In this document: positions 1 to 64,000 of the stretch, piece after piece
How positions within the stretch are numbered: the first letter of the stretch is position 1
How the letters are laid out: every line of letters starts with the position of its first letter
Source: Myxococcota bacterium
Lineage (GTDB): Bacteria; Myxococcota_A; SURF-8
DNA length: 64,000 nucleotides
Reading direction: 5' to 3'
Assembly: GCA_965140415.1 (NCBI GenBank)
Contig: OZ223209.1
Coordinates: 3,360,001 to 3,424,000, forward strand
Position numbers and translations under genes: made by a program
Notes under the pieces: model-generated
Database searches by the model: none
The model's input: the letters and a program-made list of their open reading frames with translations, nothing else
What the model was told of the DNA's origin: nothing

Positions 1-237
1 GCGCGTAATGACATCCTGCTCTGGGACGTCGGTGGCTACAATTCGGGTGCTGATTCGCACCATTCGGTCAACGATCGGAATGATCCAGCGGAATCCCGGC
101 TCCAAAGACTTGGTAATGCGCCCAAAGCGAAATACCACACCGCGCTCGTATTGGTTCAAAATGCGGATACCAGAGAACGCAAGGATACCCAAAACGCCGA
201 TGAATATCACAAAACCAGTAACAAATAGAGAACCCAT
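1..237 (-). CDS. SPFH/band-7 (slipin/stomatin-like) membrane protein, N-terminal part (runs off window)
   Basis: Not in the ORF track. Manual translation MGSLFVTGFVIFIGVLGILAFSGIRILNQYERGVVFRFGR...PGFRWIIPIVDRMVRISTRIVATDVPEQDVITR shows the typical SPFH N-terminus; AAGGAG RBS at 245-250. Confidence 0.85.
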   Translation of the reverse strand, partial: MGSLFVTGFVIFIGVLGILAFSGIRILNQYERGVVFRFGRITKSLEPGFRWIIPIVDRMVRISTRIVATDVPEQDVITR

Positions 238-269
238 TATGAATCTCCTTCGTTTAAATCTACAAGTAC

Positions 270-311
270 ACTGTATGCCTTTGGCTTACATATCGTCTAT
301 ACGGAAGTTTG
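270..311 (-). promoter_or_regulatory. Putative promoter, copy 1 of a duplicated 42-bp element
   Basis: 35/42 identical to 7409-7450; minus strand reads TAGACG-N18-TACAGT upstream of the SPFH gene. Confidence 0.55.
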
Positions 312-520
312 GAAGATCTAATGCGGAAATATCTAAGTATTGTACCTTCCTTGTTGAGAGTCCGCTTATGCCAAGCGCAGCATTGCAGAGAAGATCAGAT
401 TGAATCGAATCCACCGGACAGCCCCTGGCATTCTGTCTGCAACAGTATCAAAACACTGAAAAACGCAGAGAGTCTTTGAATGTACATTCTCTGCCGACCT
501 TCAAAAATTCGGGGGTTGTG

Positions 521-1705
521 TTACCAATTTTTCATCCGAACCGTGTCGAATAGCGAAGTTTTCCCGGTTTCCACGCACTCCACCGCATATAGGTACATGG
601 CCGCAGACCAGGTTTGCCAATCTTGACCGCAGGGAAGGCCGTCTTGGGCCCGGATCCATTCATTGAACCCAAAATCGAGATCGGGATTCCTGGAGCAACG
701 GACAAGTTCACTCAAAGCAGCCAGCTTCTGCTCAGCTAAGTGTTGTCTTCCAGTTGCTATCAGCGCGGCAATATAGAATCCGCAAACAAATGGCCAGATA
801 CCTCCGTTGTGATATTCACCTGGATTGTTGAACTTCTTGTACCTGCTTCTCCAATCTGGGTCTGAGGGCTGTATGAATGGGAAAAAGTTTGGAGGAAGAT
901 CGACCGCCAGATTGCCTTCTTCGCGCAAGGCCTGACAGCTTGACTCAACCCAGTCGATGATAGACTCCGCTTTTTTACGAGAGGCAATGCCGGACAGTAT
1001 CGCCAGGCTGTTGCCGAGGAGATCGAATCGCTCACTATGGTAAAGCTTGTATGACCAGAGTGCGAAATGCGGTCTGTTTTCAAGCACAAGGCCCTCTTGC
1101 ATATGCGACGGAGTAAAACCGTCGATGTGCACCGGCTTGTTCATGTTCGTCTCCTGCTGATCCGCTCTCTCATCGTGTCCGAATAACCTGAGATACGCAC
1201 AAACCAGTGCATTCACATAAAGACCATAACCTAATACCCACTGCTCGTCCCGCCAGTCGCTTGTAGGCTGCTGAGCGACGATTACGGCATTCGTGGGACT
1301 TTGGTATTCCATCCAGCGGATGGCTTTTGAGACGGCTTCTTCGAGAAATTCGGAGTCTCCCGCGGCCTTCCTGTATGCAGCGGTCCCGATTAAAAACAGC
1401 GGCGTTGTATCGCTTGCACCCAGATCCCCAGGATCGTCGGCCAGACCTGAAATAAGACCCAAAGGACTTTGACTGTTGGAAAGGGCGATTAGCGTGCGAC
1501 GCAAAGAGTCAACCAATTCCTCATTACCGCTCGATAAAATCCCAAGCGATGAAATCATCAAGTCGCGGGTGTAGGGTTCCGGGTACCCCCACGCGGCGGT
1601 GCGCGGTAGGCCAGATCGTCCCGAACGCGCGTTATTCAACAGTACGTTCAATGCCACCTGTCTGGCTTTTTCCCCATCTCCATCAATTTTCGATTTTATT
1701 TCCAC
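521..1705 (-). CDS. (alpha/alpha)6 glycoside hydrolase (GH100 invertase / amylo-alpha-1,6-glucosidase-like)
   Basis: YTRD, DWRD, YHNGGIWPF, FNEW and QTWSAA motifs. Confidence 0.75.
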   Translation of the reverse strand: MEIKSKIDGDGEKARQVALNVLLNNARSGRSGLPRTAAWGYPEPYTRDLMISSLGILSSGNEELVDSLRRTLIALSNSQSPLGLISGLADDPGDLGASDTTPLFLIGTAAYRKAAGDSEFLEEAVSKAIRWMEYQSPTNAVIVAQQPTSDWRDEQWVLGYGLYVNALVCAYLRLFGHDERADQQETNMNKPVHIDGFTPSHMQEGLVLENRPHFALWSYKLYHSERFDLLGNSLAILSGIASRKKAESIIDWVESSCQALREEGNLAVDLPPNFFPFIQPSDPDWRSRYKKFNNPGEYHNGGIWPFVCGFYIAALIATGRQHLAEQKLAALSELVRCSRNPDLDFGFNEWIRAQDGLPCGQDWQTWSAAMYLYAVECVETGKTSLFDTVRMKNW

Positions 1706-1715
1706 CTAGCTATTC

Positions 1716-2858
1716 CTAAGAAATACCGAGCTTATTCGAGACGATGTCCACAAACTTACGCGCGACCACTCGGTAGTCGTAATTGGCTTTCACCCGTTCT
1801 CGACCCGTTGCCCCCATTCGTTGTCGCAGTTGTGCATCCTCCATAAGTTTAAGCAAGTGCTCCGCGATACTGTGAACGCTGGCGCGATAGTCGGCCACCC
1901 TTGGATTTGGAAATACAATGCGACGTGCGTTTTCAAATCCCTGATCCTCGCCAACGATTGCTTCCTTAACCCAGACTTCACTGGCCACATCCGCCAAAAA
2001 TGCAGTTTCACCGTGCACAAGCGTGTCAAGCAAGGCCATGGCGCGGATACCAAGCACCGGTTTGCCGCAAGCTCCAGCTTCCACCTGGGGCATGCCGAAG
2101 CCTTCGAGTCTCGACGGTCCGGCATAAATGTCGCAGGCTGCGATAAGGTAAGGCAGGAAATTCCTGGAATTCTTGCTCATGGTGAACACCACGTTTTTTT
2201 CGATTCCCAGATGATGGGCGAGTTGGAGATCCTCCATGTTCTGTTTTTCGGTACGCTCTTGAGGCCAGACCTTGCAGACATATTTCCAGTCTGGGATCTG
2301 GGTATCGATCATGGCTAGTGCCTGCATGACCTCCTGCGCACCCTTTGAGGCTGCATCACCACCAACGGTTAAGATCATTATCTGATCCGGAGCCACTCCC
2401 AGTGTCTCGCGCACGGCTCTGACCTTTGGATCGTCTCTATCGCGGGGAATGAACGAATCGGTGTCGCATCCTACCGGCAACACTTCGAAATTGTCTGTTT
2501 TCACTCCGTCGCGGGCGTAGACTTCCTTAACCCAATTAGAGGTCACCAGCACTAGGGGCAAGCTTTGCAACACTTCCTGAAAATTGCCGACATAGCCGTC
2601 GGCCACGAGCCATGGTATAGGCTGTACCCCATATCGTTGAGGATGCAGCACCAGATGCGGCGTATGCCCCCAATAGCCAATTCCGACCATCACATCAGGT
2701 TTAAACCAACGATAATACCACTCCTTCTCCTGGGCCGACTCAAGGTTTGTCGCGTGAGCATCCACGCCGAGTTCCTTCAATCCTCTGTAAAGGAGATCCC
2801 CTTGCGTAGCCAGTCCGCCGGGAGAAGGTGGATAGTCATACAGTGCGAGGACTTTCAT
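1716..2858 (-). CDS. Glycosyltransferase family 4
   Basis: PSRLEGFGMPQVEAGACGKPV (E-x7-E) motif. Confidence 0.9.
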   Translation of the reverse strand: MKVLALYDYPPSPGGLATQGDLLYRGLKELGVDAHATNLESAQEKEWYYRWFKPDVMVGIGYWGHTPHLVLHPQRYGVQPIPWLVADGYVGNFQEVLQSLPLVLVTSNWVKEVYARDGVKTDNFEVLPVGCDTDSFIPRDRDDPKVRAVRETLGVAPDQIMILTVGGDAASKGAQEVMQALAMIDTQIPDWKYVCKVWPQERTEKQNMEDLQLAHHLGIEKNVVFTMSKNSRNFLPYLIAACDIYAGPSRLEGFGMPQVEAGACGKPVLGIRAMALLDTLVHGETAFLADVASEVWVKEAIVGEDQGFENARRIVFPNPRVADYRASVHSIAEHLLKLMEDAQLRQRMGATGRERVKANYDYRVVARKFVDIVSNKLGIS

Positions 2859-2859
2859 T

Positions 2860-3603
2860 TTACGATCCTTTTGTCTCGATCATTTCGCCTGCACCATGAA
2901 CCGTTAGAGAAACATATTGCCGTTGCCAGGCAAGCGCTTCTTCGGATGTGGAAAAGCGCCAGAAGGCTTCTTTTTTCGGAGTGGTCATCGCTTCCCAAGA
3001 GTCACTAGAAAAACCGTATACTTCGAGAATAATGGCCAGTTTCTTACGCCAAATATTTTCGGGGAGTAGAAGATCTAGATGAGCTTCTTCTATCGCTCTG
3101 GGGCAGTGCGCCTTTGCATCGTCCGTATAAGCGAACATCCACAATTCCTTGGCGATCAACTCGCCGGTATGCCATAGATGTAGAGCCGCCTGGCTTACTT
3201 CCTCGTGCCTCAGATGCCGTGTATATTCACCAAAAGGGCTGTGGGTTATGATCACATTAAAATCCCTGTTATCGAGATCGAGTTTTATGGCATTTTGCAG
3301 AACAGAGTCGGGCAGCGGATATTGGTCGGGTCCATCGTCCATATTGCCAATGCTTCCCTGTCCGCCGAGGCGCTTAACCGCACTGAAAAACTTGGGTCGT
3401 CTATCCAGATCATTCCCACGACAGAGCGAGACCACTTTCCATCTCCAATCGGGGTGCATGAGCATGGTGCCGCCGACCCATAAGGTTTCGTCATCCGGGT
3501 GGGCCACGACAACCAGCACCCGAGGTTCCGATCCGAGCGATATGTCGGAAATGTTCCGATTATCCGATTTACTCAACTTATTCCCGTCCATGTTGAATCT
3601 CAC
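2860..3603 (-). CDS. PIG-L/LmbE family N-deacetylase
   Basis: VVAHPDDE motif; THSPFGEY..H.RH second metal motif. Confidence 0.88.
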   Translation of the reverse strand: MRFNMDGNKLSKSDNRNISDISLGSEPRVLVVVAHPDDETLWVGGTMLMHPDWRWKVVSLCRGNDLDRRPKFFSAVKRLGGQGSIGNMDDGPDQYPLPDSVLQNAIKLDLDNRDFNVIITHSPFGEYTRHLRHEEVSQAALHLWHTGELIAKELWMFAYTDDAKAHCPRAIEEAHLDLLLPENIWRKKLAIILEVYGFSSDSWEAMTTPKKEAFWRFSTSEEALAWQRQYVSLTVHGAGEMIETKGS

Positions 3604-3668
3604 TTCATTTCACGCGACGCTACACCTTGAGTCGTCCTTTAAGAAATACCACCTTTCTCTCCGGTAAC

Positions 3669-4685
3669 TTATTGATCCTCATCGCTTTCCGCTGACTTTC
3701 TGCGATCGAAGAAAGTCTCTTTTGCTTCACAATCGTTCTGATCGAGCCACTTTAGGAGACCACGAATACTACCTGTCGCCAGCGCAATGCTCGTATCTGC
3801 GGCACCGTAGTATAGGTTGATTGTGTCGCCATCGGAGGCGATCGTGTAGCCGCAAGGAAACGCTACGTTATTCACGTCTCCAATGAGTTCGTATGGTGTT
3901 TCCGGTCCAAATATCCACGAATCTCCACGGAGTAGAAGTTCTGTCGGTTTTTCAAGATCAAAGAGTGCAAGCCCAAGGCGATAAAGCGACCCTGAACCCG
4001 TGGTCCGAACTCCGTGATAAATCATCAGCCAGCCTCGTGAGGTCTCGATCAGTGGTGGCGAAAGGCCGATTTTGTTTGCATCCCACCATGCGCCTTTGCG
4101 CGCCATCAGCAGCGGCTTGTGCGTTCCCCAGTTGCTCAAATCGGGTGAATAGGTGATCCAGATATGCGCCGTTGTGTGGTTTGCTGGACGGTGAATCAGT
4201 GCGAATCTTCCATCAATTCGTCTGGGGAGCAGCGCTGCGTCTTTGTCGTCAGGCTGCATAATGACGCCGTAACGCTTGAACTGGTGAAAGTCCTCCGTCA
4301 TGGCAAGAGCCACACAGGGACCGCCTTTGCTGAAAGCTGTATAGGTGATTGCGTATTTCCCAAGTTCATCGATGTAGGTAATACGAGGGTCTTCGATGCC
4401 CCATTTTTCTTCAGGGAAGTTTTGAGGGTCGGGGAAAAGTGTTGGCTTGCTGTCGATAACCCACTCATCGATACCGTTCACCGAGCGCGCAGCACAGAAG
4501 TGGGAATGGCCGCGGCGATCCTCCACCCTGCACAGCAGCAACGTCGTACCATCCTTGAGCAATGTAGCACCAGGATTGAAGACCGTATGGACGGGATAAG
4601 GCCAATCGGCTGCGGTCAGGATCGGATTCGCCTTGTTACGATGAAAGAGTATCTCGTAAGCAGGCGCTTTCTTGCTATCGGTCAT
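3669..4685 (-). CDS. GH130 glycosidase / glycoside phosphorylase
   Basis: FNPGA, GIEDPRI, DKDAALLP, YHGV and YYGAAD motifs. Confidence 0.88.
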   Translation of the reverse strand: MTDSKKAPAYEILFHRNKANPILTAADWPYPVHTVFNPGATLLKDGTTLLLCRVEDRRGHSHFCAARSVNGIDEWVIDSKPTLFPDPQNFPEEKWGIEDPRITYIDELGKYAITYTAFSKGGPCVALAMTEDFHQFKRYGVIMQPDDKDAALLPRRIDGRFALIHRPANHTTAHIWITYSPDLSNWGTHKPLLMARKGAWWDANKIGLSPPLIETSRGWLMIYHGVRTTGSGSLYRLGLALFDLEKPTELLLRGDSWIFGPETPYELIGDVNNVAFPCGYTIASDGDTINLYYGAADTSIALATGSIRGLLKWLDQNDCEAKETFFDRRKSAESDEDQ

Positions 4686-7168
4686 AATGTGGCCTTTCCA
4701 ATGCCTGTCTTTTTCGTGTCTTCACGAAAAGATTGAATGGTTGAAACAGAAGTACGCATCTCGACAAGGGCCAAGAGGAAAGATAACGTTGATTCCGCTC
4801 CCTGGTTTTCATTCGGTCGATCCGCGTGAAGTCCGTCACGACAACCACCGGTGTTGGGATCGTAAAGTGATTGTTGCAGTTGGTTTTCCCCAAGGAACCA
4901 GTTGAACGCGCGCCTGGCTTCCAATGCCCAATTCCCATCTCCCGTAATACGCTGAGCTGTAAGGCAGGCCGAGATCATCGCACAGGCCTCGACAGGTTGC
5001 TGGTCGAACTCGGCCTTGTTTCCGCCTTTTTCGTAAAAACCGTTCGATCCAATCGGAGCGAAATATCCATCCACGAAAGGCGACTGTTGAACCTCACAAA
5101 GCCAGGCAAGCGATTGCAGTCCGGCCAACTTCATTTCTTCGTGCTCCATTCGCCATCCGGACACAATGAGGGCTTGTGATAGGCGGGCGTTGCAATACGT
5201 CACCCGTTCCTCAAACCAGGGCCAGTCAGGACTGCTCACACGCTGGTATAGATCGAACAGGCGCTCGGCCAGATGATTACGAAGCTCTTTAGCGTCCCTC
5301 TCACCCTGGAATGCGGACAGATATGCATCGATTCCCAGAAGCGTGTAGGCCCATGCACGTGGGCTATCAAATTCATTGACCTTTTGCAGTGCGTCACGGA
5401 AGAGAGAGTCGGCAAGTGCACGGCGTCCCGGGTCGCCTGAGCGATTGATTACGAAACCGAGCGCCCAAACCGCTCGCCCATGGCTATCCTCTGAGCCGTG
5501 TTTTTCGGCCCATTGTCTAGTATATGACATAAAATTGCGGAACAGTCCGCCTTGTGTATCGAATGCATGCCGCACAAAAGCCAAGTATCGGGATCCAAGC
5601 GGGTTGACCGCTTTGATGTCCTTGATACCTGAGCCTTCAATAAGAGATATTAAAAGCAATGCTCTGGCATTGTCATCCAGACAATATCCGTCTTCGTAAC
5701 GAGGAACGCTGAATGCCGCATGTTGCAGGATTCCCGTGCCATCACTCAAGCGCTCAAGATGTTCCATGTTGATTTCGGGCAAATCAATTGATTTCTCTTG
5801 GAATGTTTGGGGTTTACGAACCAATCGAGGCCGATTGAGGTGCTCATTTCGCGCTCGTTCGAAGCTGCGAACATAGTCGTTCGCCACCTCGGGCCAATGC
5901 ATACCTTTACCGTAGGCCGCTGCACGTGCACAAAGTGCGAGGCGTTTTCCATCGTCATCAAGTAGTCCTATTACAGCGCGTTCGATACCTTGCGGATCGT
6001 CCTTCGGCCACGGTACAAGAATTCCACGACCGCTTGACAGAAGTTCCTTTGCATAAGTGTAAGGTGTTGAAATAGTAGCCTTCCCGTTACCAACCGAGTA
6101 GGCTAGTGTTCCAGACGTGATCTGTTCCGGATTGAGATAGGGTGTAACGTAGATGTCCGCAGCGGAAAGATATTCATTGAGTTCGTCCTGGCTCACAAAG
6201 CTGTTGTGAAAAATAACATTGGAATCCAACCCCGATTCATGCACAAGATTCTCAAGCATGTCGCGATACGTCTCGCCTTGGCTCTCCTTGACATGCGGAT
6301 GCGTAACTCCCAGCACGATGTATACCGCATCCGGGTGGCGCTTCAGAATCGCAGGCATTGCATTGATGACATGCTCGATTCCTTTGCCGGGTGAGACGAA
6401 CCCGAAGGTCAGGATCACCGATTTATGTTCAACTTCAAGCTTTTGCCTGCTTCGCTTGGCATTCGGCAGTGTTGGAATCCCATGAGGAACGACATCGATT
6501 TTTTCATCCGCAACGTTGTGAACCACGCGCAGAATGTCTGCGCCGTCTGTGCTCATGACCACCAGACGTTCTGAAAGCCGCGTAAGCTCATCCATTGCAA
6601 GACGCTGCATGGGGTTTGGATTTTCAAGGATCGTGTGAAGTGTCGTCACGATAGGCATGCGCAAGTCGCGAAGCAATGCTAAAATATGGCTACCGGCCTC
6701 TCCGCCAAAGATCCCATACTCGTGCTGTAAGGACACCAGCTCGACACGGCTGACGTTCAGGAAGTCTGCGGCGCGCCGGTAGGAAGCGGCATCGGTCGCC
6801 CTGATCTCATGCCGAACCTGCTCCGGATAATCATAGCTATGGTCGGCGTCATTCATTGCCAAGACGAAACATTCGAGTGCCGAGAATCTGGTTCTGATCG
6901 CTTCTCGTAAATGGGTCGTGAACGTGGCGATTCCACATTGACGTGGCAAATGATTTCCAATCATAGCGATTTTATTAAGACTGGTTGTGGGTTTGTTTGG
7001 GATCGCCAGTTGCTTGGCAAAATGAAATTGCTTAAGCGAAGTCCTATCGCTATGCTCTACTTCTGCTCTGCTTGTGTTGTTTGAATTGGTCGAGGAGCGT
7101 TCGTTATGAAGCGTTTCAGTTGTTTGTACACTCGAACATTGAGATTCGTTTGAAGGTGTTTCACTCAT
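4682..7168 (-). CDS. GT4 glycosyltransferase fused to a C-terminal (alpha/alpha)-barrel glycosidase-like domain
   Basis: PRQCGIATFT, QHEYGIFGG and SGTLAY in the N-half; GYCLDDNARAL, FDQQPVE and NQGAESTL in the C-half; 4-nt overlap with the GH130 gene. Confidence 0.82.
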   Translation of the reverse strand: MSETPSNESQCSSVQTTETLHNERSSTNSNNTSRAEVEHSDRTSLKQFHFAKQLAIPNKPTTSLNKIAMIGNHLPRQCGIATFTTHLREAIRTRFSALECFVLAMNDADHSYDYPEQVRHEIRATDAASYRRAADFLNVSRVELVSLQHEYGIFGGEAGSHILALLRDLRMPIVTTLHTILENPNPMQRLAMDELTRLSERLVVMSTDGADILRVVHNVADEKIDVVPHGIPTLPNAKRSRQKLEVEHKSVILTFGFVSPGKGIEHVINAMPAILKRHPDAVYIVLGVTHPHVKESQGETYRDMLENLVHESGLDSNVIFHNSFVSQDELNEYLSAADIYVTPYLNPEQITSGTLAYSVGNGKATISTPYTYAKELLSSGRGILVPWPKDDPQGIERAVIGLLDDDGKRLALCARAAAYGKGMHWPEVANDYVRSFERARNEHLNRPRLVRKPQTFQEKSIDLPEINMEHLERLSDGTGILQHAAFSVPRYEDGYCLDDNARALLLISLIEGSGIKDIKAVNPLGSRYLAFVRHAFDTQGGLFRNFMSYTRQWAEKHGSEDSHGRAVWALGFVINRSGDPGRRALADSLFRDALQKVNEFDSPRAWAYTLLGIDAYLSAFQGERDAKELRNHLAERLFDLYQRVSSPDWPWFEERVTYCNARLSQALIVSGWRMEHEEMKLAGLQSLAWLCEVQQSPFVDGYFAPIGSNGFYEKGGNKAEFDQQPVEACAMISACLTAQRITGDGNWALEARRAFNWFLGENQLQQSLYDPNTGGCRDGLHADRPNENQGAESTLSFLLALVEMRTSVSTIQSFREDTKKTGIGKATL

Positions 7169-7408
7169 CGGAATCCTCCTTTTTCATTCCAGACGAACCA
7201 TTTTTCGAGGTTTGTCCGATTGGTATGATCACACCTTTCCAGCGTTGTAGTCACCTTACGGAGGAAAAGATCGGCCAGACAGCCACAACAAGCAACGGGG
7301 GCGATGATAATCGTGGATACGGCAATGATCGCTTTTATCGTTTCTACCGATCAAACTAGGCTCGATAGAAAGAGGTGTTCATCTGCCTTGGCCCGATTCT
7401 ACTCGCTC

Positions 7409-7450
7409 ACTATATGACTCTGGCTTGCATGTCGTCTATAAGGTAGTTTG
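7409..7450 (-). promoter_or_regulatory. Putative promoter, copy 2 of a duplicated 42-bp element
   Basis: 35/42 identical to 270-311; minus strand reads TAGACG-N18-TATAGT upstream of the glycosyltransferase operon. Confidence 0.55.
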
Positions 7451-7761
7451 AGCAAAATGCATCGATAAATACGAAGTGTTTGTGCCCAAAACTCCCTCTT
7501 CCATCACACTTCGCTAATTTCGAATGGAACTAGCCGTATTCCGTTATTGTCTGGCCATCCCTTCAGCGCTAGTAATGAATTGGAGGCATGTCTCTTGATC
7601 TGACGAGAATATGGCAACATGAATAGCCTGCAACCGATTTCAAGTGTACCGGCATGTTAATGGGTATCAGCAGCCCTTGAATGGATGGTATTTAGGAGAA
7701 AACCCGTGTTCACTCATCATGAAACTGTGGTGATCATCATCTCAGATAATAAGATTCCAAC

Positions 7762-8901
7762 ATGAACGATGATATTGAAGTCTACAAAAAGAGGCTGGCG
7801 CTTGAAAAAAGTGCCCGTCTTCAAGCGGAAAAGATAGCCGAGGAAAACAGTCGTGAGCTTTATCTGAAGCAGGTCGAATTGGAGAAATCGTTCGCGGCAC
7901 TAGAGAGTACAAAGCTGGAGATCGAAACGCTGCTCAAAGCGTTGAAGGACTTCACAAACACTCTTGATCCATCCACCATTGTTGATCATCTACGCGGGTT
8001 CATTGAGGGAGAAATGTCCGAATTCATCGCGACCATTTCGGTTGTAGCGAGAGAAGAATCGGCGGGAATCAATTATCGTATGAATCCGGAAGGATGCCGC
8101 TCTATCGAGACCGACTGCAAGATTTTCTTCAGGTTAACAAGATTACACGTGGCCGAACTGGCTGGTTCTTCTTGTATCCTGAACGAAGTTGACGACGCAA
8201 TCCTGAAAGAGCTGAAAAGTCCTGCACCAACTCTGCTTGTTCCGTTGATCTCACATGGAATAGCAATCGGTTTTCTGGCAATACACGGCATGCAGGAAAA
8301 CTGCGATGCGACAAACATAAGGTTTTTCCAAGCGTTGGCTAATGAAGTGGCAGTATCTTTGCAAAATGCATTGCTTTACCGGGAAATCGACCGGCTTTCC
8401 AGAATTGACCCTCTGACGGGACTTATGAATCGCCGAAGCTTTACAGTTTCGGCAATCAGGTTTTTGCAACTTGCCATCCGGTATAACAAACCTCTATCGG
8501 CAGCGATGCTGGATATCGATTTCTTTAAAAAGGTCAATGACACTTACGGTCATGCGATGGGTGATGACGTTTTGAAAAGCGTGGCAAAAACCTGCGAAGG
8601 CCTCATTCGCCGATCGGACATTGTCGGGAGGTTTGGTGGAGAAGAATTTTGTTTCCTGTTTCCGGAAACAGCAGTCGAAAGCGCCAGTTTGTTAGCCGAG
8701 AGAATCCGGGTTGCCATATCGAGTCTGACCTTTGAATCCGAAGGGCAAAACTTCCAAGTGACAGCCAGCATCGGATTGGCTGAGTTGCACGGTGAAGCGG
8801 ATTCCCTTGAAACCATGCTTTCTCGAAGTGATGAAGCGCTTTATCAAGCCAAGGAGAGCGGGCGTGATAGGGTTGTGGTGTGGAATGAGAAGACAAAATG
8901 A
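7762..8901 (+). CDS. GAF-containing diguanylate cyclase
   Basis: DPLTGLMNRR, DIDFFKKVND, and an RxxD I-site followed by GGEEF. Confidence 0.92.
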   Translation: MNDDIEVYKKRLALEKSARLQAEKIAEENSRELYLKQVELEKSFAALESTKLEIETLLKALKDFTNTLDPSTIVDHLRGFIEGEMSEFIATISVVAREESAGINYRMNPEGCRSIETDCKIFFRLTRLHVAELAGSSCILNEVDDAILKELKSPAPTLLVPLISHGIAIGFLAIHGMQENCDATNIRFFQALANEVAVSLQNALLYREIDRLSRIDPLTGLMNRRSFTVSAIRFLQLAIRYNKPLSAAMLDIDFFKKVNDTYGHAMGDDVLKSVAKTCEGLIRRSDIVGRFGGEEFCFLFPETAVESASLLAERIRVAISSLTFESEGQNFQVTASIGLAELHGEADSLETMLSRSDEALYQAKESGRDRVVVWNEKTK

Positions 8902-8951
8902 AGAATTCGACTGTCAAGTACTGTTGTACCTCCTTTCCCATAACGAACAGT

Positions 8952-8979
8952 AAAAAAAAGGAAGAGGCGGTCCTCTTCC
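8952..8979 (-). terminator. Intrinsic terminator closing the Ubl-E2-JAB operon
   Basis: Minus strand GGAAGAGG-ACCG-CCTCTTCC-TTTTTTTT, 9 nt after the JAB stop. Confidence 0.85.
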
Positions 8980-8988
8980 AGTTATTTG

Positions 8989-9843
8989 CTATCTGGATTG
9001 ATAATTAGCCGCTTTATCAACATACAGATATTCCCCCAGCACCTGCAGCACCGACCACGGATCGATCACCCGGACATCGCCACCGAGAATACCGTCCAGG
9101 ATGACCCAGAACTCGTCCAGGTCGCCCTGCCAGTCCTCGACGGCGTCAAGCAATTCCGCCGCTTGGTTGGGGTTCAGGCCGACCAATTGCAGTTCGGTGA
9201 AGATATCATCGTTGTCATCGGGCGTTGCGTTGCTGGTGTGTTCGGTGAATCGGCGATCCAGTCCAAGTTCAAGTTCCTCATCCGGCCAGACCAGTCCCCA
9301 GGGCGCGGCGGGTGCGTGGACCTTGTCGCGCAGCTCTTTTTCCAGCGCCTCGTCACGTTCCACGCTGGCCAGGAAGCCCACCTTGATCTGATCGACCGTG
9401 ATGCGCCAGGGATGGTACAGGTCCAGCCGGGCGCGGAAATGTCCGGCCTTGTTCGTGACGATGCTGACCAGCCAGTCGTCGTTACTCATCTGCTCGATGG
9501 TGTCGGCATCTTCCGAGGACCAGAAGCAGTTCATGTCGGCATGGCTGTGCGCCCAGCAGCGCAGGTCGGACACGTCGTATCCGACCTTGACCAGTTCCGT
9601 CATCAGCGCGCCCATGCTCTCGCGGTCAGGGCTGGTGTGGGAATCCGTGCAGGTCTGCTCCGGCAGGAAGAAGGTTTTCACGACGATGGCTCCGCTGTCT
9701 TTGTCAACTTCTGTCACACCGAAGCAGGAAAATTCTCCCCGCGCCGCCTGCGTCCAGACACGCAATTGCCGCTCCGCCTCATCCGACAACAACACCTCCG
9801 GAATCCGGTTCGTCAGCTTCCGCTTCGTCTCCGTCGGTTCCAT
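8989..9843 (-). CDS. JAB/MPN+ metallopeptidase (deubiquitinase-like)
   Basis: Upstream Glu (GEFS) and WAHSHADMNCFWSSED = H-x-H-x7-S-x2-D. Start re-placed at MEPTETK; the longer ORF call runs through the E2 gene's 3' end. Confidence 0.85.
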   Translation of the reverse strand: MEPTETKRKLTNRIPEVLLSDEAERQLRVWTQAARGEFSCFGVTEVDKDSGAIVVKTFFLPEQTCTDSHTSPDRESMGALMTELVKVGYDVSDLRCWAHSHADMNCFWSSEDADTIEQMSNDDWLVSIVTNKAGHFRARLDLYHPWRITVDQIKVGFLASVERDEALEKELRDKVHAPAAPWGLVWPDEELELGLDRRFTEHTSNATPDDNDDIFTELQLVGLNPNQAAELLDAVEDWQGDLDEFWVILDGILGGDVRVIDPWSVLQVLGEYLYVDKAANYQSR

Positions 9844-11311
9844 CGTCCTGGTCTTCTTCATCTTCATCTTCATCTTCGTCGGCCCAGGCGCTGCACTCGG
9901 ATCGGTGTGGGCAGTCCGGGCATTCGGGTTCGTTTCGTTCACGGCAATCCTCCTCATTTTCGGGGTGTAAGGCGCACCATTCGCGGTGGCACTGTAAGCA
10001 TTCGTAAGGTCCGCCATCGTTGCGGCAATCGTCGCGCACATCGTCCAGGAAGGGGCAGCGCGCATCGCCGCAGTCCAGGCAGTCCCGCGGAGAGCTGCCA
10101 TCGAAACAACGGCTGTAACGCTCATCCCAATACGGGCAGTCCCGGTCGTTGCAGTCCGTGCAAGTGGCTTCGCCGCCCTCGTAGCACTCCTCGTACTCGT
10201 CGCGCTCGCTGTCGAACCACTGCGTGTACGGGTCCAGCGGGTTGTAGGACATCAGGAATTCGTCGAGCAGCAAGAGCAGCATGCCCCATTCTCTTTGCGC
10301 CATGAGCTTGTTGACATCGTCGCCGATGTTGCCCAGGCACGGGCTGCCTTCCGTGCTGATGTGCGGGTGGAAGTAGTTCGATCGCCACTCGTTGTTGCCC
10401 GCCGGCTCGAACCGGATCAGCTCCTTGCCGGTCAACTCGATACGGCAGCGGATGTCGCCCAGTTCCGAGGTTTCACCACTGTCCGGGTCTTCAATCTGCA
10501 CGTCGGTATGCACGGCCACCAGCTCCGTGTCGCTGATGCTGATGGACTGGAAGCGCTCGCCCACGAGGGACTGCAACTGCTGGCTGATGCGCTTAACCGC
10601 ACTCACCGTGCGTCCGCATTTCTCGTTGACGGCCAGACGGAGCAGACGTTCCTCTTCTCGCTGGCGCCCCAGCTTGGCCACGAGCTGATGGTACTGGCGG
10701 TTCAGTTCGAGCAGGTTGGCTTCGTTGTCGCGGATATCCTGCTGGGTGCGCTCCAGACTCTGGCGCGAGAGGGCACTGTAGAAGCTGCCGAAGCGGCGCG
10801 TGGTCTCGACCGGATTGGGAGTCCGCATGGCATTCCGGCAAGCCCAGTCGAAGCCGTCCTTGAAGATGCTCGTCAGCAGGGCGCGCTTGGCTCCGAAGGT
10901 GACTTCCGTACCGTTCGAAAAGCGAATGCTGCCCTCATCGATGCGGGCGATGTAGAGCGTGGATCCCTCCAGCGTCCAGGCGCCGTGCGTATACGGCACC
11001 TGGAGATCGGGGCCCTGCGCCATCGGTAGCCAGCGTTTGCGGTCTTCGTTCAAGAGCTTTCTTTTCCTGCCGGTCACCGCCGCGTTGACCGGCGCCATGT
11101 AGAAGCGGTAGTCGCCATCCAGAGCCGTGACCTCGTATTCGCGGCTGGTGATGATCGTTACCACCGGTCCGAGCGTGTACGCCGCATCGCTTCTGTCGTC
11201 CTCCTTCACCTGGACGATGGGGCGTTGGTCGGCGGGGAAATCGAGCAACCACTCCTGCATGAGCGCCCGAAGGATCTCCGCAATGCGGGTGGAGTCGTTG
11301 AGATGTTCCAT
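9779..11311 (-). CDS. Multidomain E2/UBC-like protein: N-domain, coiled coil, E2-like core, four Cys4 repeats, acidic tail
   Basis: YFHPHISTEGSPCLG matches the UBC HPN-x6-CL active-site pattern; GGAGG RBS before ATG at 11311; lies between Ubl and JAB genes. Confidence 0.75.
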   Translation of the reverse strand: MEHLNDSTRIAEILRALMQEWLLDFPADQRPIVQVKEDDRSDAAYTLGPVVTIITSREYEVTALDGDYRFYMAPVNAAVTGRKRKLLNEDRKRWLPMAQGPDLQVPYTHGAWTLEGSTLYIARIDEGSIRFSNGTEVTFGAKRALLTSIFKDGFDWACRNAMRTPNPVETTRRFGSFYSALSRQSLERTQQDIRDNEANLLELNRQYHQLVAKLGRQREEERLLRLAVNEKCGRTVSAVKRISQQLQSLVGERFQSISISDTELVAVHTDVQIEDPDSGETSELGDIRCRIELTGKELIRFEPAGNNEWRSNYFHPHISTEGSPCLGNIGDDVNKLMAQREWGMLLLLLDEFLMSYNPLDPYTQWFDSERDEYEECYEGGEATCTDCNDRDCPYWDERYSRCFDGSSPRDCLDCGDARCPFLDDVRDDCRNDGGPYECLQCHREWCALHPENEEDCRERNEPECPDCPHRSECSAWADEDEDEDEEDQDDGTDGDEAEADEPDSGGVVVG

Positions 11312-11324
11312 GTAACCTCCTGAC

Positions 11325-11361
11325 AAAAAGTGAACGGCGGAAGGTTTCCCCTCCGCCGCTC
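11325..11361 (-). terminator. Terminator/attenuator-like hairpin between Ubl and E2
   Basis: Minus strand GCGGCGGAGG-GGAAA-CCTTCCGCCGT then TCACTTTTT. Confidence 0.6.
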
Positions 11362-11382
11362 TGGTCCGCTCCTCCTTTCCGG

Positions 11383-11652
11383 CTACTGGTGGGCTACCGC
11401 ACCGCCGTCGACCTTGGGCGTCAAGGCGACGATGTCGCCATCATCGGGCCGCTCGTGGAGCTGGGTGTGGACACCGTTCAGGGTCGCCATGTAGCCTTCG
11501 CTCTGAAAGCCCGCCGCGAGGAGGGCGTCGGCGATTGTGCTGCCTGCGGGAATGGTGGTAGCTTTCTGCCTGCCGATCGAAACGACGGTGACGCGGATGC
11601 CGGGATTGCGGTTCTGGGACTGCTGGTCGTGGTTCTGGTTCTGGTCGTTCAT
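11383..11652 (-). CDS. Ubiquitin-like beta-grasp protein (ThiS/MoaD-like) with a 5-aa extension after GG
   Basis: 89 aa; ...GSTIADAL...LNG...DGDIVALTPKVDGG|AVAHQ; GGAGG RBS. Confidence 0.85.
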   Translation of the reverse strand: MNDQNQNHDQQSQNRNPGIRVTVVSIGRQKATTIPAGSTIADALLAAGFQSEGYMATLNGVHTQLHERPDDGDIVALTPKVDGGAVAHQ

Positions 11653-11697
11653 GGGGTTCCTCCATTGCATGGGATGATGGGCGCTGTGGCCCGGACA

Positions 11698-11722
11698 CAA
11701 AAACGCCGCCTCGTGGGCGGCT
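11698..11722 (-). terminator. Terminator-like hairpin between the SSB-like gene and Ubl
   Basis: Minus strand GCCGCC-CACGA-GGCGGC-GTTTTT. Confidence 0.65.
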
Positions 11723-11757
11723 GCTGTCGGTTACGTTGCTGTCGTGGGTTGGATCTG

Positions 11758-12516
11758 CTACTCGGCGCTGTCGCCGTTCTCCTCGTCCCCATTGGGCTGA
11801 ATGACGCTGCGCAGGTTCTCGAAGATAGTCTTGAACTGCCGGATTTCCTGCTCGTTGCAGTCTTCTTCCTTTTCGAGTTGCAGGACGGCATACGTGCCGC
11901 TCGGCATGGTGAGCGAGAGCCGGGTCTTGGCGGTGAACAGCGGTAGGTCGGCGCGATGACCGTCGGGGAGTTGGAGCTTGCCGAGGAAGTGACGCGCCAG
12001 ATAGCGCTGCACGGGTCTGCGCGACGTGGCTTTGGCGCGGATGATGAAGGGGTTCTCATCGTCCAGATCGAGGCCGAGCAGCGTATATACAATATCGCAA
12101 TCCGGAGCGCTGGCTTGACCGTTATTGCGCCCCCACAATCGATGCGGACAGTTGGCGCAGTCCACGACCTCGCCGTCGGTGCGGACGCCTTCCACGCCGT
12201 CATCCGAACGGCAGTGCTCGGTCATACCGCTGGTTTCCGAGTAGGTTGCCCATCGGCGGGACTTTTTGATGTGGAGCAGGACGCAACTGATTTCATCCTT
12301 CGCCTCGCCTGTCAGCGTGTTGACGAACACATTCTTCGGCACCCAGGAACCGTCCGGTAGGCGGCGTTTGGTGTTGTAGGCGAAGGAAGGTAGCGGCCGA
12401 TCTTCATTGTCCAGATGGGACAGAGCCTGAAGACCGGCCAGCTCGGTGATGAGGGATTGGGGGATGGGGAGATTCGGCGCGGTCGGCGCCGGCGGGGAAT
12501 GGGTATTCTGGGTCAT
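11758..12516 (-). CDS. Phage-type Zn-binding protein, possibly single-stranded DNA-binding
   Basis: CRSDDG...CANCP..WG......PDC four-Cys pattern recalled from phage replication modules; acidic C-terminus; GAGGAG RBS before MTQNTH. Confidence 0.5.
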   Translation of the reverse strand: MTQNTHSPPAPTAPNLPIPQSLITELAGLQALSHLDNEDRPLPSFAYNTKRRLPDGSWVPKNVFVNTLTGEAKDEISCVLLHIKKSRRWATYSETSGMTEHCRSDDGVEGVRTDGEVVDCANCPHRLWGRNNGQASAPDCDIVYTLLGLDLDDENPFIIRAKATSRRPVQRYLARHFLGKLQLPDGHRADLPLFTAKTRLSLTMPSGTYAVLQLEKEEDCNEQEIRQFKTIFENLRSVIQPNGDEENGDSAE

Positions 12517-12591
12517 GGCGTTTCTCCTCTGTGAAATTGGGATAGGAAGTAGGAATGGCATTGCGCGACGCCTTCGGGAGCGTGATCGTCA

Positions 12592-13292
12592 TCAGACCGA
12601 GAGAGAAAGCTTCGCCGTCTGAGCCAGATCGCGGCCAAGCCGTTTCAGGCGATGGTGGGCTCGGCTGAGGTTCATACCGGCCGCCTCCCCGCATTCCTGA
12701 AAGCTGCCTCCGGCCTGACGTGTTGCCAGCAAGCGACGGTCCTGTTCGGTCTGCTCGTCGAGCCAGGTTTCCAGGTCGAAGGCGCTGACGAGCTGATCCT
12801 CCACGTCGCGGGTCGCGGCATAGGAGACCGCGTCGACGAAGCTCATGGGATTGTCGCGGGTCAAGTCGTTGTCGGCATAGGGACCGGGCTCCATGTCGGG
12901 CAGGCCGTCGAAGCGCAACACTTCGATGCCGTCTCAAAGACAGGCCATCGCGCCCATCGCATCGCGACGACGGCGGCGACCGGGGACAAAGCAGTGGGAC
13001 GGGTCGAAGGCTTTAATGCGTAAACCGTGAACGAGCGCCTCGCGGTCGGTTGGATGGCCTTTCATCGCGGCGGAGTGGTAATCGCGCCAGATCATCGCCA
13101 ACGCTTCGGCGAATCTGTCTTCCGCGTCGTGCGCGCCGTCGAGATGGCGCATGACAGGGTTGAAGATGCCGTCGGTGATCATGGCCGTGAAATCGGCGTT
13201 GATCGCCTCGTGAGACAGGGGAAGGGACGGAATCTGTTAAAGGGAATGAATGGCTGATCGGGCTGGGAATCGGTTTGCATACAGGTTTCCAT
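12592..13292 (-). pseudogene. Disrupted sigma-70 region-4-like HTH protein
   Basis: ORFs 12592-12921 and 12934-13182 share a frame and are separated by one TGA. The RBS-linked ATG at 13292 is out of frame with them. C-terminus WLDEQTEQDRRLL...GGSFQECGEAAGMNLSRAHHRLKRL is sigma-4/HTH-like. Confidence 0.6.
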
Positions 13293-13461
13293 GATTCGGA
13301 CCTCCTGGTCGTGTTCAACGCGCACGAAGGCCGTTACCACCGGCCCACGCGCAGCGTCGCCGCCTTGCGGGCGGTGGGTTTGATTGGGACGGGAAACATA
13401 TCCCGCCGATTCTTGATGTATGGTTACGCGCCGTGAAAATCAGCGCGGGTTTGAGCTATAA

Positions 13462-13487
13462 GGCTTGTGTCAGAGCTGACACAGGCC
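13462..13487. promoter_or_regulatory. 26-bp near-perfect palindrome (operator or recombination site)
   Basis: GGCTTGTGTCAG-AG-CTGACACAGGCC upstream of the leftward operon. Confidence 0.5.
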
Positions 13488-13930
13488 GTTCGGACGGACG
13501 CGAATCGTCCGGGCGTCGTGGGTCCGCGCTCGCGAGGCCGGTTGGGAAATATGAGACGAGCCGGATATCAGATTCGTTACACAATTCTTATACAATTATT
13601 CTGGCAGAACTTGCATTTCAGTCCCTACTGAGCCCGTTTGGTCCGGAAAACAGTCCAAAAAATATTTGAAAGGCCGTTTTTTCCAATGGATTCGATTTTT
13701 CTCTGGAGTGAGAATAGAAAAATATGGCCGTCGTTCTGACGAAAGGGCTGATCGAAGGAATATGGAGCGTTGTTTGGCTTATGAATACCGACAAGGCGGG
13801 TGTCGCAATTGTCGGTGCTTGGGTCCGAACGGACCTGATTGTGAGCAGGGGGTGGTCCGCAGGACTGGGACCCCTATCGATTTTCTATAGCCCTAGGCCA
13901 ATACGAGCACCGACGCCGGCAATTGCGAAA

Positions 13931-14020
13931 CCGACGTCGCAGTCCTGCTGCTATCCGACGTCGCAGGGGATGAACCGACGTCGGTTGGAGCCTACACGGG
14001 CTTATCTATGCCGACGTCGC
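13931..14020. repeat. Cluster of four CCGACGTCG motifs with a palindromic core
   Basis: Copies at 13931, 13955, 13975 and 14011; the third extends to the perfect palindrome AACCGACGTCGGTT. Confidence 0.8.
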
Positions 14021-14117
14021 TCCACCGTATACTCCAGCACCGTGGCTGTCAGCACCGTATGGAGGTTGAAGGGAGGGAGTGGCAGTATTTGCGGCAAACG
14101 TTTTCCGCCCGCGTCCT

Positions 14118-14213
14118 TCACTCGCCGTCCAGGTGGGGGTTCACCGGCGTGACAGTGTCTTCGCCGTTACCGGGTTTAACGTTGTTTGCGGGCTTCGGGT
14201 TTATATCGCTCAT
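14118..14213 (-). CDS. Putative 31-aa peptide
   Basis: MSDINPKPANNVKPGNGEDTVTPVNPHLDGE; GGAGG RBS; starts 20 nt after the upstream HTH gene stop. Confidence 0.4.
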   Translation of the reverse strand: MSDINPKPANNVKPGNGEDTVTPVNPHLDGE

Positions 14214-14233
14214 GGCTTCCTCCGTGTAACTGG

Positions 14234-14668
14234 TTATTCGAACAGGTTCCGCAGGCTACCCTTAGATGGCCGGTCCCAGTTGGCGAACCAGAGCGGTTTG
14301 AGCGGCTCGCCGTTCTCATCCCTGGAGGTATTAGTGGCCAGCGGCATCATCTTCATGTACGACCCTTCGCGCACTAGATCATATCCATTTCTGCGGCACT
14401 CTTCCCGCGCAACCTGAGTGACCAAGCTTCCCCGTCTGTCGTCCAGTAAGGCGCAGTAGCCGCCCTGATTCCAGCGTTTCACCCATTCGCGGACCGACGC
14501 GGTCGAGCAGCCGAGTTTTGCGGCGACCGACTGCTGGGATTCGCCTTCCATCAGCGCCAGAACAGCGCGCAAGCGAAGTTGGAGCCGGTCATCTGATTCC
14601 CGGTCGATAAGGGACTGGAGTTGTGCAGGGCTGAACAACGTCTGATCTGGAGGTTTCAGCGGCGGCAT
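14234..14668 (-). CDS. Transposase-type (IS630/IS481-like) HTH protein without catalytic domain
   Basis: RLRAVLALMEGESQQSVAAKLGCSTASVREWVKRWNQGG..ALLD. Confidence 0.75.
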   Translation of the reverse strand: MPPLKPPDQTLFSPAQLQSLIDRESDDRLQLRLRAVLALMEGESQQSVAAKLGCSTASVREWVKRWNQGGYCALLDDRRGSLVTQVAREECRRNGYDLVREGSYMKMMPLATNTSRDENGEPLKPLWFANWDRPSKGSLRNLFE

Positions 14669-15180
14669 TACTCGATTCCCAGCGATTTGTTCAGCATCGC
14701 GATCGACCTCTCCAGGTCATTCAACAACTCCTTTCTCGCCGCCCGGTCAAACGGGGTGTTGAACCTCGGAACCACGCGCGGTCGCTTGTCTCCGATGAGG
14801 ATATCGCTCCCCTGGCCACGGAAGTATGCGCGCAGTGGGGGGAACTCCAGATGTCTGCCCTCGGAGTATTCCAACTGGGAAATCCAGGTCAACCCACATT
14901 CGTTCCAGAGTTTCGTCCAGGTGATAAGGGTCTCCAGGGAAATGTGATGCCGCGAGCAGATCGACTCCCAAGGTTTGCCGGCCATCAGGCTGCGAATGAC
15001 CTGCAAGCGGTGAATCAGGTTTTCATCATCCTTGGACTCAATGAGGTCATCGAGATGGGTAATGTCCTCAGTGCATACGCTTTCCCGCAGAAAGACTGGC
15101 ATGGCATCTATAGGCAGGCCCATTTCGTGCAGTATGGCCTGACGCTGCTCGTCCGGGTGCGGTTTTTGATTAGAACTCAT
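14668..15180 (-). CDS. Transposase-type HTH protein without catalytic domain
   Basis: RLQVIRSLMAGKPWESICSRHHISLETLITWTKLWNECG; overlaps both neighbours. Confidence 0.65.
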   Translation of the reverse strand: MSSNQKPHPDEQRQAILHEMGLPIDAMPVFLRESVCTEDITHLDDLIESKDDENLIHRLQVIRSLMAGKPWESICSRHHISLETLITWTKLWNECGLTWISQLEYSEGRHLEFPPLRAYFRGQGSDILIGDKRPRVVPRFNTPFDRAARKELLNDLERSIAMLNKSLGIE

Positions 15181-15445
15181 TCATGTCCTCCATTTCTCCG
15201 CGAGCCTTCCGGATCCCGTTCATTACGCTGTCCGGGCCGTATCTACGGTCCAAAATATCCAATTCCTGCCCACGCCGATACAACCGGAGCCAGCGATACC
15301 CCGTGCTCCTGGCGACGCCAACGACTTTCGCTGCGGTGTGGACGGGTACGTCACGGACCAGCACCGCTGTCAAAAACATGGATTTTTGGTGCTGCTTGTA
15401 CTGAGGCTCGAAAACAGGCGGTCCTTGTATCCCGGTCACTTCCAT
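15170..15445 (-). CDS. Small transposase-type HTH protein
   Basis: TAAKVVGVARSTGYRWLRLYRRGQELDILDRR; start re-placed at MEVTG. Confidence 0.65.
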   Translation of the reverse strand: MEVTGIQGPPVFEPQYKQHQKSMFLTAVLVRDVPVHTAAKVVGVARSTGYRWLRLYRRGQELDILDRRYGPDSVMNGIRKARGEMEDMNEF

Positions 15446-15656
15446 CGCTAATTTCCCTCGTGTATCTCGGATTTCCAACGGGCAGGTTACCCAATGAAAA
15501 CGGACAACACTCCAGTTTCGCTTGTCCGAAACGTCTGCATTCACAGTACATCCATCGTGATTAATAGTCAATAATACTAGGAATGAAGAGATACAGTTTC
15601 TTCTGGACATAGTGAACCGCTGTACGTACAATCCCTTATCGGTTACGGGAGGTGAC

Positions 15657-16664
15657 ATGCCGAGACGAAAGCTCGACCCTAAACAACGACTGCGCCTGCG
15701 CGCCCTCAAGCGCGCGGAAAAGATCGGCATGACCGCTGCTGCGAAGGAGTCCGGCATTAGCCGCGTCATGCTTCACCGGTGGCGCGATCGGTTCGAGGCC
15801 GAGGGTATCGAGGGATTGCGCGACCGCAGCCATCGTCCACATCATCACCCCCATACAACACCGGCGGAGGTGGCTGAGCAGGTAGTCGAAGTCGCTCTCC
15901 TGCATCCCACGCATGGCTGCCGCCGGTTGGTCGGCGCGCTTTCCGAACGGGGTATCTCAATTAGCGAACCGACCGTTCAAGGGATCTTGGTTGACCGGGA
16001 ACTTGGTCTGGCTGAACAACGTGTGGGAATGGTCGAGCGGCGCATCCTCAGCGGCGCGTGCAAGCCATCCACCGAACTTCTCGCCGAGGTGGAGGCGGCG
16101 GATCCCGCGTTTCGTGAGCGGACCCGTCCCATACCACGACCCGGCAGTCTCTTGATCACCGATATTATCCGCGGCGGAATCATCGAGGAGGGGAGACGGC
16201 TCCGCGTAGTGGTGGTCGTCGACGCCGGGAGTGCTTACGCCTGGGCCATGCCGTTCACGGACATCGAGGAACTGCCACACATCGAGATTTTGCGCGGCCA
16301 GGTTATGCCCGACCTAGAGGAATGGGGGGTTAAACCCTTTAGTATTCTCACCCCGAATCGCGCGTCATGGGCCGAGGATAGTCCGGAAGGACGGGCATTC
16401 AGGATGTGGTGCCGCGAGGTTTTCCACCTACGGCAGAAGTTCCAGCCGGAGGGAGTGCGGAATGGAAACGTCGAGGGTTACCATCGGGTTTTCCAATCTT
16501 GGTTCCGCCGGGAGGGACTGCACAGGGCGCCGATATTACAGGTCGAGCAGGATATCACCGGGTGGCTGGAAGAGCGGAACCGGGAAACCCGGTGGATGTA
16601 TCCAAGTTTCGGTCGATCAGCGTATAACATGATGGCGACAACCGAACACCGACGTCCCGTATAA
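15657..16664 (+). CDS. IS481-family transposase-like protein with an altered DDE triad
   Basis: HTH (AAKESGISR..LHRWRDRFEAEGIEGLRDRSHRP); rve-like core PGSLLITD / VVVD / ILTPN (usually LTDN) / NGNVE; GGAGG RBS. Confidence 0.75.
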   Translation: MPRRKLDPKQRLRLRALKRAEKIGMTAAAKESGISRVMLHRWRDRFEAEGIEGLRDRSHRPHHHPHTTPAEVAEQVVEVALLHPTHGCRRLVGALSERGISISEPTVQGILVDRELGLAEQRVGMVERRILSGACKPSTELLAEVEAADPAFRERTRPIPRPGSLLITDIIRGGIIEEGRRLRVVVVVDAGSAYAWAMPFTDIEELPHIEILRGQVMPDLEEWGVKPFSILTPNRASWAEDSPEGRAFRMWCREVFHLRQKFQPEGVRNGNVEGYHRVFQSWFRREGLHRAPILQVEQDITGWLEERNRETRWMYPSFGRSAYNMMATTEHRRPV

Positions 16665-16731
16665 CCACCACACCATAAGTCTACCCCACCGGCACGAGCT
16701 TCTGCACCCATGCCGATGGGGTGACACGACG

Positions 16732-19700
16732 CTATTTCTCCGCCCAACTTGTTCCGATACTACATTCCACCAATCCTTTGACACTCGCATCAGGGAAGAT
16801 ATCCAGCATTCCCTCCATCATCACTTCGGCGAGGATCTGCTGCACCTCCTCGACATCGCCGGCGTCCGCCTCGACAATCAGCTCATCGTGCACCGCACCA
16901 ACCAATGAGGCATTCACTCCGGATTCATCCAACTTGGCTGTCAACCGCGCCATGGCGGCGTACAACACCTCTGCCGCACCGCCCTGGACCTGATAATTAA
17001 AGACCCGGAATGGGGTCAACTCCCGCGCACCGAACACAATCTCCCGACCGGCTGGAGTGCGTACCGAGTTCGATTGTTTGGCCTGCCGGAGCGCTCTCTG
17101 ATGCCAGGAAGCAAAGCCAGGATAGGACTTGAACCAAGCCTCCCGGTGCTGCCTGGCCTTTTTAATACTCATCCGAACGCCGTAGGTCTGTTCTGCATAT
17201 TTCTGAAGCCCCTTAGCCGACATCCCGAACAGAAGGCCGAAATTGATCGCCTTGGCTAACTGGCGTTCCAATTTCGTCACCTCCGAAGGGTCCTTATCCA
17301 GCAACATCGCCGCCGTCATCGTGTGGACATCCACACCGTGTATGTAAGCCTTCAGCAGAATGCTTTCAGGGGCAATATGGGCTGCGCTTCGCAACTCCAT
17401 CTGTCCGTAGTCGGCAATGACCAGTTGGCGGCCTTCATGGGCAACAAACAACCTGCGGAACGCTGCTTCTCTCGGCATGTTTTGCAGATTCGGCTTCGAG
17501 CAGCTCATGCGCCCGGTGATGGCCCCGGCCAGCCTGAAATCCGCATGGATCCTCCCCGTCGTGGGGTGCAGGTGTTCGATCAGACCCTTGCCGTAGGTAG
17601 AACGCTGCTTGGCCACGTCCCGATAGGGAAGGAGAATGTCGCTCACGACGGCCCGTGCGTCCTTGGAAAGCAACGGCAACCCCGCCTGCAGCTCGGCAGC
17701 TCCCAGTTTCAGCCCGCCCCCCGGAGTCGTCGGCCACTGCGCCAAAGCCTTTTTCCCGCTCTCTTTCAGCTTCGAAGCCACCCACTCTCCTAGTTGTTTG
17801 GTGCTGTTCGGGTTCCGCCCACCCAGGGCCTTTTGCAGCTTGGTCCGAAGCTGAGCCTCTCGTTCTCCCACATCAGCCATCAAGACGGCGTGCGCGTCTC
17901 TTTCAAAGGCCATGCCGGTCAGGCACATCTGTACCACAGCCGGTTGTGCGCCGATGACAAGATCGTAGGCGCGCCGGCTGTCCCGGCTTTCGACTTCTGC
18001 CTCAATTCGCTCGAACAAACGTCGGGTGACCTCGGCGTCCTTGGCGGCGTAGGCCAGTTGTGTGTCCGACATCTCTCCACTCCAGTCGGATTTCTGAAGG
18101 GTCTTGTCCACGGTCTCACCCAGCCAGTGCCCCACGGCATTTTCCAACGAGGCATGCTCGCCGGTGACCAGGTGGTGACCGAGCATGGTGCAGTCCAGGT
18201 TGACGGAGATGCCCGCAGCCTTCAGCATTCCCATGTCGAACACGGCGTTGTGCGCGATGCCGCGGATCTGTCTCAACGGCTCCCGTACGGCTCCGAGCCC
18301 ACCGATCTTGTCCACGTCCAGCACAACCACCGGCCCGTCCTCCGGCGCCAACTGGACGAGCCGAACTCGATCCAGGATGGGATCAAGCCCCGTGGTCTCC
18401 ACGTCCAGGCCGACCCGCTGACCCGAATCCGCCAGTTCGCCGATGACCCGACGCGCCTCGTCTGCGTCCACGATCAGCGTGTAATCGATGCCGGACGGTG
18501 CGTTCGTAGACTCGATCCGGTCGGAGACCGCTCCCATACTCTCCGTCGAACGGGGCGTGGTCGGTGGGACTGATTCCGGATCGTAATCGATCATCTGCCC
18601 CGATTCATCCCCTACCAGCATCTCCATCTGCGGCAAGGCCTCTCTTAACGCCTGGCCGAGATCTGCGATCTCAACGGTTCCGTCTTGCGAGTGATCACCG
18701 CAATTACGATTGAAGCCATGCACCTCCACCTCCTCCAGCCTGTGCCAGGCCTTATGGGCGTAAAGAGCGACGTCGCCGGTCATACCACGATGCCGCACAA
18801 GGGAGAGCCGCACCCGACCGCCCGCTCCTGGACCGAACCGGGGGTACTGCTGCTCCAGTTGCTGGATATGCCGAAAACAGGCCTGTGCCCGTGTTTCGTC
18901 ACCACGCATCCGGGCCTGATGACCGACAAACTCCCAGGGGTCAATAGCCACCTGCGTTGTGTTCTCGCCTTTGCCTTCCTTCACGTAGACCACCTGTGTT
19001 TGCATGGTGAGGAGGCCGTCCGCGGCATGCGCGATCGCCAGGCTGTCGCGCGCTGAATTTACATCGATTTCGCCCTCCTTGTTTGCCTGCCGTTCTGCCT
19101 CCTTTGTCGTAGATGACAGCGCAATCACCACCGCACCCGTTTTACGCGCAAGATCTTTACAGGCCACGGCGAGATTAGTGACTCGGGTTGTCGTGTCACC
19201 GTATCGGTCGAGCTGCTCGACCCCAGTGCGCGCAAGTTGCAAATAATCGATTACGACGATCGGCGTTTTATCGGGATGCTGCCGACGAACACGGCGAACC
19301 CATGCTCCGGCATCTGCCAACGTCGTCTCCAGACCCGCCTCCCAGATTTCGAGGAACTGACCCTCGTTCTGGAGATATTCAGTCAGGCCTTTGGTGAAAA
19401 CCGCTACCTCCTCGCGGTCCAGCAGCTGCATCTCGACCCGGCGGGAGTTCATTCCAAGCTTGCGCGCCATGGCATAGATCATCATCTGGTGCATGGCCAT
19501 TTCGTAGCCAACGTACAAGGCGGGAGTGCCATTCGCCGCCGCATGATCGAGAGTCTGCGCTGCGAGTGTCGTTTTCAATCCCTTGGGCGGCGCAACGATG
19601 ACGTACAGCCGCCCTCCATGCCAACCGCCATGGAGTAGGCCGTTCAATCCCTCGAACGGCGTGGGGATAACGGCGTTGGTGTCCCGCGCAAACAGCTCGA

Positions 19701-21279
19701 CGATCCGGGCCTGCTGCTGGGCGAGTGGACCGTGTTGCCCTGTCTCGATCAGGCAACCCTCCAGGTTATGCTGGAGCTGGTGGACCACCGCAGCCGCTGA
19801 CGGGCTGCTATCACCGGAGTTCGCCTCCGATAGAACCTGATGCACACGATACCGCCGCTCGAATTCCAAGGCCCGCTGGTATGCCGACATTCCTGATTCC
19901 GGGCTGTAGGGATGGTCTCGCAATTGCGCCATGAATCGCTCCACGTCCTCTACCAGCGCGTCCCGGTGTTGAGCAATACTCCGCTCCGCGATATCACAGT
20001 CGAGTTCCCGATAAACCGCCGCTGATGTCAATCCGCCATCGGTCATGGCCCGGGCCATCAGAGCTGCCGGGCTATAGGTCACGGTGATTTCGCCGTTCGA
20101 CTCCAGGGAGTGATCCGGCCAGACGTGCTCCAGTCTGTGAACCGGAAGGCCATCTTCCATGGCGGACCGGAGCAGGTCGAGGGCGACGGGAGGTTCGATC
20201 TGCCGCAACCCGGATTCAGACACGGACGGCGGAGGCCATTCGTCCGTCCGCGCCGGGCAGTCCTGACAACTGAAATATTCCCGCCAGCCCTTCATTTTTC
20301 GCGGGTAATCACAACGGAAATCGTCGCTGTGGTTCGAGAAGAAATTTTTGATCTTCCCATCGAACGTCTTGATGCTCGGGTGATCCTCAGAGGCCTCGGC
20401 CAGTTTGGTCGCCAGGTACCGGGATGCCTTCTTATCCAGTCCCCTCGAGTGCGCATATTTCGCAAGATTTAGGTTGGCCTTATCGTAGTCGTACTCATGG
20501 GACGATCCGTGTTCCAACATGGCGTCGATGCAGGGCGGGTGCTCGTACTCCGGTAGTTTCGACCAGTCTGGTTTGACAGAAGGCCCGGACTGCTTCGGCT
20601 CCCGGAACCCAGTCGCCTGCGCTTCTTTCCGGATCCGGTCGTGGGCCTGCCGGAACGGCGCCACCGTCACCACCTCGGTCCGCGCCAGCAGCGAGATCTG
20701 CTCATCCAGGTCCGGTGGATCGTCGAAGCCCGTGAGGGGCGCGCTGTCGGAGTACCCAGCCGGGTCCAGATACGCCGACCACAACCCCGATCCGCGATGC
20801 TTGCAGACCGGCAGCTTCATAACCGCCTGCGCCGCCTTGGTCGGGACCGCCGTATCGGGCCGGACATCGATGTGCCCTGCGCCGGGACAAGCCACATTGA
20901 GCAGATGTTTAAGAAAGGCCTGCAATTGCCCCGCCGGCACCGGTTCCGCAAGGCAGAAATCAAGGCCGTAGCCCTTGCGCCCGCTGTTGCAAACCAGAGG
21001 TGCGGGAAGGCCCAGTTCCTCTATCTTCCGCAGAACTGCCTGGACCAGAGGCCATTGATCCGCACCGCCGTCGAAATCGAGACGACCCACCCGACAGGTG
21101 CTCTCCGGTCCAACGATGTTCAAGGCCGCCGTCTGCTCACCGCGAAAATGGGCGCGCAGGTCGTTCTCGGCGATCGGTTCATCGCGGGGAATGTAGGCCT
21201 CGCCGTCCTCGCTCTGGAAATGGACTGGCTGGCTGGGCACCAGGTATAGCCGGTCTACGTGTTCAAGCAGTTCTTTCAT
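16732..21279 (-). CDS. Primase (AEP-like) - DnaB-like SF4 helicase - 3'-5' exonuclease - family A DNA polymerase fusion, 1515 aa
   Basis: LDFD and SGRKGY (AEP); PPC...C...CxxC; APPKGLKTT and VVIDYLQL (helicase); LDVET, HNAVFD, YAAKD (exonuclease); ADYGQMELR, AKAINFG, VHDEL (PolA motifs A/B/C); AGGAGGAG RBS before MKELL. Confidence 0.88.
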   Translation of the reverse strand: MKELLEHVDRLYLVPSQPVHFQSEDGEAYIPRDEPIAENDLRAHFRGEQTAALNIVGPESTCRVGRLDFDGGADQWPLVQAVLRKIEELGLPAPLVCNSGRKGYGLDFCLAEPVPAGQLQAFLKHLLNVACPGAGHIDVRPDTAVPTKAAQAVMKLPVCKHRGSGLWSAYLDPAGYSDSAPLTGFDDPPDLDEQISLLARTEVVTVAPFRQAHDRIRKEAQATGFREPKQSGPSVKPDWSKLPEYEHPPCIDAMLEHGSSHEYDYDKANLNLAKYAHSRGLDKKASRYLATKLAEASEDHPSIKTFDGKIKNFFSNHSDDFRCDYPRKMKGWREYFSCQDCPARTDEWPPPSVSESGLRQIEPPVALDLLRSAMEDGLPVHRLEHVWPDHSLESNGEITVTYSPAALMARAMTDGGLTSAAVYRELDCDIAERSIAQHRDALVEDVERFMAQLRDHPYSPESGMSAYQRALEFERRYRVHQVLSEANSGDSSPSAAAVVHQLQHNLEGCLIETGQHGPLAQQQARIVELFARDTNAVIPTPFEGLNGLLHGGWHGGRLYVIVAPPKGLKTTLAAQTLDHAAANGTPALYVGYEMAMHQMMIYAMARKLGMNSRRVEMQLLDREEVAVFTKGLTEYLQNEGQFLEIWEAGLETTLADAGAWVRRVRRQHPDKTPIVVIDYLQLARTGVEQLDRYGDTTTRVTNLAVACKDLARKTGAVVIALSSTTKEAERQANKEGEIDVNSARDSLAIAHAADGLLTMQTQVVYVKEGKGENTTQVAIDPWEFVGHQARMRGDETRAQACFRHIQQLEQQYPRFGPGAGGRVRLSLVRHRGMTGDVALYAHKAWHRLEEVEVHGFNRNCGDHSQDGTVEIADLGQALREALPQMEMLVGDESGQMIDYDPESVPPTTPRSTESMGAVSDRIESTNAPSGIDYTLIVDADEARRVIGELADSGQRVGLDVETTGLDPILDRVRLVQLAPEDGPVVVLDVDKIGGLGAVREPLRQIRGIAHNAVFDMGMLKAAGISVNLDCTMLGHHLVTGEHASLENAVGHWLGETVDKTLQKSDWSGEMSDTQLAYAAKDAEVTRRLFERIEAEVESRDSRRAYDLVIGAQPAVVQMCLTGMAFERDAHAVLMADVGEREAQLRTKLQKALGGRNPNSTKQLGEWVASKLKESGKKALAQWPTTPGGGLKLGAAELQAGLPLLSKDARAVVSDILLPYRDVAKQRSTYGKGLIEHLHPTTGRIHADFRLAGAITGRMSCSKPNLQNMPREAAFRRLFVAHEGRQLVIADYGQMELRSAAHIAPESILLKAYIHGVDVHTMTAAMLLDKDPSEVTKLERQLAKAINFGLLFGMSAKGLQKYAEQTYGVRMSIKKARQHREAWFKSYPGFASWHQRALRQAKQSNSVRTPAGREIVFGARELTPFRVFNYQVQGGAAEVLYAAMARLTAKLDESGVNASLVGAVHDELIVEADAGDVEEVQQILAEVMMEGMLDIFPDASVKGLVECSIGTSWAEK

Positions 21280-21490
21280 CGTCTCCTCCTTCACGAGAGA
21301 GTAGGCCCGCAGCAACGCCACCACGGCGCGGCGCGGTGAATAGGCCTATTCTCCCGCGAGGGGGAGGCCGCCCGCCACGGCCCCAGACGGGAGCGGCGGA
21401 CTCACCCCCTCTTGGGGGTTCTTTAAGATACTTGGGCGCTCGTGGCCGGACAGATGTGACCTGATTTCAGTTGGTTACAGGATCGGGCGC

Positions 21491-21551
21491 GAAAATAAGT
21501 GGTGGGTGTTCGGAAAATAAGTGGTGGGTAAACGGAAAATAAGTGGTGGGT
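21491..21551. repeat. Three 17-bp direct repeats at 22-bp period (iteron-like origin)
   Basis: GAAAATAAGTGGTGGGT at 21491, 21513 and 21535. Confidence 0.9.
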
Positions 21552-21574
21552 GATTGTAAGAGCTTGACATCAGG

Positions 21575-23620
21575 TCAGTTTTTAGGCTTCTTGCGTGGCC
21601 CGGGCTTTTCTAGTTCAGAGACCAGAATTCGTTTATCTCTCTTTAAATCCAGGGACTTGTACATCACCGCATAATCGTTTGACCCTTTGATCTTTACGAG
21701 CTCTCCCAGCGGGTTGGCTGGCGACGGGATTTCCACCGACCAGTCGGCAATCACCCCGGCCTCCGCCACCTGATCGAGTGAGGTAAATATCCGGATGGCG
21801 GCCTTTTTGGGCGTCAGGCCGTTGATCAGCGAGCCAAGACCAAGCGCGTGCAGGATGGTTTCCACCCGCGTGCCGTTGCCATTCGGAGTCTCCAACTCGG
21901 TGGTTCCCAGATTCCTGTACGTCGTGCGGAGGCGCAGCTCGATATAGAGCTGGAGTGCGGGAGCGGTGTGTAGGGCCTTTCGACGATAGCCGAACATGGC
22001 CTGACGGTTCGTGACCATATAGAGGGCTTTTTGGCCTTCACCAGTAATATAGGACGCCAACTGGGGATTGATCCGCCAATGAATGCAATGGGGTTGGCCA
22101 TTACGGATATCGACTGCCGAGACCTGGATGATACCCGTGATGATCCGTTCCTGGCCTTTATTCCTGAGACCGGAAAACGGGATGTTGATGCGGCGGGCGA
22201 CGTTCATGAAGGCGAAAAACAGCTCGCGCGGGTCGAGGTTTTCCCCGAGAATATTCGTGGTTCCTCTGCTCGCGATCCGCTCCACCTTGTCAGGGCGAAG
22301 AGTTTTCCAGAAGTCCGCCGCGGTGGTGGCGGTGTCATACCCGGTATTTAGCGTGCCGTTTTCCTCCGCCATCTGGAACAGGCCCACGTATCCCTGCGGC
22401 AGGAGCCATGAGACATTCGGCGCGACAAACACGGTCTGCACCGAGTTTAGCAGGGTGTCTTTAGACAGGTCATCGTCAATCACCGCGAATTCAAGGTCAC
22501 GATAGGTACGGCTTTGTGAAACCGGGCGTTGCAAGGCCAAAGCCTCGGCACCTTGACCAGTTGTAACGATGGAGAGTGGTTTGTCCATTTCCGGGTTCAC
22601 CTTCAGCACCGGCATGTGTGGGATGATATCTAAGAAATTGGATGGTACCTCTGTGAACTGACCGCGTAGTTCGGCACGTTGATCCGCATTACGCTCAATT
22701 CGACACCGCGTCATGTCCAGTTGCCGGCTCGCTCGGAGGAGTCGTTCTCTATGGCGGTTGATGTAATCGGTTAGACTGAGATACAATTGGCGAATTTCAC
22801 CGATATACCAGTCGACTTGCTCGCCGGACGCATCAGGCGAAAGTTCTCCAAGATCCTTCCGATGTCGAAAAAGTTTAGCAAGTTTCTCGGCCAGCTTGCC
22901 GGTGAATTCAGGTGTAGGGATGTCGATCCACTTGTTGGTCGGGCCTTCAATGAGCCAGAATTGAATGGTTTCGTCGTCTGAGTCAGAGAGAGTTGTCCCG
23001 CAGATCAGACGTTTCGTCGGGATTTTTAGACGATCCATCAGGTCATACAGGGCAGCCCAGGATGCGAGGTCATAGTAGGTCTCGACCTCATCCGTCAGTG
23101 GCATATAGGCGATGCTGGCTTGGGGGGTAGCAGTTGTACGGCTTAGTATCGAGTGGTTTGGGATCGCGTCCAGATATGCCTGCACGTATTCCAGCTCGGT
23201 TTGTTGTTGCTCGCGGAACTATCTCCGGGCGGCATCCTCTCTAAACAGCCGTACTTCGGTGGTTTTCGTTGTGGGTGACGTTCCCTCCATCGCGGTTACA
23301 TTCGATTCCACGCGCAGGACATCTTCGTGGCCGGGCTCACGCCAGAACCGAGTCTCCAGGTGGGTCAGCGCAGCCAATGGGAACTCCTGCCACAGGTCGG
23401 TGGCGGCATCCTCCACGGATCGGTCACCAACCGGTTCGGGGTAGCAGTAGAAATAGCCCTGGGCGAATGGTTTTTTGTAGTAGCCCGTCCAGTGGTCATC
23501 TGCAGCGGGCATCGCTACGTCGATCACGTTGACGGTGAGACCGCGCGCCGGGACTATGGGTAGGTCGATCGTGGTGAACGGAGATCGCGGAGTGGTCGTG
23601 GGTATCAGGTTCATGTTCAT
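21575..23620 (-). pseudogene. Putative replication initiator (Rep) split by one in-frame TAG
   Basis: The 133-aa and 536-aa ORFs are in one frame: ...EDAARR*FREQQQTELEYVQAY...; AGGAGG RBS only at the upstream ORF; iterons follow the 3' end. The Rep call rests on context only. Confidence 0.55.
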
Positions 23621-23652
23621 CCTCCTATCGAAAACGGTGTTGAGATCATATT

Positions 23653-23721
23653 TGTGTAGGGTTTCATAGCAGCTCTACAGAATTATCCGAGACACATTGA
23701 GCACATTGAAAACCCTACACA
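23653..23721. repeat. 12-bp inverted repeat plus tandem CACATTGA at the 3' end of the D5 helicase gene
   Basis: TGTGTAGGGTTT (23653) / AAACCCTACACA (23710); CACATTGA at 23693 and 23702. Confidence 0.65.
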
Positions 23722-25145
23722 GAACGTTTCCCCATTGTTTTCTGGTTCAGCCTGGCCCCCGAATATACAAAACCTTTTCGCGTTCGGATTTTCTCGAATC
23801 GCTCAGACATTTTTTTACCGAAGGCGGTTTCGGTCATTGGATTACCGCCACGATGTTTGCAGTAGGTTACATATGCCGTGAAAAATTCGCGAGCGGTGCT
23901 GGCCAATGGAAAACCGGGTTGGACATCTGGGTCGACCTTTACCTCGTCACGTAGAAAAGCGTCGATGGTCGCGGATTCCTGGGCATCGGCGTACGCCTCG
24001 GTCTCGTCCGCGATCCATGGGAGGGCGGCTGGGTCACGATGCTGATCGAGAAACCCAGATACATCTGTCCGGAGTGGTTCCAGAATCCAATGTAAAAATG
24101 CCGGTCCTTCCTGTAATAGCGCTTGGTGGCGGAGAAATTGATAGTCGTCTGTACCCAATATTCCCTCGGCCGGGATGACGTGGAACAATTTGGGGATCTC
24201 ATCACGAGATCCACGAAAAACCGGAGTGCTACGGTCGGCAGGCGTGGTCATTATTACCGTAAAAGGTGGCGCGACTATATCGACTGTTTCTGTTTTTGAG
24301 AGATTGAGCTGGATTTCCGGACGCTCATAAAACGGCCATAGAATCCGCTCGTCCAGCATAGCGTATTTAGACTGGTGTATATCTATAGCGAGACGAAGGC
24401 TGAGCAACTGGTGGAGCGATCGAAATTTATTTGGTTCGACCGCCGTTGTCACTGGCATTTCCACACAATAGCCGCCAGCTATCTGGTTGATAAACTGGAG
24501 TAGCAACCGGATACCATCCTCATCAGCGGTTTTGAGGATAATCAGTTTTTTTGCTCTGAATCCCGCTAAAACGGAACCTAAATACCGACGGAAAAATTCA
24601 AACTTCTCTATATCGTCATTGAATATGGTACTCAGAATGCCTGTAGTCCGTTCGCAACTGCCGGTCTGATTTAAAGGAAAACGTGTCGACACCAGAGGGA
24701 AATAATCCAGTGCCGCGGGACTCAACTGTCCGGTGAGAACATTGTATAGCCCGGCCGGTGTGTTAACATACCCAACATGCCCCTGGAAATGTCGGGTATC
24801 CGTTTCGCAGACGGCCTCAATCAATCTCAGGATTTCACGGTAGGTTGTGGATTTTGCCATCGCAGCAGCACGTCCTGCATCCGCCCAACGTCCCTGCCGC
24901 GATAGCTGGTTTGCAAATTGGAGAATTACCGACTGGATGTCCGGGAACAGATCGTTCTCACGAGCGGGTTCAAATATCCGCCCATTGAACCGCAGCCACT
25001 TTATGGTCGGGTTATACGCCAGAGCCGAGCCATGCTCTCGTAGAAATGCCTCTGCAATCGCCGGTAGGCCGACGAAATTCTGCTCAAATAAACGAGCAGC
25101 TTCTGACCCGAGGGTTCTATCCATTTCGATTGCTCCCAGCATCAA
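23715..25145 (-). CDS. P4/D5-family primase-associated SF3 helicase-like protein, degenerate ATPase motifs
   Basis: D5_N-like W..FNG / NTPAGLYNVLTG; FRRYLGSVLAG; C-terminal winged-helix pattern Y..YC...G..PM....FGK; Walker A position reads KTADEDGIRLL. Confidence 0.72.
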   Translation of the reverse strand: MMLGAIEMDRTLGSEAARLFEQNFVGLPAIAEAFLREHGSALAYNPTIKWLRFNGRIFEPARENDLFPDIQSVILQFANQLSRQGRWADAGRAAAMAKSTTYREILRLIEAVCETDTRHFQGHVGYVNTPAGLYNVLTGQLSPAALDYFPLVSTRFPLNQTGSCERTTGILSTIFNDDIEKFEFFRRYLGSVLAGFRAKKLIILKTADEDGIRLLLQFINQIAGGYCVEMPVTTAVEPNKFRSLHQLLSLRLAIDIHQSKYAMLDERILWPFYERPEIQLNLSKTETVDIVAPPFTVIMTTPADRSTPVFRGSRDEIPKLFHVIPAEGILGTDDYQFLRHQALLQEGPAFLHWILEPLRTDVSGFLDQHRDPAALPWIADETEAYADAQESATIDAFLRDEVKVDPDVQPGFPLASTAREFFTAYVTYCKHRGGNPMTETAFGKKMSERFEKIRTRKGFVYSGARLNQKTMGKRSV

Positions 25146-25329
25146 CAGTCTGTTCGTTTAGCCACTGGGCGATTGCGTCCTCGTCGTATCGGATCAACCG
25201 TCCGACCTTGATCCATTTGGGGCCGACGCCCCGTCTACGCCACGCCCTAGCACAGGCCTTAGTTATTCCCAGCCATTCGCAGAGCTGGGTTTCGGTTTTC
25301 AATCGACGTTGGATTTGCGGTTGTTTCAT
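25117..25329 (-). CDS. AlpA/excisionase-like HTH protein
   Basis: LCEWLGI....RAWRRRGVGPKWIKVGRLIRYDEDAIAQWL; GGAGG RBS. Confidence 0.85.
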   Translation of the reverse strand: MKQPQIQRRLKTETQLCEWLGITKACARAWRRRGVGPKWIKVGRLIRYDEDAIAQWLNEQTVDAGSNRNG

Positions 25330-25478
25330 GATCACCTCCAGTAGCGAGTAATCGCATTTGGTGACCATCGTAATGGAGGGAAAAATTAATGTATCGGTCT
25401 TATGGTAGAGAAATTGGGCGGGCTTACGATCGGAAAACAGATGAAAGGTTTAGCGGTCAGGAATGCCAAGCTTTCTTT

Positions 25479-26510
25479 TCAGATTTGGCGGTATAGGAAC
25501 CTTTTTAACCTTTTTTGCCAAGCATCATCACCATAGGTTTTCTTGTCATCATCATTGCCAACAAGAAGATTGAAGCATGTTTGGGTGAATTTCCACCGTT
25601 GTGTCTTGAATCTTGATGTAGGGATTTGTCTCATCCATACTTCCGCGAATGAATCAAACACCGAAACCAAACCAATGACGAATAGTTCTTCCAAAGTATC
25701 GGACGGGGAGCCCCCGAGCTTTTTAAATTCACTGATCTGATTTATCGAGGGCAAAATATTGTTTTCAAACTTACCGATCCAGCTTAAGGTCTGTTTTGGC
25801 TCAGAGCCCCATATTTCCTCAAACAGTTGGCTGGCCATCGAGTATAATTTGCTAAATGGGAGGTTGTGACCATAATCAAATACTTGAGGTATGATATCAT
25901 CATCAGAACCGAGTTTTTGACGACCAAAATAGGGCATTGTCAGGCGGTCAGCATCAACATCGATCAATTGCTTCTCAATGCTCTGTGCTTTTCCAATCGT
26001 CTCTCTTAGGGCATGAAGTTTGCCTTGAACTGCCAGTATATCTGTTCTCAGTTTATCAGCTTGATCAATCAAGCCATTTGCGATGCCGTGAATCTTTGGC
26101 ACCTCCGCAATCTGACGGAAGTGCCGATATGCAACCATTACACAAGAAGGAATCGCCTTAGAAAGTTGCCAAACCAGAAACTCCACCTGATCGTCTCTGC
26201 CAGCTTGATAGTGTTTCAGGATATTATTTTTCTCATAGTAATCATTTACAGCTTTGCTCGATAGTCGATAACTGCCTTCAGTGAAGGATTCGCCGTTTTC
26301 AATGGTATGGTAAACAAGTTTTCGCCAATCAGTGCTTGGGAATAGAGGAGTAATCCAATCGCCGTTACCATATCTGTTACCTGGTCGTCTCATTTCCCAT
26401 CGGTAGATTTTGTCTAGATCCCATTCGGATTTGCCCGAGAGCTTCTTCGGAAGAAATGCATCAAGGATTTCCTGCTTTTCCTCTATATTGAATGGTCGCA
26501 GATCTCGCAT
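25479..26510 (-). CDS. Hypothetical protein (AT-rich, first gene of the element)
   Basis: 343-aa open frame, no recognised motif. Confidence 0.65.
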   Translation of the reverse strand: MRDLRPFNIEEKQEILDAFLPKKLSGKSEWDLDKIYRWEMRRPGNRYGNGDWITPLFPSTDWRKLVYHTIENGESFTEGSYRLSSKAVNDYYEKNNILKHYQAGRDDQVEFLVWQLSKAIPSCVMVAYRHFRQIAEVPKIHGIANGLIDQADKLRTDILAVQGKLHALRETIGKAQSIEKQLIDVDADRLTMPYFGRQKLGSDDDIIPQVFDYGHNLPFSKLYSMASQLFEEIWGSEPKQTLSWIGKFENNILPSINQISEFKKLGGSPSDTLEELFVIGLVSVFDSFAEVWMRQIPTSRFKTQRWKFTQTCFNLLVGNDDDKKTYGDDAWQKRLKRFLYRQI

Positions 26511-26526
26511 TTACTCAACCTGTTGC

Positions 26527-26625
26527 TTGCTACCGATTGCTACCGAATATGATCAACCATTATGCAGTACTGAGCTTCCGAGAAGAAGCAAAATTTCCGC
26601 CTCTCCACTTGACTTATACTTGACT
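26527..26625. repeat. Two tandem direct-repeat pairs (possible integrase arm-type sites)
   Basis: TTGCTACCGA x2 (26527, 26537) and ACTTGACT x2 (26607, 26618). Confidence 0.5.
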
Positions 26626-26631
26626 CAGACC

Positions 26632-26668
26632 AAAAACAGCCACTCACGAAAACTCGTAAGTGGCTGTT
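26632..26668 (-). terminator. Hairpin downstream of tRNA-Pro
   Basis: AACAGCCACT-CACGA-AAAC-TCGT-AAGTGGCTGTT inverted repeat with a T-run on the minus strand. Confidence 0.7.
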
Positions 26669-26673
26669 ATTAC

Positions 26674-26750
26674 TGGTCGGGGCGACTGGATTTGAACCAG
26701 CGACCACCTGAACCCCATTCAGGTACGCTACCAGACTGCGCTACGCCCCG
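26674..26750 (-). tRNA. tRNA-Pro(GGG)
   Basis: CGGGGCG acceptor stem, anticodon arm CCTGA-ATGGGGT-TCAGG, GGTTCAAATCC T-arm, CCA end. Confidence 0.96.
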
Positions 26751-26754
26751 TATC

Positions 26755-27111
26755 CTAATTCAATCGATTTTCAAGATCTACAAGCCGTTCCCGAATGGAA
26801 CGTAAAACATCTACAGGATCAGGAAGAACGGTCTTTTCAACTTCCTGCTTATACTCACCAGCACCCTTTAATTCTCGAATCTTTTCCCGGGCACCTTCGA
26901 TCGTATACTTCTCTTCGTACAACAACCGTTTTATCAGCAGAATCGATTCGATATCCTTCCGCTGGTACACTCTCTGGTTGCTCTTGGATTTGACCGGGCA
27001 TACCGTCGGAAACTCAGACTGCCAATACCTCAGTACATAAGGCTTTAAATCCGTTATTCTGGCGACTTCGCCAATCCGAAAATAAAGTTTGTCCGGGATA
27101 TCAATCGGCAA
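26755..27111 (-). CDS. MerR-family transcriptional regulator
   Basis: IPDKLYFRIGEV...YVLRYW; conserved position after ihfA. Confidence 0.9.
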   Translation of the reverse strand: MPIDIPDKLYFRIGEVARITDLKPYVLRYWQSEFPTVCPVKSKSNQRVYQRKDIESILLIKRLLYEEKYTIEGAREKIRELKGAGEYKQEVEKTVLPDPVDVLRSIRERLVDLENRLN

Positions 27112-27140
27112 TTCGACTCCATATCACTCGAAGACTTGCT

Positions 27141-27419
27141 CTAATCTCCGTTCAGCACATTCTTCAGAACCTGACTGGGCTTAAACGTCAAAACCCGTCG
27201 CGAACTGATTTCGATCTCTTCACCGGTTTGCGGGTTTCTGCCAACTCTCGATTTCTTTTCGCGAACGACAAAGTTCCCAAAACCGGAAATCTTTATTTTT
27301 TCGCCCTTTTCAAGCGTATCTTTAATGATGTCGAAGACCACTTCGACGATTTCCGCAGATTCCTTTTTCGAGAAACCGATCTTTTGATAGATGCTCTCGA
27401 TCAAATCGGCTTTCGTCAT
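27141..27419 (-). CDS. ihfA: Integration host factor subunit alpha
   Basis: MTKADL...KISGFGNF...GRNPQTGEEI...RRVLTFKPS. Confidence 0.93.
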   Translation of the reverse strand: MTKADLIESIYQKIGFSKKESAEIVEVVFDIIKDTLEKGEKIKISGFGNFVVREKKSRVGRNPQTGEEIEISSRRVLTFKPSQVLKNVLNGD

Positions 27420-27458
27420 ACGGTCCTCCTTGTTCAGTCGAACTCAACCCAACCTATA

Positions 27459-27806
27459 TTAGGAACGCACTTCGTCTACCACAGCCTTGAAGCCACTAGG
27501 ATCCGTAACGGCGATGTCGGCCAGAACTTTCCGATCCAATTCCACACCGGCCTGATGCGCGGCATGAATGAACTTGCTGTAAGACATGTCATTCTGTCTC
27601 AATGCGGCGTTAATGCGCACAATCCACAACCGTCGGAAATTCCGCTTCCGAACGCGACGATCGCGAAACGCATAACACAGCGCCCGATCCACTGAATGCG
27701 CGGCTACGGTGAAAAGCTTGCTGCGAGCGCCACGAAAACCTTTCGCCAGCTTAAATACTTTTTGGCGACGATGACGCGCTTTGTATCCACGTTTTACTCG
27801 AGGCAT
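27459..27806 (-). CDS. rplT: 50S ribosomal protein L20
   Basis: MPRVKRG...AKGFRG...FRRLWIVRINAA. Confidence 0.97.
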   Translation of the reverse strand: MPRVKRGYKARHRRQKVFKLAKGFRGARSKLFTVAAHSVDRALCYAFRDRRVRKRNFRRLWIVRINAALRQNDMSYSKFIHAAHQAGVELDRKVLADIAVTDPSGFKAVVDEVRS

Positions 27807-27823
27807 TTTCCGTAACTCCTATG

Positions 27824-28024
27824 TTAGCCCTTGTAGGGAAGAAGACCGATCAGACCACGCATATTGCTGGCATCGACTTCCGTACGCTTGCGCAAATTCC
27901 GGCAACGCTTGGTGGTTTTCTTCGTTAAAATGTGCGAATGAAACGCTTTCTTTCGCTTGACCGAACCCGAACTGCGCACTCGCAATCGTTTCGCCATCGC
28001 CCGGTTCGTTTTCATTTTCGGCAT
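27824..28024 (-). CDS. rpmI: 50S ribosomal protein L35
   Basis: MPKMKTNR..AKR...HILTKK; located between infC and rplT. Confidence 0.96.
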   Translation of the reverse strand: MPKMKTNRAMAKRLRVRSSGSVKRKKAFHSHILTKKTTKRCRNLRKRTEVDASNMRGLIGLLPYKG

Positions 28025-28043
28025 TAAATCTCTCCCTGGTTAA

Positions 28044-28568
28044 TTACTTCTCAGCCTTCGGGCCAACCATCATAACCAAAGCACGACCTTCCATTCTAGG
28101 TTGTGCTTCGATCGCCACGGAATCTTGAACTTCTTCCATGACCTTGTTGATAACGGCAACGCCCAGTTCCGGATGAGTAATTTCTCTTCCGCTGTAGATG
28201 ACCGATATCTTGACCTTATTTCCTTCTTCAACAAAACGAAGCAGATGCTTGACTTTCGTTTTGATATCGTTTGCCTCGGTCTTCGTCCGAAGCTTCACTT
28301 CCTTAATCTGTATGGTGCTCTGCTTCTTTTTCGCCTCTTGCTTACGCTTGTTCAGCTGATACTTGTATTTGCCGTAATCCATGATCCGGCAAACAGGCGG
28401 TTCAGCGTTTGGCGAAACTTCAACCAGATCCAAACCTCGGTTCAACGCTTCCCGTAAAGCAGCCTCGATAGGCAAAACGCCCATCTGCCCCTCATCCGAT
28501 ATCACTCGAACTTGAGAGGCGCGAATCTGCTCGTTTACGTTAACCTTCTTCTCTTTTCCTTTTCCGAT
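28044..28568 (-). CDS. infC: Translation initiation factor IF-3 (probable ATC start)
   Basis: NEQIR...LDLVEVSPNAEPPVCRIMDYGKYKY; GGAGG 7 nt before an in-frame ATC. Confidence 0.95.
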   Translation of the reverse strand: MGKGKEKKVNVNEQIRASQVRVISDEGQMGVLPIEAALREALNRGLDLVEVSPNAEPPVCRIMDYGKYKYQLNKRKQEAKKKQSTIQIKEVKLRTKTEANDIKTKVKHLLRFVEEGNKVKISVIYSGREITHPELGVAVINKVMEEVQDSVAIEAQPRMEGRALVMMVGPKAEK

Positions 28569-28626
28569 GGTTGGTCCTCCTGCTACGAAAAGAAGCATCC
28601 ACTCTTTCTCTGCGGGCAAAAAAAAA

Positions 28627-28701
28627 TGGTAGGCACGGGCGGACTTGAACCGCCAACATCCACCACGTCAAGATGGCGCTCTACCCTTGAGCTACGTGCC
28701 T
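28627..28701 (-). tRNA. tRNA-Val(GAC)
   Basis: AGGCACG acceptor stem, anticodon loop TTGACGT, GGTTCAAGTCC T-arm, CCA end. Confidence 0.95.
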
Positions 28702-28890
28702 GTTTTTAATTGCCAAAAAAGCATTCCATCGCAGATCAAGCGAGATGATTCTTTACCAGACACCCATAAACCTGTCAAGAAAAATAACGCAACTATTTTT
28801 ATTGAATGTATTTTCACAGCGGGAAAACCTACCGAAATTTCGGAGAAAATGGCCTTCCCGCTCAGAAACCACTGCAAATAGCTGCCTTAC

Positions 28891-29778
28891 CTAGTTGGAA
28901 TTATTCATGATTCCAACAAAATCATCACTGATTGCCCAGTCATCCAGCTGAAAATACAGAACCGAAAGATTGTTTAACATCATGTAATTAAAAGCTTCGC
29001 TCCGTTTGATCAAACCTCGCAAAAATGCACCCGTTTTGACGTTTTTCTCTTTCGCCAAAGCAGAAATCAAGGCTTTTTCCGGTCCAGCACCACGAATTCG
29101 AAGCACAAGGCGAGTTTGCTTGATCTTGGCAAGACTGGAAAGCTTTTTAGGGGGATAATCCGCAGGCAGCGACACTTCCTTTAAATGATTGATTTTTCGA
29201 AGCATTTTTATCTGCTTGGCATCTAACTCTTCTCCATCGGGCACCACAATCGACAGCTCATACTGCCGAGTTTCATTCAGCTTGGAAATCACATCCGGAG
29301 TGAAATCCGCGCGAGACACTTCAAAAACTCGTCGTTTAGGCCCCATACCCAGCACTCTTCCAATGAAGCCGGAGTCCAGTTTATCCTTTTCGATACGAAA
29401 CATCACATCATATTCCGGCAGCACCGCCAAGCGTCTCAGGTGAGCACGTGTAAACGTCATCGGAAGCATCAAACGGACAGGCTTACCGAGATTTGCCACC
29501 TGGATCAACAAGGACTTGGCAGGGAATGCACCCTTTCCATCGACGATCACTCCCGCATTTGCGATCTCGGAAATTTTGTTCAGACTAGCGGCTTTGATGC
29601 CACGCTCTACAATAAAATACTTCTGAATATGTGAAAACATCAATGCCTTGCGTTCTTCTCCGGCAGTTTTCGGAGAAAACTTCTTTTTCGCTTTGGCATG
29701 ACCCTGGGTGGCCCCAAAAGAAATGAAACCAACCATCAGTAGCATGATAAACAGACAAAGTCCCCGTCGAGCAAACAT
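28891..29778 (-). CDS. Exported hypothetical protein
   Basis: Signal-peptide-like N-terminus; 295-aa basic protein. Confidence 0.65.
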   Translation of the reverse strand: MFARRGLCLFIMLLMVGFISFGATQGHAKAKKKFSPKTAGEERKALMFSHIQKYFIVERGIKAASLNKISEIANAGVIVDGKGAFPAKSLLIQVANLGKPVRLMLPMTFTRAHLRRLAVLPEYDVMFRIEKDKLDSGFIGRVLGMGPKRRVFEVSRADFTPDVISKLNETRQYELSIVVPDGEELDAKQIKMLRKINHLKEVSLPADYPPKKLSSLAKIKQTRLVLRIRGAGPEKALISALAKEKNVKTGAFLRGLIKRSEAFNYMMLNNLSVLYFQLDDWAISDDFVGIMNNSN

Positions 29779-29798
29779 CCCAATCTCCTGTTTTGCGG

Positions 29799-32138
29799 CT
29801 AATTCAATCCCAATCGCTTCAACCGTTCTCTTCTTTCAAAGTAATATCCGACGTCAGGTCGGTCATTTGCAATATTATTCTGTTGATACGAATCATACCT
29901 GGTGTCATAGATTTCAATGCTTCTTCTACCATACAGATAGCGCCAGGCACCAACAGACAACAACCTTACACTTTTGCTCTGCTGGGAAGCTCCCATCGAA
30001 CTCCATAAAGGAGCATAGCCAAAAGCATATGGAACCAGACTTTCCGCATCAACCGACGAATCGATTTCTACTCCCAGCATCTGCAATACGGTCGAATAGA
30101 TCGAGCGCGATTCTATCACAGAATTCACGATTCTGGGAGCCCCAAATCCTCGCGGGTAGTAGATAATCAGGGGAACTCGAATCAGTTCGTCATACATACC
30201 ATGGCCATGCCCCATTTTTCCATGTTCTAAAAACTCATCGCCATGGTCAGCAACCAGAATGATCGCCGTCCGCTGCAAAATCCCCTTGCGGTCCAGTTGC
30301 TCGATCAGTTCTCCCATCTGGTCGTCATTGTATGTGATTTCACCATGATACAGGTTAACCAGCCGTCTCCAGTCCTTTTCCGCCAGTTTCACCTTTCCAC
30401 GGCTGATATCAGCGAGTAAATAGGCTGTCCGTGAAGGACGCACGATGCCGCTGTACGGCTCCGGGTCATATAAATGTAAAAACGGCTTTCTGGGATTGTA
30501 GGCTACATGAGGATCAATGGTGCCGAGCCACACGAAAAACGGCTTTTCCCAGATATTCTTTCGCTCCCACACAGGAAACATGGCTTTTAGCAGATATTCC
30601 GTACGATTCGGAAGCTGCTCACGAATCATGTTTCTTGAATAATCCCAGGCCTGGCCAAAACCGAACCGACTGGACACGTAACCGTTGGAAGAAAACGATC
30701 CGGTTACCACCTCTTTCCGATGTCGCTCGATGGCATCCACAATCATCACCGTGTCCGCAGTAGGCTTCGATTCCGCCTTCATCATGTTGATTTCCCAGGG
30801 ATATCTTCCAGTCATGATACCGGCCTGGGAAGGCTTCGACCAGTTCCCCTGTGAAATGGCATTTCGAAACACGGTTCCATTCTGCGCCAATGCATCGAAA
30901 TTCGGAGTGATAATCGGGTTGCCACTGGGTTTATAAAAGTTGATTTTATCCCAACGCAACGTATCGCTTAGAAACACGATCACATTATCCGGTGGAATCC
31001 ATTCATCAATCGGTTCCGGCGGATGGGCATTTTGCAGGTGAAGATCGATCAGTTCCACCGAATCACCGGAGCCGCCTCCCGTATGCCACAATTCCAGACG
31101 AATGATTTCTCCGACAAAATCGGACAAGTCAATGGAATACCAATAACCATGGTCCTCAAGCGGAAGCGTCAATGGCTTGGCAAATAACAATCGAGAGCGA
31201 TTCCCATGTTCGACCTTTACAAGCAAGGCTGCCGCTTTACTTGAATCCTCATGTCTTTTATATTGCAGACGCCATCTTAGAAACATCTTCATCGGTACAT
31301 GCAAATGGTAGCTGATTCCACTTTCGCTACCTAGCCGTAGCCTATCGCCATTGTTGTGAAAGGAAGCCTCTTGCACAGGCAATTTCACTTCACTGCCAGA
31401 CGGCATCTCCCCCTCTTGAGACCCAGCGACGTCATCGGCACGAAACCGAATGTAATCCAGCATGGGTTGTGGACCACTTCCATCGCTTCGAATCGCTACC
31501 TTATAATAGCCGGAAAGCGCTCCAAGAGGCAGGCTCGTCCGTTGCCACCCCTCCCCTTTCATCTCGATGACAAGCTCCGGCTTCCCGTCCCCGACATCAA
31601 CGCTCAAGCGCCTTTCTCCTCCGCGCTTAAACGATCTGACTTCCAAGGTATAGTGTTCATTTTCAGGAAGGAAAACAGAGAGAGTAGCCCTTTTGCCGGT
31701 CAGAGACTGGGTTTGGCTGTTATCGTCTTGTCTTTTCGTCTTAGACCATTGGCGAGAATTGCTTCGGCGTTGAAATTCCGGCGAGCCGATATCGAGAAGC
31801 AAGCCATGGTCGAAGTAGTCTGCATAATCGAGTAACTCGATCAGAGACTGCTTGTTCGCCTGCTGATAATCCAATTTGATCGGTTTGTAAGAAGAACGCG
31901 GGGCGCTTTCCGAAGAACTCCCACCCTGTTGAGTTAAAATGGGTGGCCGAGGAATCTCCAGTTCACCGGCACGTTGAGGGGTCAAGGAGTGATAAGAAGA
32001 ATCATGCTGCGGTAACCCGCGAGCATTGGCGTGTTCCATCGATAGCAACGGCAACAGAAGAGCAAACAACATGACAACAACGAAAGCACTTCGATTCCGA
32101 TAGGTGATTTTGCTTCCGCTCCGGATCTCTGCCTCCAT
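29799..32138 (-). CDS. Exported sulfatase/alkaline-phosphatase-superfamily protein
   Basis: NVIVFLSDTLR, WSKPS, DPHVAY, ADHGDEF.EHG and LIRVPLII motifs. Confidence 0.85.
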   Translation of the reverse strand: MEAEIRSGSKITYRNRSAFVVVMLFALLLPLLSMEHANARGLPQHDSSYHSLTPQRAGELEIPRPPILTQQGGSSSESAPRSSYKPIKLDYQQANKQSLIELLDYADYFDHGLLLDIGSPEFQRRSNSRQWSKTKRQDDNSQTQSLTGKRATLSVFLPENEHYTLEVRSFKRGGERRLSVDVGDGKPELVIEMKGEGWQRTSLPLGALSGYYKVAIRSDGSGPQPMLDYIRFRADDVAGSQEGEMPSGSEVKLPVQEASFHNNGDRLRLGSESGISYHLHVPMKMFLRWRLQYKRHEDSSKAAALLVKVEHGNRSRLLFAKPLTLPLEDHGYWYSIDLSDFVGEIIRLELWHTGGGSGDSVELIDLHLQNAHPPEPIDEWIPPDNVIVFLSDTLRWDKINFYKPSGNPIITPNFDALAQNGTVFRNAISQGNWSKPSQAGIMTGRYPWEINMMKAESKPTADTVMIVDAIERHRKEVVTGSFSSNGYVSSRFGFGQAWDYSRNMIREQLPNRTEYLLKAMFPVWERKNIWEKPFFVWLGTIDPHVAYNPRKPFLHLYDPEPYSGIVRPSRTAYLLADISRGKVKLAEKDWRRLVNLYHGEITYNDDQMGELIEQLDRKGILQRTAIILVADHGDEFLEHGKMGHGHGMYDELIRVPLIIYYPRGFGAPRIVNSVIESRSIYSTVLQMLGVEIDSSVDAESLVPYAFGYAPLWSSMGASQQSKSVRLLSVGAWRYLYGRRSIEIYDTRYDSYQQNNIANDRPDVGYYFERRERLKRLGLN

Positions 32139-32145
32139 TTATTAT

Positions 32146-33504
32146 TTAGTTCAACTCCTGATCGAGTGCGAAGATGATTTCATCGGCGTAGGTGTCGATC
32201 TTTTCCGAATCCAAGCCTTCAACCATCACTCGAACCTTGTTCTCTGTTCCACTGTAGCGAACCAATACCCGACCGTCATTTCCCAGTTCGGATTCGATTC
32301 TTTGGATGGTCTGAGTGACGTTATCCATTTCCTGCAAAGGTCGCTTGTAAGAAACCACAAGATTTTTCAATACCTGCGGGTAGCGCGTCATAATCGAAAC
32401 CAACTCGTGCAACGAGCGCGAAGAATCGACGAGAATGCTTGTGATCTGAAGCGCAGCCAATACGCCATCGCCGGTGGTGCTTTTATCCAGGAAAATCAAA
32501 TGTCCGGATTGCTCGCCGCCGAAGTTGAAACCATTTCGCCGCATCTCTTCGACCACGTACCGGTCGCCTACATCCGTCTTAACAACCTTAATTCCTTCCG
32601 CTTCCATCGCCCGATCCAAGCCGATATTGCTCATCACGGTCGCGACCAGGGTGTTTTTGTTCAACGCCCCTTCTTCTTTCAGCTGTTTCGCACAGATCGC
32701 CATAATCTGATCGCCATCGACCACTTGACCTCTGGCATCGACAAAGATCGCCCGATCCGCATCGCCATCGAAAGCCACACCCAAATGAGCATCATACTGC
32801 AACACCAAGTCCCGTAATCCTTCAGGGTGCAGCGATCCAACCCGTTTATTGATGTTGCTCCCATTCGGTTCGACACCCACCGTAATCACCTTTGCACCCA
32901 GCTCTTTGAAAACTCGCGGTGCCGTTTCATACGCAGCGCCATGGGCACAATCCAGAACGATCGTCAACCCGTCAAGGCGACGTCCCCCCATTGTCCCCAC
33001 TAGAGACTCGATATATCTGTTTATTCCATCATGCCATAGGCGCGCCTGGCCGACCTGGTGAGGCTCCACATGCAAATCCGTGATATTGCCATCCAAAATG
33101 ATTTTTTCGATATCCAGTTCCGTAAGATCGGGTAATTTGAAACCGTCATCGGAAAAGATCTTGATCCCGTTATCCACAAATTGGTTATGAGACGCGCTAA
33201 TCACCACACCGGCATCGGCTTTAAGTACCTGGGTCAAGAATGCCACGCCAGGAGTGGAGATCACTCCCAGTAAGACCGCCTCGCTACCCACCGCACACAA
33301 ACCGGCGGACAAAGCCCCCTCCAGCATCGTACCGGAAATCCGGGTGTCACGACCGATGCAAATTTTGGGTGTGGCACCGGCATCATGCCCATACTGCCGA
33401 AAATAGCTCCCAATCGAAGCCCCGACCTTGTAGGCAGTAGGAGCATCCATCGGGTAAACGTTGGCTTTCCCACGAATTCCATCGGTGCCAAACAGCTTGC
33501 GCAT
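32146..33504 (-). CDS. glmM: Phosphoglucosamine mutase
   Basis: FGTDGIRG, VISASHN, FDGDADR, GGEQSGH. Confidence 0.96.
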   Translation of the reverse strand: MRKLFGTDGIRGKANVYPMDAPTAYKVGASIGSYFRQYGHDAGATPKICIGRDTRISGTMLEGALSAGLCAVGSEAVLLGVISTPGVAFLTQVLKADAGVVISASHNQFVDNGIKIFSDDGFKLPDLTELDIEKIILDGNITDLHVEPHQVGQARLWHDGINRYIESLVGTMGGRRLDGLTIVLDCAHGAAYETAPRVFKELGAKVITVGVEPNGSNINKRVGSLHPEGLRDLVLQYDAHLGVAFDGDADRAIFVDARGQVVDGDQIMAICAKQLKEEGALNKNTLVATVMSNIGLDRAMEAEGIKVVKTDVGDRYVVEEMRRNGFNFGGEQSGHLIFLDKSTTGDGVLAALQITSILVDSSRSLHELVSIMTRYPQVLKNLVVSYKRPLQEMDNVTQTIQRIESELGNDGRVLVRYSGTENKVRVMVEGLDSEKIDTYADEIIFALDQELN

Positions 33505-33546
33505 CGTTACACCTCAACAATTTGAATTGAATAAGGAAAATCGTCG

Positions 33547-34554
33547 CTAAGGAGCAGTCCCTTTTTTGATAGAGAGCTCACCTCGCATAATCACCAACCG
33601 GGCCGTATATGTCCCTGCTTTCAGTTTGACATCCTGTGGAAGTGTAGACAGATCGAACTCGACTTCACGAACGGTTTCCGTCCCGGCGACGTCCCCTTCT
33701 TCTTTTGAAGCATCGATGAAGGCTACAACTTGCTCTTCCGAAAGCTTGTCAACCGTCAAACGTGGTCCCATTACGGTTACTTGTATGGTCGAAGGCTTGA
33801 CCTGATGAACGTATTTCGTATTTCGGACAACCACGGGAACATTGTTGAACGTGCGCTCCGTTAAATCCTTTTTAATCGTCACCATCACCATAATGGGATC
33901 TTTTCGCGGGAAAAAGATGTTACGGGAAAGCCGAACGGGCTTGGCGGCAATCTGGAAACTTTCCTTTTTGCCTGAAACATCGATCTCTTCCGTAAGCACC
34001 TCGTCCACGATCATAATGTCACCTTCACCGCCCTCTACGGTGATACTCTCAGGATCGCAGGAAAGCGATTTAACGACATAACCGGCAGCCGTTGTTCCGG
34101 TCGTTACCGGAACAACGCGCACCATCTTGCTTTTTCGCACGGCCAGACTAATCGCGACTTCGGATGGATTGACCCGATTGAGCGTCAGGGTCGGTGGCAG
34201 GCGGAAACGATTCTCCTCGAAGTAAACCACAGACGGTCCCAACTCGAATTTCGAAAGATCAACGTTTAAGCGAAGGTTGTCGGTATCCCAGCCCTGCAAT
34301 GCCGCCCAAGGTCCGGAAACCGCAATCTTGATCTTATCCGGCACATCGGAAACCAGGAATTTCCCTTCGGGAACCATAAAGAAAACAGGCACTTCAACCG
34401 TTTTCGTAACGTCTTCATTTCCGAAAACAAAAATCCACAGTAATAGCGCGATCAAGAAAGAAAACAATTTCAGGCTTAAATTTTCCAACAATGACTGACG
34501 CAGCCACAGCTTGATTCGCCCAAACAGACTTGTTTTGTGGGTTCCAGCCGCCAT
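33547..34554 (-). CDS. cdaR: YbbR/CdaR-like diadenylate cyclase regulator
   Basis: N-terminal TM (NLSLKLFSFLIALLLW) with repeated beta-rich domains; between cdaA and glmM. Confidence 0.85.
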   Translation of the reverse strand: MAAGTHKTSLFGRIKLWLRQSLLENLSLKLFSFLIALLLWIFVFGNEDVTKTVEVPVFFMVPEGKFLVSDVPDKIKIAVSGPWAALQGWDTDNLRLNVDLSKFELGPSVVYFEENRFRLPPTLTLNRVNPSEVAISLAVRKSKMVRVVPVTTGTTAAGYVVKSLSCDPESITVEGGEGDIMIVDEVLTEEIDVSGKKESFQIAAKPVRLSRNIFFPRKDPIMVMVTIKKDLTERTFNNVPVVVRNTKYVHQVKPSTIQVTVMGPRLTVDKLSEEQVVAFIDASKEEGDVAGTETVREVEFDLSTLPQDVKLKAGTYTARLVIMRGELSIKKGTAP

Positions 34555-34555
34555 A

Positions 34556-35365
34556 TCAGGCCACCTTCCCCTTCGAACTGGCAACCGTAGACGGTCCCAG
34601 AGTGTTTACAAGAATCTTCTTTAACGTATTGCCATCCAGATCTCGGGTAATCCTTCCATCCATCACATACGATATCTTTCCTGTTTCCTCACTCACCACA
34701 ATCACCAAAGCATCGGTCTCTTCGGACACTCCGATTGCCGCCCTATGACGCGTTCCCAACTCGCGCGACAGGCGGGGATTATTCGAAAGAGGCAGGAAGC
34801 AACCGGCGTAGGTCATCCGTCCATTCTGAACGATAATCGCCCCGTCATGAATCGGCGAGGTCGGATGCATGATCGCCATAATCAATTCCCGCGTGACTTT
34901 GGAATCGATCGACGTACCTTCCTCCGTGAATTCCGTCAAATCGGCATCCCGCTCGATTACGATCAATGCACCAATTCGTTTGTTCGAAAGCGAGGTGCTG
35001 GCCTTCACCAGTTCCTCGATGAAAAACACCTCTTCCAATGTGCTGATGCCTTTGAAAAACGGATTTCGGCCCACACGGGACAAGCCTCGCCGGATATCGT
35101 GCTGAAAAACGACGATCAGGATCAAGATGAACGAGTTCACAAAGTAGTTGAGCATCCAGCCAAGAGTAACCAGACCGAGCCACTTCGATAAGGCAAAGGC
35201 CATAATCACAAGAATCAACCCGACCAGCACTCGAACGGTGCGCGTCCCTCGAATCAGCAATAAAACGCGGTAAACCGCATACCAGACCAACAGTAAATCC
35301 AATACTGTAATAAAGATTCTGCTTAAATCGCTATTCAGATTCAAATTGAGCAGTTCGTTCATCAC
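34556..35365 (-). CDS. cdaA: Diadenylate cyclase
   Basis: Three TM helices, HDGA and GTRHRAA motifs. Confidence 0.94.
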   Translation of the reverse strand: MMNELLNLNLNSDLSRIFITVLDLLLVWYAVYRVLLLIRGTRTVRVLVGLILVIMAFALSKWLGLVTLGWMLNYFVNSFILILIVVFQHDIRRGLSRVGRNPFFKGISTLEEVFFIEELVKASTSLSNKRIGALIVIERDADLTEFTEEGTSIDSKVTRELIMAIMHPTSPIHDGAIIVQNGRMTYAGCFLPLSNNPRLSRELGTRHRAAIGVSEETDALVIVVSEETGKISYVMDGRITRDLDGNTLKKILVNTLGPSTVASSKGKVA

Positions 35366-35390
35366 CGCCAGTTATTCCTTAGCAACGAGC

Positions 35391-36233
35391 CTATTTCCTG
35401 ATGATCGCATCACTTATTTTGCATACCCGAACCGATTCCAGGACGTCATGTACCCGAACGATATTAGCGCCGTTCAACACACTTGCTGTCACCGCCGCCA
35501 AAGTGCCTTCAAGTCGCTCACCTACCGGCAGGTCAAGCACCGCACCGATAAACGATTTTCTAGACGGTCCCACCAGCAGCGGGCAACCCAACTCTAGAAA
35601 TCGGCTCAACTGCCTGATGAGTTGAAAGTTTTGTTCGACCGATTTCCCGAAACCGATCCCCGGATCTAGGATGATTTTGTTTTTCTCGATACCGGCGGAA
35701 TGAGCCGCCTCGATTCTCTCAGCGAAGTATTGGAACACATCCTCCACCACATCATCGTACTGAAACGTCTTCTGCATCGTCTTCGGCTTATCCGCCGTGT
35801 GCATAATCACAACCGGAACCTTGCGTTCGGCGACAAGAGAAGCCATTTCCGGCTCGAACGTCATTCCCGAAATATCGTTGACAATATTCGCGCCTGCATC
35901 CAGCGCAGCGCGAGCCACCTCCACCTTGGTCGTATCGATGGAAAGAGGAACCGTTTGCATCGAGCTCAACTCTCGAATAACCGGAACCACCCGGTCGATT
36001 TCTTCCTTTTCCGATACGGAATCGCTTCCCGGGCGGGTAGACTCGCCTCCCACATCCAGGATATCTGCGCCATCCTTTTGCATTTGCAAGGCATGATCGA
36101 TCGCCGTTTTCGCATCGAAAAAACGTCCGCCATCCGAAAAAGAATCCGGAGTTACGTTCAGAATTCCCATCACGTACGTACGCAGATTAAAATCTAAAGA
36201 TGCGCACCCGACTTCCATACTCGCGATACTCAT
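35391..36233 (-). CDS. folP: Dihydropteroate synthase
   Basis: MGILNVTPDSFSDGG, GGESTRPG, DPGIGFGK, SRKSF. Confidence 0.96.
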   Translation of the reverse strand: MSIASMEVGCASLDFNLRTYVMGILNVTPDSFSDGGRFFDAKTAIDHALQMQKDGADILDVGGESTRPGSDSVSEKEEIDRVVPVIRELSSMQTVPLSIDTTKVEVARAALDAGANIVNDISGMTFEPEMASLVAERKVPVVIMHTADKPKTMQKTFQYDDVVEDVFQYFAERIEAAHSAGIEKNKIILDPGIGFGKSVEQNFQLIRQLSRFLELGCPLLVGPSRKSFIGAVLDLPVGERLEGTLAAVTASVLNGANIVRVHDVLESVRVCKISDAIIRK

Positions 36234-36295
36234 CGACTAACCCCGCCAATTTCCCTGCAAAATCGAACGTGTTAAAACGAAATTCGATTATCTGG

Positions 36296-38242
36296 CTATC
36301 CGGTTTCTTCGGATTTCTTTAAATTCGACGGCAAAATCACACCGGCTTCCGCCTTGGCGTCGGATTGAAGATCCTCTTCCTTTTCGGAAACATCCGGCTT
36401 CTTGCTCGATCCGGGATCGGACGTTTTCCGCTCGATCGACTTGCCTTCCATGATCTGATCGACTTCAGAAGCATCGATCGTCTCGTATTCCAGCAAAGCT
36501 TCCGCCATGGCGTGCAGCTTATCGACATTGTCCGCCAGAGTATTCTTGGCATCCTCATAGCAGTTCTCGACAAGCATTCTGATTTCTTCATCGATGTCGC
36601 GAGCCACTTCATTCGAGTAGTTATTCTGGCGCGTGATTTCCCGCCCCAGGAACAGATGCTCTTCTTTCTTGCCGAAAGTCAACGGACCCAGTTTGTCGCT
36701 CATTCCCCATTCGCACACCATGCGATGCGCCAACTCGGAGGCACGCTGGATATCGTTTCCCGCACCGGTTGTCTTTTCATCGAAAATGAGTTCTTCTGCC
36801 GCTCGTCCGCCCATGGCATAACGAATCGTATTCAGGATGTACGAGCGGGAATGGTTGTACTTATCCTCTTGCGGCAGGGTCTGTGTCAGTCCGAGCGCCA
36901 TGCCGCGCGGAATGATCGTCACCTTTTGGACGGGGTCATAGTTGTCCAACATGGCTGCAACGATGGCATGTCCGGCCTCATGGTAGGCGGTAATCTTCTT
37001 TTCCTCGTCGCTGATAATCATCGAGCGGCGCTCGGTGCCGAGCAGAATCTTGTCTTTTGCCGCTTCGAAGTCGACCATCTCCACACTTTCCTGGCCTCTG
37101 CGAGCCGCCTGCAAAGCCGCCTCGTTGACCAGGTTTTCTAAGTCCGCACCGGAAAATCCAGGCGTTCCTCTCGCGATCACGGACAAATCGACGCTTTCCG
37201 CCAATGGAACACGCCCGGTATGCACTTTCAGGATGCCATGCCGCCCGTTCAGGTCAGGATTCGGCACGACCACTCGTCGGTCAAAGCGACCCGGTCGAAG
37301 CAAAGCCGGATCAAGCACGTCGGGGCGGTTCGTCGCCGCAACCATGATGACACCCTCGTTGGACTCGAAACCGTCCATCTCCACCAGCAGTTGGTTGAGT
37401 GTTTGCTCCCGCTCATCGTGTCCGCCGCCCAAACCGGCGCCACGGTGACGTCCAACCGCATCGATTTCATCGATGAAAATAATACAGGGAGCATTCTTTT
37501 TCCCCTGCTCGAAGAGATCGCGAACGCGGCTCGCGCCCACACCGACGAACATTTCCACGAAATCCGAACCGGAGATCGAGAAGAACGGCACATCCGCCTC
37601 ACCGGCAATCGCGCGAGCGAGCAGTGTCTTTCCAGTTCCCGGTGCGCCCATTAGCAATACGCCCTTGGGAATACGTCCCCCCAGCGAAGTGAAACGCTTG
37701 GGATCTTTCAGGAATTCGATAATCTCTTCCACTTCTTCTTTTGCTTCTTCAATTCCGGCCACGTCCTTGAACGTAACTTTCTTGGATGGCGAACTAAGCA
37801 ATTTTGCACGGGATTTCCCAAAGGACATCGCCTTGCCGCCACCCGACTGAAGCTGGCGCATGAAAAAGAAGAAAATCGCAAAGAGGAAAATCATCGGCAA
37901 CCAGGAGATCAGGAACTGCTGCCAGAAAGCGGCTTCTTCCTCTTTCTCATAGCGAACGATGGTTCCGCCTTCGATCAATTTGTCTAAGTACTTCTCTAAA
38001 ACCGGGCCTTCCGTCCGAAAACGTGTCCCATCATCGAGCACACCTTCGATTACCGATCCTTTTACCAGAACCTCAGCAACTCGTTCTGTACTTTCCGGCT
38101 GGCTTTTTTCGAGGAACGAAACGAACTCGTTAAATGTGATTTCTTTGCGATTCGAACGCGGGTCGTTGATCATGTACATGATGCTCAACAGCATCAGGAT
38201 CAACAGAATCCAAAGAATGGCTGTCTTTTGTGATTGTTTCAA
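36296..38242 (-). CDS. ftsH: ATP-dependent zinc metalloprotease FtsH
   Basis: [19 protein letters not shown]; two TM helices. Confidence 0.97.
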
Positions 38243-38656
38243 ACCTAACTCTCTTTATTTTCTTGCTTTTTGTTGCTTCCCAGTTTGTGTCTCGACATTC
38301 GACCGTCCTGAATTAAATATAATAGCATAAGGACTTGGAATATCCAAACAATATTAGCTTTCTCAGGTCCTCAAGTACTACTTTTTCAGAGCGATTCACA
38401 AACAAAATTATGCCCGTTTTCGTGCCGACACAACCCATCTCCAATTTATAACAACTTCTACCCTGAAAATAGTCCACAAATTCGAAATAAATACCGACTT
38501 CAAGGCGGCAAATTCTCCCGCCCAAGGGAAATCCCTCTCCCCATAAAAGCTTTCGTTTCTTCGCGCTTTTCTGTTGAACTTCTTATCGTAAATTAGTATA
38601 GTCCATTCAATATCTTTTAATGATATTCTATTCGCAAACACAGGAGAGCTAAAATC

Positions 38657-41600
38657 ATGAAAAAAGCAAGATGGATCATACTGTTGGCCTTCTTTGTCTT
38701 TGTCGCAACGGCTTCAGGTTGCGGCGACAACGGAAGCGATGACCCGGATGGTGATCAGGAAACGGCTTCTGAAGACGATTCTTCAGAGGACGCAGACAGC
38801 GACTGGCCACCTTTCATCGACGGCGATCAGACTGACGGCGATCAAACCGACGGCGATCAAACCGACGGCGATCAAACTGATGGCGATCAAACTGACGGCG
38901 ATCAAACTGACGGCGATCAAACCGACGGCGATCAAACTGATGGCGATCAAACTGACGGCGATCAGATTGATGGTGACGGTATCGATGGCGATCAGCCGGA
39001 TGGAGATCTAATCGACGGTGACGGTATCGATGGCGATCAGCCGGATGGAGATCTAATCGACGGTGACGGTATCGACGGCGATGTCGTTGATGGCGACTAC
39101 GTCGATGGCGATACTGACGATGAAGAGCCCGGAATTACGGAATGTCGTCAACTGGATGGCGGCCAATCCGGCGAAGTCTGTACCGTCGAGCAGGGAAATG
39201 ACGTCCTGCTCATCCGAGGCAACCTGCTTACACCGACCGGTGTACTTGTTGGTGGCGATCTGCTGATTTCGGCTGGCGGCACGATTTTGTGTGTGGACTG
39301 CGACTGCACGGACGAAGCGGAAGCAGACGGAGCGACGGTAATCACCTGCCCCGAAGGCGTGGTGTCACCCGGTTTGATCAACGCCCACGACCATATGACC
39401 TTCACCCAGAATTCTCCTGGAAGCTGGGGCACGGAGCGTTACGAGCAGCGCCACGACTGGCGCAAAGGCAAGCGCGGTCATACGAAGATTTCCGTTCCCG
39501 GCTATGCCAATGGTCGCGAGATGGCCTGGGGCGAATTGCGTCAGGTGCTTAGCGGAACGACTTCCATCGCCGGATCGGGCGGTGCATCCGGTTTCCTGCG
39601 AAACCTGGACAGCGTCAGCAACCAGGAACAGCTTAACCAGGACATGGTGGACTACAGCACGTTCCCGCTGGGAGACAGCGACGGCACCCAGTTGACCGAC
39701 AGCTGCAACTATCCCGACGTCGAGCAGCCGGGGGAAGTGTTGGATGTGGATTGTTACCTGCCTCATGTGGCGGAAGGCATTGACGCCGTAGCCCGTAACG
39801 AATTTCTCTGTGTCAGCGATCCTCAGTACGGAGTGGACTTGACCGAGGCGAACAGCGCCTATATTCACGCGGTGGGCTTGCGCGCGATCGATGGCCAGGA
39901 ACTGGCAACCAACGGCACCTCCGTGGTATGGTCGCCGCGCACCAATGTTTCGCTTTACGGCAACACCGCGCCGGTTACGATGTTCGATGCTCAGGGCGTT
40001 TTGATCGGACTGGGAACCGACTGGACCGCCTCCGGCTCTGTCAACATGCTGCGCGAATTGCAATGCGCCTCATTCCTGAATAACAACTATTACAATCACT
40101 ACTTCAGCTATCGCGAACTGTGGCTGATGGCCACTCGAAACAGCGCAATGGCTTTGGCCGTAGACGACGCCATCGGCGAATTGCGCGTCGGCCTGGTAGC
40201 GGATATCGCGATATACAACGGCATCGGCTTCGAGAATTACTACGAAGCGGTGGTCGAAGCCGAGATTCAGAATGTGACCCTCGTTCTGCGTGCCGGCTGG
40301 CCGATTTCCGGTGACACCAACATCATGGCCTTGATCCCCAACGGTCAAACCGGTTGCGAAGCCGTTCCCGGCGACGTTTGCTCGGTGAGCAAGACCGTTT
40401 GCGCGCTTCGGGAAACCGGTTACACCTACAGCGCATTAGCTGCGGAAAACACCGAATCTTACGGCCTTTTCTTCTGCGGCGTGCCGACCAACGAGCCATC
40501 CTGCGTACCCTTCCGAAACGGAGAATCGGTCGTCGGTATGCGCTATACAGGCGTGATAACAGACACCGACCGCGACGGCGACGGCATCGCGGACGCCGAA
40601 GATAACTGCCCGGATATCTTCAACCCGATCCGGCCTTTGGATAATGACATTCAGGCCGATCACGACCAGGACGGCGTTGGCGATGTATGCGATGTCTGCC
40701 CGATGGACGCCGACACCAGCAATTGCTCGGTGCCCAATCCAAACGACCGGGATGGCGACGGCTACGAAAACAGCGAGGATAATTGCCCGAGCGACTATAA
40801 CCCGGGCCAGGAAGATGACGACAACGACGAAATCGGTAATCTCTGCGATGCCTGCCCGAATGTATACAATCCGAACAACACGCCCTGCCCTGCCAGCATC
40901 TACGACATCAAGCACGGCGATCTCGATGTCGGCACGAGAGTTGAAATCACCGGTATCGTCACTGCCGTCAGCGGTGGAAAATTCTTCGTTCAAACTCCGG
41001 AAGCGGATTACGATGCGACCTACGGCGCGCAATACAGCGCGGTTTACGTTTACATCCCTGCCTACCTCGAAGAAAACTTCACCCTGCCTGTAATCGGCGA
41101 TCTGGTTGTCGTTGGTGCGACCATCAACAACTATTATGGTCAGATCCAATTGGACAGCGTAGAAAGTCTGGTCATTTCGGATAACAACCAGACTCTGCCC
41201 GAACCCGTTGTCGTTGCCGCAGCGGATGTCGCGACCGACGGCAGCCAAGCTGCAGCATTGGAAGCCGTTCTGCTTACCGTCGAAGATGGCGAAATCACCT
41301 TGTTGAATCCGCCCGCCGGCTCCGGCGATCAAGACCCCACCAACGAGTTCGTTCTTGAAAGCTCGCTTCGCGTAAACGACTTCTTCTTCCTGGCAGATCC
41401 CTTCCCGGAGATCGGCGATGTGCTGACCGTGACCGGCGTGCTGCGCTATGCCAATGGTGATTCCAAGCTTGAACCGCGCGATACAAACGATATCGTATAC
41501 GTAACAACTGCGCCTCCGGTACTCGAGACCTTCGGTCCCTCGCCGGTTTACATCGACGAAGGTGAAACCGATGCCGTAACAATCCCGGAACTGGTTATCA

Positions 41601-42631
41601 CGTTGAATCGCCCGGCGCCAGAAGGAGGAACCGTGGTCGATCTGGAAAGCGACACGCCCTCCGTTCTGTCGGTGGATAGCAGTATCACCGTTGCAGCAGG
41701 CGAGCGTACGGCGACCGTGCTCGTCACGGGCGTTTTGGGAAGTCAGACTCCCGCCACGATTACCGCCTCTTTAGGCGATGACACACTGGATGCGGAAGTG
41801 GTCGTCATTTCTCCGACCCGCGTTCCCAAGCCGGTTGGCCTGTCCCCGGACCCGGTTGCGATTCTGGTTGATGGCGTTGCGGAAGTCACGGTAACGCTGG
41901 ACATTCCGGCCCGGTCGGGCGGCACGACCTGCGACATTCTCGTAACCGACACGCAAATTGTGACAGCCCCAGCCGACGTCACGGTGCCTGAAGGCGAATT
42001 CTCCGCCATGTTCGATATGACGGCGCAAGGCGAAGGTGAAACGGACTTCAGCGTTTCCACGCTGGCTGGCGAAGTTACCGCCGACATCGTCGTTTCCGAT
42101 ACACCCGCGCTGGGCCTGATTCTTTCGGAAGTTTACTACGACCACCCCAGCACCGATGACAGCTACGAGTGGATCGAAATCTACAACGGCAGCGGCCAGG
42201 CTCAGGATCTGTCCGGCTACTCGATCGGCAACGGCGGAACCGACTACACCTACTTGGTTGTGCAATTATCCGGTACGATTGAAAACGGCGAATGCTTCGT
42301 CATCGGTGGACCGTTGGCCAATGACGACAACGGCAATCCCACTTACGATCAATCGATCAACTTCGATCCTGATTTGCAGAATTCGGGAGACACCGCAGAC
42401 GGCGTGGCGCTTTTCAACGTGCCGGCCAACCAGGTTACAGCCGCAACGGTGCCAATCGATGCCGTGATCTATGGAACGACCAACACGAATAATCTTCTCG
42501 ATGAATCCGGCTCGGCTGGCAATGTGGATGTCGGCGATGCTTCCGCGACTTCCTCTATCTCGAGAACGTCAACGGGCTGGGAAATTTTAAGTTCACCCAC
42601 GCCGAACGATTGCTCCGCGTTGATGAGATAG
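38657..42631 (+). CDS. Large lipoprotein: DGDxx repeats, amidohydrolase domain, thrombospondin type-3-like repeats, OB/Ig-like domains, lamin-tail domain
   Basis: Lipobox ASGC; PGLINAHDH, HVAEG, LGTDW; DxDGDG...DNCP repeats; LILSEVYYD...EWIEIYN. Confidence 0.82.
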   Translation: MKKARWIILLAFFVFVATASGCGDNGSDDPDGDQETASEDDSSEDADSDWPPFIDGDQTDGDQTDGDQTDGDQTDGDQTDGDQTDGDQTDGDQTDGDQTDGDQIDGDGIDGDQPDGDLIDGDGIDGDQPDGDLIDGDGIDGDVVDGDYVDGDTDDEEPGITECRQLDGGQSGEVCTVEQGNDVLLIRGNLLTPTGVLVGGDLLISAGGTILCVDCDCTDEAEADGATVITCPEGVVSPGLINAHDHMTFTQNSPGSWGTERYEQRHDWRKGKRGHTKISVPGYANGREMAWGELRQVLSGTTSIAGSGGASGFLRNLDSVSNQEQLNQDMVDYSTFPLGDSDGTQLTDSCNYPDVEQPGEVLDVDCYLPHVAEGIDAVARNEFLCVSDPQYGVDLTEANSAYIHAVGLRAIDGQELATNGTSVVWSPRTNVSLYGNTAPVTMFDAQGVLIGLGTDWTASGSVNMLRELQCASFLNNNYYNHYFSYRELWLMATRNSAMALAVDDAIGELRVGLVADIAIYNGIGFENYYEAVVEAEIQNVTLVLRAGWPISGDTNIMALIPNGQTGCEAVPGDVCSVSKTVCALRETGYTYSALAAENTESYGLFFCGVPTNEPSCVPFRNGESVVGMRYTGVITDTDRDGDGIADAEDNCPDIFNPIRPLDNDIQADHDQDGVGDVCDVCPMDADTSNCSVPNPNDRDGDGYENSEDNCPSDYNPGQEDDDNDEIGNLCDACPNVYNPNNTPCPASIYDIKHGDLDVGTRVEITGIVTAVSGGKFFVQTPEADYDATYGAQYSAVYVYIPAYLEENFTLPVIGDLVVVGATINNYYGQIQLDSVESLVISDNNQTLPEPVVVAAADVATDGSQAAALEAVLLTVEDGEITLLNPPAGSGDQDPTNEFVLESSLRVNDFFFLADPFPEIGDVLTVTGVLRYANGDSKLEPRDTNDIVYVTTAPPVLETFGPSPVYIDEGETDAVTIPELVITLNRPAPEGGTVVDLESDTPSVLSVDSSITVAAGERTATVLVTGVLGSQTPATITASLGDDTLDAEVVVISPTRVPKPVGLSPDPVAILVDGVAEVTVTLDIPARSGGTTCDILVTDTQIVTAPADVTVPEGEFSAMFDMTAQGEGETDFSVSTLAGEVTADIVVSDTPALGLILSEVYYDHPSTDDSYEWIEIYNGSGQAQDLSGYSIGNGGTDYTYLVVQLSGTIENGECFVIGGPLANDDNGNPTYDQSINFDPDLQNSGDTADGVALFNVPANQVTAATVPIDAVIYGTTNTNNLLDESGSAGNVDVGDASATSSISRTSTGWEILSSPTPNDCSALMR
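38819..39118 (+). repeat. 15-bp coding tandem repeat, 20 units encoding DGDxx
   Basis: GA(C/T)GGCGATCA(A/G)AC(C/T) x9, then 11 diverged units. Confidence 0.93.
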
Positions 42632-42653
42632 CAAACAAGTTTCCATAACCACG

Positions 42654-42689
42654 AAAACGGCGCGTCTGTAACAAGGCGCGCCGTTTTTT
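42654..42689 (+). terminator. Intrinsic terminator
   Basis: AAAACGGCGCG...CGCGCCGTTTTTT. Confidence 0.85.
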
Positions 42690-42846
42690 GTTGTGCGACT
42701 GCGCCTCGACAAGATTGACTTACTTATACGCCACGCCTGCCGACTTCCAACCTCTGTTGGATGACTGTATTTTTATATGGTTTTATTCATGCAAGAATGA
42801 TTCAATCAATTACGAAAACAGGATTAAACGAGTAGGATTCCTCGAC

Positions 42847-43023
42847 ATGCACAGAAGTCATATTCACAGAAATAATAGTAAACAAGAAACAGAGAATTCA
42901 GAAACGAAACATCGAAAATTACCAAGAGACGATAATTTTGATCTTTTCATCAAGGGATTCACAGATTTTATTATTGGCGCATTAACCATCGGAACGATTC
43001 TCTACTTCTTATTCTGGTCTTAA
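42847..43023 (+). CDS. Small membrane protein, hypothetical
   Basis: 58 aa from MHRSH with a C-terminal hydrophobic helix; AGGA upstream. Confidence 0.4.
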   Translation: MHRSHIHRNNSKQETENSETKHRKLPRDDNFDLFIKGFTDFIIGALTIGTILYFLFWS

Positions 43024-43592
43024 GTATATCCTTGCAGAAAAACAACTAAGTGTTGGATATGCAATTTTCCGATGCCTTTACACGTCCTGCCGGTCCGAAT
43101 TTGGTCGCCACGACGTGTAAATTGACACCGAGTAAGACCGAAAAACCCAATGAAAAACTCTAAAAAATCTCGTCTGAAACGATTGTACTGGTCGTTTACG
43201 GTCAGTTAGTGTGCTTTTGGCGCCCTTTGCGGCAGGGGGCTTTACAAGTTACAGTTCTGGGCGGATCAAGTGCTAAACAGTCGTTTAATTTCCATCCTGA
43301 TTCCCGATTTTTGTATTTTTGACTCCCAACCAGATATATCACAAGATATTGCAATTATCTTTCAAAGTGGGCGACGTGTGGCATGGGCGAAGCGAAGAAA
43401 AACGGAGCTTGCCCATGTGGATTTCGAACACGGGCAAGCCTGCTGCTTAGCCCGCGCCACCCTGAAATCAGACTATCCCGCAACACCTTGCGCCACCCCT
43501 CCCAACCAGCCACCATACTCCATCCTGGACGAGAAATGCCCGACCTGTTACACTCTTTTTACTCGCTCGTTAAATCATGGAGGAAACAGCGG

Positions 43593-44669
43593 ATGTTATT
43601 TCCAAGGAACGTGCTGGGCGGATTTCTGATTGCAATCATGCTGCTCGTCGGCTGCTCCAGCGACGAGGTCGATTCCATTACAACGGATGGCGATTTAATT
43701 GATGGCGACGTTGACATGGAAATCGAAATAGAATCCGATTCCATTGGCAGCATCGACTTCACGGTGGTGACGTTCAATACGGGAACCAGCGAAGGCATGG
43801 GGCACGACGAAGGCCCGGACGATGGCTATACGGAAGTTCAAGCTGCGATTTCAGATGAATGGTACGGCGACGGCCTGGCATGGAATCCGGCGATTGCGGC
43901 CACATCCGAGTTTTTCACCGAAGTCGATCCCGACATCGTGGTGTTTCAAGAAATTTTCTACAGCGGCGAATGCGTCGATATTCCAGAGGATGCACACAGC
44001 GATTTCGTTTGCGAAACCTGGCAGGCGGGCGATCCGACTGTGGCACAAATCGTATTGGGCGACGACTGGCAGGTGCTCTGTCATTTGGGAAAATCGGATA
44101 AATGCGCGGCGGTGAATCGACGCTTCGGCAGTTTTCGCGGCTGCGAAAGCGACTTCTGCTTGGAAGGTCTAGACGGCTTCAAAGTCGAAGGCTGTGGGTC
44201 GGGATCGCGTATCGGCCGAGGAGTCATCGAGCTGGTTTCAGGCGGGACACTCACGCTGGTCAACGTTCATGGATCTTCAGGTATAAAAACCGACGACAAA
44301 GAGTGTCGCGAAAAACAATTCAGTCAGGTTTTCGAAGATTTCGGCGACGGTCAACCGGCGGCGAATGGCAGTGTCAATCTCATTCTCGGCGACTTCAACA
44401 CCGACCCGGCGCGCATGCAGGAATCCGATCCCAGCGCTCAAAAGATCAACGAGCATGTAGGAGAAGGAAAAACCTTTCATTTTCATACGGAAGTCGGAAC
44501 GGATGTCACCGGCACCTATGCGGGCTTATTCAATATCGATCACGTAATAAGCGATTCTCTAAGCGGGGACTGCTGGCACGCAGGAGTAAGCGAAGGACAT
44601 CCAGCCGTTACGGAGGCAAAGTATTTCGATCACGTCCCCGCCGTTTGCAGGCTTTCTTTAAAACCATGA
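43593..44669 (+). CDS. Endonuclease/exonuclease/phosphatase-family lipoprotein
   Basis: Lipobox LVGC; VTFN, DIVVFQE, GDFN, IDHV and DH motifs; GGAGG upstream of MLFPR. Confidence 0.85.
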   Translation: MLFPRNVLGGFLIAIMLLVGCSSDEVDSITTDGDLIDGDVDMEIEIESDSIGSIDFTVVTFNTGTSEGMGHDEGPDDGYTEVQAAISDEWYGDGLAWNPAIAATSEFFTEVDPDIVVFQEIFYSGECVDIPEDAHSDFVCETWQAGDPTVAQIVLGDDWQVLCHLGKSDKCAAVNRRFGSFRGCESDFCLEGLDGFKVEGCGSGSRIGRGVIELVSGGTLTLVNVHGSSGIKTDDKECREKQFSQVFEDFGDGQPAANGSVNLILGDFNTDPARMQESDPSAQKINEHVGEGKTFHFHTEVGTDVTGTYAGLFNIDHVISDSLSGDCWHAGVSEGHPAVTEAKYFDHVPAVCRLSLKP

Positions 44670-44697
44670 TGACAAAAGAACCTGAAACAGAAAAAGC

Positions 44698-45780
44698 CTA
44701 CAACCACTTTTTTTTCTTCAGGTAAACAATGAAGCCTAGAGCAACTGCGGCCATGCCACCTAATGCGAAAAAATAACCGTAACGAAATTCCAACTCAGGC
44801 ATGTATTTGAAGTTCATGCCATACAATCCGGCGATAAAGCTTAGTGGAATGAAGATCGTTGCAATCAGGGTCAAGACGCGCATCACTTCGTTCATCCGGT
44901 TACTGATGCTGGACAGGTAGACATCGATCAAGCCGGTTGTAATATCGCGGTAGTGCTCCACCAATTCGATGACTTGAAGCACATGGTCCTGACAGTCGCG
45001 AATGAACAATGCGTTTTCGCCCTGGAAATGCGCGGATTCTTCACGCAACAACGTACTGACCAGTTCCCGCATCGGCCACACGGTACGTCGGATGTTGACC
45101 AGATCACGCTTGATCGAATGCAGCCTGGCCACCGTCGATTTCTCCGGTTCTTCCAAGACCTCTTCTTCCAGATCCTCCAAACGTTCGCCGAAGGTTTCCA
45201 ACAATGGATAAAAATGATCCACAACGGAATCCAGCAGCGCATAGGAGAGATAACCGGAGCCAACGCGAATGCGCCGCTTGCCTTTTCGTAAACGATCGCG
45301 AACGCCATCGAAGCAATCGCCCGGACGCTCCTGAAAACTCAGTACGAAATGATCTCCGACAAACAAGCTGATCTGTTCGCTGCTCAAGCCGGGATCGAGC
45401 GTGACATAACGCAGCACCATAAACGTCGTGTCGTCATAATCTTCCACCTTGCAACGCTGGTTGACATTCAATACGTCTTCCAAGGCCAAGCGGTGCAAGT
45501 TGAAATGTTCGCCAAGCTGCTGGATGACGGTGAGATCCTCCATACCAACGACATTCACCCAGACGCACGGCCACTTCTTCATCAACCCCGTCAAATCATC
45601 TACCTGTCGGATGATGCATTCTTCATACTCATCCGGCTCGCTTTCGGGTCGATAGCCGAAGCATTCTATTGTTGTGGGTACGGCATTCGGATGAGCGACC
45701 AAGGTTCCAGGTGCGACGCCCGGCTGAATCGAGCGCCCTTCCGGTCGCAATAGACTTTTCAAGGTCCACCACTGTTTCAT
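44698..45780 (-). CDS. corA: Magnesium/cobalt transporter CorA
   Basis: YGMNF signature, MPEL loop. Confidence 0.95.
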   Translation of the reverse strand: MKQWWTLKSLLRPEGRSIQPGVAPGTLVAHPNAVPTTIECFGYRPESEPDEYEECIIRQVDDLTGLMKKWPCVWVNVVGMEDLTVIQQLGEHFNLHRLALEDVLNVNQRCKVEDYDDTTFMVLRYVTLDPGLSSEQISLFVGDHFVLSFQERPGDCFDGVRDRLRKGKRRIRVGSGYLSYALLDSVVDHFYPLLETFGERLEDLEEEVLEEPEKSTVARLHSIKRDLVNIRRTVWPMRELVSTLLREESAHFQGENALFIRDCQDHVLQVIELVEHYRDITTGLIDVYLSSISNRMNEVMRVLTLIATIFIPLSFIAGLYGMNFKYMPELEFRYGYFFALGGMAAVALGFIVYLKKKKWL

Positions 45781-45797
45781 GTCGTCGCCCCTTTTCT

Positions 45798-46691
45798 CTA
45801 ATTCACTGCCGCCTTGCCCAAGTTACTCAGCGCCTCGGATACCGGCGCATCCAGATGCACGTCTACCTGCGGGAACGCAATGACGATACCCGCCTCTTTA
45901 AAGGCAAACCAGATCGCCTCTCGCAGTTCGGCCATGAACAAGCGCTGACGCCAGGGTTCGCTCAGCGAAAGAAACACGCTGAAATTGACGGAAGAATCCC
46001 CAAACTCCTGCATCATGACGCGCGGCTCGGTTCCTTTCAGTTTCCAAGGCATGGCGTTTGCCGTTTCCAACAAAACCTTCTTTACCTTGGCCATATCCGA
46101 ACTGTAGCTGACTCCGACACTCACTCCGGTTGAATAAACGCTGTCTTTCATCGTGAAGTTCTTTACCGTGGCCTGCGAAAAGATGGCGTTGGGAATGATC
46201 AGGTCTTCATCGCGCCAGGTACGCACGACGGTGGTGCGAATGCGCATGTCCATGACTTTGACCACGTTGCCATCGACCTCTAAAATATCGCCGGGTTTGA
46301 TACTGCGCTCGACCAGCAGAATGATGCCCGAAACGAAATTCTGGATCACATTCTGCATGGCGAAACCAATTGCGATGGCAAACACGGCTCCGGCGGCGAA
46401 CAACGCGCTCATGTCGATGCCGATCGTTTGCAATCCGATTCCAAAACCAACCAGCATGATCATGTAGTGAATCAAACGCTTTATTGCTTCAAAGGTGCCT
46501 TCCTGACCTGCGAATCGCTTGGCAAATGCGCGCTCGGAAGCTCGCTGAATCACGTAGGAAAGCACGACACTGCCGGCAATGATAATGAGAAATACGACAA
46601 TCGAAAGTATCGTGACTTCGGTACCGGCAAGTTTAAACAGCGGTTTCGTCATTCCTTTGTCCATCCAACCCAACACGGCATCCACTTCCAT
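45798..46691 (-). CDS. Small-conductance mechanosensitive channel (MscS family)
   Basis: IGFAMQNVIQNFVSGIILL...GD...IIPN. Confidence 0.92.
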   Translation of the reverse strand: MEVDAVLGWMDKGMTKPLFKLAGTEVTILSIVVFLIIIAGSVVLSYVIQRASERAFAKRFAGQEGTFEAIKRLIHYMIMLVGFGIGLQTIGIDMSALFAAGAVFAIAIGFAMQNVIQNFVSGIILLVERSIKPGDILEVDGNVVKVMDMRIRTTVVRTWRDEDLIIPNAIFSQATVKNFTMKDSVYSTGVSVGVSYSSDMAKVKKVLLETANAMPWKLKGTEPRVMMQEFGDSSVNFSVFLSLSEPWRQRLFMAELREAIWFAFKEAGIVIAFPQVDVHLDAPVSEALSNLGKAAVN

Positions 46692-46924
46692 TATGACCTC
46701 CCCAAGTTCAGATCGCCATGAGTTTCACTGGTTGGCATAGTATACCACCAAGCCAATCGATCATACAAAAAAGGAGCGACAGGACTGCCACTCCAAATAA
46801 CCTTACGAATTGTCGGCAAGCTACTTTTTTCCAATCCACAAGGCTCACCATCGAGGAAGGGAAAAGAAAGCCACCCGCACTTTTCATTCGAATTGGGAGA
46901 AAGCCTCGGAAACGGAAGTTGGAT

Positions 46925-47506
46925 CTACTTTTTCGGCTCCAGAGCCTTCAAGACATCGAACAGCTTCTGATTTGTTGGAATGTCCGACATGCCATTGCTG
47001 TAATAGGCGTAGACCAGTTTTCCGCCTTGATCCACAATAAACAGGGCGGGCATCAAGCCTAGTTTGGACGCTTTCCATTGCTGGTGATACAGATCTCCAA
47101 GCGTAGCTTCCGGGTCGGGAATACCGATATAGGGCAAGTTCTCTTTTTGCCAGTATGATTTCACTTTTTCAACAGAGTGACGAGCCACGACAGCGATGTT
47201 TGCGTGATGTTCCTGAAACGTACTGAAATCGTCTCGCATCTGACCTAGATGCTCACGGCTGTAAGGTCAACCAAAACCCCGCAGGAAAACCAAAACCACC
47301 GGACCGTTCTGCTGTAATTCGGAAAGCTTGACTTGTTTGCCGTCAAAAGACGTGGCCGTGAAACCGGGGGCCGTTTTTCCAACTGCCAACAGATTTTCGT
47401 TTTTATCCGTCGCAGAACACGCAGAGAGGGACAAGAACAGCCCAAGCATTAGGAGAAATGTCATCGTGACATGCCATCTCGAACGATATGATGCGGTTAT
47501 CTTCAT
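46925..47506 (-). CDS. AhpC/TSA (peroxiredoxin-like) exported selenoprotein candidate, UGA at 47267-47269
   Basis: The 79-aa and 104-aa ORFs are in one frame: VGKTAPGF...PVVLVFLRGFG-U-PYSREHLGQMRDD...MPALFIVD; TGA sits at the redox-Cys position and a hairpin follows. Confidence 0.82.
47236..47252 (-). promoter_or_regulatory. Putative bacterial SECIS hairpin
   Basis: GCATCT-AGGTC-AGATGC beginning 14 nt after the in-frame TGA. Confidence 0.7.
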
Positions 47507-47588
47507 TTTATCCCCTTTCGGAAAATGAGTTCATCTTCTTAACTTGGAGTGAAAATCGCGACGTTTCATTTCATAAATCGGTTAAAAA

Positions 47589-48461
47589 TCACGTGGTTCG
47601 CTTTTCCTTTTCGTCTTCCAGCTTCGTTCCGCAAATTCGGCAATACCGGGCGTCTTCCTGATGCCCCCGGGCATGACACTGCGTACAGTTTCTCTTCATG
47701 ACCGACTGCTTGGACGCTTCCGCCATTTCAACGGTCACAATGCCGGTTGGAACGGCGATAATGCCATAGCCCAGGATCATCACAAACGATGCGATGGCGC
47801 GACCAAGAACCGTTTGCGGGGCGATATCGCCGTAGCCTACTGTGGTGAGGGTGACGATGGCCCAGTAGATGCCGGCGGGGATGCTGGCGAATCCATTTTC
47901 TGGCCCTTCGATCAAGTACATCAGACTACCCATGGAAACGACAATCGCCAGCACTGCGCCAAGAAAGACGGTTATTTTAAGCCGACTCGCCTTCATGGCA
48001 ACCATCAGGATACCGGCGGCGTTCATGTAGCGCGTCAGTTTGAAAATACGGAAAATCCGCAGCAAACGGAAGACTCGAATGACGAGCAGAGATTGCGCAC
48101 CACTGATCAACAGGCTTAAAAAAGTCGGCAGGATGGCGAGCAGATCGACAATCCCAAAGAAACTCAATGCATATGCCAAAGGACGCCTTACGGAAATCAG
48201 GCGAAAGATGTATTCCACACTGAATAGTAGCGTAAAGATCCATTCGACAATGTAGAGCAACTTGCGGTGCTCCGAACGAATCTCGGGTACGCTTTCCATC
48301 GAGACGGCGATCACGCTCAACACGATGGCGACCAGCAATAGTACATCAAACAGCTTGCCAGATGGCGTATCCGATTCGAAAATGATTTCATATAGCAAGC
48401 GCCTTGGATTGCGCTCCGGTTTTTGTTCGCTATCCGGCTGCATCGTTCTCTCAGAAGCCAT
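47589..48461 (-). CDS. Voltage-gated potassium channel-like ion transporter
   Basis: RVFRLLRIFRIFK S4 segment, TTVGYGD filter, C-terminal CxxC...CxxC; start re-placed (the longer ORF overlaps proB). Confidence 0.92.
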   Translation of the reverse strand: MASERTMQPDSEQKPERNPRRLLYEIIFESDTPSGKLFDVLLLVAIVLSVIAVSMESVPEIRSEHRKLLYIVEWIFTLLFSVEYIFRLISVRRPLAYALSFFGIVDLLAILPTFLSLLISGAQSLLVIRVFRLLRIFRIFKLTRYMNAAGILMVAMKASRLKITVFLGAVLAIVVSMGSLMYLIEGPENGFASIPAGIYWAIVTLTTVGYGDIAPQTVLGRAIASFVMILGYGIIAVPTGIVTVEMAEASKQSVMKRNCTQCHARGHQEDARYCRICGTKLEDEKEKRTT

Positions 48462-48665
48462 TATGTTCAGGTTCCACTTTAATTTTGATATCGATCGGCT
48501 TGTATGAAACCAGAAGCCGCAGCACCCTCTATAGTGTGATAACTTTGTGAAAGCATAGTTGAATATCGCGAATAAATCAAATATCCCCGTCCAGCCATTC
48601 GGCTCTTCTTGACTTTCTGCTGCCCTGCTCCTAAAATTCTTTTTTTCTCGATCAGAGGTTTTAGA

Positions 48666-49838
48666 ATGACACAGCGTTTCGATCCCACCGAATTGGGACG
48701 TATCGTAATCAAAATCGGCAGTAGTTCCATCGTGGATGCAGATGGGCGCGTCAATCTCGGTTTTCTGGGAAATCTGGTAACCAAGGTACAGGATTTGCAC
48801 CGACGCGGCGTGGGAGTGGTCCTGGTTTCCTCCGGGGCGATTGCCATGGGATATACTCACCTTGGATTCACACAGCGCCCCTCCGAAATTCCTTCCCGGC
48901 AGGCTTGCGCTGCGCTGGGCCAGATGAAGCTCATGGGGCTGTATCAAAGCCTGTTCGATACCAACAAGCTGCAAACGGCGCAGGTCTTATTGACGCGCGA
49001 AGACATGCAGCACCGCCGACGCTATTTAAACGCCCGCGAAGCGCTGTTGCGGTTGATCGAATTGAACGTGATTCCAATCGTAAATGAGAACGATTCGGTC
49101 GCAGTAGAGGAAATCCAATACGGGGACAACGACCTTTTAAGCGCCTTGGTAGCGGGGGCTGTGGATGCGGATCTGCTGGTATTACTGACGAATGTCGAAG
49201 GCTTGCTACTGCCCGATGAAAGCGGTTCGCCCAGCCTGGTTTCGACCGTGAATCAACCTTTGGATCAGATTCTAAACCAGGTAAGCAATGAAAAAAGTGC
49301 AATGGGCAGCGGCGGTATGCATTCCAAATTGGAAGCCGCCGACATCTGCCGTACCTATGGCATCCACTGCGTGATCGCCAAGGCGAAAGGCAGCGTGTTA
49401 AAACAGGTTCTGCAAGGCGAGCAGACCGGCACCCATTTCCCCCCGGTGGTTCACAAACTGGTGCCGAAACAGCGCTGGATCCATCAAGCGGCGGGCACAC
49501 AAGGTGGAATAAAAATCGATGAAGGAGCGAGTAAAGCCGTTCTCGATCATCGGAAAAGCCTGCTGCCCAAAGGGGTCTTGTCCGTCGATGGTTCCTTTAT
49601 CCGTGGCGCCGTTATTGCGATTAAAAATGAAAACGGTCAGGAAATTGCGCGAGGTGTCACCCGCTACAATTCCAAAGATCTTCAAAAAATCCAAGGGTGT
49701 TTTGGCCACGAAATCGAATCGATTTTAGGCTACACATTCGGAGACGAAGTCGTCCACTGCGATAACCTAGTACCGACCTTGCATAACGGCAACGGTTCGT
49801 CTTTTTTTGCCAGTAAAGAAGGGAGCAGTTATGAGTGA
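48666..49838 (+). CDS. proB: Glutamate 5-kinase
   Basis: IVIKIGSS, VSSGA, NEND, GDND, GSGGM.SK; PUA domain. Confidence 0.96.
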   Translation: MTQRFDPTELGRIVIKIGSSSIVDADGRVNLGFLGNLVTKVQDLHRRGVGVVLVSSGAIAMGYTHLGFTQRPSEIPSRQACAALGQMKLMGLYQSLFDTNKLQTAQVLLTREDMQHRRRYLNAREALLRLIELNVIPIVNENDSVAVEEIQYGDNDLLSALVAGAVDADLLVLLTNVEGLLLPDESGSPSLVSTVNQPLDQILNQVSNEKSAMGSGGMHSKLEAADICRTYGIHCVIAKAKGSVLKQVLQGEQTGTHFPPVVHKLVPKQRWIHQAAGTQGGIKIDEGASKAVLDHRKSLLPKGVLSVDGSFIRGAVIAIKNENGQEIARGVTRYNSKDLQKIQGCFGHEIESILGYTFGDEVVHCDNLVPTLHNGNGSSFFASKEGSSYE

Positions 49839-51078
49839 GATCAAATCGATCCTTTCAAAAGCCCGCCAGGCCAGCCATCAACTGGCCAATGCCGCTACGG
49901 AAGTTAAAAATGCCGCGCTGCTTCAGATTGCGGAGGACCTGCTCTCTTCGATGCCCGCACTGCTTCAGGCAAATGAACTCGACCTGCAAGCTGCGCGTGA
50001 GGCCGGTAAAAGTGAAGCCCTGATCGACCGGCTGGCGCTATCGGAAGACCGCTTGAAGGGCATGGCCGCCAGCCTGCGAGAAATCGCCACCCTGCCCGAT
50101 CCGATTGGGGAAATTTACGATCTCACAAGCCGCCCCAGTGGCATTCAAGTAGGACGCATGCGCATTCCGCTGGGCGTTATCGGCATCATTTTCGAAGCGC
50201 GCCCAAACGTCGTGACGGATGCCGGTGCGCTTTGCCTGAAGAGCGGCAATGCGGTGATTCTGCGCGGCGGCTCCGAAGCTCAGCACAGCAACAAGGCACT
50301 GGGAGCCTTGATCGAAAACTCACTACAAAAAGCCGCCCTTCCCCCCGAGTGCATTCAGGTTGTCGGGAATCCGGATCGCCAGCTCGTTCTCGATCTGCTG
50401 ACGGCCCGGGGACAGGTGGATCTGGTGATTCCTCGCGGCGGAGAGAGCCTGATTCGCTTCGTTAACGAGCACGCCACGGTTCCGCTTGTGTTCCACTACA
50501 AGGGTGTATGCCATGCGTTCGTAGATAAAGACGCCGATCTAAACAAGGCGCTACCGATTATTCTAAACGCAAAGACGCAACGTCCGGGCGTTTGCAACGC
50601 CTTAGAAACCCTGCTCATCCACCAAGATATCGCAGCAGATTTCTTGCCGGAAGTCGTTGCGGCTCTACGCGAGAACAAAGTGGAAGTACGCGGTTGCGAG
50701 CGCAGCCAAAAACGGCTGCCGGATCTGGCAGGTGCCACGGAAGAAGACTGGGCCGCCGAATACCTGGATCTGATTCTCTCCATTCGCATCGTCGATGACT
50801 TCGAGCAGGCCGCCGAACACATTCGCCGCTACGGCTCCAACCATACGGAAACCATCGTTACAGAAAATTACAGCACGGCAGGACGTTTTCTGCGCGAGAT
50901 TCAATCGTCCTGCGTGGCCGTCAACGCCTCCACGCGCTTTAACGACGGAGGTGAACTCGGTCTGGGAGCGGAAATCGGTATCAGTACGACCAAAATGCAC
51001 GCCTATGGTCCGATGGGATTACGGGAATTGACTGCCAGTAAGTTTATCGTTCTGGGAAATGGACAGGTTCGAAAATAG
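49831..51078 (+). CDS. proA: Gamma-glutamyl phosphate reductase
   Basis: EARPNV, LRGGSEA, VCNALETLL, GAEIGIST.KMHAYGP. Confidence 0.96.
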   Translation: MSEIKSILSKARQASHQLANAATEVKNAALLQIAEDLLSSMPALLQANELDLQAAREAGKSEALIDRLALSEDRLKGMAASLREIATLPDPIGEIYDLTSRPSGIQVGRMRIPLGVIGIIFEARPNVVTDAGALCLKSGNAVILRGGSEAQHSNKALGALIENSLQKAALPPECIQVVGNPDRQLVLDLLTARGQVDLVIPRGGESLIRFVNEHATVPLVFHYKGVCHAFVDKDADLNKALPIILNAKTQRPGVCNALETLLIHQDIAADFLPEVVAALRENKVEVRGCERSQKRLPDLAGATEEDWAAEYLDLILSIRIVDDFEQAAEHIRRYGSNHTETIVTENYSTAGRFLREIQSSCVAVNASTRFNDGGELGLGAEIGISTTKMHAYGPMGLRELTASKFIVLGNGQVRK

Positions 51079-51368
51079 GTTATCAAGAACACAGCAGCAA
51101 CCCGTTCACAAAACCAGAAAACGCTGCTTCCGTATTCTTGATAATTACGGTTGAAATAGAAATGGAAGGATGCTAGCTTAAAAGAACCATCATATCAGTC
51201 CTGTGTGTGGCGCGAACGACAAATAGATTGTATATGATGGTTCTCGGTTTAATTTGATGCGATGTAATTTCGGGGTGGTAAACGACAGCGAGAAGGCAAG
51301 TTCGAAACACCTTGGCCTGAAGTAACGATTTGCTTTTTGACTGGATGAACTTCCAAAAGGGAGGCACT

Positions 51369-52055
51369 ATGTCGGATCTGAAGCAGCGACAGGAAGAACG
51401 AATTTCTTCGCGCTACTTGATTTACTTCGGCGAGAAAGAACCGGAATTTGCTGGTTTTATCAAGAACTTGTCGCAAAAAGGGCTTGCAATCGTCAGTGGC
51501 AAATCATTTGATGCAGGCACTCGCCTTACCATGCTGTTGCACAGTCGTTACGACGAAGACCCGATCTCCCTTACCGGCATCGTCCGCCGCATGGATAATC
51601 GCCTTAGCCAATGGCTGCAACGCGTGATCGGTCAAATCGAAATGGGAATCGAGTTGGAAGAACCTCCCAATGAATATCTCGATTTCATCGAAAGGATCAT
51701 TCAGGAGCAGCAAGAGGTTCGCCACCAGACACGCTTCGACAAAGTCTTTCACGTCAGTTTCTTTCAATTCAACATGCTGCTTGAAGAAGTTTCCTTGAAT
51801 ATCAGCCGGGGCGGAGTATTCATTTCCTCGACCAATCCGCCGTATCCGGGAGAAACGGTACAACTGAAGATTGAAATTGAAGACATCAACGAATCCATCG
51901 ATGTCGAGGCCCAGGTCGTTCGCACCATCACACCGGATGATGCCAAACGCCGGGGGCTCGTTCCCGGTTTCGGGGCGAAATTCCTGCATTTCAACAGTGA
52001 GGATCAAGGCACGCTTAACGCATTCATAAATCAGATGGATAAGCGCTCAAACTGA
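51369..52055 (+). CDS. Tandem PilZ-domain protein
   Basis: RQEER...NLSQKG and RHQTR...NISRGG motifs. Confidence 0.85.
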   Translation: MSDLKQRQEERISSRYLIYFGEKEPEFAGFIKNLSQKGLAIVSGKSFDAGTRLTMLLHSRYDEDPISLTGIVRRMDNRLSQWLQRVIGQIEMGIELEEPPNEYLDFIERIIQEQQEVRHQTRFDKVFHVSFFQFNMLLEEVSLNISRGGVFISSTNPPYPGETVQLKIEIEDINESIDVEAQVVRTITPDDAKRRGLVPGFGAKFLHFNSEDQGTLNAFINQMDKRSN

Positions 52056-52396
52056 TTTTTTTTGAACGGGTCTATGTTTCCAGGACAAAGGAACGAGGGG
52101 TAATAAATTCAAGGATTGAACTCGCCCGATTTAAAAAGGCTGAGCATCGCATTTTGTCATAAGCGAGAACGGAAACTATTCATCGTTTATGCAGAAAACG
52201 AAATATCTTATGACGTGGTTTTCCTTGACACTATGGACTATTTCGGAATATCTTCTCAAAACTATGGATAGTTATCAAACAGGGGACACTTGTATTCCAT
52301 AGACGGTTCCATGATTTAGAGATAATGATGAAAAATTGTTTTTTTCATTCGACTTTCACTGCTTGATTGCAGGTCTTATGGCAAAGGACAAACGCC

Positions 52397-52843
52397 ATGT
52401 CAGACACACAGGTACGTAGGGCGGCATTACTCAAACTCGTCCAAGACAATCGAATCCGATCTCAGACTCGATTGATACAAATGCTAAAAAAGCAGGGAAT
52501 CCGAGCCACCCAGGCCACGATTTCCCGCGATATTCACAACTTGGGACTGGTCAAAGCGTTTGGATATTATTCATTACCGGGTAAAGTAGCCCAGGTTTCC
52601 AATCCTGCTGAATTGCTGAAGGGGAAAATCTTAAGTTTCCGGAGAGCAGGAAACAATCTCGTTGTCATTCACACTCATCCAGGTGAAGCCGGTTTTGTCG
52701 GACATGTTTTAGACAGTGCAGGCTGGTCATCCATCGCAGGAACCGTTGCCGGTGATGACACGATCTTTGTGGCTTGCGATTCCGCTGCATCCAGCACGGA
52801 GATCCGTCAGCGCCTGGGAGACTTTGCTCCCGAAGTCGTGTAG
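52397..52843 (+). CDS. argR: Arginine repressor
   Basis: TQATISRD and GTVAGDDT motifs. Confidence 0.93.
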   Translation: MSDTQVRRAALLKLVQDNRIRSQTRLIQMLKKQGIRATQATISRDIHNLGLVKAFGYYSLPGKVAQVSNPAELLKGKILSFRRAGNNLVVIHTHPGEAGFVGHVLDSAGWSSIAGTVAGDDTIFVACDSAASSTEIRQRLGDFAPEVV

Positions 52844-53037
52844 ATCTCTTTCGCGCTTCTTTCTGATTCCGTTCATCTCTTAAAGCAGTAGTTTTAAACG
52901 ATATGTGTTTTTGATTTCCGTAGCGGCGGAGCGTAGGCCCGCCGTTTTTTTAGCATTTCTCGGCGGGTTCTCGCCTCGCCGCTACAAAAGGACATCGCGA
53001 ATAGCGGATCGCAACTTCTTTAGAGTATCAATCGTTT

Positions 53038-54159
53038 TCAGCCCAAGTCAAACTTATGGTGTTTTTGCCAGAACTCCACGACCTGCTCCAGCGGAAGAGC
53101 GGGAACGAAATGATTGTTGACTCCGGTGATATCATCCGCCATGCAGATCGCATTTAAAATCGCTTCTTCCGTCGCTTCGATCGCCGCCTGATAAATGGGA
53201 TTGATGTACTGATCGTTTAAAACGGTTAGTTGGTAGGTTCGCTTTCGGGTTCTTCTGGGCACGGTGTTCGCCGTTGTCAACCCGACAATAATCTCACCGG
53301 ACCCATGTGCGGCAAAACTTCCGACTCGACCAATCCCCAACGCGACTCGTTTGCATACACGGCTGATTTGCAGGGATATCATCGGAGCATCGGTAGCGAA
53401 CACCGCAATAATGCTGCCATAGTTCTGAACTCGTTTGCTCAATTCCTGAAAGCGCGGAGCGATATGCTCGCCAAACGGCAACCCGGCAATACGAAGGTCA
53501 CGCATGTACCCGAAATTGCTCATCACCAAAACACCGACCGTGTAACCGCCATGCCGACCAGGAAGACGACGTGAGGCGGTTCCGATTCCGCCACTGAAGT
53601 CACAGGTCATCATGCCGGTGCCTCCGCCGACATTTCCTTCGGCAACCGGACCACGATTTGCACACTTCAAAGCCTCGTACACATGTTCGGCCTTGACATG
53701 TCGCCCGGCGATATCGTTCAACCAGGAATCGTCACATTCACCGACCAAAGGCAGAGGAACGTCTTGCTCGGAACCGATACCGGGGTAACGCTCGACCAGA
53801 TACTTGATCAACCCTTGCGAACAGGAACCTACCGAAAGGGTATTCGTCAATAGAATCGGAGTTTCGATCAATCCCCATTCGGTTGCCTGAGTCAATCCGG
53901 TCATTTCACCGGCACCATTTAAAACGAAACCTCCGCCGACCACCCTTTCATTGAACACGTCTCCATTAGAAGGATGAATCGCGGTCACGCCAGTGCGTAT
54001 CGGTCCCTTTCCTCGACGCAGCTTGCCTTCGCCTTCAATGATTGTAGAATGACCGACGAGAATCCCCTTGACGTCGGTGATGCTATTCTTTTCACCCGGC
54101 TCGAAGCGCCCCAAGGACATTCCAAGTTCCCGAAACCGCTTTCGTTCCATTGGCATCAC
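53038..54159 (-). CDS. DmpA/P1 (peptidase S58) aminopeptidase
   Basis: NSITDV.G..VGH, EGNVGGGTGM, G|SII autocleavage site, GSGEI. Confidence 0.9.
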   Translation of the reverse strand: MMPMERKRFRELGMSLGRFEPGEKNSITDVKGILVGHSTIIEGEGKLRRGKGPIRTGVTAIHPSNGDVFNERVVGGGFVLNGAGEMTGLTQATEWGLIETPILLTNTLSVGSCSQGLIKYLVERYPGIGSEQDVPLPLVGECDDSWLNDIAGRHVKAEHVYEALKCANRGPVAEGNVGGGTGMMTCDFSGGIGTASRRLPGRHGGYTVGVLVMSNFGYMRDLRIAGLPFGEHIAPRFQELSKRVQNYGSIIAVFATDAPMISLQISRVCKRVALGIGRVGSFAAHGSGEIIVGLTTANTVPRRTRKRTYQLTVLNDQYINPIYQAAIEATEEAILNAICMADDITGVNNHFVPALPLEQVVEFWQKHHKFDLG

Positions 54160-56213
54160 TCTACCGCTTTCTTCTCTGTGGCCTGCTGCTTGCGTTTATG
54201 CTTGAGCCGTTTGATCGCCGGGGCCATAATGTTTCCGACCAGCGTCCGGTAATCCATGCCCGCCGCTTCCGAAATCAGACACAGATCGGACCAACCCGGA
54301 GTAAGCCCCGGCAAAGGATTGCACTCGATAAAATGCACTTTGCCCTTGGCATCGAGCCGCACGTCAATGCGCGCCACATCCGAACATCCCAATGCCATGT
54401 AAGCGGATCGCGCCACTTTTTCCAGCTCCTTGCGAAGCTTTTCATCCACTTTTGCCGGTGCGTCGTAGCGGATCTCGTTTGTCTGATCCAGCTTATGCCC
54501 AAAGCTATAAACGGGTCGCTTTGTTTCGGGATTCAAATAAACGATTTCCATGGGGGGAAACACTTTGGGTCGGTTCTGCCCGATCAGGCCCAAGGTGAAC
54601 TCTCGCCCCGGAAGGAACTCTTCCACCAGTACCGGCTGATGATACTTCTCGATCAACTGAACGGCCAGTTTGCGCAGATCTTCTTCATTCTCAACAACGC
54701 TGATCCCCATTACCCCTTTTGAACTGCCCTCTTCATTCGGCTTCAGAATCACAGGGAACCGCATTCGCTTGGGAATGTGTTCGTTTCCTTTTCGCATGAG
54801 AATAAAAGCGGGGGTCGGCACTCCGGCCTGCCGTACTACTCGTTTTGCCAGCGCCTTGTCAAGTGCAATGGAGAGCGTCGCAGGGTCCGACCCAGTATAC
54901 TCGACATCGATCAATTCCAGCAATGCCGGAATTTGAGCTTCTCGGCTTCTACCGCGAAGACCTTCGGCAATATTGAAAACAAGATCCAACTGCGACGAGG
55001 CCAAAATGCTTGGCAGTTCAGACGTCGCTTCGAGATAGACGACTTCATGACCATACGACTCGATGGCCTTTCCAATGGCCTGAATCGTCTTGGGAGAATC
55101 GTACTCCGCATCCTTGTCATCGTCATCTTCTTCTTTGGGTACGACTCGTTTCTCATTGTAGGTCAGACCGATGACAAGACGATCCTTGGGACTTCGGTAG
55201 GCCTTTTTATCCAAAGGCAGGTTGTATCGGGTTGCCGCGCTCTTGATAATCGCCTTAAGAACGGCATCCATATTCTTGAAACCGGCTTTTTCTGCGGAAA
55301 CGTAAATTCCCGCCCCGACCTCCAGACTGGGAAGCGCATTGATTTCGATGAAGTAAACCTGGCCATCCCGCCCGATTCGATAATCGATACGACCAAGGTC
55401 TCGTACCCCGATCACCTCGAAAATCGTTTCGGAAAATTTCCGGATCGCTTTCTTCTGTGCGCTGGTCAATTCGGCTGGCGCTCGCAACGAAACAGCATCG
55501 TAATTTACGTGCTTCAACTCATAGTCGTAAATGTTATACCGATCTTCCTGACCTTCCGGCAGATCGAAAACATACTCGGCAGCCGGTAGAATACCATCCT
55601 TGATTGCGGAAGCCTTTTCGATGAAAGGAACGACAATATCCCGACCCTCGATATATTCTTCGATCAGTAAACCGGAAGGATAGCGGTCGATCAGGACTTT
55701 AACCTTCTCAACAAGTTCCGTTGGAGTCTGTACGATAGAATCCTGCGTAATACCTTTCGAGCTTCCTTCGAAATTGGGCTTTACAATGACCGGGTAGTTA
55801 AATTCGTTGGGAGGCGTCCAGTTTTCCAGGTCTTTCACAAAACTCCAGCGAGGCGTTAGAACCCCATAGGCGGCCAACATCTGCTTGGTCATCACCTTGT
55901 CCAAGGTCAGCGTACACACGTAGGCGTCGGACCCAGTATAAGGAAGACCTAGCTGCTCGAAAAGGGCGGGATAAAACGCTTCCCGATAGCGCCCGTTTCG
56001 ACCTTCGGCAGTATTGAACACCAGGTTCGGGTTCAACGCTTCCAGCCTTGCAATAAGCTGAGACGCATTCCCGGAAACCTCTACCAATTCAACCTTATGA
56101 CCCAACCTTTCAAGAGACTGAGCAATGGCCTGAATGGTTTCAGGCCGATCAAATTCGGCTTCTTCCTCACTATCCGTCAACTGGATATTGTGAGTGAATG
56201 CAATCTTCATCAC
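54156..56213 (-). CDS. Tandem D-Ala-D-Ala-ligase-like ATP-grasp protein (two full domains)
   Basis: Two copies of VFN.AEG..GR.REA, YTGSD, KPN.EGSSKG, RID.R and FIE.N.LP. Confidence 0.9.
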   Translation of the reverse strand: MMKIAFTHNIQLTDSEEEAEFDRPETIQAIAQSLERLGHKVELVEVSGNASQLIARLEALNPNLVFNTAEGRNGRYREAFYPALFEQLGLPYTGSDAYVCTLTLDKVMTKQMLAAYGVLTPRWSFVKDLENWTPPNEFNYPVIVKPNFEGSSKGITQDSIVQTPTELVEKVKVLIDRYPSGLLIEEYIEGRDIVVPFIEKASAIKDGILPAAEYVFDLPEGQEDRYNIYDYELKHVNYDAVSLRAPAELTSAQKKAIRKFSETIFEVIGVRDLGRIDYRIGRDGQVYFIEINALPSLEVGAGIYVSAEKAGFKNMDAVLKAIIKSAATRYNLPLDKKAYRSPKDRLVIGLTYNEKRVVPKEEDDDDKDAEYDSPKTIQAIGKAIESYGHEVVYLEATSELPSILASSQLDLVFNIAEGLRGRSREAQIPALLELIDVEYTGSDPATLSIALDKALAKRVVRQAGVPTPAFILMRKGNEHIPKRMRFPVILKPNEEGSSKGVMGISVVENEEDLRKLAVQLIEKYHQPVLVEEFLPGREFTLGLIGQNRPKVFPPMEIVYLNPETKRPVYSFGHKLDQTNEIRYDAPAKVDEKLRKELEKVARSAYMALGCSDVARIDVRLDAKGKVHFIECNPLPGLTPGWSDLCLISEAAGMDYRTLVGNIMAPAIKRLKHKRKQQATEKKAVE

Positions 56214-56263
56214 CCTCCCCCTTCCGCCAAATTGTCACTTCACAATCGGCACGTTGTATATAC

Positions 56264-56650
56264 TTATGCTTCTTCTGTCTTTGGTAGCCACTGATCGATC
56301 AAAGCCCGATCAACGCGCTCCCAATCGGGATTAACAAAAGCTTCCCCGTTCCATTCGAATGTCACGCGGTCAAATGTCTCTTCGTAGAAATCCAGTTTAG
56401 AACCACGATCAGGGCAATGTTCGACAAACAGCATGTGTTCGTGCGGGCGTTCGTATTCCTTCAGCAGTCGGGTAGCCAGTTGAGCGACGAATTGAGTTAC
56501 GGAGGTTCCCGGGTTTTTATCGTAAAGTTCCGTTGCGATTACGATCAGCCTGTTTTCTTCTTCAACAACCTTGATGCCACAAACGGAGGGAGTCCCCCAT
56601 TGTCCTTCGAACTCGTACAGGCGATCAATGTAGCGATAATCGGTTTTCAT
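56264..56650 (-). CDS. Hypothetical protein
   Basis: 128 aa from MKTDY; ATEL..NPGTSVT motif; operonic position. Confidence 0.65.
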   Translation of the reverse strand: MKTDYRYIDRLYEFEGQWGTPSVCGIKVVEEENRLIVIATELYDKNPGTSVTQFVAQLATRLLKEYERPHEHMLFVEHCPDRGSKLDFYEETFDRVTFEWNGEAFVNPDWERVDRALIDQWLPKTEEA

Positions 56651-56681
56651 CTTTCGGTTCCATCTTCCAAGGACATCATTC

Positions 56682-57962
56682 CTACAGGTCTTCACCACGT
56701 TGCACTTGCTGTCCAAAACTCTGATTAATCAAATCCCGACGACGAGCTTGATAGGTTCCCAGTTTCTTCTCGCGTTCAACCGCTTTTCGGAGCAGGCGAT
56801 ACATTTTAACCTGCTGAGGCTCATCTTTATAAAACTCTTTCCAGGCAAACTCATACAGTTCCTGCAAACGTTCCGGGGTCATGTGCTTGGGCTGAAAAAC
56901 GACTTGACCCGCATTGTACTCATTCCAATCGAAGCTGAAAATCCGTTTCTGCTTCATGAGATCGTCATAGGCTTTGGTATGCGGGAAGGGAGTCAGCACG
57001 GTAAATTCCGCCAGATCGAGATCGATTTCCAACAAGAAGTCGATCAGTCGCAGGATGTCGTCTTCCGTTTGGTTGTCCATACCAAGCAGGATGGTACCTT
57101 CGACTCCGATGCCATAGTCATGATATCGCTTGATGCGTTCCTTGATGTAATCCGAGGTATCAAAGACAGCTTGATACACATACCAGGCGCCGGCCTGGGC
57201 GGCTAGATCCAAGACTTCCGGTTTGTCTTCTATGGTGTGACTGCACCAGGTTTTCTTGAATGGAATCATCTCTCTAAAAAGATCTTTTTCCCATTCCGTG
57301 TTTTGCGCAAGTGAATTATCGACAATAAACAGACGGTTGTTTTCGATGGTTGCCAGTTCTTCGACGACTCGATCAAGAGGCCGAGCCCGAAACTCTCGCC
57401 CACCTAAAAAGGCGACGGCGCACGGATAACACGCAAATCTGCAACCACGGGAGGCGTGGAATAAGTCCACCATACGCAAGCCACGATGGTAGTACAGATC
57501 CTCATTCAGAATTTCCCGCCTGGCAGGACCGACCCATTCAATCGGTGGGCGATCATTTATAAAATTGTAGAGCGGCTTCAGGTTTCCTGAATGAAAGTCA
57601 TCGAAAACACCTTGCATGCGCCCTTCGGATTCTCCCAGGAAAACCGCATCGGCATGTTTCATTGTTTCTTCTGCATGAAGCATCGTAGAAATGCCGCCGA
57701 AAATGACCTTTATACCGCGAGCCCGATACTCATCCGCGATCTGCCAACCCCGTTTCACCTGTGTGGTCAGCATCATCGAAATACCGACGAAATCGACAGG
57801 ATCGTCGAAGCTGAAACTCTGCAAGTTTTCATCTATAAATTCCACCTCGACATCTTCTGGCAACGTCGCAGCAAAAACGACCGGCCCATGCGGTGGAAGG
57901 TTAAACGTAGTTTGACCGGGAAGCTTTTCCCAACGCGGATAGATCAATCGGAAACGTGTCAT
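56682..57962 (-). CDS. B12-binding-domain radical SAM protein
   Basis: SRGCRFACYPC (CxxxCxxC); N-terminal cobalamin-binding-like domain (VIFGG...GESE). Confidence 0.9.
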   Translation of the reverse strand: MTRFRLIYPRWEKLPGQTTFNLPPHGPVVFAATLPEDVEVEFIDENLQSFSFDDPVDFVGISMMLTTQVKRGWQIADEYRARGIKVIFGGISTMLHAEETMKHADAVFLGESEGRMQGVFDDFHSGNLKPLYNFINDRPPIEWVGPARREILNEDLYYHRGLRMVDLFHASRGCRFACYPCAVAFLGGREFRARPLDRVVEELATIENNRLFIVDNSLAQNTEWEKDLFREMIPFKKTWCSHTIEDKPEVLDLAAQAGAWYVYQAVFDTSDYIKERIKRYHDYGIGVEGTILLGMDNQTEDDILRLIDFLLEIDLDLAEFTVLTPFPHTKAYDDLMKQKRIFSFDWNEYNAGQVVFQPKHMTPERLQELYEFAWKEFYKDEPQQVKMYRLLRKAVEREKKLGTYQARRRDLINQSFGQQVQRGEDL

Positions 57963-58073
57963 AATGTACTCTATTATCCCTTAACTTTTGGCAACTTGCG
58001 ATGAAACGGCGCTCAGTCTAATAGAATTTTTTTATTGAAGCAATAGTGAATTCTATTTTCTTCCCTTTTCAAC

Positions 58074-58102
58074 AAAAACGCCCCGGTCAACAGACCGGGG
58101 CG
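58074..58102 (-). terminator. Intrinsic terminator after hppA
   Basis: Minus strand CGCCCCGGTC-TGTT-GACCGGGGCG-TTTTT. Confidence 0.88.
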
Positions 58103-58123
58103 CGTGTCAGCATGTTAATCGGC

Positions 58124-60313
<2,190 letters not shown>

Positions 60314-60379
60314 GGTCCCTTCACCTCCTTGGTTTGGCCCATCGGGCCAGGTTGACACTAAAACAACATTAACTAGAAA

Positions 60380-60970
60380 CTACAAACAACTTGCCTCAAC
60401 CTTGAAATACCTTTTATTGTACTTATTTGCAGCTCGAACAACCCCTTCCGTCGCCGCAGCAAAAACGGCATCCGAACCGTGGTCAATCCATTGCTCTAAC
60501 AATGGTTTTTCCTCCGGGTAGAACGAGTGCAGCACAAATTTCGTAATGACTTCATCATGTTTCGGTCGACCAATGCCCATTCGGACTCTCACGAAAAGGT
60601 CCGATCCAAGCTGTTCTCTGGTAGACTTTATTCCCTTGTGGCCGCCATCGGATCCTCCGATTTTGACTTTGATCTGGCCGAACTCGAGATCGAGGTCATC
60701 ATGAACTACGATAATATTTTCAACAGGAGTACGATAAAAAGAAGCGGCAAGGCGAACAGCCTCACCGCTTCGATTCATGTAAGTTTGCGGTTTAACAAGT
60801 AACAATTGATCAGTTCCTCGCCGAGCCATGCCAACTTCCGAACGGAATTTTCTTTGCTCAACGCGCACCCCCAATCGTTTGGCCAGGCGATCAACGATCA
60901 TATACCCCAAATTGTGACGAGTGTTCAAATATTCTTCGCCAGGGTTGCCTAAGCCAACAATCAGTATCAA
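60380..60970 (-). CDS. pth: Peptidyl-tRNA hydrolase
   Basis: GLGNPG..Y..TRHN, KPQTYMN.SG, HDDLD. Confidence 0.96.
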   Translation of the reverse strand: MILIVGLGNPGEEYLNTRHNLGYMIVDRLAKRLGVRVEQRKFRSEVGMARRGTDQLLLVKPQTYMNRSGEAVRLAASFYRTPVENIIVVHDDLDLEFGQIKVKIGGSDGGHKGIKSTREQLGSDLFVRVRMGIGRPKHDEVITKFVLHSFYPEEKPLLEQWIDHGSDAVFAAATEGVVRAANKYNKRYFKVEASCL

Positions 60971-61611
60971 TTGGCGGCTTCCTGTTCCGCACCAGCAGCC
61001 TCTTCACCTTCAGCAGCCTCGGCTTCTTCGCCTTCAGCCTCTTCGTCCTCGGCGACGTCGCGGCTGCTGGTTACCTGAATCATCACTTCGTTGTCACGAT
61101 GCAGGTAAGAGATACCCTCCACCTTCGGAAGGTCGACGGTCTTAAGTTGCTCACCCACTTCCAGTTCCGAAATGTCAAGCACGATTTCACTTGGCAGAAT
61201 CTGCGGAGCACAATGCAGCTTCACCTTTCGGGTAACCTGTTGCATGCTTCCACCCTTTTGGACACCAATCGCTTTTCCAGTGGGGAACAACGGCACCTGG
61301 AAATCGACTTCCTGTCCTTCTTCAACCCGATAGAAGTCCAAATGGAGCAGTTTTCTCGAAAGCGGCTCCACCTGCACGTCTTTGATCAGGCACAGGTAAG
61401 ACTGCCCGTCCACTTCCACCTGCAACAGTGAATTTCTCTTGAATGGGTTGTCAATCGCTTTCGAGAAATCAGTTGGAGAAACCAACAAGTGGATCGGCTC
61501 CAGCTTATTTCCATAAAGCACAGCAGGCACCAGCCCGCTGTTACGATAGCTGCGGGCAGCACTCTTATTTGTTTTTTCGCGTTTTTGAACGTTCAAGCTA
61601 ATCGGATCCAT
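60967..61611 (-). CDS. rplY: 50S ribosomal protein L25 (Ctc form)
   Basis: VPAVLYG, HLDFY, GVQKGG; between prs and pth. Confidence 0.95.
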   Translation of the reverse strand: MDPISLNVQKREKTNKSAARSYRNSGLVPAVLYGNKLEPIHLLVSPTDFSKAIDNPFKRNSLLQVEVDGQSYLCLIKDVQVEPLSRKLLHLDFYRVEEGQEVDFQVPLFPTGKAIGVQKGGSMQQVTRKVKLHCAPQILPSEIVLDISELEVGEQLKTVDLPKVEGISYLHRDNEVMIQVTSSRDVAEDEEAEGEEAEAAEGEEAAGAEQEAAN

Positions 61612-61664
61612 TAGACTCCTCCGTGGAAACCTTCTACAAGATCATACTTATTTTGGATTATTTT

Positions 61665-62654
61665 TCAAACCGAATCTGGAAACAATTCACTGATCGACTC
61701 GTTCGTCGTCAATCGTCGAATGGATTCCGCCAATAATTCGGCTATCGAAACGACTGTTATCTTTTTGCACGCTTTTGCATCATCACGCAAGGGAATTGTG
61801 TCTGTGACAATCAATCTTTCGATCGGACTCTTCTCGATTCTCTCGACAGCGGGTCCGGAAAGGACTGGATGAGTGCAACAAGCCCACACACTTTTTGCAC
61901 CGAGATCCTTGATTGCCTGGGCGGCTTTGGTCAACGTTCCTGCGGTATCCACCATGTCATCCAGCAATACGGCGTCACGCCCTTTGACCTTACCGATAAC
62001 GTTCATGACATCAGACACATTGGCTTCCGGTCGGCGCTTATCCACAACGGCCAGACGTGCATCAAGTTGATTTGCAAACAAACGCGTTCTTTCCGCACCT
62101 CCTGCGTCAGGCGAAACCATGATAATGTTGGATTGGCCGGTTTGCGGATCGTATGTTTTCCGCCATAAAGCCTCTTTCAGATATGAAACCAGAACCTTGG
62201 CTCCGTACAGGTTGTCCACCGCAGAATCAAAAAAGCCTTGAATCTGGTTCGCATGCAGATCGATGGAAACGACCCGCCGTACCCCGGCAGTTTGAAGCAG
62301 ATCCGCTACCAGCTTCGCCGTAATCGGCGTTCTCGGTGCACCCTTACGATCCTGTCTCGCGTAACCATAATAAGGGATGATCGCCGTAATCGAAGCAGCC
62401 GATGCACGCTTTACGGCATCCACCATAATCAGCAGCTCCATCAGGTGATCGTTTGCGGGAGGGCTGATCGGCTGAATGATGAACACATCACGATTACGGA
62501 TGTTATCCAAGATTTTGAGATTGATCTCGCCATCGGCAAAACGACCGACTACCGCTCTACCAAGCGGAAAATCCAAATATTTGCAGATATTCTCGGCCAG
62601 TGGCCGATTCGCATTGCCGGAAAAGAGCCGGATGTTATCCAATGATTTGTACAT
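61665..62654 (-). CDS. prs: Ribose-phosphate pyrophosphokinase
   Basis: FADGE, YYGYARQDRK, DLHA.QIQGFF, DDMVDTAGT. Confidence 0.97.
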   Translation of the reverse strand: MYKSLDNIRLFSGNANRPLAENICKYLDFPLGRAVVGRFADGEINLKILDNIRNRDVFIIQPISPPANDHLMELLIMVDAVKRASAASITAIIPYYGYARQDRKGAPRTPITAKLVADLLQTAGVRRVVSIDLHANQIQGFFDSAVDNLYGAKVLVSYLKEALWRKTYDPQTGQSNIIMVSPDAGGAERTRLFANQLDARLAVVDKRRPEANVSDVMNVIGKVKGRDAVLLDDMVDTAGTLTKAAQAIKDLGAKSVWACCTHPVLSGPAVERIEKSPIERLIVTDTIPLRDDAKACKKITVVSIAELLAESIRRLTTNESISELFPDSV

Positions 62655-62765
62655 GGTCGCTACCCTTGCAAAAACGTGATCACTGCCATTCTACGCTGTT
62701 GCCTACCATCGCCGCAACGCCACCCTTGGAGCCAGAACTGCATGGGTTGGAACATGTAAAAAAGA

Positions 62766-62840
62766 TGGCTGGGGTGGCAGGATTCGAACCTGCGAATGCT
62801 GGAACCAAAATCCAGTGTCTTACCACTTGACGACACCCCA
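62766..62840 (-). tRNA. tRNA-Gln(TTG)
   Basis: TGGGGTG acceptor, anticodon arm CTGGA-TTTTGGT-TCCAG, GGTTCGAATCC T-arm, CCA end. Confidence 0.96.
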
Positions 62841-62892
62841 ACGCCTACGCGTGCAACGAACAATTCATACTGAGTCGCTGCCTGAAGGAAAT

Positions 62893-63189
62893 CTACTCCA
62901 TGTCGTAGTCGACAACGGGAGCACCTCCGTCATGCACGCTCATTTCACTTCGATAGGCTTCAAGGACGATGCCTTCCATCTCATCACGGCATTCCGAATT
63001 CAGCGGATGGGCAATGTCTTTGAACGTACCGTCCTTGCGCTTCTTACTAGGCATTGCCACAAAATAGCCGTTGTTGCCATTGATGATCTTCAAATCGCGG
63101 ACGATGAAGCAATCATCCAGGGTGATGGTTACATAAGCCTTCAATCGCTCCTCGTTGACTGGAAAAACCTTAACTTCGGTGATTTCCAT
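62893..63189 (-). CDS. spoVG: SpoVG family protein
   Basis: MEITEV...LKAY...FVAMPS...DIAHP. Confidence 0.93.
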   Translation of the reverse strand: MEITEVKVFPVNEERLKAYVTITLDDCFIVRDLKIINGNNGYFVAMPSKKRKDGTFKDIAHPLNSECRDEMEGIVLEAYRSEMSVHDGGAPVVDYDME

Positions 63190-63191
63190 GA

Positions 63192-64000
63192 CTACCCATC
63201 CTCGCTCTCTAGGTTGGAATTGGATGCCATCCACAACGATGCTTCAGGAAACAGTCGTTGCAAATTCAACATTGCCTGGCTAGCAATATCCTGTTCTTCG
63301 AACAGGCCGAACAGCGTTGCTCCACTACCGCTCATCAACGCTTTCATGGCACCCTGTTGAAGCAGAGCCTCTTTCATTTTTAAAAGATCCGTGAACGTTA
63401 GAAAGGTCACAGACTCCAGGTCGTTACGCATCAGGCCTGCCACCGCCTTCCGCCCGAGGAAGCGATTGGGTTTCCTACCATCATTGCTGGACTTTGTCAA
63501 CCTAATGTCGCCAAGTTTTTCATAAACCCATTGGGTACGCACCGGATACCCTGGATTAATCAAAACAAACCAGCATGGCTCTAACTCAACATTCCCTCGA
63601 ATATATTCTCCGATGCCGCCGACCCAGCAGCATCGGCCATGAAAACAAGCCGGCACATCCGCACCAAGCTCAACACAACCAGACAATATTTGCGATGATG
63701 AAACGGGAAAACCATAAAGCCGTTGTAGCAGTCGCAACACACACGCGGCATCGCTACTGCCACCACCCAGCCCTCCTGCAACAGGAATCCGTTTCTCAAT
63801 CTCGATCTTGAGATTCAATTCCGCTTCAGGTATTTTCGAAACGGCAGCATACCAATAAGCCGCCTTCACAGCCAGATTGTCAGCACGCTCCAGCTCTTCA
63901 TATCCTGGGCAAAGGATCTGCACCCCCCCGGATCTTTTTTTCTCAACGGTTATCCGATCGGCCAGATCAATCGGACAAACCAACGACTCAAGCAGGTGAT
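63192..64000 (-). CDS. ispE: 4-diphosphocytidyl-2-C-methyl-D-erythritol kinase (5' end outside window)
   Basis: KRIPVAGGLGGGSSDAA, LGADVP, MSGSG. Confidence 0.95.
   Translation of the reverse strand, partial: HLLESLVCPIDLADRITVEKKRSGGVQILCPGYEELERADNLAVKAAYWYAAVSKIPEAELNLKIEIEKRIPVAGGLGGGSSDAACVLRLLQRLYGFPVSSSQILSGCVELGADVPACFHGRCCWVGGIGEYIRGNVELEPCWFVLINPGYPVRTQWVYEKLGDIRLTKSSNDGRKPNRFLGRKAVAGLMRNDLESVTFLTFTDLLKMKEALLQQGAMKALMSGSGATLFGLFEEQDIASQAMLNLQRLFPEASLWMASNSNLESEDG

Follow-up and report, generated by a model that had tools for sequence, protein, structure and literature searches.

To our knowledge, work on bacterial Ubl conjugation has dealt either with host defence, as in CBASS (Cap2/Cap3) and Bil, or with operons whose role is unknown (Bub). 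In the Bil systems, the JAB of the operon trims the Ubl after a conserved Gly, as described in the accessible part of the report (10.1101/2023.09.26.559546). Prokaryotic E2/E1/JAB/Ubl gene clusters of classes 6a–6e, including the PRTRC-type 6d, were defined in 2006, according to the available sections of that paper (Iyer, Burroughs and Aravind, 2006; PMC1779556). In animals, UBE2O has the layout CR1-CR2/CC/UBC/CTR, where CR1-CR2 bind the substrate, and it works independently of an E3, in the excerpted text of the source (PMC12835413).

Here, we describe a protein, E2C4, whose gene lies in a 64,000-nucleotide stretch of contig OZ223209.1 from a Myxococcota bacterium; the whole of this stretch is referred to as the window. 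We assign a probability of about 0.6 to the reading that E2C4 acts as the conjugating enzyme (E2) in a Ubl tagging system of four parts on phages and integrative elements; in this reading, the chemistry, metal binding, the identity of the metal, what the tail does and dimerisation are parts that we infer. The E2C4 family stands apart in three respects: among E2 types, its core comes nearest to the classical eukaryotic one, its carriers are mainly uncultured phages and integrative elements, and it has no model in the protein-family libraries searched. If active, it would offer a compact system to study E3-independent target choice by an E2, and could reveal how a mobile element benefits from protein tagging. 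The array of Cys4 repeats may represent a new fold for metal binding.

The E2C4 gene, its neighbours and its mobile setting

All genes of the window described here are on the reverse strand. In the program-made ORF list, the ORF containing E2C4 spans 9779..11326. The gene likely starts at ATG 11311, which is preceded by GGAGG, and ends with a stop codon at 9779–9781, giving a protein of 510 aa; the span 9779..11311, proposed by a sequence-only reading of the window, is exactly that of this gene. The last 62 coding bases and the stop codon of E2C4 overlap the start of a JAB/JAMM peptidase gene (8989..9843, about 284 aa), assigned by its H-S-H-x7-S-x2-D motif, which can be read directly from the sequence. 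The start of the JAB gene is placed at the Met of MEPTE, common to most homologues, and an alternative ATG is found at 9873. The JAB protein of the window has no Pfam match, and its relatives in the loci L007 and L010 match Pfam Prok-JAB weakly.

Upstream of E2C4, a ThiS-like Ubl of 89 aa is encoded at 11383..11652, with GGAGGA preceding its ATG at 11652. Its ThiS matches are sub-threshold, with E 2.3e-4 and 22.1 bits in Pfam (cut-off 22.5) and E 4.5e-6, below the cut-off, in NCBIfam. The C-terminus of this Ubl is VDGG followed by AVAHQ, namely five residues past Gly-Gly, and the homologues have one to five residues after VDGG. The placement of E2C4 between a ThiS-like Ubl and a JAMM peptidase is in support of the sequence-only reading. 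Further upstream lies p267 (11758..12561), a conserved partner recognised by its co-occurrence and by a match to phrog_23155 (E 3.8e-7): it accompanies Ubl-E2C4-JAB in L001, L002, L003, L005, L006, L034 and L036, and its nearest Atlas clusters are 96–97% viral. At the other end, a consensus scan found a terminator-like hairpin at 8960..8979, just after the JAB stop, with 8 pairs and a T run on the reverse strand, marking the end of the module.

The setting is a mobile element. A full HMMER scan collected 481 clusters of the E2C4 family, mostly from uncultured phage contigs and MAGs, and a word search gave 12 E2C4 homologues. No family model matches E2C4 in Pfam, NCBIfam, PHROG and PADLOC scans; for 63 relatives, the Pfam scan gave single weak matches only and the PHROG scan none. 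A tblastn search of GenBank phages and PLSDB plasmids produced no match. In a search for an att site near 8800–9100, no repeat of the tRNA end was found there, and such a repeat is present 62 kb away. A full-text literature search lacking most subscription journals returned no description of an E2 with Cys4 repeats or of a phage-borne E2C4 family.

Domains of E2C4

E2C4 consists, in this order, of a beta-rich N-terminal domain, a helix of about 60 residues, a UBC/E2 core, four Cys4 modules and a disordered acidic tail, and its AF2 model has a mean pLDDT of 87.5. By profile and model comparison, the core (residues 229–370; 10202..10627) has the UBC/E2 fold and, at its active site, an HPH...Cys motif, which bears out the E2-like core noticed from the sequence. 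The profile of the 63-member family matches UBE2L3 in the PDB (E 6.2e-4), and in this alignment the family HPH falls on HPN and the family Cys on the catalytic Cys. Fold-search scores are modest. With the E2C4 model, Foldseek against the PDB gave no row at E <= 0.001, and among the matches listed all are E2 entries (prob 0.92–1.00, best E 5.7e-3); in VIA, ranks 1–16 are all E2s, with 113–125 residues aligned over model positions 223–372 at Z 6.8–7.7, which stays below 8, in the range that VIA calls common. The motif itself, YFHPHISTEGSPCLGNIG, occupies residues 315–325 (10337..10369), where alignment shows H315, P316, H317 and C325, together with G327, to be invariant in 63/63 family sequences, HPH replacing HPN in every one of them; in the 13-sequence homologue alignment, all catalytic residues of E2C4 are kept. 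Pfam UQ_con (PF00179) does not match E2C4 at E <= 0.1 and the family is below its gathering threshold, a single one of the 63 relatives giving a match (E 0.0024). A PDB sequence search with E2C4 alone gave chance-level rows only.

Coiled-coil-like helices (residues 136–228; 10628..10906) precede the core. AF2 places helices at 139–162 and 167–228, and residues 164–230 align in VIA to solved coiled coils at a Z of about 6.5, in line with the coiled-coil-like stretch that had been noted there. Because most family matches in the full HMMER scan start at query residues 175–195, the distal helix is family-wide. The N-terminal domain (residues 1–135; 10907..11311), with its AF2 strands within 32–121 at a pLDDT of mostly 81–95, is by sequence comparison specific to its own lineage; among the 150 representatives listed, three (P0001, P0010 and P0013) align from before residue 90. 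As a candidate for target recognition, this domain is at least as good as the Cys4 tail.

The Cys4 modules (residues 376–473; 9893..10186) start right after the last UBC helices, at a conserved SYNxxxPYxxW motif. Four stretches fit the pattern C-x7/8-C-x2-C-x4/5-C, namely residues 376–392, 402–419, 429–446 and 456–473; their spacing is C7C2C4C -9- C8C2C4C -9- C8C2C4C -9- C7C2C5C, and they take up 16 of the 20 Cys of E2C4. At least three matches were obtained in 0/200,000 composition-preserving shuffles of residues 371–480, and at least two in 0/50,000 shuffles of the whole protein. All 16 module Cys are invariant in 13/13 close homologues, at identities down to 26%; when 63 family sequences are aligned, conservation still reaches at least 90% at 13 of these positions. 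Furthermore, the modules have a dN/dS of 0.03–0.12 in five pairs, against 0–0.16 for the UBC core, and purifying selection on them is as strong as on the E2 core. The four tandem repeats seen in the sequence are thus beyond chance, and the question raised with them, whether homologues conserve them, is answered in the affirmative. Such conservation under purifying selection is as would be expected for metal ligands.

Since family members carry 2, 3, 4 or 5 modules, the cysteines come in multiples of four in clean cases. Among family members, the last gap within a module has a length of 2 to 6 residues, and the x9 between modules is the most constant spacing, which also fits metal sites bridging neighbouring modules. 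L039, a natural deletion variant with five Cys missing, is compatible with within-module and bridging sites alike. Each module would most likely bind one metal ion via its own four Cys.

A model of the tail only is all-helical, with a pLDDT of 76. Modules 2–4 have a pLDDT of 88–94 in the full-length model and a lower one in the tail-only model, which suggests that they pack on the core. When the tail-only model (pLDDT 76) was compared with 48,161 chains by VIA, the best Z was 3.4 and 14 chains had Z >= 2; Foldseek with the same model, which is of middling confidence, returned one row, TAZ2, at a non-significant E of 8.5 (prob 0.03). Neither search pointed to a known fold. Used as a query for longer proteins in a word-index search of limited reach, the tail found only 6 close E2C4 homologues. 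A RING or eight-ligand C3HC4 cross-brace was rejected, as there are four separate, regularly spaced Cys4 units without a conserved His ligand; with the all-helical prediction and no RING or zinc-finger Pfam match in 63 members, this is not a RING finger, in keeping with the original remark on the spacing. The 4Fe-4S ferredoxin motif is CxxCxxCxxxCP. A ferredoxin-type 4Fe-4S domain was also rejected, since the spacing differs and neither E2C4 nor its 63 relatives have a Fer4 Pfam match, a result that bears on this kind of Fe-S site only.

The acidic tail (residues 474–510; 9782..9892) is delimited by charge and pLDDT. Residues 481–510 have a net charge of −16 and residues 484–509 a pLDDT below 50, in agreement with the D/E tract reported earlier; residues 371–480 carry a net charge of −23. 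The dN/dS of the acidic tail is 0.24–0.87, with dS lowered. Across the family, tails with at least three modules have net charges of −10 to −48 in 53/53 cases.

Proposed tagging route and rival explanations

In the proposed route, the JAMM peptidase would trim the five residues past Gly-Gly of the ThiS-like Ubl, and probably it also removes conjugates. A small ThiF-type E1 (220–235 aa) with an invariant Cys would then adenylate the Ubl, which would be handed to Cys325 of E2C4 as a thioester. Because no E3 gene is present, E2C4 itself would transfer the Ubl to targets, as E3-independent E2s such as UBE2O do. The target would be chosen by the lineage-specific N-terminal domain, and the long helix may pair two E2s, a dimerisation that we infer. 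Behind the UBC core and packed on it, a compact and very acidic domain of helices only would be made rigid by the four metal-bound Cys4 modules. Together with the acidic tail, this domain would provide an accessory surface for docking or regulation, whose partners are probably basic.

Relatives in the same kind of operon bear on the role of the C-terminal extension. Both E2s of L007 lie inside a Ubl-E2-JAB-E1 operon and have no Cys tail, and the E2s of L009, L010, P0142 and P0087 carry different cysteine arrays. Such relatives either have no tail or have one of a different type; the tail is therefore an accessory module outside the catalytic core, and it cannot be needed for contact with E1, Ubl or JAB. 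The sequence-only reading had named dispensability of the repeats as a point against its E3-like proposal: judging from the tail-less L007 E2s, the tail is dispensable for the basic chemistry of the family, but this does not extend to E2C4 itself. An E3-like or substrate-binding role of the tail would be plausible. A bolder version, which we hold tentatively and with the odds against it, is that the array is a new metal-organised, strongly acidic helical fold, by which a Ubl system of phages and mobile elements has its E3 or substrate receptor built into the E2; the array could also be a nucleic-acid mimic. If the built-in E3 were true, the element would tag basic host proteins (DNA-binding, replication, defence) without a separate ligase, and the differing cysteine arrays on related E2s would be interchangeable targeting heads.

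There are other explanations for the array. It may be only a structural cap for a divergent UBC core, with targets chosen by the N-terminal domain or by others such as p267; a cap would suit an array that begins directly behind the last core helices, that is modelled with higher confidence in the full-length protein than alone, and that changes type while the operon partners stay, in a protein whose lineage-specific part is the N-terminal domain. This alternative is doubtful, however, as the tail-less L007 E2s indicate that the core can exist capless, the extreme negative charge in all 53 tails exceeds the needs of a cap, and the number of modules varies between 2 and 5. As for the metal, structural Zn is favoured over Fe-S. 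The [4Fe-4S] loop of EndoIII/MutY is C-x6-C-x2-C-x5-C, the WhiB and FNR motif is CxxCx5C, and ferredoxins are strongly acidic. The module pattern is close to the former two, the array domain is strongly acidic like the latter, modules 1 and 2 end in Cys-Pro, and each module consists of one CxxC and two single Cys, not of the paired knuckles usual in zinc ribbons. If the four modules each bound an Fe-S cluster in place of Zn, the E2 would be redox- or O2-sensitive, or an electron-transfer scaffold, with conjugation switched by the cluster state. We consider this unlikely: no Fer4 or other Fe-S Pfam model matches any of the 63 members, the VIA and Foldseek searches of the tail-only model found no ferredoxin, HiPIP or EndoIII-like match, the last gap is variable, and in relatives the array is replaced by arrays of CxxC pairs, as is typical of zinc ribbons. 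The E2 of L008 matches Pfam Zn_ribbon models.

The last rival concerns the module as a whole. The usual operon of the family contains Ubl, E2, JAB peptidase and a small ThiF-type E1, the E1s sharing GxGxxGS, an invariant Cys-Thr and a length of 220–235 aa. In the window, Ubl, E2 and JAB are adjacent, and the cognate E1 (C1:3345583–3346290) lies 22.7 kb further downstream, outside the window. Because the operon has no E1 and a terminator-like hairpin follows JAB, it may rely on an E1 gene at another site, or be a decaying remnant with a detached E1, in which E2, Ubl and JAB conjugate nothing. Among 19 distinct loci with readable downstream DNA, E1 directly follows JAB in 8 (L003, L007, L008, L009, L029, L030, L031 and L039); the 11 loci without an adjacent E1 would fit a remnant, as would L004, which has neither Ubl nor p267 by tblastn. 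Yet the genome of the window contains three intact E2C4 copies with a whole-gene dN/dS of 0.11–0.14, and five full, intact copies of the cognate E1 gene, one of which is located downstream of each E2C4 copy on the same strand, at 11.4, 22.7 or 27.4 kb. With every catalytic residue kept as well, decay is very improbable, and E2C4 as the E2 of a tagging system is preferred.

Comparison with known systems

The best profile and structure matches of E2C4 are canonical E2s, such as human UBE2L3 (UbcH7) and UBE2D, with which it has in common the UBC alpha/beta fold and an H-P-x followed by the catalytic Cys about 8 residues on. Unlike them, E2C4 has HPH for HPN, stays below the Pfam threshold, adds the N-terminal domain, the long helix, the four Cys4 modules and the acidic tail, and is encoded on a phage or mobile element beside a ThiS-like Ubl and a JAMM peptidase. 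For the extension, two known arrangements are comparable. In TAZ1/TAZ2 of CBP/p300, helices are tied by repeated four-ligand zinc sites; these are three HCCC sites, whereas E2C4 has four Cys4 modules, and no homology is implied. The other is the acidic C-terminal tail of the E2 Cdc34, which binds to a basic partner as its docking site.

In the order of its parts, E2C4 resembles UBE2O as laid out in the excerpted source: the N-terminal region, which binds the target in UBE2O, is followed by a coiled coil, by UBC and by an additional domain at the C-terminus. The likeness is a functional analogy only, as no sequence relation was found outside the UBC core and the C-terminal region of UBE2O is not a Cys4 repeat array.

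[quoted passage not shown] According to the same sections, they differ in their E2s, since the E2-like protein of 6d is without the classical His, 6a–6c have E2-E1 fusions and that of 6e is without Cys; neither a coiled coil nor Cys4 repeats are described there for any class. Against PRTRC_ThiF, the E1 of the E2C4 system reaches 41.7 bits, short of the cut-off of 144.75. Compared with the accessible description of BilABCD (Type I/II), the Bil E2 has a Cys with a nearby downstream His (CEHH) in place of HPx...Cys, the E1 of Bil is large and has two domains, with a CYS domain, against 220–235 aa here, and BilB is presented without cysteine arrays or a coiled coil; PADLOC and NCBIfam gave no Bil-type match for E2C4. 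What the two systems share, in the part of the Bil report at hand, is a four-part kit of Ubl, E2, JAB and E1, with a Ubl that carries residues past its Gly.

An E2 core in an unannotated protein

E2C4 has a real and strongly conserved architecture and carries a repeat array without a known fold match; it is found in a family of operons for the conjugation of ubiquitin-like proteins (Ubl) that is unannotated and for the most part viral. Its minus-strand open reading frame runs from 11326 to 9779, and a start at ATG 11311, preceded by GGAGG, gives a protein of 510 aa, in exact agreement with the gene (9779..11311) called in the sequence-only reading. No model of Pfam, NCBIfam, PHROG or PADLOC matches E2C4, and Pfam UQ_con matches only one of 63 relatives (E 0.0024). 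The family profile, in turn, matches human UBE2L3 in the PDB (E 6.2e-4), with HPN aligned to HPH and the catalytic Cys to a Cys. In a Foldseek comparison with the PDB, the AlphaFold2 model of E2C4, built from a 63-sequence alignment (mean pLDDT 87.5), gave E2 entries in all rows listed (probability 0.92-1.00; best E only 5.7e-3), and VIA-align placed nothing but E2s in ranks 1-16 (Z 6.8-7.7), with 113-125 residues aligned across model residues 223-372. Because these three independent lines agree, the core, already described as E2-like from the sequence, is accepted as having a UBC fold whose active-site motif is an HPH variant, despite the modest scores.

Upstream of the core, the model predicts a beta-rich domain (residues 1-135) followed by helices at 139-162 and 167-228. 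Solved coiled coils match residues 164-230 (VIA-align, Z about 6.5), in line with the coiled-coil-like stretch noticed earlier. Among the 150 representatives listed by HMMER, only P0001, P0010 and P0013 align from before residue 90, and most alignments start at residues 175-195. This makes the N-terminal domain lineage-specific, in contrast to the distal helix, UBC core and tail, which span the family.

The Cys-rich tail

The four Cys4 modules (C-x7/8-C-x2-C-x4/5-C) seen in the sequence-only reading are found at residues 376-392, 402-419, 429-446 and 456-473, with the full spacing C7C2C4C-9-C8C2C4C-9-C8C2C4C-9-C7C2C5C, and their 16 Cys are among only 20 in the whole protein. At least three pattern matches occurred in none of 200,000 shuffles that kept the composition of residues 371-480. 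The D/E tract reported behind the modules is likewise present, with a net charge of -16 over residues 481-510 and pLDDT below 50 for residues 484-509 of the full-length model.

Conservation in homologues, on which the idea of a built-in functional module had been staked, is strong: a word-indexed search found 12 homologues, and all 16 module Cys are invariant in 13/13 sequences including E2C4, down to 26% identity, as is the HPH...G.PCLGNIG stretch. An exhaustive HMMER scan over 1.84 billion cluster representatives extended the family to 481 proteins at E <= 1e-3 (71 at E <= 1e-10). In the 63-sequence family alignment, H315, P316, H317, C325 and G327 are invariant, and 13 of the 16 tail Cys are at least 90% conserved. 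Over five pairs drawn from three own-genome paralogues and two orthologues, dN/dS is 0.03-0.12 in the Cys region versus 0-0.16 in the UBC core, indicating equal constraint; in the acidic tail it is 0.24-0.87, with lowered dS.

Among 96 family proteins with the HPx...C.G motif, 43 have four modules, 30 none, nine two, eight three, four one and two five. Units of C-x2-C-x7-C-x3-C take their place in P0087, P0094, P0095 and P0160, seven C-x2-C-x6-C-x-C units form the array of P0142, and the viral loci L009 and L010 have CxxC-pair arrays on the E2. A net charge of -10 to -48 is seen in all 53 tails with at least three modules. The sequence-only reading had held dispensability of the repeats against its own proposal, and at the family level 30 of the 96 proteins are without them; both E2s of locus L007 end directly behind the SYN..P..W motif and have no Cys there. 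Since module number and type vary and the L007 E2s are without a Cys tail, the Cys4 array, though conserved where present, is an exchangeable accessory of the E2 family. Tandem E2 paralogue pairs lie ahead of the JAB/JAMM peptidase (JAB) gene at L007:664-3407 (no Cys tail on either) and L010:4008-6177 (CxxC-pair arrays on both). In the metagenomic relative L039:2629-3975, a deletion has taken out module 2 together with the first module 3 Cys, so that 11 Cys are left; decay of this copy or an artefact of assembly may account for it.

Structure prediction, proposed earlier as a check of the tail, gave pLDDT 88-94 for modules 2-4 and about 69-76 for module 1 in the full-length model. Modelled on its own (136 residues, 71-row alignment), the tail is predicted to be all-helical, at pLDDT 76; no solved structure matches it among 48,161 chains (best VIA Z 3.4), and the sole Foldseek row is p300 TAZ2 (E 8.5). 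The predicted secondary structure puts the first Cys of each module within a helix and its CxxC where the following helix begins, a placement that would fit one four-Cys site per module. The x9 between modules is the most constant spacing across the family, against 6-12 for the first gap, so that sites bridging neighbouring modules are also possible.

For the putative Cys4 sites zinc is favoured, because of the prior for such sites and because relatives carry arrays of zinc-ribbon type. Fe-S clusters are a live rival, since each module has a single CxxC and its spacing resembles the [4Fe-4S] loops of EndoIII/MutY and WhiB. The favoured reading of the tail is an acidic domain for docking or regulation, which four structural metal sites would build.

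Operon partners, E1 genes and mobile setting

Upstream of E2C4 lies a ThiS-like beta-grasp Ubl gene (11383..11652), matching NCBIfam ThiS (E 4.5e-6, below its cut-off) and Pfam ThiS just below threshold (E 2.3e-4). Its product ends in ...VDGG plus AVAHQ, and orthologues in ...VDGG plus 1-5 residues. The JAB gene (8989..9843), with the JAMM motif H-S-H-x7-S-x2-D read from its sequence, follows downstream, and its start conserved among homologues, the Met of MEPTE at 9843, lies within the E2C4 acidic tail in another frame, giving an overlap of 65 nt. The lowered dS of the acidic tail fits this double coding. Over 9779-9873 (-), the D/E codons GAnGAn shifted by one base give ATG AAG (M K M K M K K). 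Further upstream is p267 (11758..12561, -), a member of the phage protein family phrog_23155 whose nearest Atlas clusters are 96-97% viral. It accompanies the Ubl module in close relatives, the order p267-Ubl-E2C4-JAB recurs in Myxococcota-labelled MAG loci, and it could be a target or adaptor of the module. Terminator-like hairpins with T runs flank the Ubl gene at 11332-11361 (-, 13 pairs) and 11705-11721 (-, 6 pairs), and another (8960-8979) stands behind the JAB stop; they suggest that read-through from the Ubl to the E2 gene is attenuated and that the operon stops short of any E1.

No ThiF gene is found within the window operon. In more distant relatives, a ThiF-family gene of 220-235 aa, the small E1, stands directly behind JAB. 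Of 19 separate loci in which the DNA beyond JAB could be read, E1 adjoins it in eight (L003, L007, L008, L009, L029, L030, L031, L039) and is not adjacent in 11 (the window, the two other copies of its genome, L001, L002, L004, L005, L006, L010, L034, L035). For this count duplicates were merged (L024=L002, L025=L001, L026=L003, L027/L033=L004, L028=L006, L042=L009), and L032, L036, L037, L038, L040 and L041, with too short downstream DNA, were left out. GxGxxGS is common to the small E1s, as is an invariant Cys-Thr, and they reach no NCBIfam cut-off. The own genome has five full E1 copies, 81-83% identical to the L003 E1, and three E2C4 copies (100, 83 and 81% identity to that of the window), and each E2C4-JAB copy has one E1 downstream on the same strand, at 22.7, 11.4 and 27.4 kb respectively. 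The genome thus holds the whole Ubl kit, in separated parts. E1 adjoins a DUF2958 gene; this cassette is present five times in full and once in part, at C1:3345583-3346685, about 14 kb before the window, and at four other places.

The Ubl module closes a GC-richer block (about 0.59-0.62 vs 0.48-0.53 flanking), which also contains a D5-type primase-helicase, small sigma-like and HTH genes, and a 1530-aa fusion of AEP-type primase, DnaB-like helicase, 3'-5' exonuclease and family A DNA polymerase (PolA; 16732-21324, -). A tRNA-Pro (26674-26750) adjoins the block, and an 82-bp direct repeat of its 3' part (26640-26721) recurs, 97.6% identical, 62 kb apart at C1:3324264-3324345, beside genes for a tyrosine integrase, AbiEi/AbiEii and McrBC. 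On these grounds the region resembles a composite island at a tRNA hotspot. Outside the window, two more element copies (C1:2767668-2775592 and C1:5397487-5413588) hold JAB, E2C4, Ubl, p267, a sigma-like gene, p82, three HTH genes and an IS481-like gene, the latter copy additionally having the PolA fusion, p536, p133 and the D5 primase. Most of the proteins are 70-96% identical, those of two HTH genes only 36-38%. Because the HTH and IS481-like genes recur there, they are fixed element parts and not a chance insertion. Of 301 genomes sampled from the phylum, 18 carry E2C4 family matches, often in multiple copies. The nearest Atlas clusters are 73% viral, and in BFVD the best matches by structure fall on uncharacterised phage proteins 400-540 aa long; no match was found among GenBank phages or PLSDB plasmids.

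A possible cascade and known systems

We infer the entire chemistry of a proposed cascade of standard type as follows: JAB would trim Ubl beyond Gly-Gly, the small E1 would adenylate it, Cys325 of E2C4 would carry it, and E2C4, since no E3 gene is present, would pass it to targets unaided. In the literature, with subscription journals partly covered, no description of the E2C4 family was found. The operons of Iyer et al. 2006 (PMC1779556) and the Bil operons (10.1101/2023.09.26.559546) are related, but the accessible text of neither source describes an HPx-type E2 with a coiled coil and Cys4 repeats. For Bil systems, JAB trimming after the conserved Gly is shown in that text (10.1101/2023.09.26.559546). 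According to the accessible portion of another report (PMC12835413), UBE2O consists of CR1-CR2, a coiled coil, UBC and a C-terminal regulatory domain, binds its substrates through CR1-CR2 and needs no E3; as far as described there, its domain order is the same as that of E2C4.

What the first reader, a model, noticed from the sequence alone, without database searches (positions are those of the whole stretch)
16732..21279. Single-polypeptide replisome: primase, SF4 helicase and proofreading PolA in one 1515-aa ORF
Seen: one uninterrupted frame with an AEP-like N-terminus (LDFD, SGRKGY), a Cys-containing PriL/PriCT-like region (HPPC...C...CQDC), a DnaB-like helicase (APPKGLKTT, IDYLQL) and intact Exo I-III and PolA A/B/C motifs. 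Known: primase-helicase fusions are common in phages and plasmids; the textbook triple fusion is apicoplast Prex, which uses a TOPRIM primase. An AEP-type triple fusion in a bacterial integrated element is unusual to my knowledge. The AEP motif II His appears replaced (SGRKGYG rather than SGxKGxH), so priming might be altered or done by another domain.
Basis: partly seen in the sequence, partly recalled or inferred. Interest (0 to 1): 0.82.

Follow-up and report, generated by a model that had tools for sequence, protein, structure and literature searches.

The report
Primase-helicase-polymerase fusion of a mobile element
One 1515-residue bacterial gene really does string together a primase, a ring helicase and a proofreading DNA polymerase; it looks like the self-replication engine of a rare plasmid-like element that has inserted into the chromosome.

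Summary
Window 16732-21279, on the minus strand, is an uninterrupted 1515-codon gene with a Shine-Dalgarno site. It reads, in order:
- an AEP primase domain (VIA Z 22 to the CRISPR-associated Prim-Pol);
- a helical domain with four invariant Cys, whose best fold match is archaeal PriX;
- a full DnaB-type helicase (N- and C-terminal domains);
- a variable linker of about 80 residues;
- a 3'-5' exonuclease and an apicoplast/Aquificae-type PolA.

It is not an assembly artefact. A second copy in the same genome (84% identical) is also open, about a dozen metagenomic proteins share the architecture, and short-read contigs show no indel.

It lies in a ~16 kb, 60% GC island. Upstream sit three 22-bp iterons and a ~700-aa gene. 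This arrangement recurs in relatives, including small cyanobacterial plasmids where the same domains are split into two abutting genes. A third island copy carries a PolA/DUF927 module in the same slot. Best reading: the replicase of an iteron-type replicon.

Three oddities:
- the motif II His is Gly in 15 of 18 fused proteins;
- the Walker A Gly is Leu only in this genome's two copies;
- this island copy has two in-frame stops and no integrase.

AEP-PolA fusions were noted briefly in 2023, so this is a new variant of a known kind.

The parts
16732..21279 (-). Replicase polyprotein gene, 1515 codons plus stop (16732-16734); ATG at 21279 with a Shine-Dalgarno site
20614..21279 (-). aa 1-222: AEP primase(-polymerase) domain. 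Motif I D68/D70; motif II SGRKGYG (Gly105 where His is expected); motif III D138/R140/D142; flange K155, H161
   Evidence: Model pLDDT 90.9; Foldseek 7nqf E 1.2e-10, TMt 0.80; VIA 7nqd_A Z 22.2, rmsd 2.3, 193 aligned; family profile hits 7nqd at 1.1e-29
20245..20586 (-). aa 232-345: helical Cys4 domain (C250, C323, C338, C341; also G258, K304), PriX/PriL-CTD/PriCT-like
   Evidence: The four Cys are invariant in 49 of 49 rows, which were chosen because they hold the domain. The isolated-domain model (pLDDT 88.1) has PriX 5of3_C as top VIA hit: Z 5.7, rmsd 3.6, 92 aligned, next hit 4.2. Foldseek found nothing significant.
19738..20226 (-). aa 352-514: DnaB N-terminal-type helical domain
   Evidence: VIA 4zc0 Z 7.9, 3gxv Z 7.5, 2r5u Z 7.4; family profile aligns to DnaB residues 16-420, E 1.2e-31
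18736..19692 (-). aa 530-848: DnaB-type RecA-like helicase domain. Walker A APPKGLKTT (Leu568 where Gly is expected); Walker B D678
18490..18735 (-). aa 849-930: poorly conserved linker of variable length; this is where the cyanobacterial plasmid homologues are split into two genes
17980..18489 (-). aa 931-1100: 3'-5' exonuclease domain with Exo I, II and III present
16735..17979 (-). aa 1101-1515: family A polymerase domain with motifs A, B and C present
21491..21559 (.). Three tandem 22-bp iterons (GAAAATAAGTGGTGGGT...), about 210 bp upstream of the replicase start; candidate origin
21575..23620 (-). Upstream partner gene. It is one 697-aa ORF in copy 2; here it is broken by an in-frame TAG at 23219-23221 into 133-aa and 536-aa ORFs. 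Candidate initiator.
23715..25145 (-). 476-aa D5_N / P4-type primase C-terminal (SF3 helicase-like) gene
25117..25368 (-). 83-aa HTH_17 (excisionase/AlpA-like) gene
15612..16664 (+). 350-aa IS481-family-like DDE transposase, present in all three island copies
8989..15769 (-). Left module of the island, shared by three copies. It holds genes of 378, 515, 105 (ThiS-like), 267 and 249 aa (the 249-aa gene is broken here by TGA at 12934-12936) and three HTH proteins. Function unknown.

Best explanation
The gene encodes the replicase of a plasmid-like mobile element that sits integrated in the chromosome. Inferred mechanism: a ~700-aa partner protein encoded just upstream, or the primase module itself, recognises three 22-bp iterons and opens the origin. 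The DnaB-type part of the polyprotein assembles into a ring on single-stranded DNA. The N-terminal AEP domain, helped by the PriX/PriL-like Cys4 domain, makes primers. The proofreading PolA, tethered to each helicase subunit by a flexible ~80-residue linker, extends them. Shown here: domain identities, intact catalytic motifs apart from two deviations, purifying selection, the conserved iteron/partner-gene arrangement, and homologues that are the only recognisable replication genes on small plasmids. Inferred only: all enzymatic activities, oligomeric state, which protein binds the iterons, and whether this particular copy is still active.
For: Domains:
- AEP fold: Z 22.2 to the CAPP Prim-Pol domain; family profile E 1.1e-29 to the same chain.
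- Cys4 domain: best match is PriX.
- Helicase: DnaB N- and C-terminal domains, profile E 1.2e-31 over DnaB residues 16-420.
- Exonuclease and PolA: Pfam 4.6e-18 and 9.5e-78.
- Closest solved polymerases: 8jrb 4.8e-73 and apicoplast Prex polymerase 6.5e-61, against Taq 1e-48.

Catalytic residues:
- D68/D70/D142, Exo I-III and Pol A/B/C are present.
- The AEP acidic residues are invariant in 12 of 12 full-length homologues.

Not an artefact:
- A second 1515-codon copy, 84% identical, lies in the same genome.
- dN/dS between the copies is 0.16 overall and 0.09-0.43 per domain.
- 12 clusters at 90% identity have the same architecture, and 6 of 6 further long representatives scanned have it too.
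- Contigs of two runs tile 16500-21700 with no indel inside the gene.

Replicon context:
- Three tandem repeats of 21-23 bp lie upstream of the replicase in 6 of 7 loci examined, with unrelated repeat sequences.
- The ~700-aa upstream gene has homologues in the same position in L170 (4e-31) and L176 (4e-24).
- On the 12.2-kb circular plasmid pAL20118a the same domains are two abutting genes (875 aa, then 737 aa, no gap) at about 30% identity.
- In island copy 3 the slot is filled by a PolA-only gene, a 221-aa gene and a DUF927/Cch-HTH helicase. This is the gene set of the CCPol-MP-Cch2 replication module (PMC7581432, abstract read).
- The island is 57-62% GC against 46-53% in the flanks, and copy 2 ends in a P4-type tyrosine integrase.
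Against: - The motif II His, a nucleotide-binding residue of AEPs, is Gly here and in 15 of 18 fused proteins.
- The Walker A Gly before the Lys is Leu in both genomic copies, whereas 36 of 36 other helicase-bearing relatives aligned have Gly.
- This island copy has in-frame stops in the candidate initiator (TAG) and in a 249-aa gene (TGA), and no integrase gene was found in it.
- Copy 2 has Lys in place of the Exo I Glu.
- The candidate initiator has no Pfam family. Its only functional hint is an ESM Atlas neighbour cluster in which 15% of members carry Rep3_N, with recognition below the tool's threshold.
- The PriX match is modest (Z 5.7) and Foldseek found no significant match for that domain.
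- No activity, oligomer or expression was measured.
Confidence: 0.75

Rival explanations
1. The family is a replicase, but the copy in this window is a decaying relic. The island is stuck in the chromosome and the gene, though open, no longer works as a helicase-driven replisome.
For: - There are two in-frame stops in neighbouring island genes, including the candidate initiator.
- No integrase is present in this copy, although copy 2 has one.
- Walker A G568L is found only in this genome's two copies.
- Copy 2 carries E961K in Exo I.
- 0 of 60 related genomes hold an N-terminal homologue, so the host does not need it.
Against: - Both 4.5-kb frames are uninterrupted.
- dN/dS is 0.09 in the helicase domain and 0.16 overall. 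However, this reflects selection since the two copies diverged, possibly before integration.
- The iterons of the two copies are identical in sequence, so copy 2's intact partner protein could act in trans.
Confidence: 0.3
2. The AEP domain of the Gly-105 clade no longer synthesises primers. It serves as a DNA-binding or scaffold domain, and priming comes from the host, from the P4-type neighbour, or from the PolA itself.
For: - The motif II His is replaced by Gly, which has no side chain.
- Stand-alone homologues of about 270-300 aa that also lack His have lost the DxD motif too (e.g. P0071, P0079, P0085, P0087, P0097, P0102), which shows the fold can persist without catalysis.
- AEP-domain dN/dS is the highest of all domains (0.43).
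Against: - D68, D70 and D142 are invariant in 12 of 12 fused homologues, as are R140, K102 and H161.
- The Cys4 partner domain, needed only for initiation in known primases, is also kept.
- Active AEPs with Gln in place of this His are on record: PolpTN2 and RepB' (PMC5862659, passages read).
- Fused proteins that keep the His exist (P0013, P0066, L176), so the fusion arose with an orthodox site.
Confidence: 0.2
3. The protein serves DNA repair or a defence/conflict system rather than element replication.
For: - The best Pfam match is named for a conflict system (AEP-TOTE).
- The closest solved AEP is CRISPR-associated.
- The role of this PolA subfamily in prokaryotes is listed as unknown in PMC10201439.
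Against: - No PADLOC model hit any of the 10 neighbouring proteins scanned; the polyprotein itself was not scanned against PADLOC.
- The conserved iterons and upstream partner gene point to a replicon.
- The only recognisable replication genes annotated on the 12-kb plasmid are the split homologues.
- The slot is interchangeable with a known replication module.
Confidence: 0.05
4. The fusion is an assembly or sequencing artefact that joins separate genes.
For: Split versions of the same domain set exist in other replicons.
Against: - Two diverged copies in one genome are both open.
- At least 12 independent metagenomic clusters are fused.
- Short-read contigs show no indel. The best-holding run may come from the same sample as the assembly, so this last point is weak on its own.
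Confidence: 0.01

Closest known systems
Prex (plastid replication-repair enzyme) of Apicomplexa
   Same: One polypeptide in the order primase - SF4-type helicase - 3'-5' exonuclease - PolA. The polymerase belongs to the same neighbourhood: PDB 5dku E 6.5e-61, better than Taq or Klenow. PMC10201439 places the apicoplast polymerases in PolA cluster #8.
   Different: Prex uses a TOPRIM primase (PMC10201439), whereas this protein uses an AEP plus a PriX-like Cys4 domain. Prex is nuclear-encoded and organelle-targeted; this protein belongs to a bacterial mobile element with iterons.
AEP-Cys4-DnaB primase-helicase with an abutting exo-PolA gene on small cyanobacterial plasmids (pAL20118a 12.2 kb, pDongsha4a 26.7 kb, a Geminocystis NIES-3708 plasmid 17 kb)
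   Same: The same domains in the same order at about 30% identity across 76-82% of the query. pAL20118a has three 21-bp tandem repeats upstream. The Cys4 domain is conserved.
   Different: These are two genes separated at the linker (875 + 737 aa with no gap, or 871 + 719 aa with a 12-nt gap). The motif II His is retained. Their PolA groups outside the fused clade in the tree. The records annotate them only generically.
AEP primase-polymerase fused to cluster #8 PolA, noted by Czernecki et al. 2023 (NAR, PMC10201439)
   Same: An N-terminal AEP fused to an Aquificae-like PolA in bacteria, reported for about 7% of bacterial sequences of the cluster.
   Different: The paper names Verrucomicrobia, Planctomycetota and Nitrospirae and mentions no helicase. 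The likely counterparts found here (P0015, P0016) carry Prim-Pol PF09250 and DUF3987, a different AEP family and a different ATPase. The paper's supplements, which may list accessions, could not be read.
3173 PolA polyprotein of Aquificae viruses (TOSV/TGBSV)
   Same: A large N-terminal helicase/primase-like region fused to a proofreading PolA of the related hot-spring clade (PMC7689252, passages read).
   Different: That N-terminus is a DUF927/COG5519 ATPase, not AEP+DnaB. It sits in a 37-42 kb tailed-virus genome. No relative of the present fusion was found in IMG/VR with the patterns used.
CRISPR-associated Prim-Pol (CAPP) of Marinitoga, Prim-Pol domain
   Same: The closest solved structure to residues 2-219 (Z 22.2, rmsd 2.3), also detectable by sequence profile (1.1e-29).
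   Different: Identity is 15-16%. CAPP is fused to other domains and linked to CRISPR loci. The wider family shares the His of motif II, but this protein has Gly.
CCPol-MP-Cch2 replication module of SCCmec
   Same: A self-replication module of an integrated element built around a family A polymerase and a helicase, with an iteron-like origin (PMC7581432, abstract and section headings read). A gene set of this type replaces the fusion in island copy 3.
   Different: It consists of separate proteins. Priming is done by the PolA-like CCPol with MP, the helicase is 3'-5', and there is no AEP or DnaB. The gene order in copy 3 differs from SCCmec, and the 221-aa middle gene matched no family.

Membership tests
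Archaeo-eukaryotic primase (AEP) superfamily | AEP catalytic fold | tested here: met
   VIA Z 22.2 (rmsd 2.3, 193 aligned) to 7nqd_A; Z 15.3 to Prim-PolC; Z 12-14 to LigD polymerase domains and human PriS. Foldseek E 1.2e-10.
Archaeo-eukaryotic primase (AEP) superfamily | Motif I hhhDhD/E (metal ligands) | tested here: met
   RLDFDG with D68 and D70, invariant in 12 of 12. Motif definition from PMC5862659.
Archaeo-eukaryotic primase (AEP) superfamily | Motif II sxH (nucleotide-binding His) | tested here: not met
   The motif reads SGRKGYG, with Gly105. The residue is Gly in 15, His in 2 and Asn in 1 of 18 fused proteins, and His in 24 of 24 relatives of 700-993 aa. PMC5862659 reports that this His is family-specific.
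Archaeo-eukaryotic primase (AEP) superfamily | Motif III hD/E (third acidic residue) | tested here: met
   IDVRPDT; D142 is invariant in 12 of 12 and D138 in at least 90%. The wider family has E at the 138 position.
Archaeo-eukaryotic primase (AEP) superfamily | De novo primer synthesis | not testable with these tools
   No biochemical test is available here.
PriL-CTD / PriX / PriCT helical primase accessory domain | Helical fold related to PriX/PriL Fe-S_N, placed after the AEP domain | tested here: inconclusive
   PriX 5of3_C is the single match with Z>=5 among 48,161 chains (Z 5.7, 92 of 107 residues, next hit 4.2). Eukaryotic PriL Fe-S domain 6di2 scores Z 3.3. Foldseek gave no match at E<=0.001. 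No PriCT Pfam hit.
PriL-CTD / PriX / PriCT helical primase accessory domain | Four Cys ligands of a 4Fe-4S cluster (PriL-CTD type) | tested here: inconclusive
   C250, C323, C338 and C341 are invariant in 49 of 49 chosen rows. Whether they bind Fe-S or Zn cannot be told from sequence.
DnaB-family (SF4) replicative helicase | DnaB N-terminal helical domain plus RecA-like C-terminal domain | tested here: met
   Pfam DnaB_C 1.8e-19. Residues 352-514 match DnaB N-terminal domains at Z 7.4-7.9. The family profile aligns to DnaB residues 16-420 at 1.2e-31.
DnaB-family (SF4) replicative helicase | Walker A ...GK[ST] | tested here: not met
   APPKGLKTT: Leu568 aligns with the Gly of DnaB's MGKTT. 36 of 36 other helicase-bearing relatives have Gly; only this genome's two copies have Leu.
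DnaB-family (SF4) replicative helicase | Walker B Asp (hhhDYLQL) | tested here: met
   VVIDYLQLA, with D678 invariant.
Family A DNA polymerase with proofreading, Aquificae/apicoplast-like group (cluster #8 of PMC10201439) | Exo I, II, III and Pol A, B, C motifs | tested here: met
   All are present. Full-length Pfam matches cover 3-172/173 and 7-381/381 of the profiles. The motif consensus is recalled from general knowledge of the family.
Family A DNA polymerase with proofreading, Aquificae/apicoplast-like group (cluster #8 of PMC10201439) | Closer to apicoplast/Aquificae polymerases than to canonical Pol I | tested here: met
   PDB: Prex polymerase 6.5e-61 against Taq 1.3e-48 and Klenow 3.4e-46. 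NCBIfam: 'bifunctional 3'-5' exonuclease/DNA polymerase' 468 bits against Pol I 293 bits, both below their cut-offs. In the tree it separates from six canonical Pol I rows (SH-aLRT 100). The paper's own CLANS clustering was not repeated.
Prex-type replicative polyprotein | Primase, helicase, exonuclease and polymerase in one chain, in that order | tested here: met
Prex-type replicative polyprotein | TOPRIM (DnaG-type) primase | tested here: not met
   There is no Toprim hit; the N-terminus is an AEP. The close PolA relatives L172 and L174 do sit beside a separate TOPRIM primase gene; that gene was scanned in L172 only.
Iteron-type (theta) plasmid replicon | Tandem iterons next to the replication genes | tested here: met
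   3 x 22 bp at 21491-21559. Triplets of 21-23 bp occur in 5 of 6 further loci; none was found in L085:4300-5250.
Iteron-type (theta) plasmid replicon | Iteron-binding initiator (Rep) protein | tested here: inconclusive
   The conserved ~700-aa upstream gene has no Pfam family. The only lead is an ESM Atlas neighbour cluster with Rep3_N in 15% of members.

The most novel reading that the evidence does not exclude
Together with one partner protein and three iterons, this single chain is a complete, host-independent minimal replisome. A DnaB-type hexamer would carry six tethered proofreading polymerases and six primases. Its AEP active site would work without any side chain at the canonical motif II position, and in this genome its P-loop would work with Leu in place of the invariant Gly.
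Probability: 0.3. Interest if true: 0.8.

Novelty: new variant of a known kind. Interest (0 to 1): 0.6.

Why it matters
If the activities are real, this is a bacterial, AEP-based counterpart of apicoplast Prex. It would be a compact module of two genes plus an origin that could replicate DNA with little help from the host. That is useful as a model single-chain replisome, for broad-host-range vectors and for in vitro amplification.

The family also offers a natural series for studying why replisome parts fuse and split:
- fused (this gene and its relatives);
- split in two (cyanobacterial plasmids);
- the same PolA re-partnered with a TOPRIM primase and a DUF3987 ATPase;
- the whole slot swapped for a CCPol-type module within one genome.

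Two conserved departures from textbook motifs make sharp biochemical tests: AEP His to Gly, and Walker A Gly to Leu.

Tried and rejected
- **tRNA attachment site.** I looked for a direct repeat of the tRNA-Pro 3' end (26674-26750) at the far end of the island. There was nothing longer than 10 nt, so the insertion site and exact borders remain undefined.
- **Left border.** The left ends of six copies share only the last codons of the 378-aa gene and a terminator-like hairpin; no inverted repeat or target duplication was seen.
- **Empty site in relatives.** Flanking genes are not syntenic in the five related genomes searched.
- **tRNA genes at the other copies.** No tRNA gene was found in the three loci scanned around copies 2 and 3 (L086-L088).
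- **Scans of genome contigs and viral contigs.** The family patterns returned only ordinary DnaB-like genes at 31% identity or less. This is 'not found with these patterns', not absence.
- **Three-gene split idea.** I supposed that the 292-aa and 512-aa genes before the close PolA of L172 were a stand-alone AEP and a DnaB. hhalign gave probability 0.07% for both, and Pfam shows a TOPRIM primase and DUF3987 instead.
- **PADLOC.** No hit for any of the 10 island proteins scanned.
- **Foldseek on the isolated Cys4 domain.** No match at E<=0.001.
- **Expression.** No RNA holder was listed for the stretch.
- **ESM Atlas.** It gave only leads for the 697-aa and 515-aa proteins.
- **Homologues of the 515-aa protein.** The 12 found carry no family or informative name.
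- **Taxon names for fused relatives.** None are on record.
- **Literature.**
  - A search for the PDB code 8JRB found no paper.
  - Searches for a described AEP-DnaB-PolA fusion found none beyond PMC10201439. The terms used were cyanobacterial plasmid/primase/DnaB/AEP, AEP/DnaB/PolA/fused, Prex/apicoplast/AEP, and the hyphenated 'primase-helicase-polymerase' variants.
  - Schoenfeld et al. 2013, which I recall as first linking these PolAs to viral and prophage helicase/primase fusions, is not in the searchable library. It was seen only as cited in PMC7689252.
- **Earlier findings of this scan.** Nothing near the site or by sequence.

Full report
**Observation.** The stated interval is an open frame on the minus strand only. 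The plus strand is full of stops. The minus strand gives one ORF, 16732..21324. The ATG at 21279 yields the 1515-aa product and lies about 6 nt behind AAGGAGGAG. Against the paralogous copy, substitutions fall 173/110/431 on codon positions 1/2/3, so this is a protein-coding gene under constraint.

**Domain map.**
- Pfam finds DNA_pol_A (1133-1514, 9.5e-78), DNA_pol_A_exo1 (935-1096, 4.6e-18), DnaB_C (538-778, 1.8e-19) and AEP-TOTE (34-140, 7.7e-6). The AEP-TOTE score is 28.2 bits, above the 27-bit cut-off, when residues 1-520 are scanned alone.
- A model of residues 1-520, built on 64 homologues, has mean pLDDT 90.9.
- Residues 2-219 match the Prim-Pol domain of the CRISPR-associated Prim-Pol of Marinitoga (Foldseek E 1.2e-10, TMt 0.80; VIA Z 22.2, rmsd 2.3 over 193 residues). 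Further matches are Prim-PolC, LigD polymerase domains and eukaryotic PriS.
- A profile of the family also finds that chain by sequence (1.1e-29).
- Residues 352-514 match DnaB N-terminal domains (Z 7.4-7.9). The family profile aligns to DnaB residues 16-420 (1.2e-31). The helicase is therefore a complete DnaB-type protein, not only a RecA core.
- Residues 232-345 are a helical domain with four Cys (250, 323, 338, 341) that are invariant in 49 of 49 rows. I chose those rows because they hold the domain.
- Folded alone (pLDDT 88.1), the Cys4 domain's only match at Z>=5 among 48,161 chains is PriX of the Sulfolobus PriSLX primase (Z 5.7, rmsd 3.6, 92 aligned; the next hit is 4.2). The eukaryotic PriL Fe-S domain scores Z 3.3. 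Foldseek gives nothing significant.
- Kazlauskas et al. 2018 argue that PriCT-1/2, PriX and the PriL Fe-S domain are one family that typically follows MGE primase domains (PMC5862659, passages read). The position and fold here fit that pattern. I rate the assignment as likely, not proven. The metal could be Fe-S or Zn.

**Polymerase.**
- The nearest solved sequences are 8jrb (4.8e-73) and the apicoplast Prex polymerase (6.5e-61), ahead of Taq (1.3e-48) and Klenow (3.4e-46).
- The best NCBIfam model is 'bifunctional 3'-5' exonuclease/DNA polymerase'.
- This corresponds to the Aquificae-like 'Hot Spring 1' cluster #8 of Czernecki et al. 2023, which holds the apicoplast enzymes (PMC10201439, passages read). 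I did not repeat their clustering.

**Is the fusion real, and how common is it?**
- The same genome holds a second 1515-codon copy, 84% identical at the protein level, at C1:5405204-5409748.
- dN/dS between the two copies is 0.16 overall and 0.09 to 0.43 per domain. It is lowest in the helicase core and highest in the AEP domain.
- A word-indexed search of 5.8 billion clusters gave 58 hits at E<=0.001 among 8000 scored candidates. Twelve of them, including the two genomic copies, are full-length proteins of 1499-1575 aa at 40-45% identity with the same domains.
- A full HMMER scan of 1.84 billion representatives with residues 1-520 gave 305 hits at E<=0.001.
  - Of the 150 listed, 8 are 1335-1554 aa. 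Six of six scanned have the four-domain set; P0063 was not scanned.
  - 23 are 831-993 aa. Of the six scanned, five are AEP+DnaB_C without a polymerase and one (P0096) is AEP+exo+PolA without a helicase.
  - Most of the rest are stand-alone AEP domains of about 230-310 aa.
- Contigs of two public runs cover all 30 bins of 16500-21700 with no insertion or deletion inside the gene. The best holder may be the assembly's own sample.
- The fusion was not found in several other collections:
  - 0 of 60 related genomes by N-terminal homologue at E<=1e-5;
  - other GTDB representative genomes and IMG/VR, with the patterns used;
  - 50,697 phage records, where no place covers at least 80% of the query.
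- It is thus real, rare and sporadic.

**Context.**
- The gene sits in a 57-62% GC stretch inside 46-53% GC DNA.
- Window ~9030-25115 recurs at C1:5397504-5413588 (82-84% identity). Its left half recurs at C1:2767691-2775524.
- I called genes by third-position substitution bias. On the minus strand they run as follows: an HTH_17 excisionase-like gene, a D5_N/P4-type SF3 helicase-like gene, a large gene of unknown family, three 22-bp tandem repeats, then the replicase. An IS481-like transposase converges on the replicase, and a left module of unknown function follows.
- Copy 2 continues into a tyrosine integrase with an Arm-binding domain.
- The window's copy lacks an integrase.
- The window's copy also has two in-frame stops where copies 2 and 3 are open: TGA at 12934-12936 and TAG at 23219-23221. 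The TAG cuts the 697-aa upstream gene.
- The island borders could not be fixed.

**Evidence that this is a replication module.**
1. Three tandem repeats with a 21-23 bp period lie upstream of the replicase gene in 6 of 7 loci examined. These are the window, copy 2, three metagenomic relatives (L169, L170, L176) and plasmid pAL20118a. None was found in the stretch of pDongsha4a that I searched. The repeat sequences are unrelated between elements but identical between the two genomic copies.
2. The ~700-aa upstream gene has homologues in the same position in L170 (731 aa, 4e-31) and L176 (780 aa, 4e-24). It has no Pfam family. An ESM Atlas neighbour cluster carries Rep3_N in 15% of its members, which is only a lead.
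3. On three small cyanobacterial plasmids the same domain series, at about 30% identity, is split at the linker into two genes. On the 12.2-kb circular pAL20118a the genes abut with no gap, and these are the only recognisable replication genes annotated there.
4. In L176 the ORF runs off both ends of a 13,482-nt contig, as expected for a circular replicon. Other relatives sit on contigs of about 13-22 kb.
5. In island copy 3 the slot behind the transposase holds a PolA-only gene (558 aa), a 221-aa gene and a DUF927 helicase with a Cch HTH domain. This is the kind of gene set shown to be the SCCmec replication module (PMC7581432, abstract read). The gene order differs, however, and the middle gene is unassigned.

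**Module shuffling.**
- I built a quick ML tree of 37 exo-PolA domains (LG+G4, SH-aLRT only, rooted on canonical Pol I rows that are not monophyletic).
- All AEP-DnaB-fused polymerases fall in one group of 24 rows (support 96).
- Nested in that group, next to P0060 (support 96), are three unfused polymerases. In L172 (scanned) and, by matching ORF sizes, L174, the polymerase follows a TOPRIM primase gene (Zn-ribbon, DUF7146, Toprim_3) and a DUF3987 ATPase gene.
- The cyanobacterial split polymerases group with the PF09250-DUF3987-PolA fusions outside this clade (support 96).
- This PolA lineage has therefore been joined to at least four different primase/helicase sets. The AEP-DnaB fusion is compatible with a single origin and one later detachment.

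**Deviations from the textbook.**
- *Motif II.* The wider family reads SG[RN][RK]GxH: His in 24 of 24 relatives of 700-993 aa, and in the split plasmid proteins. Among 18 fused proteins the residue is Gly in 15, His in 2 and Asn in 1.
  - The metal ligands D68, D70 and D142, together with K102, R140 and H161, stay invariant in 12 of 12, and K155 in at least 90%.
  - Several stand-alone relatives that lack His have also lost DxD.
  - PMC5862659 reports that this His is family-specific, and that active enzymes such as PolpTN2 and RepB' carry Gln there.
  - I therefore favour an altered but working site (about 0.7) over a dead one.
- *Walker A.* It reads APPKGLKTT. Leu568 aligns with the Gly of DnaB's GKT. 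All 36 other helicase-bearing relatives aligned have Gly, and only this genome's two copies have Leu. Yet the helicase core has the lowest dN/dS of any domain (0.09). I cannot explain this.
- *Copy 2.* It has Lys in place of the Exo I Glu.

**Comparison and verdict.**
- Functionally the protein resembles Prex: primase, helicase, exonuclease and PolA in one chain with a related polymerase. It fails the TOPRIM criterion.
- It resembles the viral 3173 polyprotein in principle, but with a different ATPase.
- Its true relatives are the AEP-Cys4-DnaB primase-helicases of plasmids.
- An AEP fused to a cluster #8 PolA is noted in one sentence and one table row of PMC10201439, without mention of a helicase and for other phyla.
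- My four literature searches found no description of the AEP-PriX-like-DnaB-PolA chain, its iterons or its partner gene. Supplements were closed, and Schoenfeld 2013 could not be read.
- I file it as a new variant of a known kind, with interest 0.6.

Noticed in passing
L088 (G000:C1:2764000-2783999), 11645-17473: A third copy of the island keeps the left module and the IS481-like transposase. In place of the fusion it carries a 558-aa PolA-only gene, a 221-aa gene and a 685-aa DUF927 + Cch-HTH helicase, followed by a Fic-domain gene. This is a whole replication-module swap within one genome.
   Followed up: partly
window 12934-12936 and 23219-23221: In-frame TGA and TAG stops interrupt two island genes that are single ORFs (249 aa and 697 aa) in copies 2 and 3 or in copy 2. 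The window's island copy also lacks the integrase that copy 2 has at L087:3132-4304.
   Followed up: yes
window 19567-19593 (codons 563-571): The Walker A motif APPKGLKTT has Leu where 36 of 36 aligned relatives and DnaB have Gly. The change is shared only by the two copies in this genome, although the helicase domain has the lowest dN/dS (0.09).
   Followed up: partly
window 8989-13182: The left module of the island (genes of 378, 515, 105 ThiS-like, 267 and 249 aa) has no family assignment. The 378-aa gene's 3' end recurs at four further places in the genome. The 515-aa protein's nearest ESM Atlas clusters are hypothetical proteins mostly from tailed viruses, which is only a lead.
   Followed up: partly
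window 8953-8972 and the left ends of the other copies: A terminator-like hairpin with the same stem (GGAAGAGG...CCTCTTCC) stands at the left edge of at least four copies, although the sequence between it and the last gene has diverged. It may mark the island border.
   Followed up: no
window 4682-7168: This 828-aa ORF corresponds to two adjacent genes (about 442 and 383 aa) at 81-86% identity in three related genomes. It is a possible host gene fusion or a lost stop, unrelated to the island.
   Followed up: no
L172:1811-6326 and L174:816-5384: The closest unfused PolA relatives (45-46% identity) follow two overlapping genes. In L172 these are a TOPRIM primase with a DnaG zinc ribbon and a DUF3987 ATPase. 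L174 has ORFs of matching size that were not scanned. This is a Prex-like gene set in separate pieces.
   Followed up: partly
L176 (13,482-nt contig), ORF parts 2-2074 and 10696-12069: The fused replicase ORF runs off both contig ends, which suggests a complete circular replicon of about 13.5 kb. Clusters of other relatives sit on contigs of about 13.5-14.2 kb.
   Followed up: no
proteins P0071, P0079, P0085, P0087, P0097, P0102 (about 270-290 aa): These stand-alone homologues of the AEP domain have lost the DxD metal ligands as well as the motif II His. They appear to be inactivated primase domains of unknown role.
   Followed up: no
protein P0169 (713 aa): This relative begins with the Cys4 domain and continues into DnaB_C with no AEP domain detected: a PriX-like domain fused to a helicase alone.
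   Followed up: no
L170:646-8769: In this metagenomic relative the fused replicase is accompanied by an Eco57I/MmeI-type methylase-endonuclease (1303 aa), a Fic protein, a serine resolvase and a DEAD-box helicase. This gene content is plasmid-like rather than phage-like.
   Followed up: no
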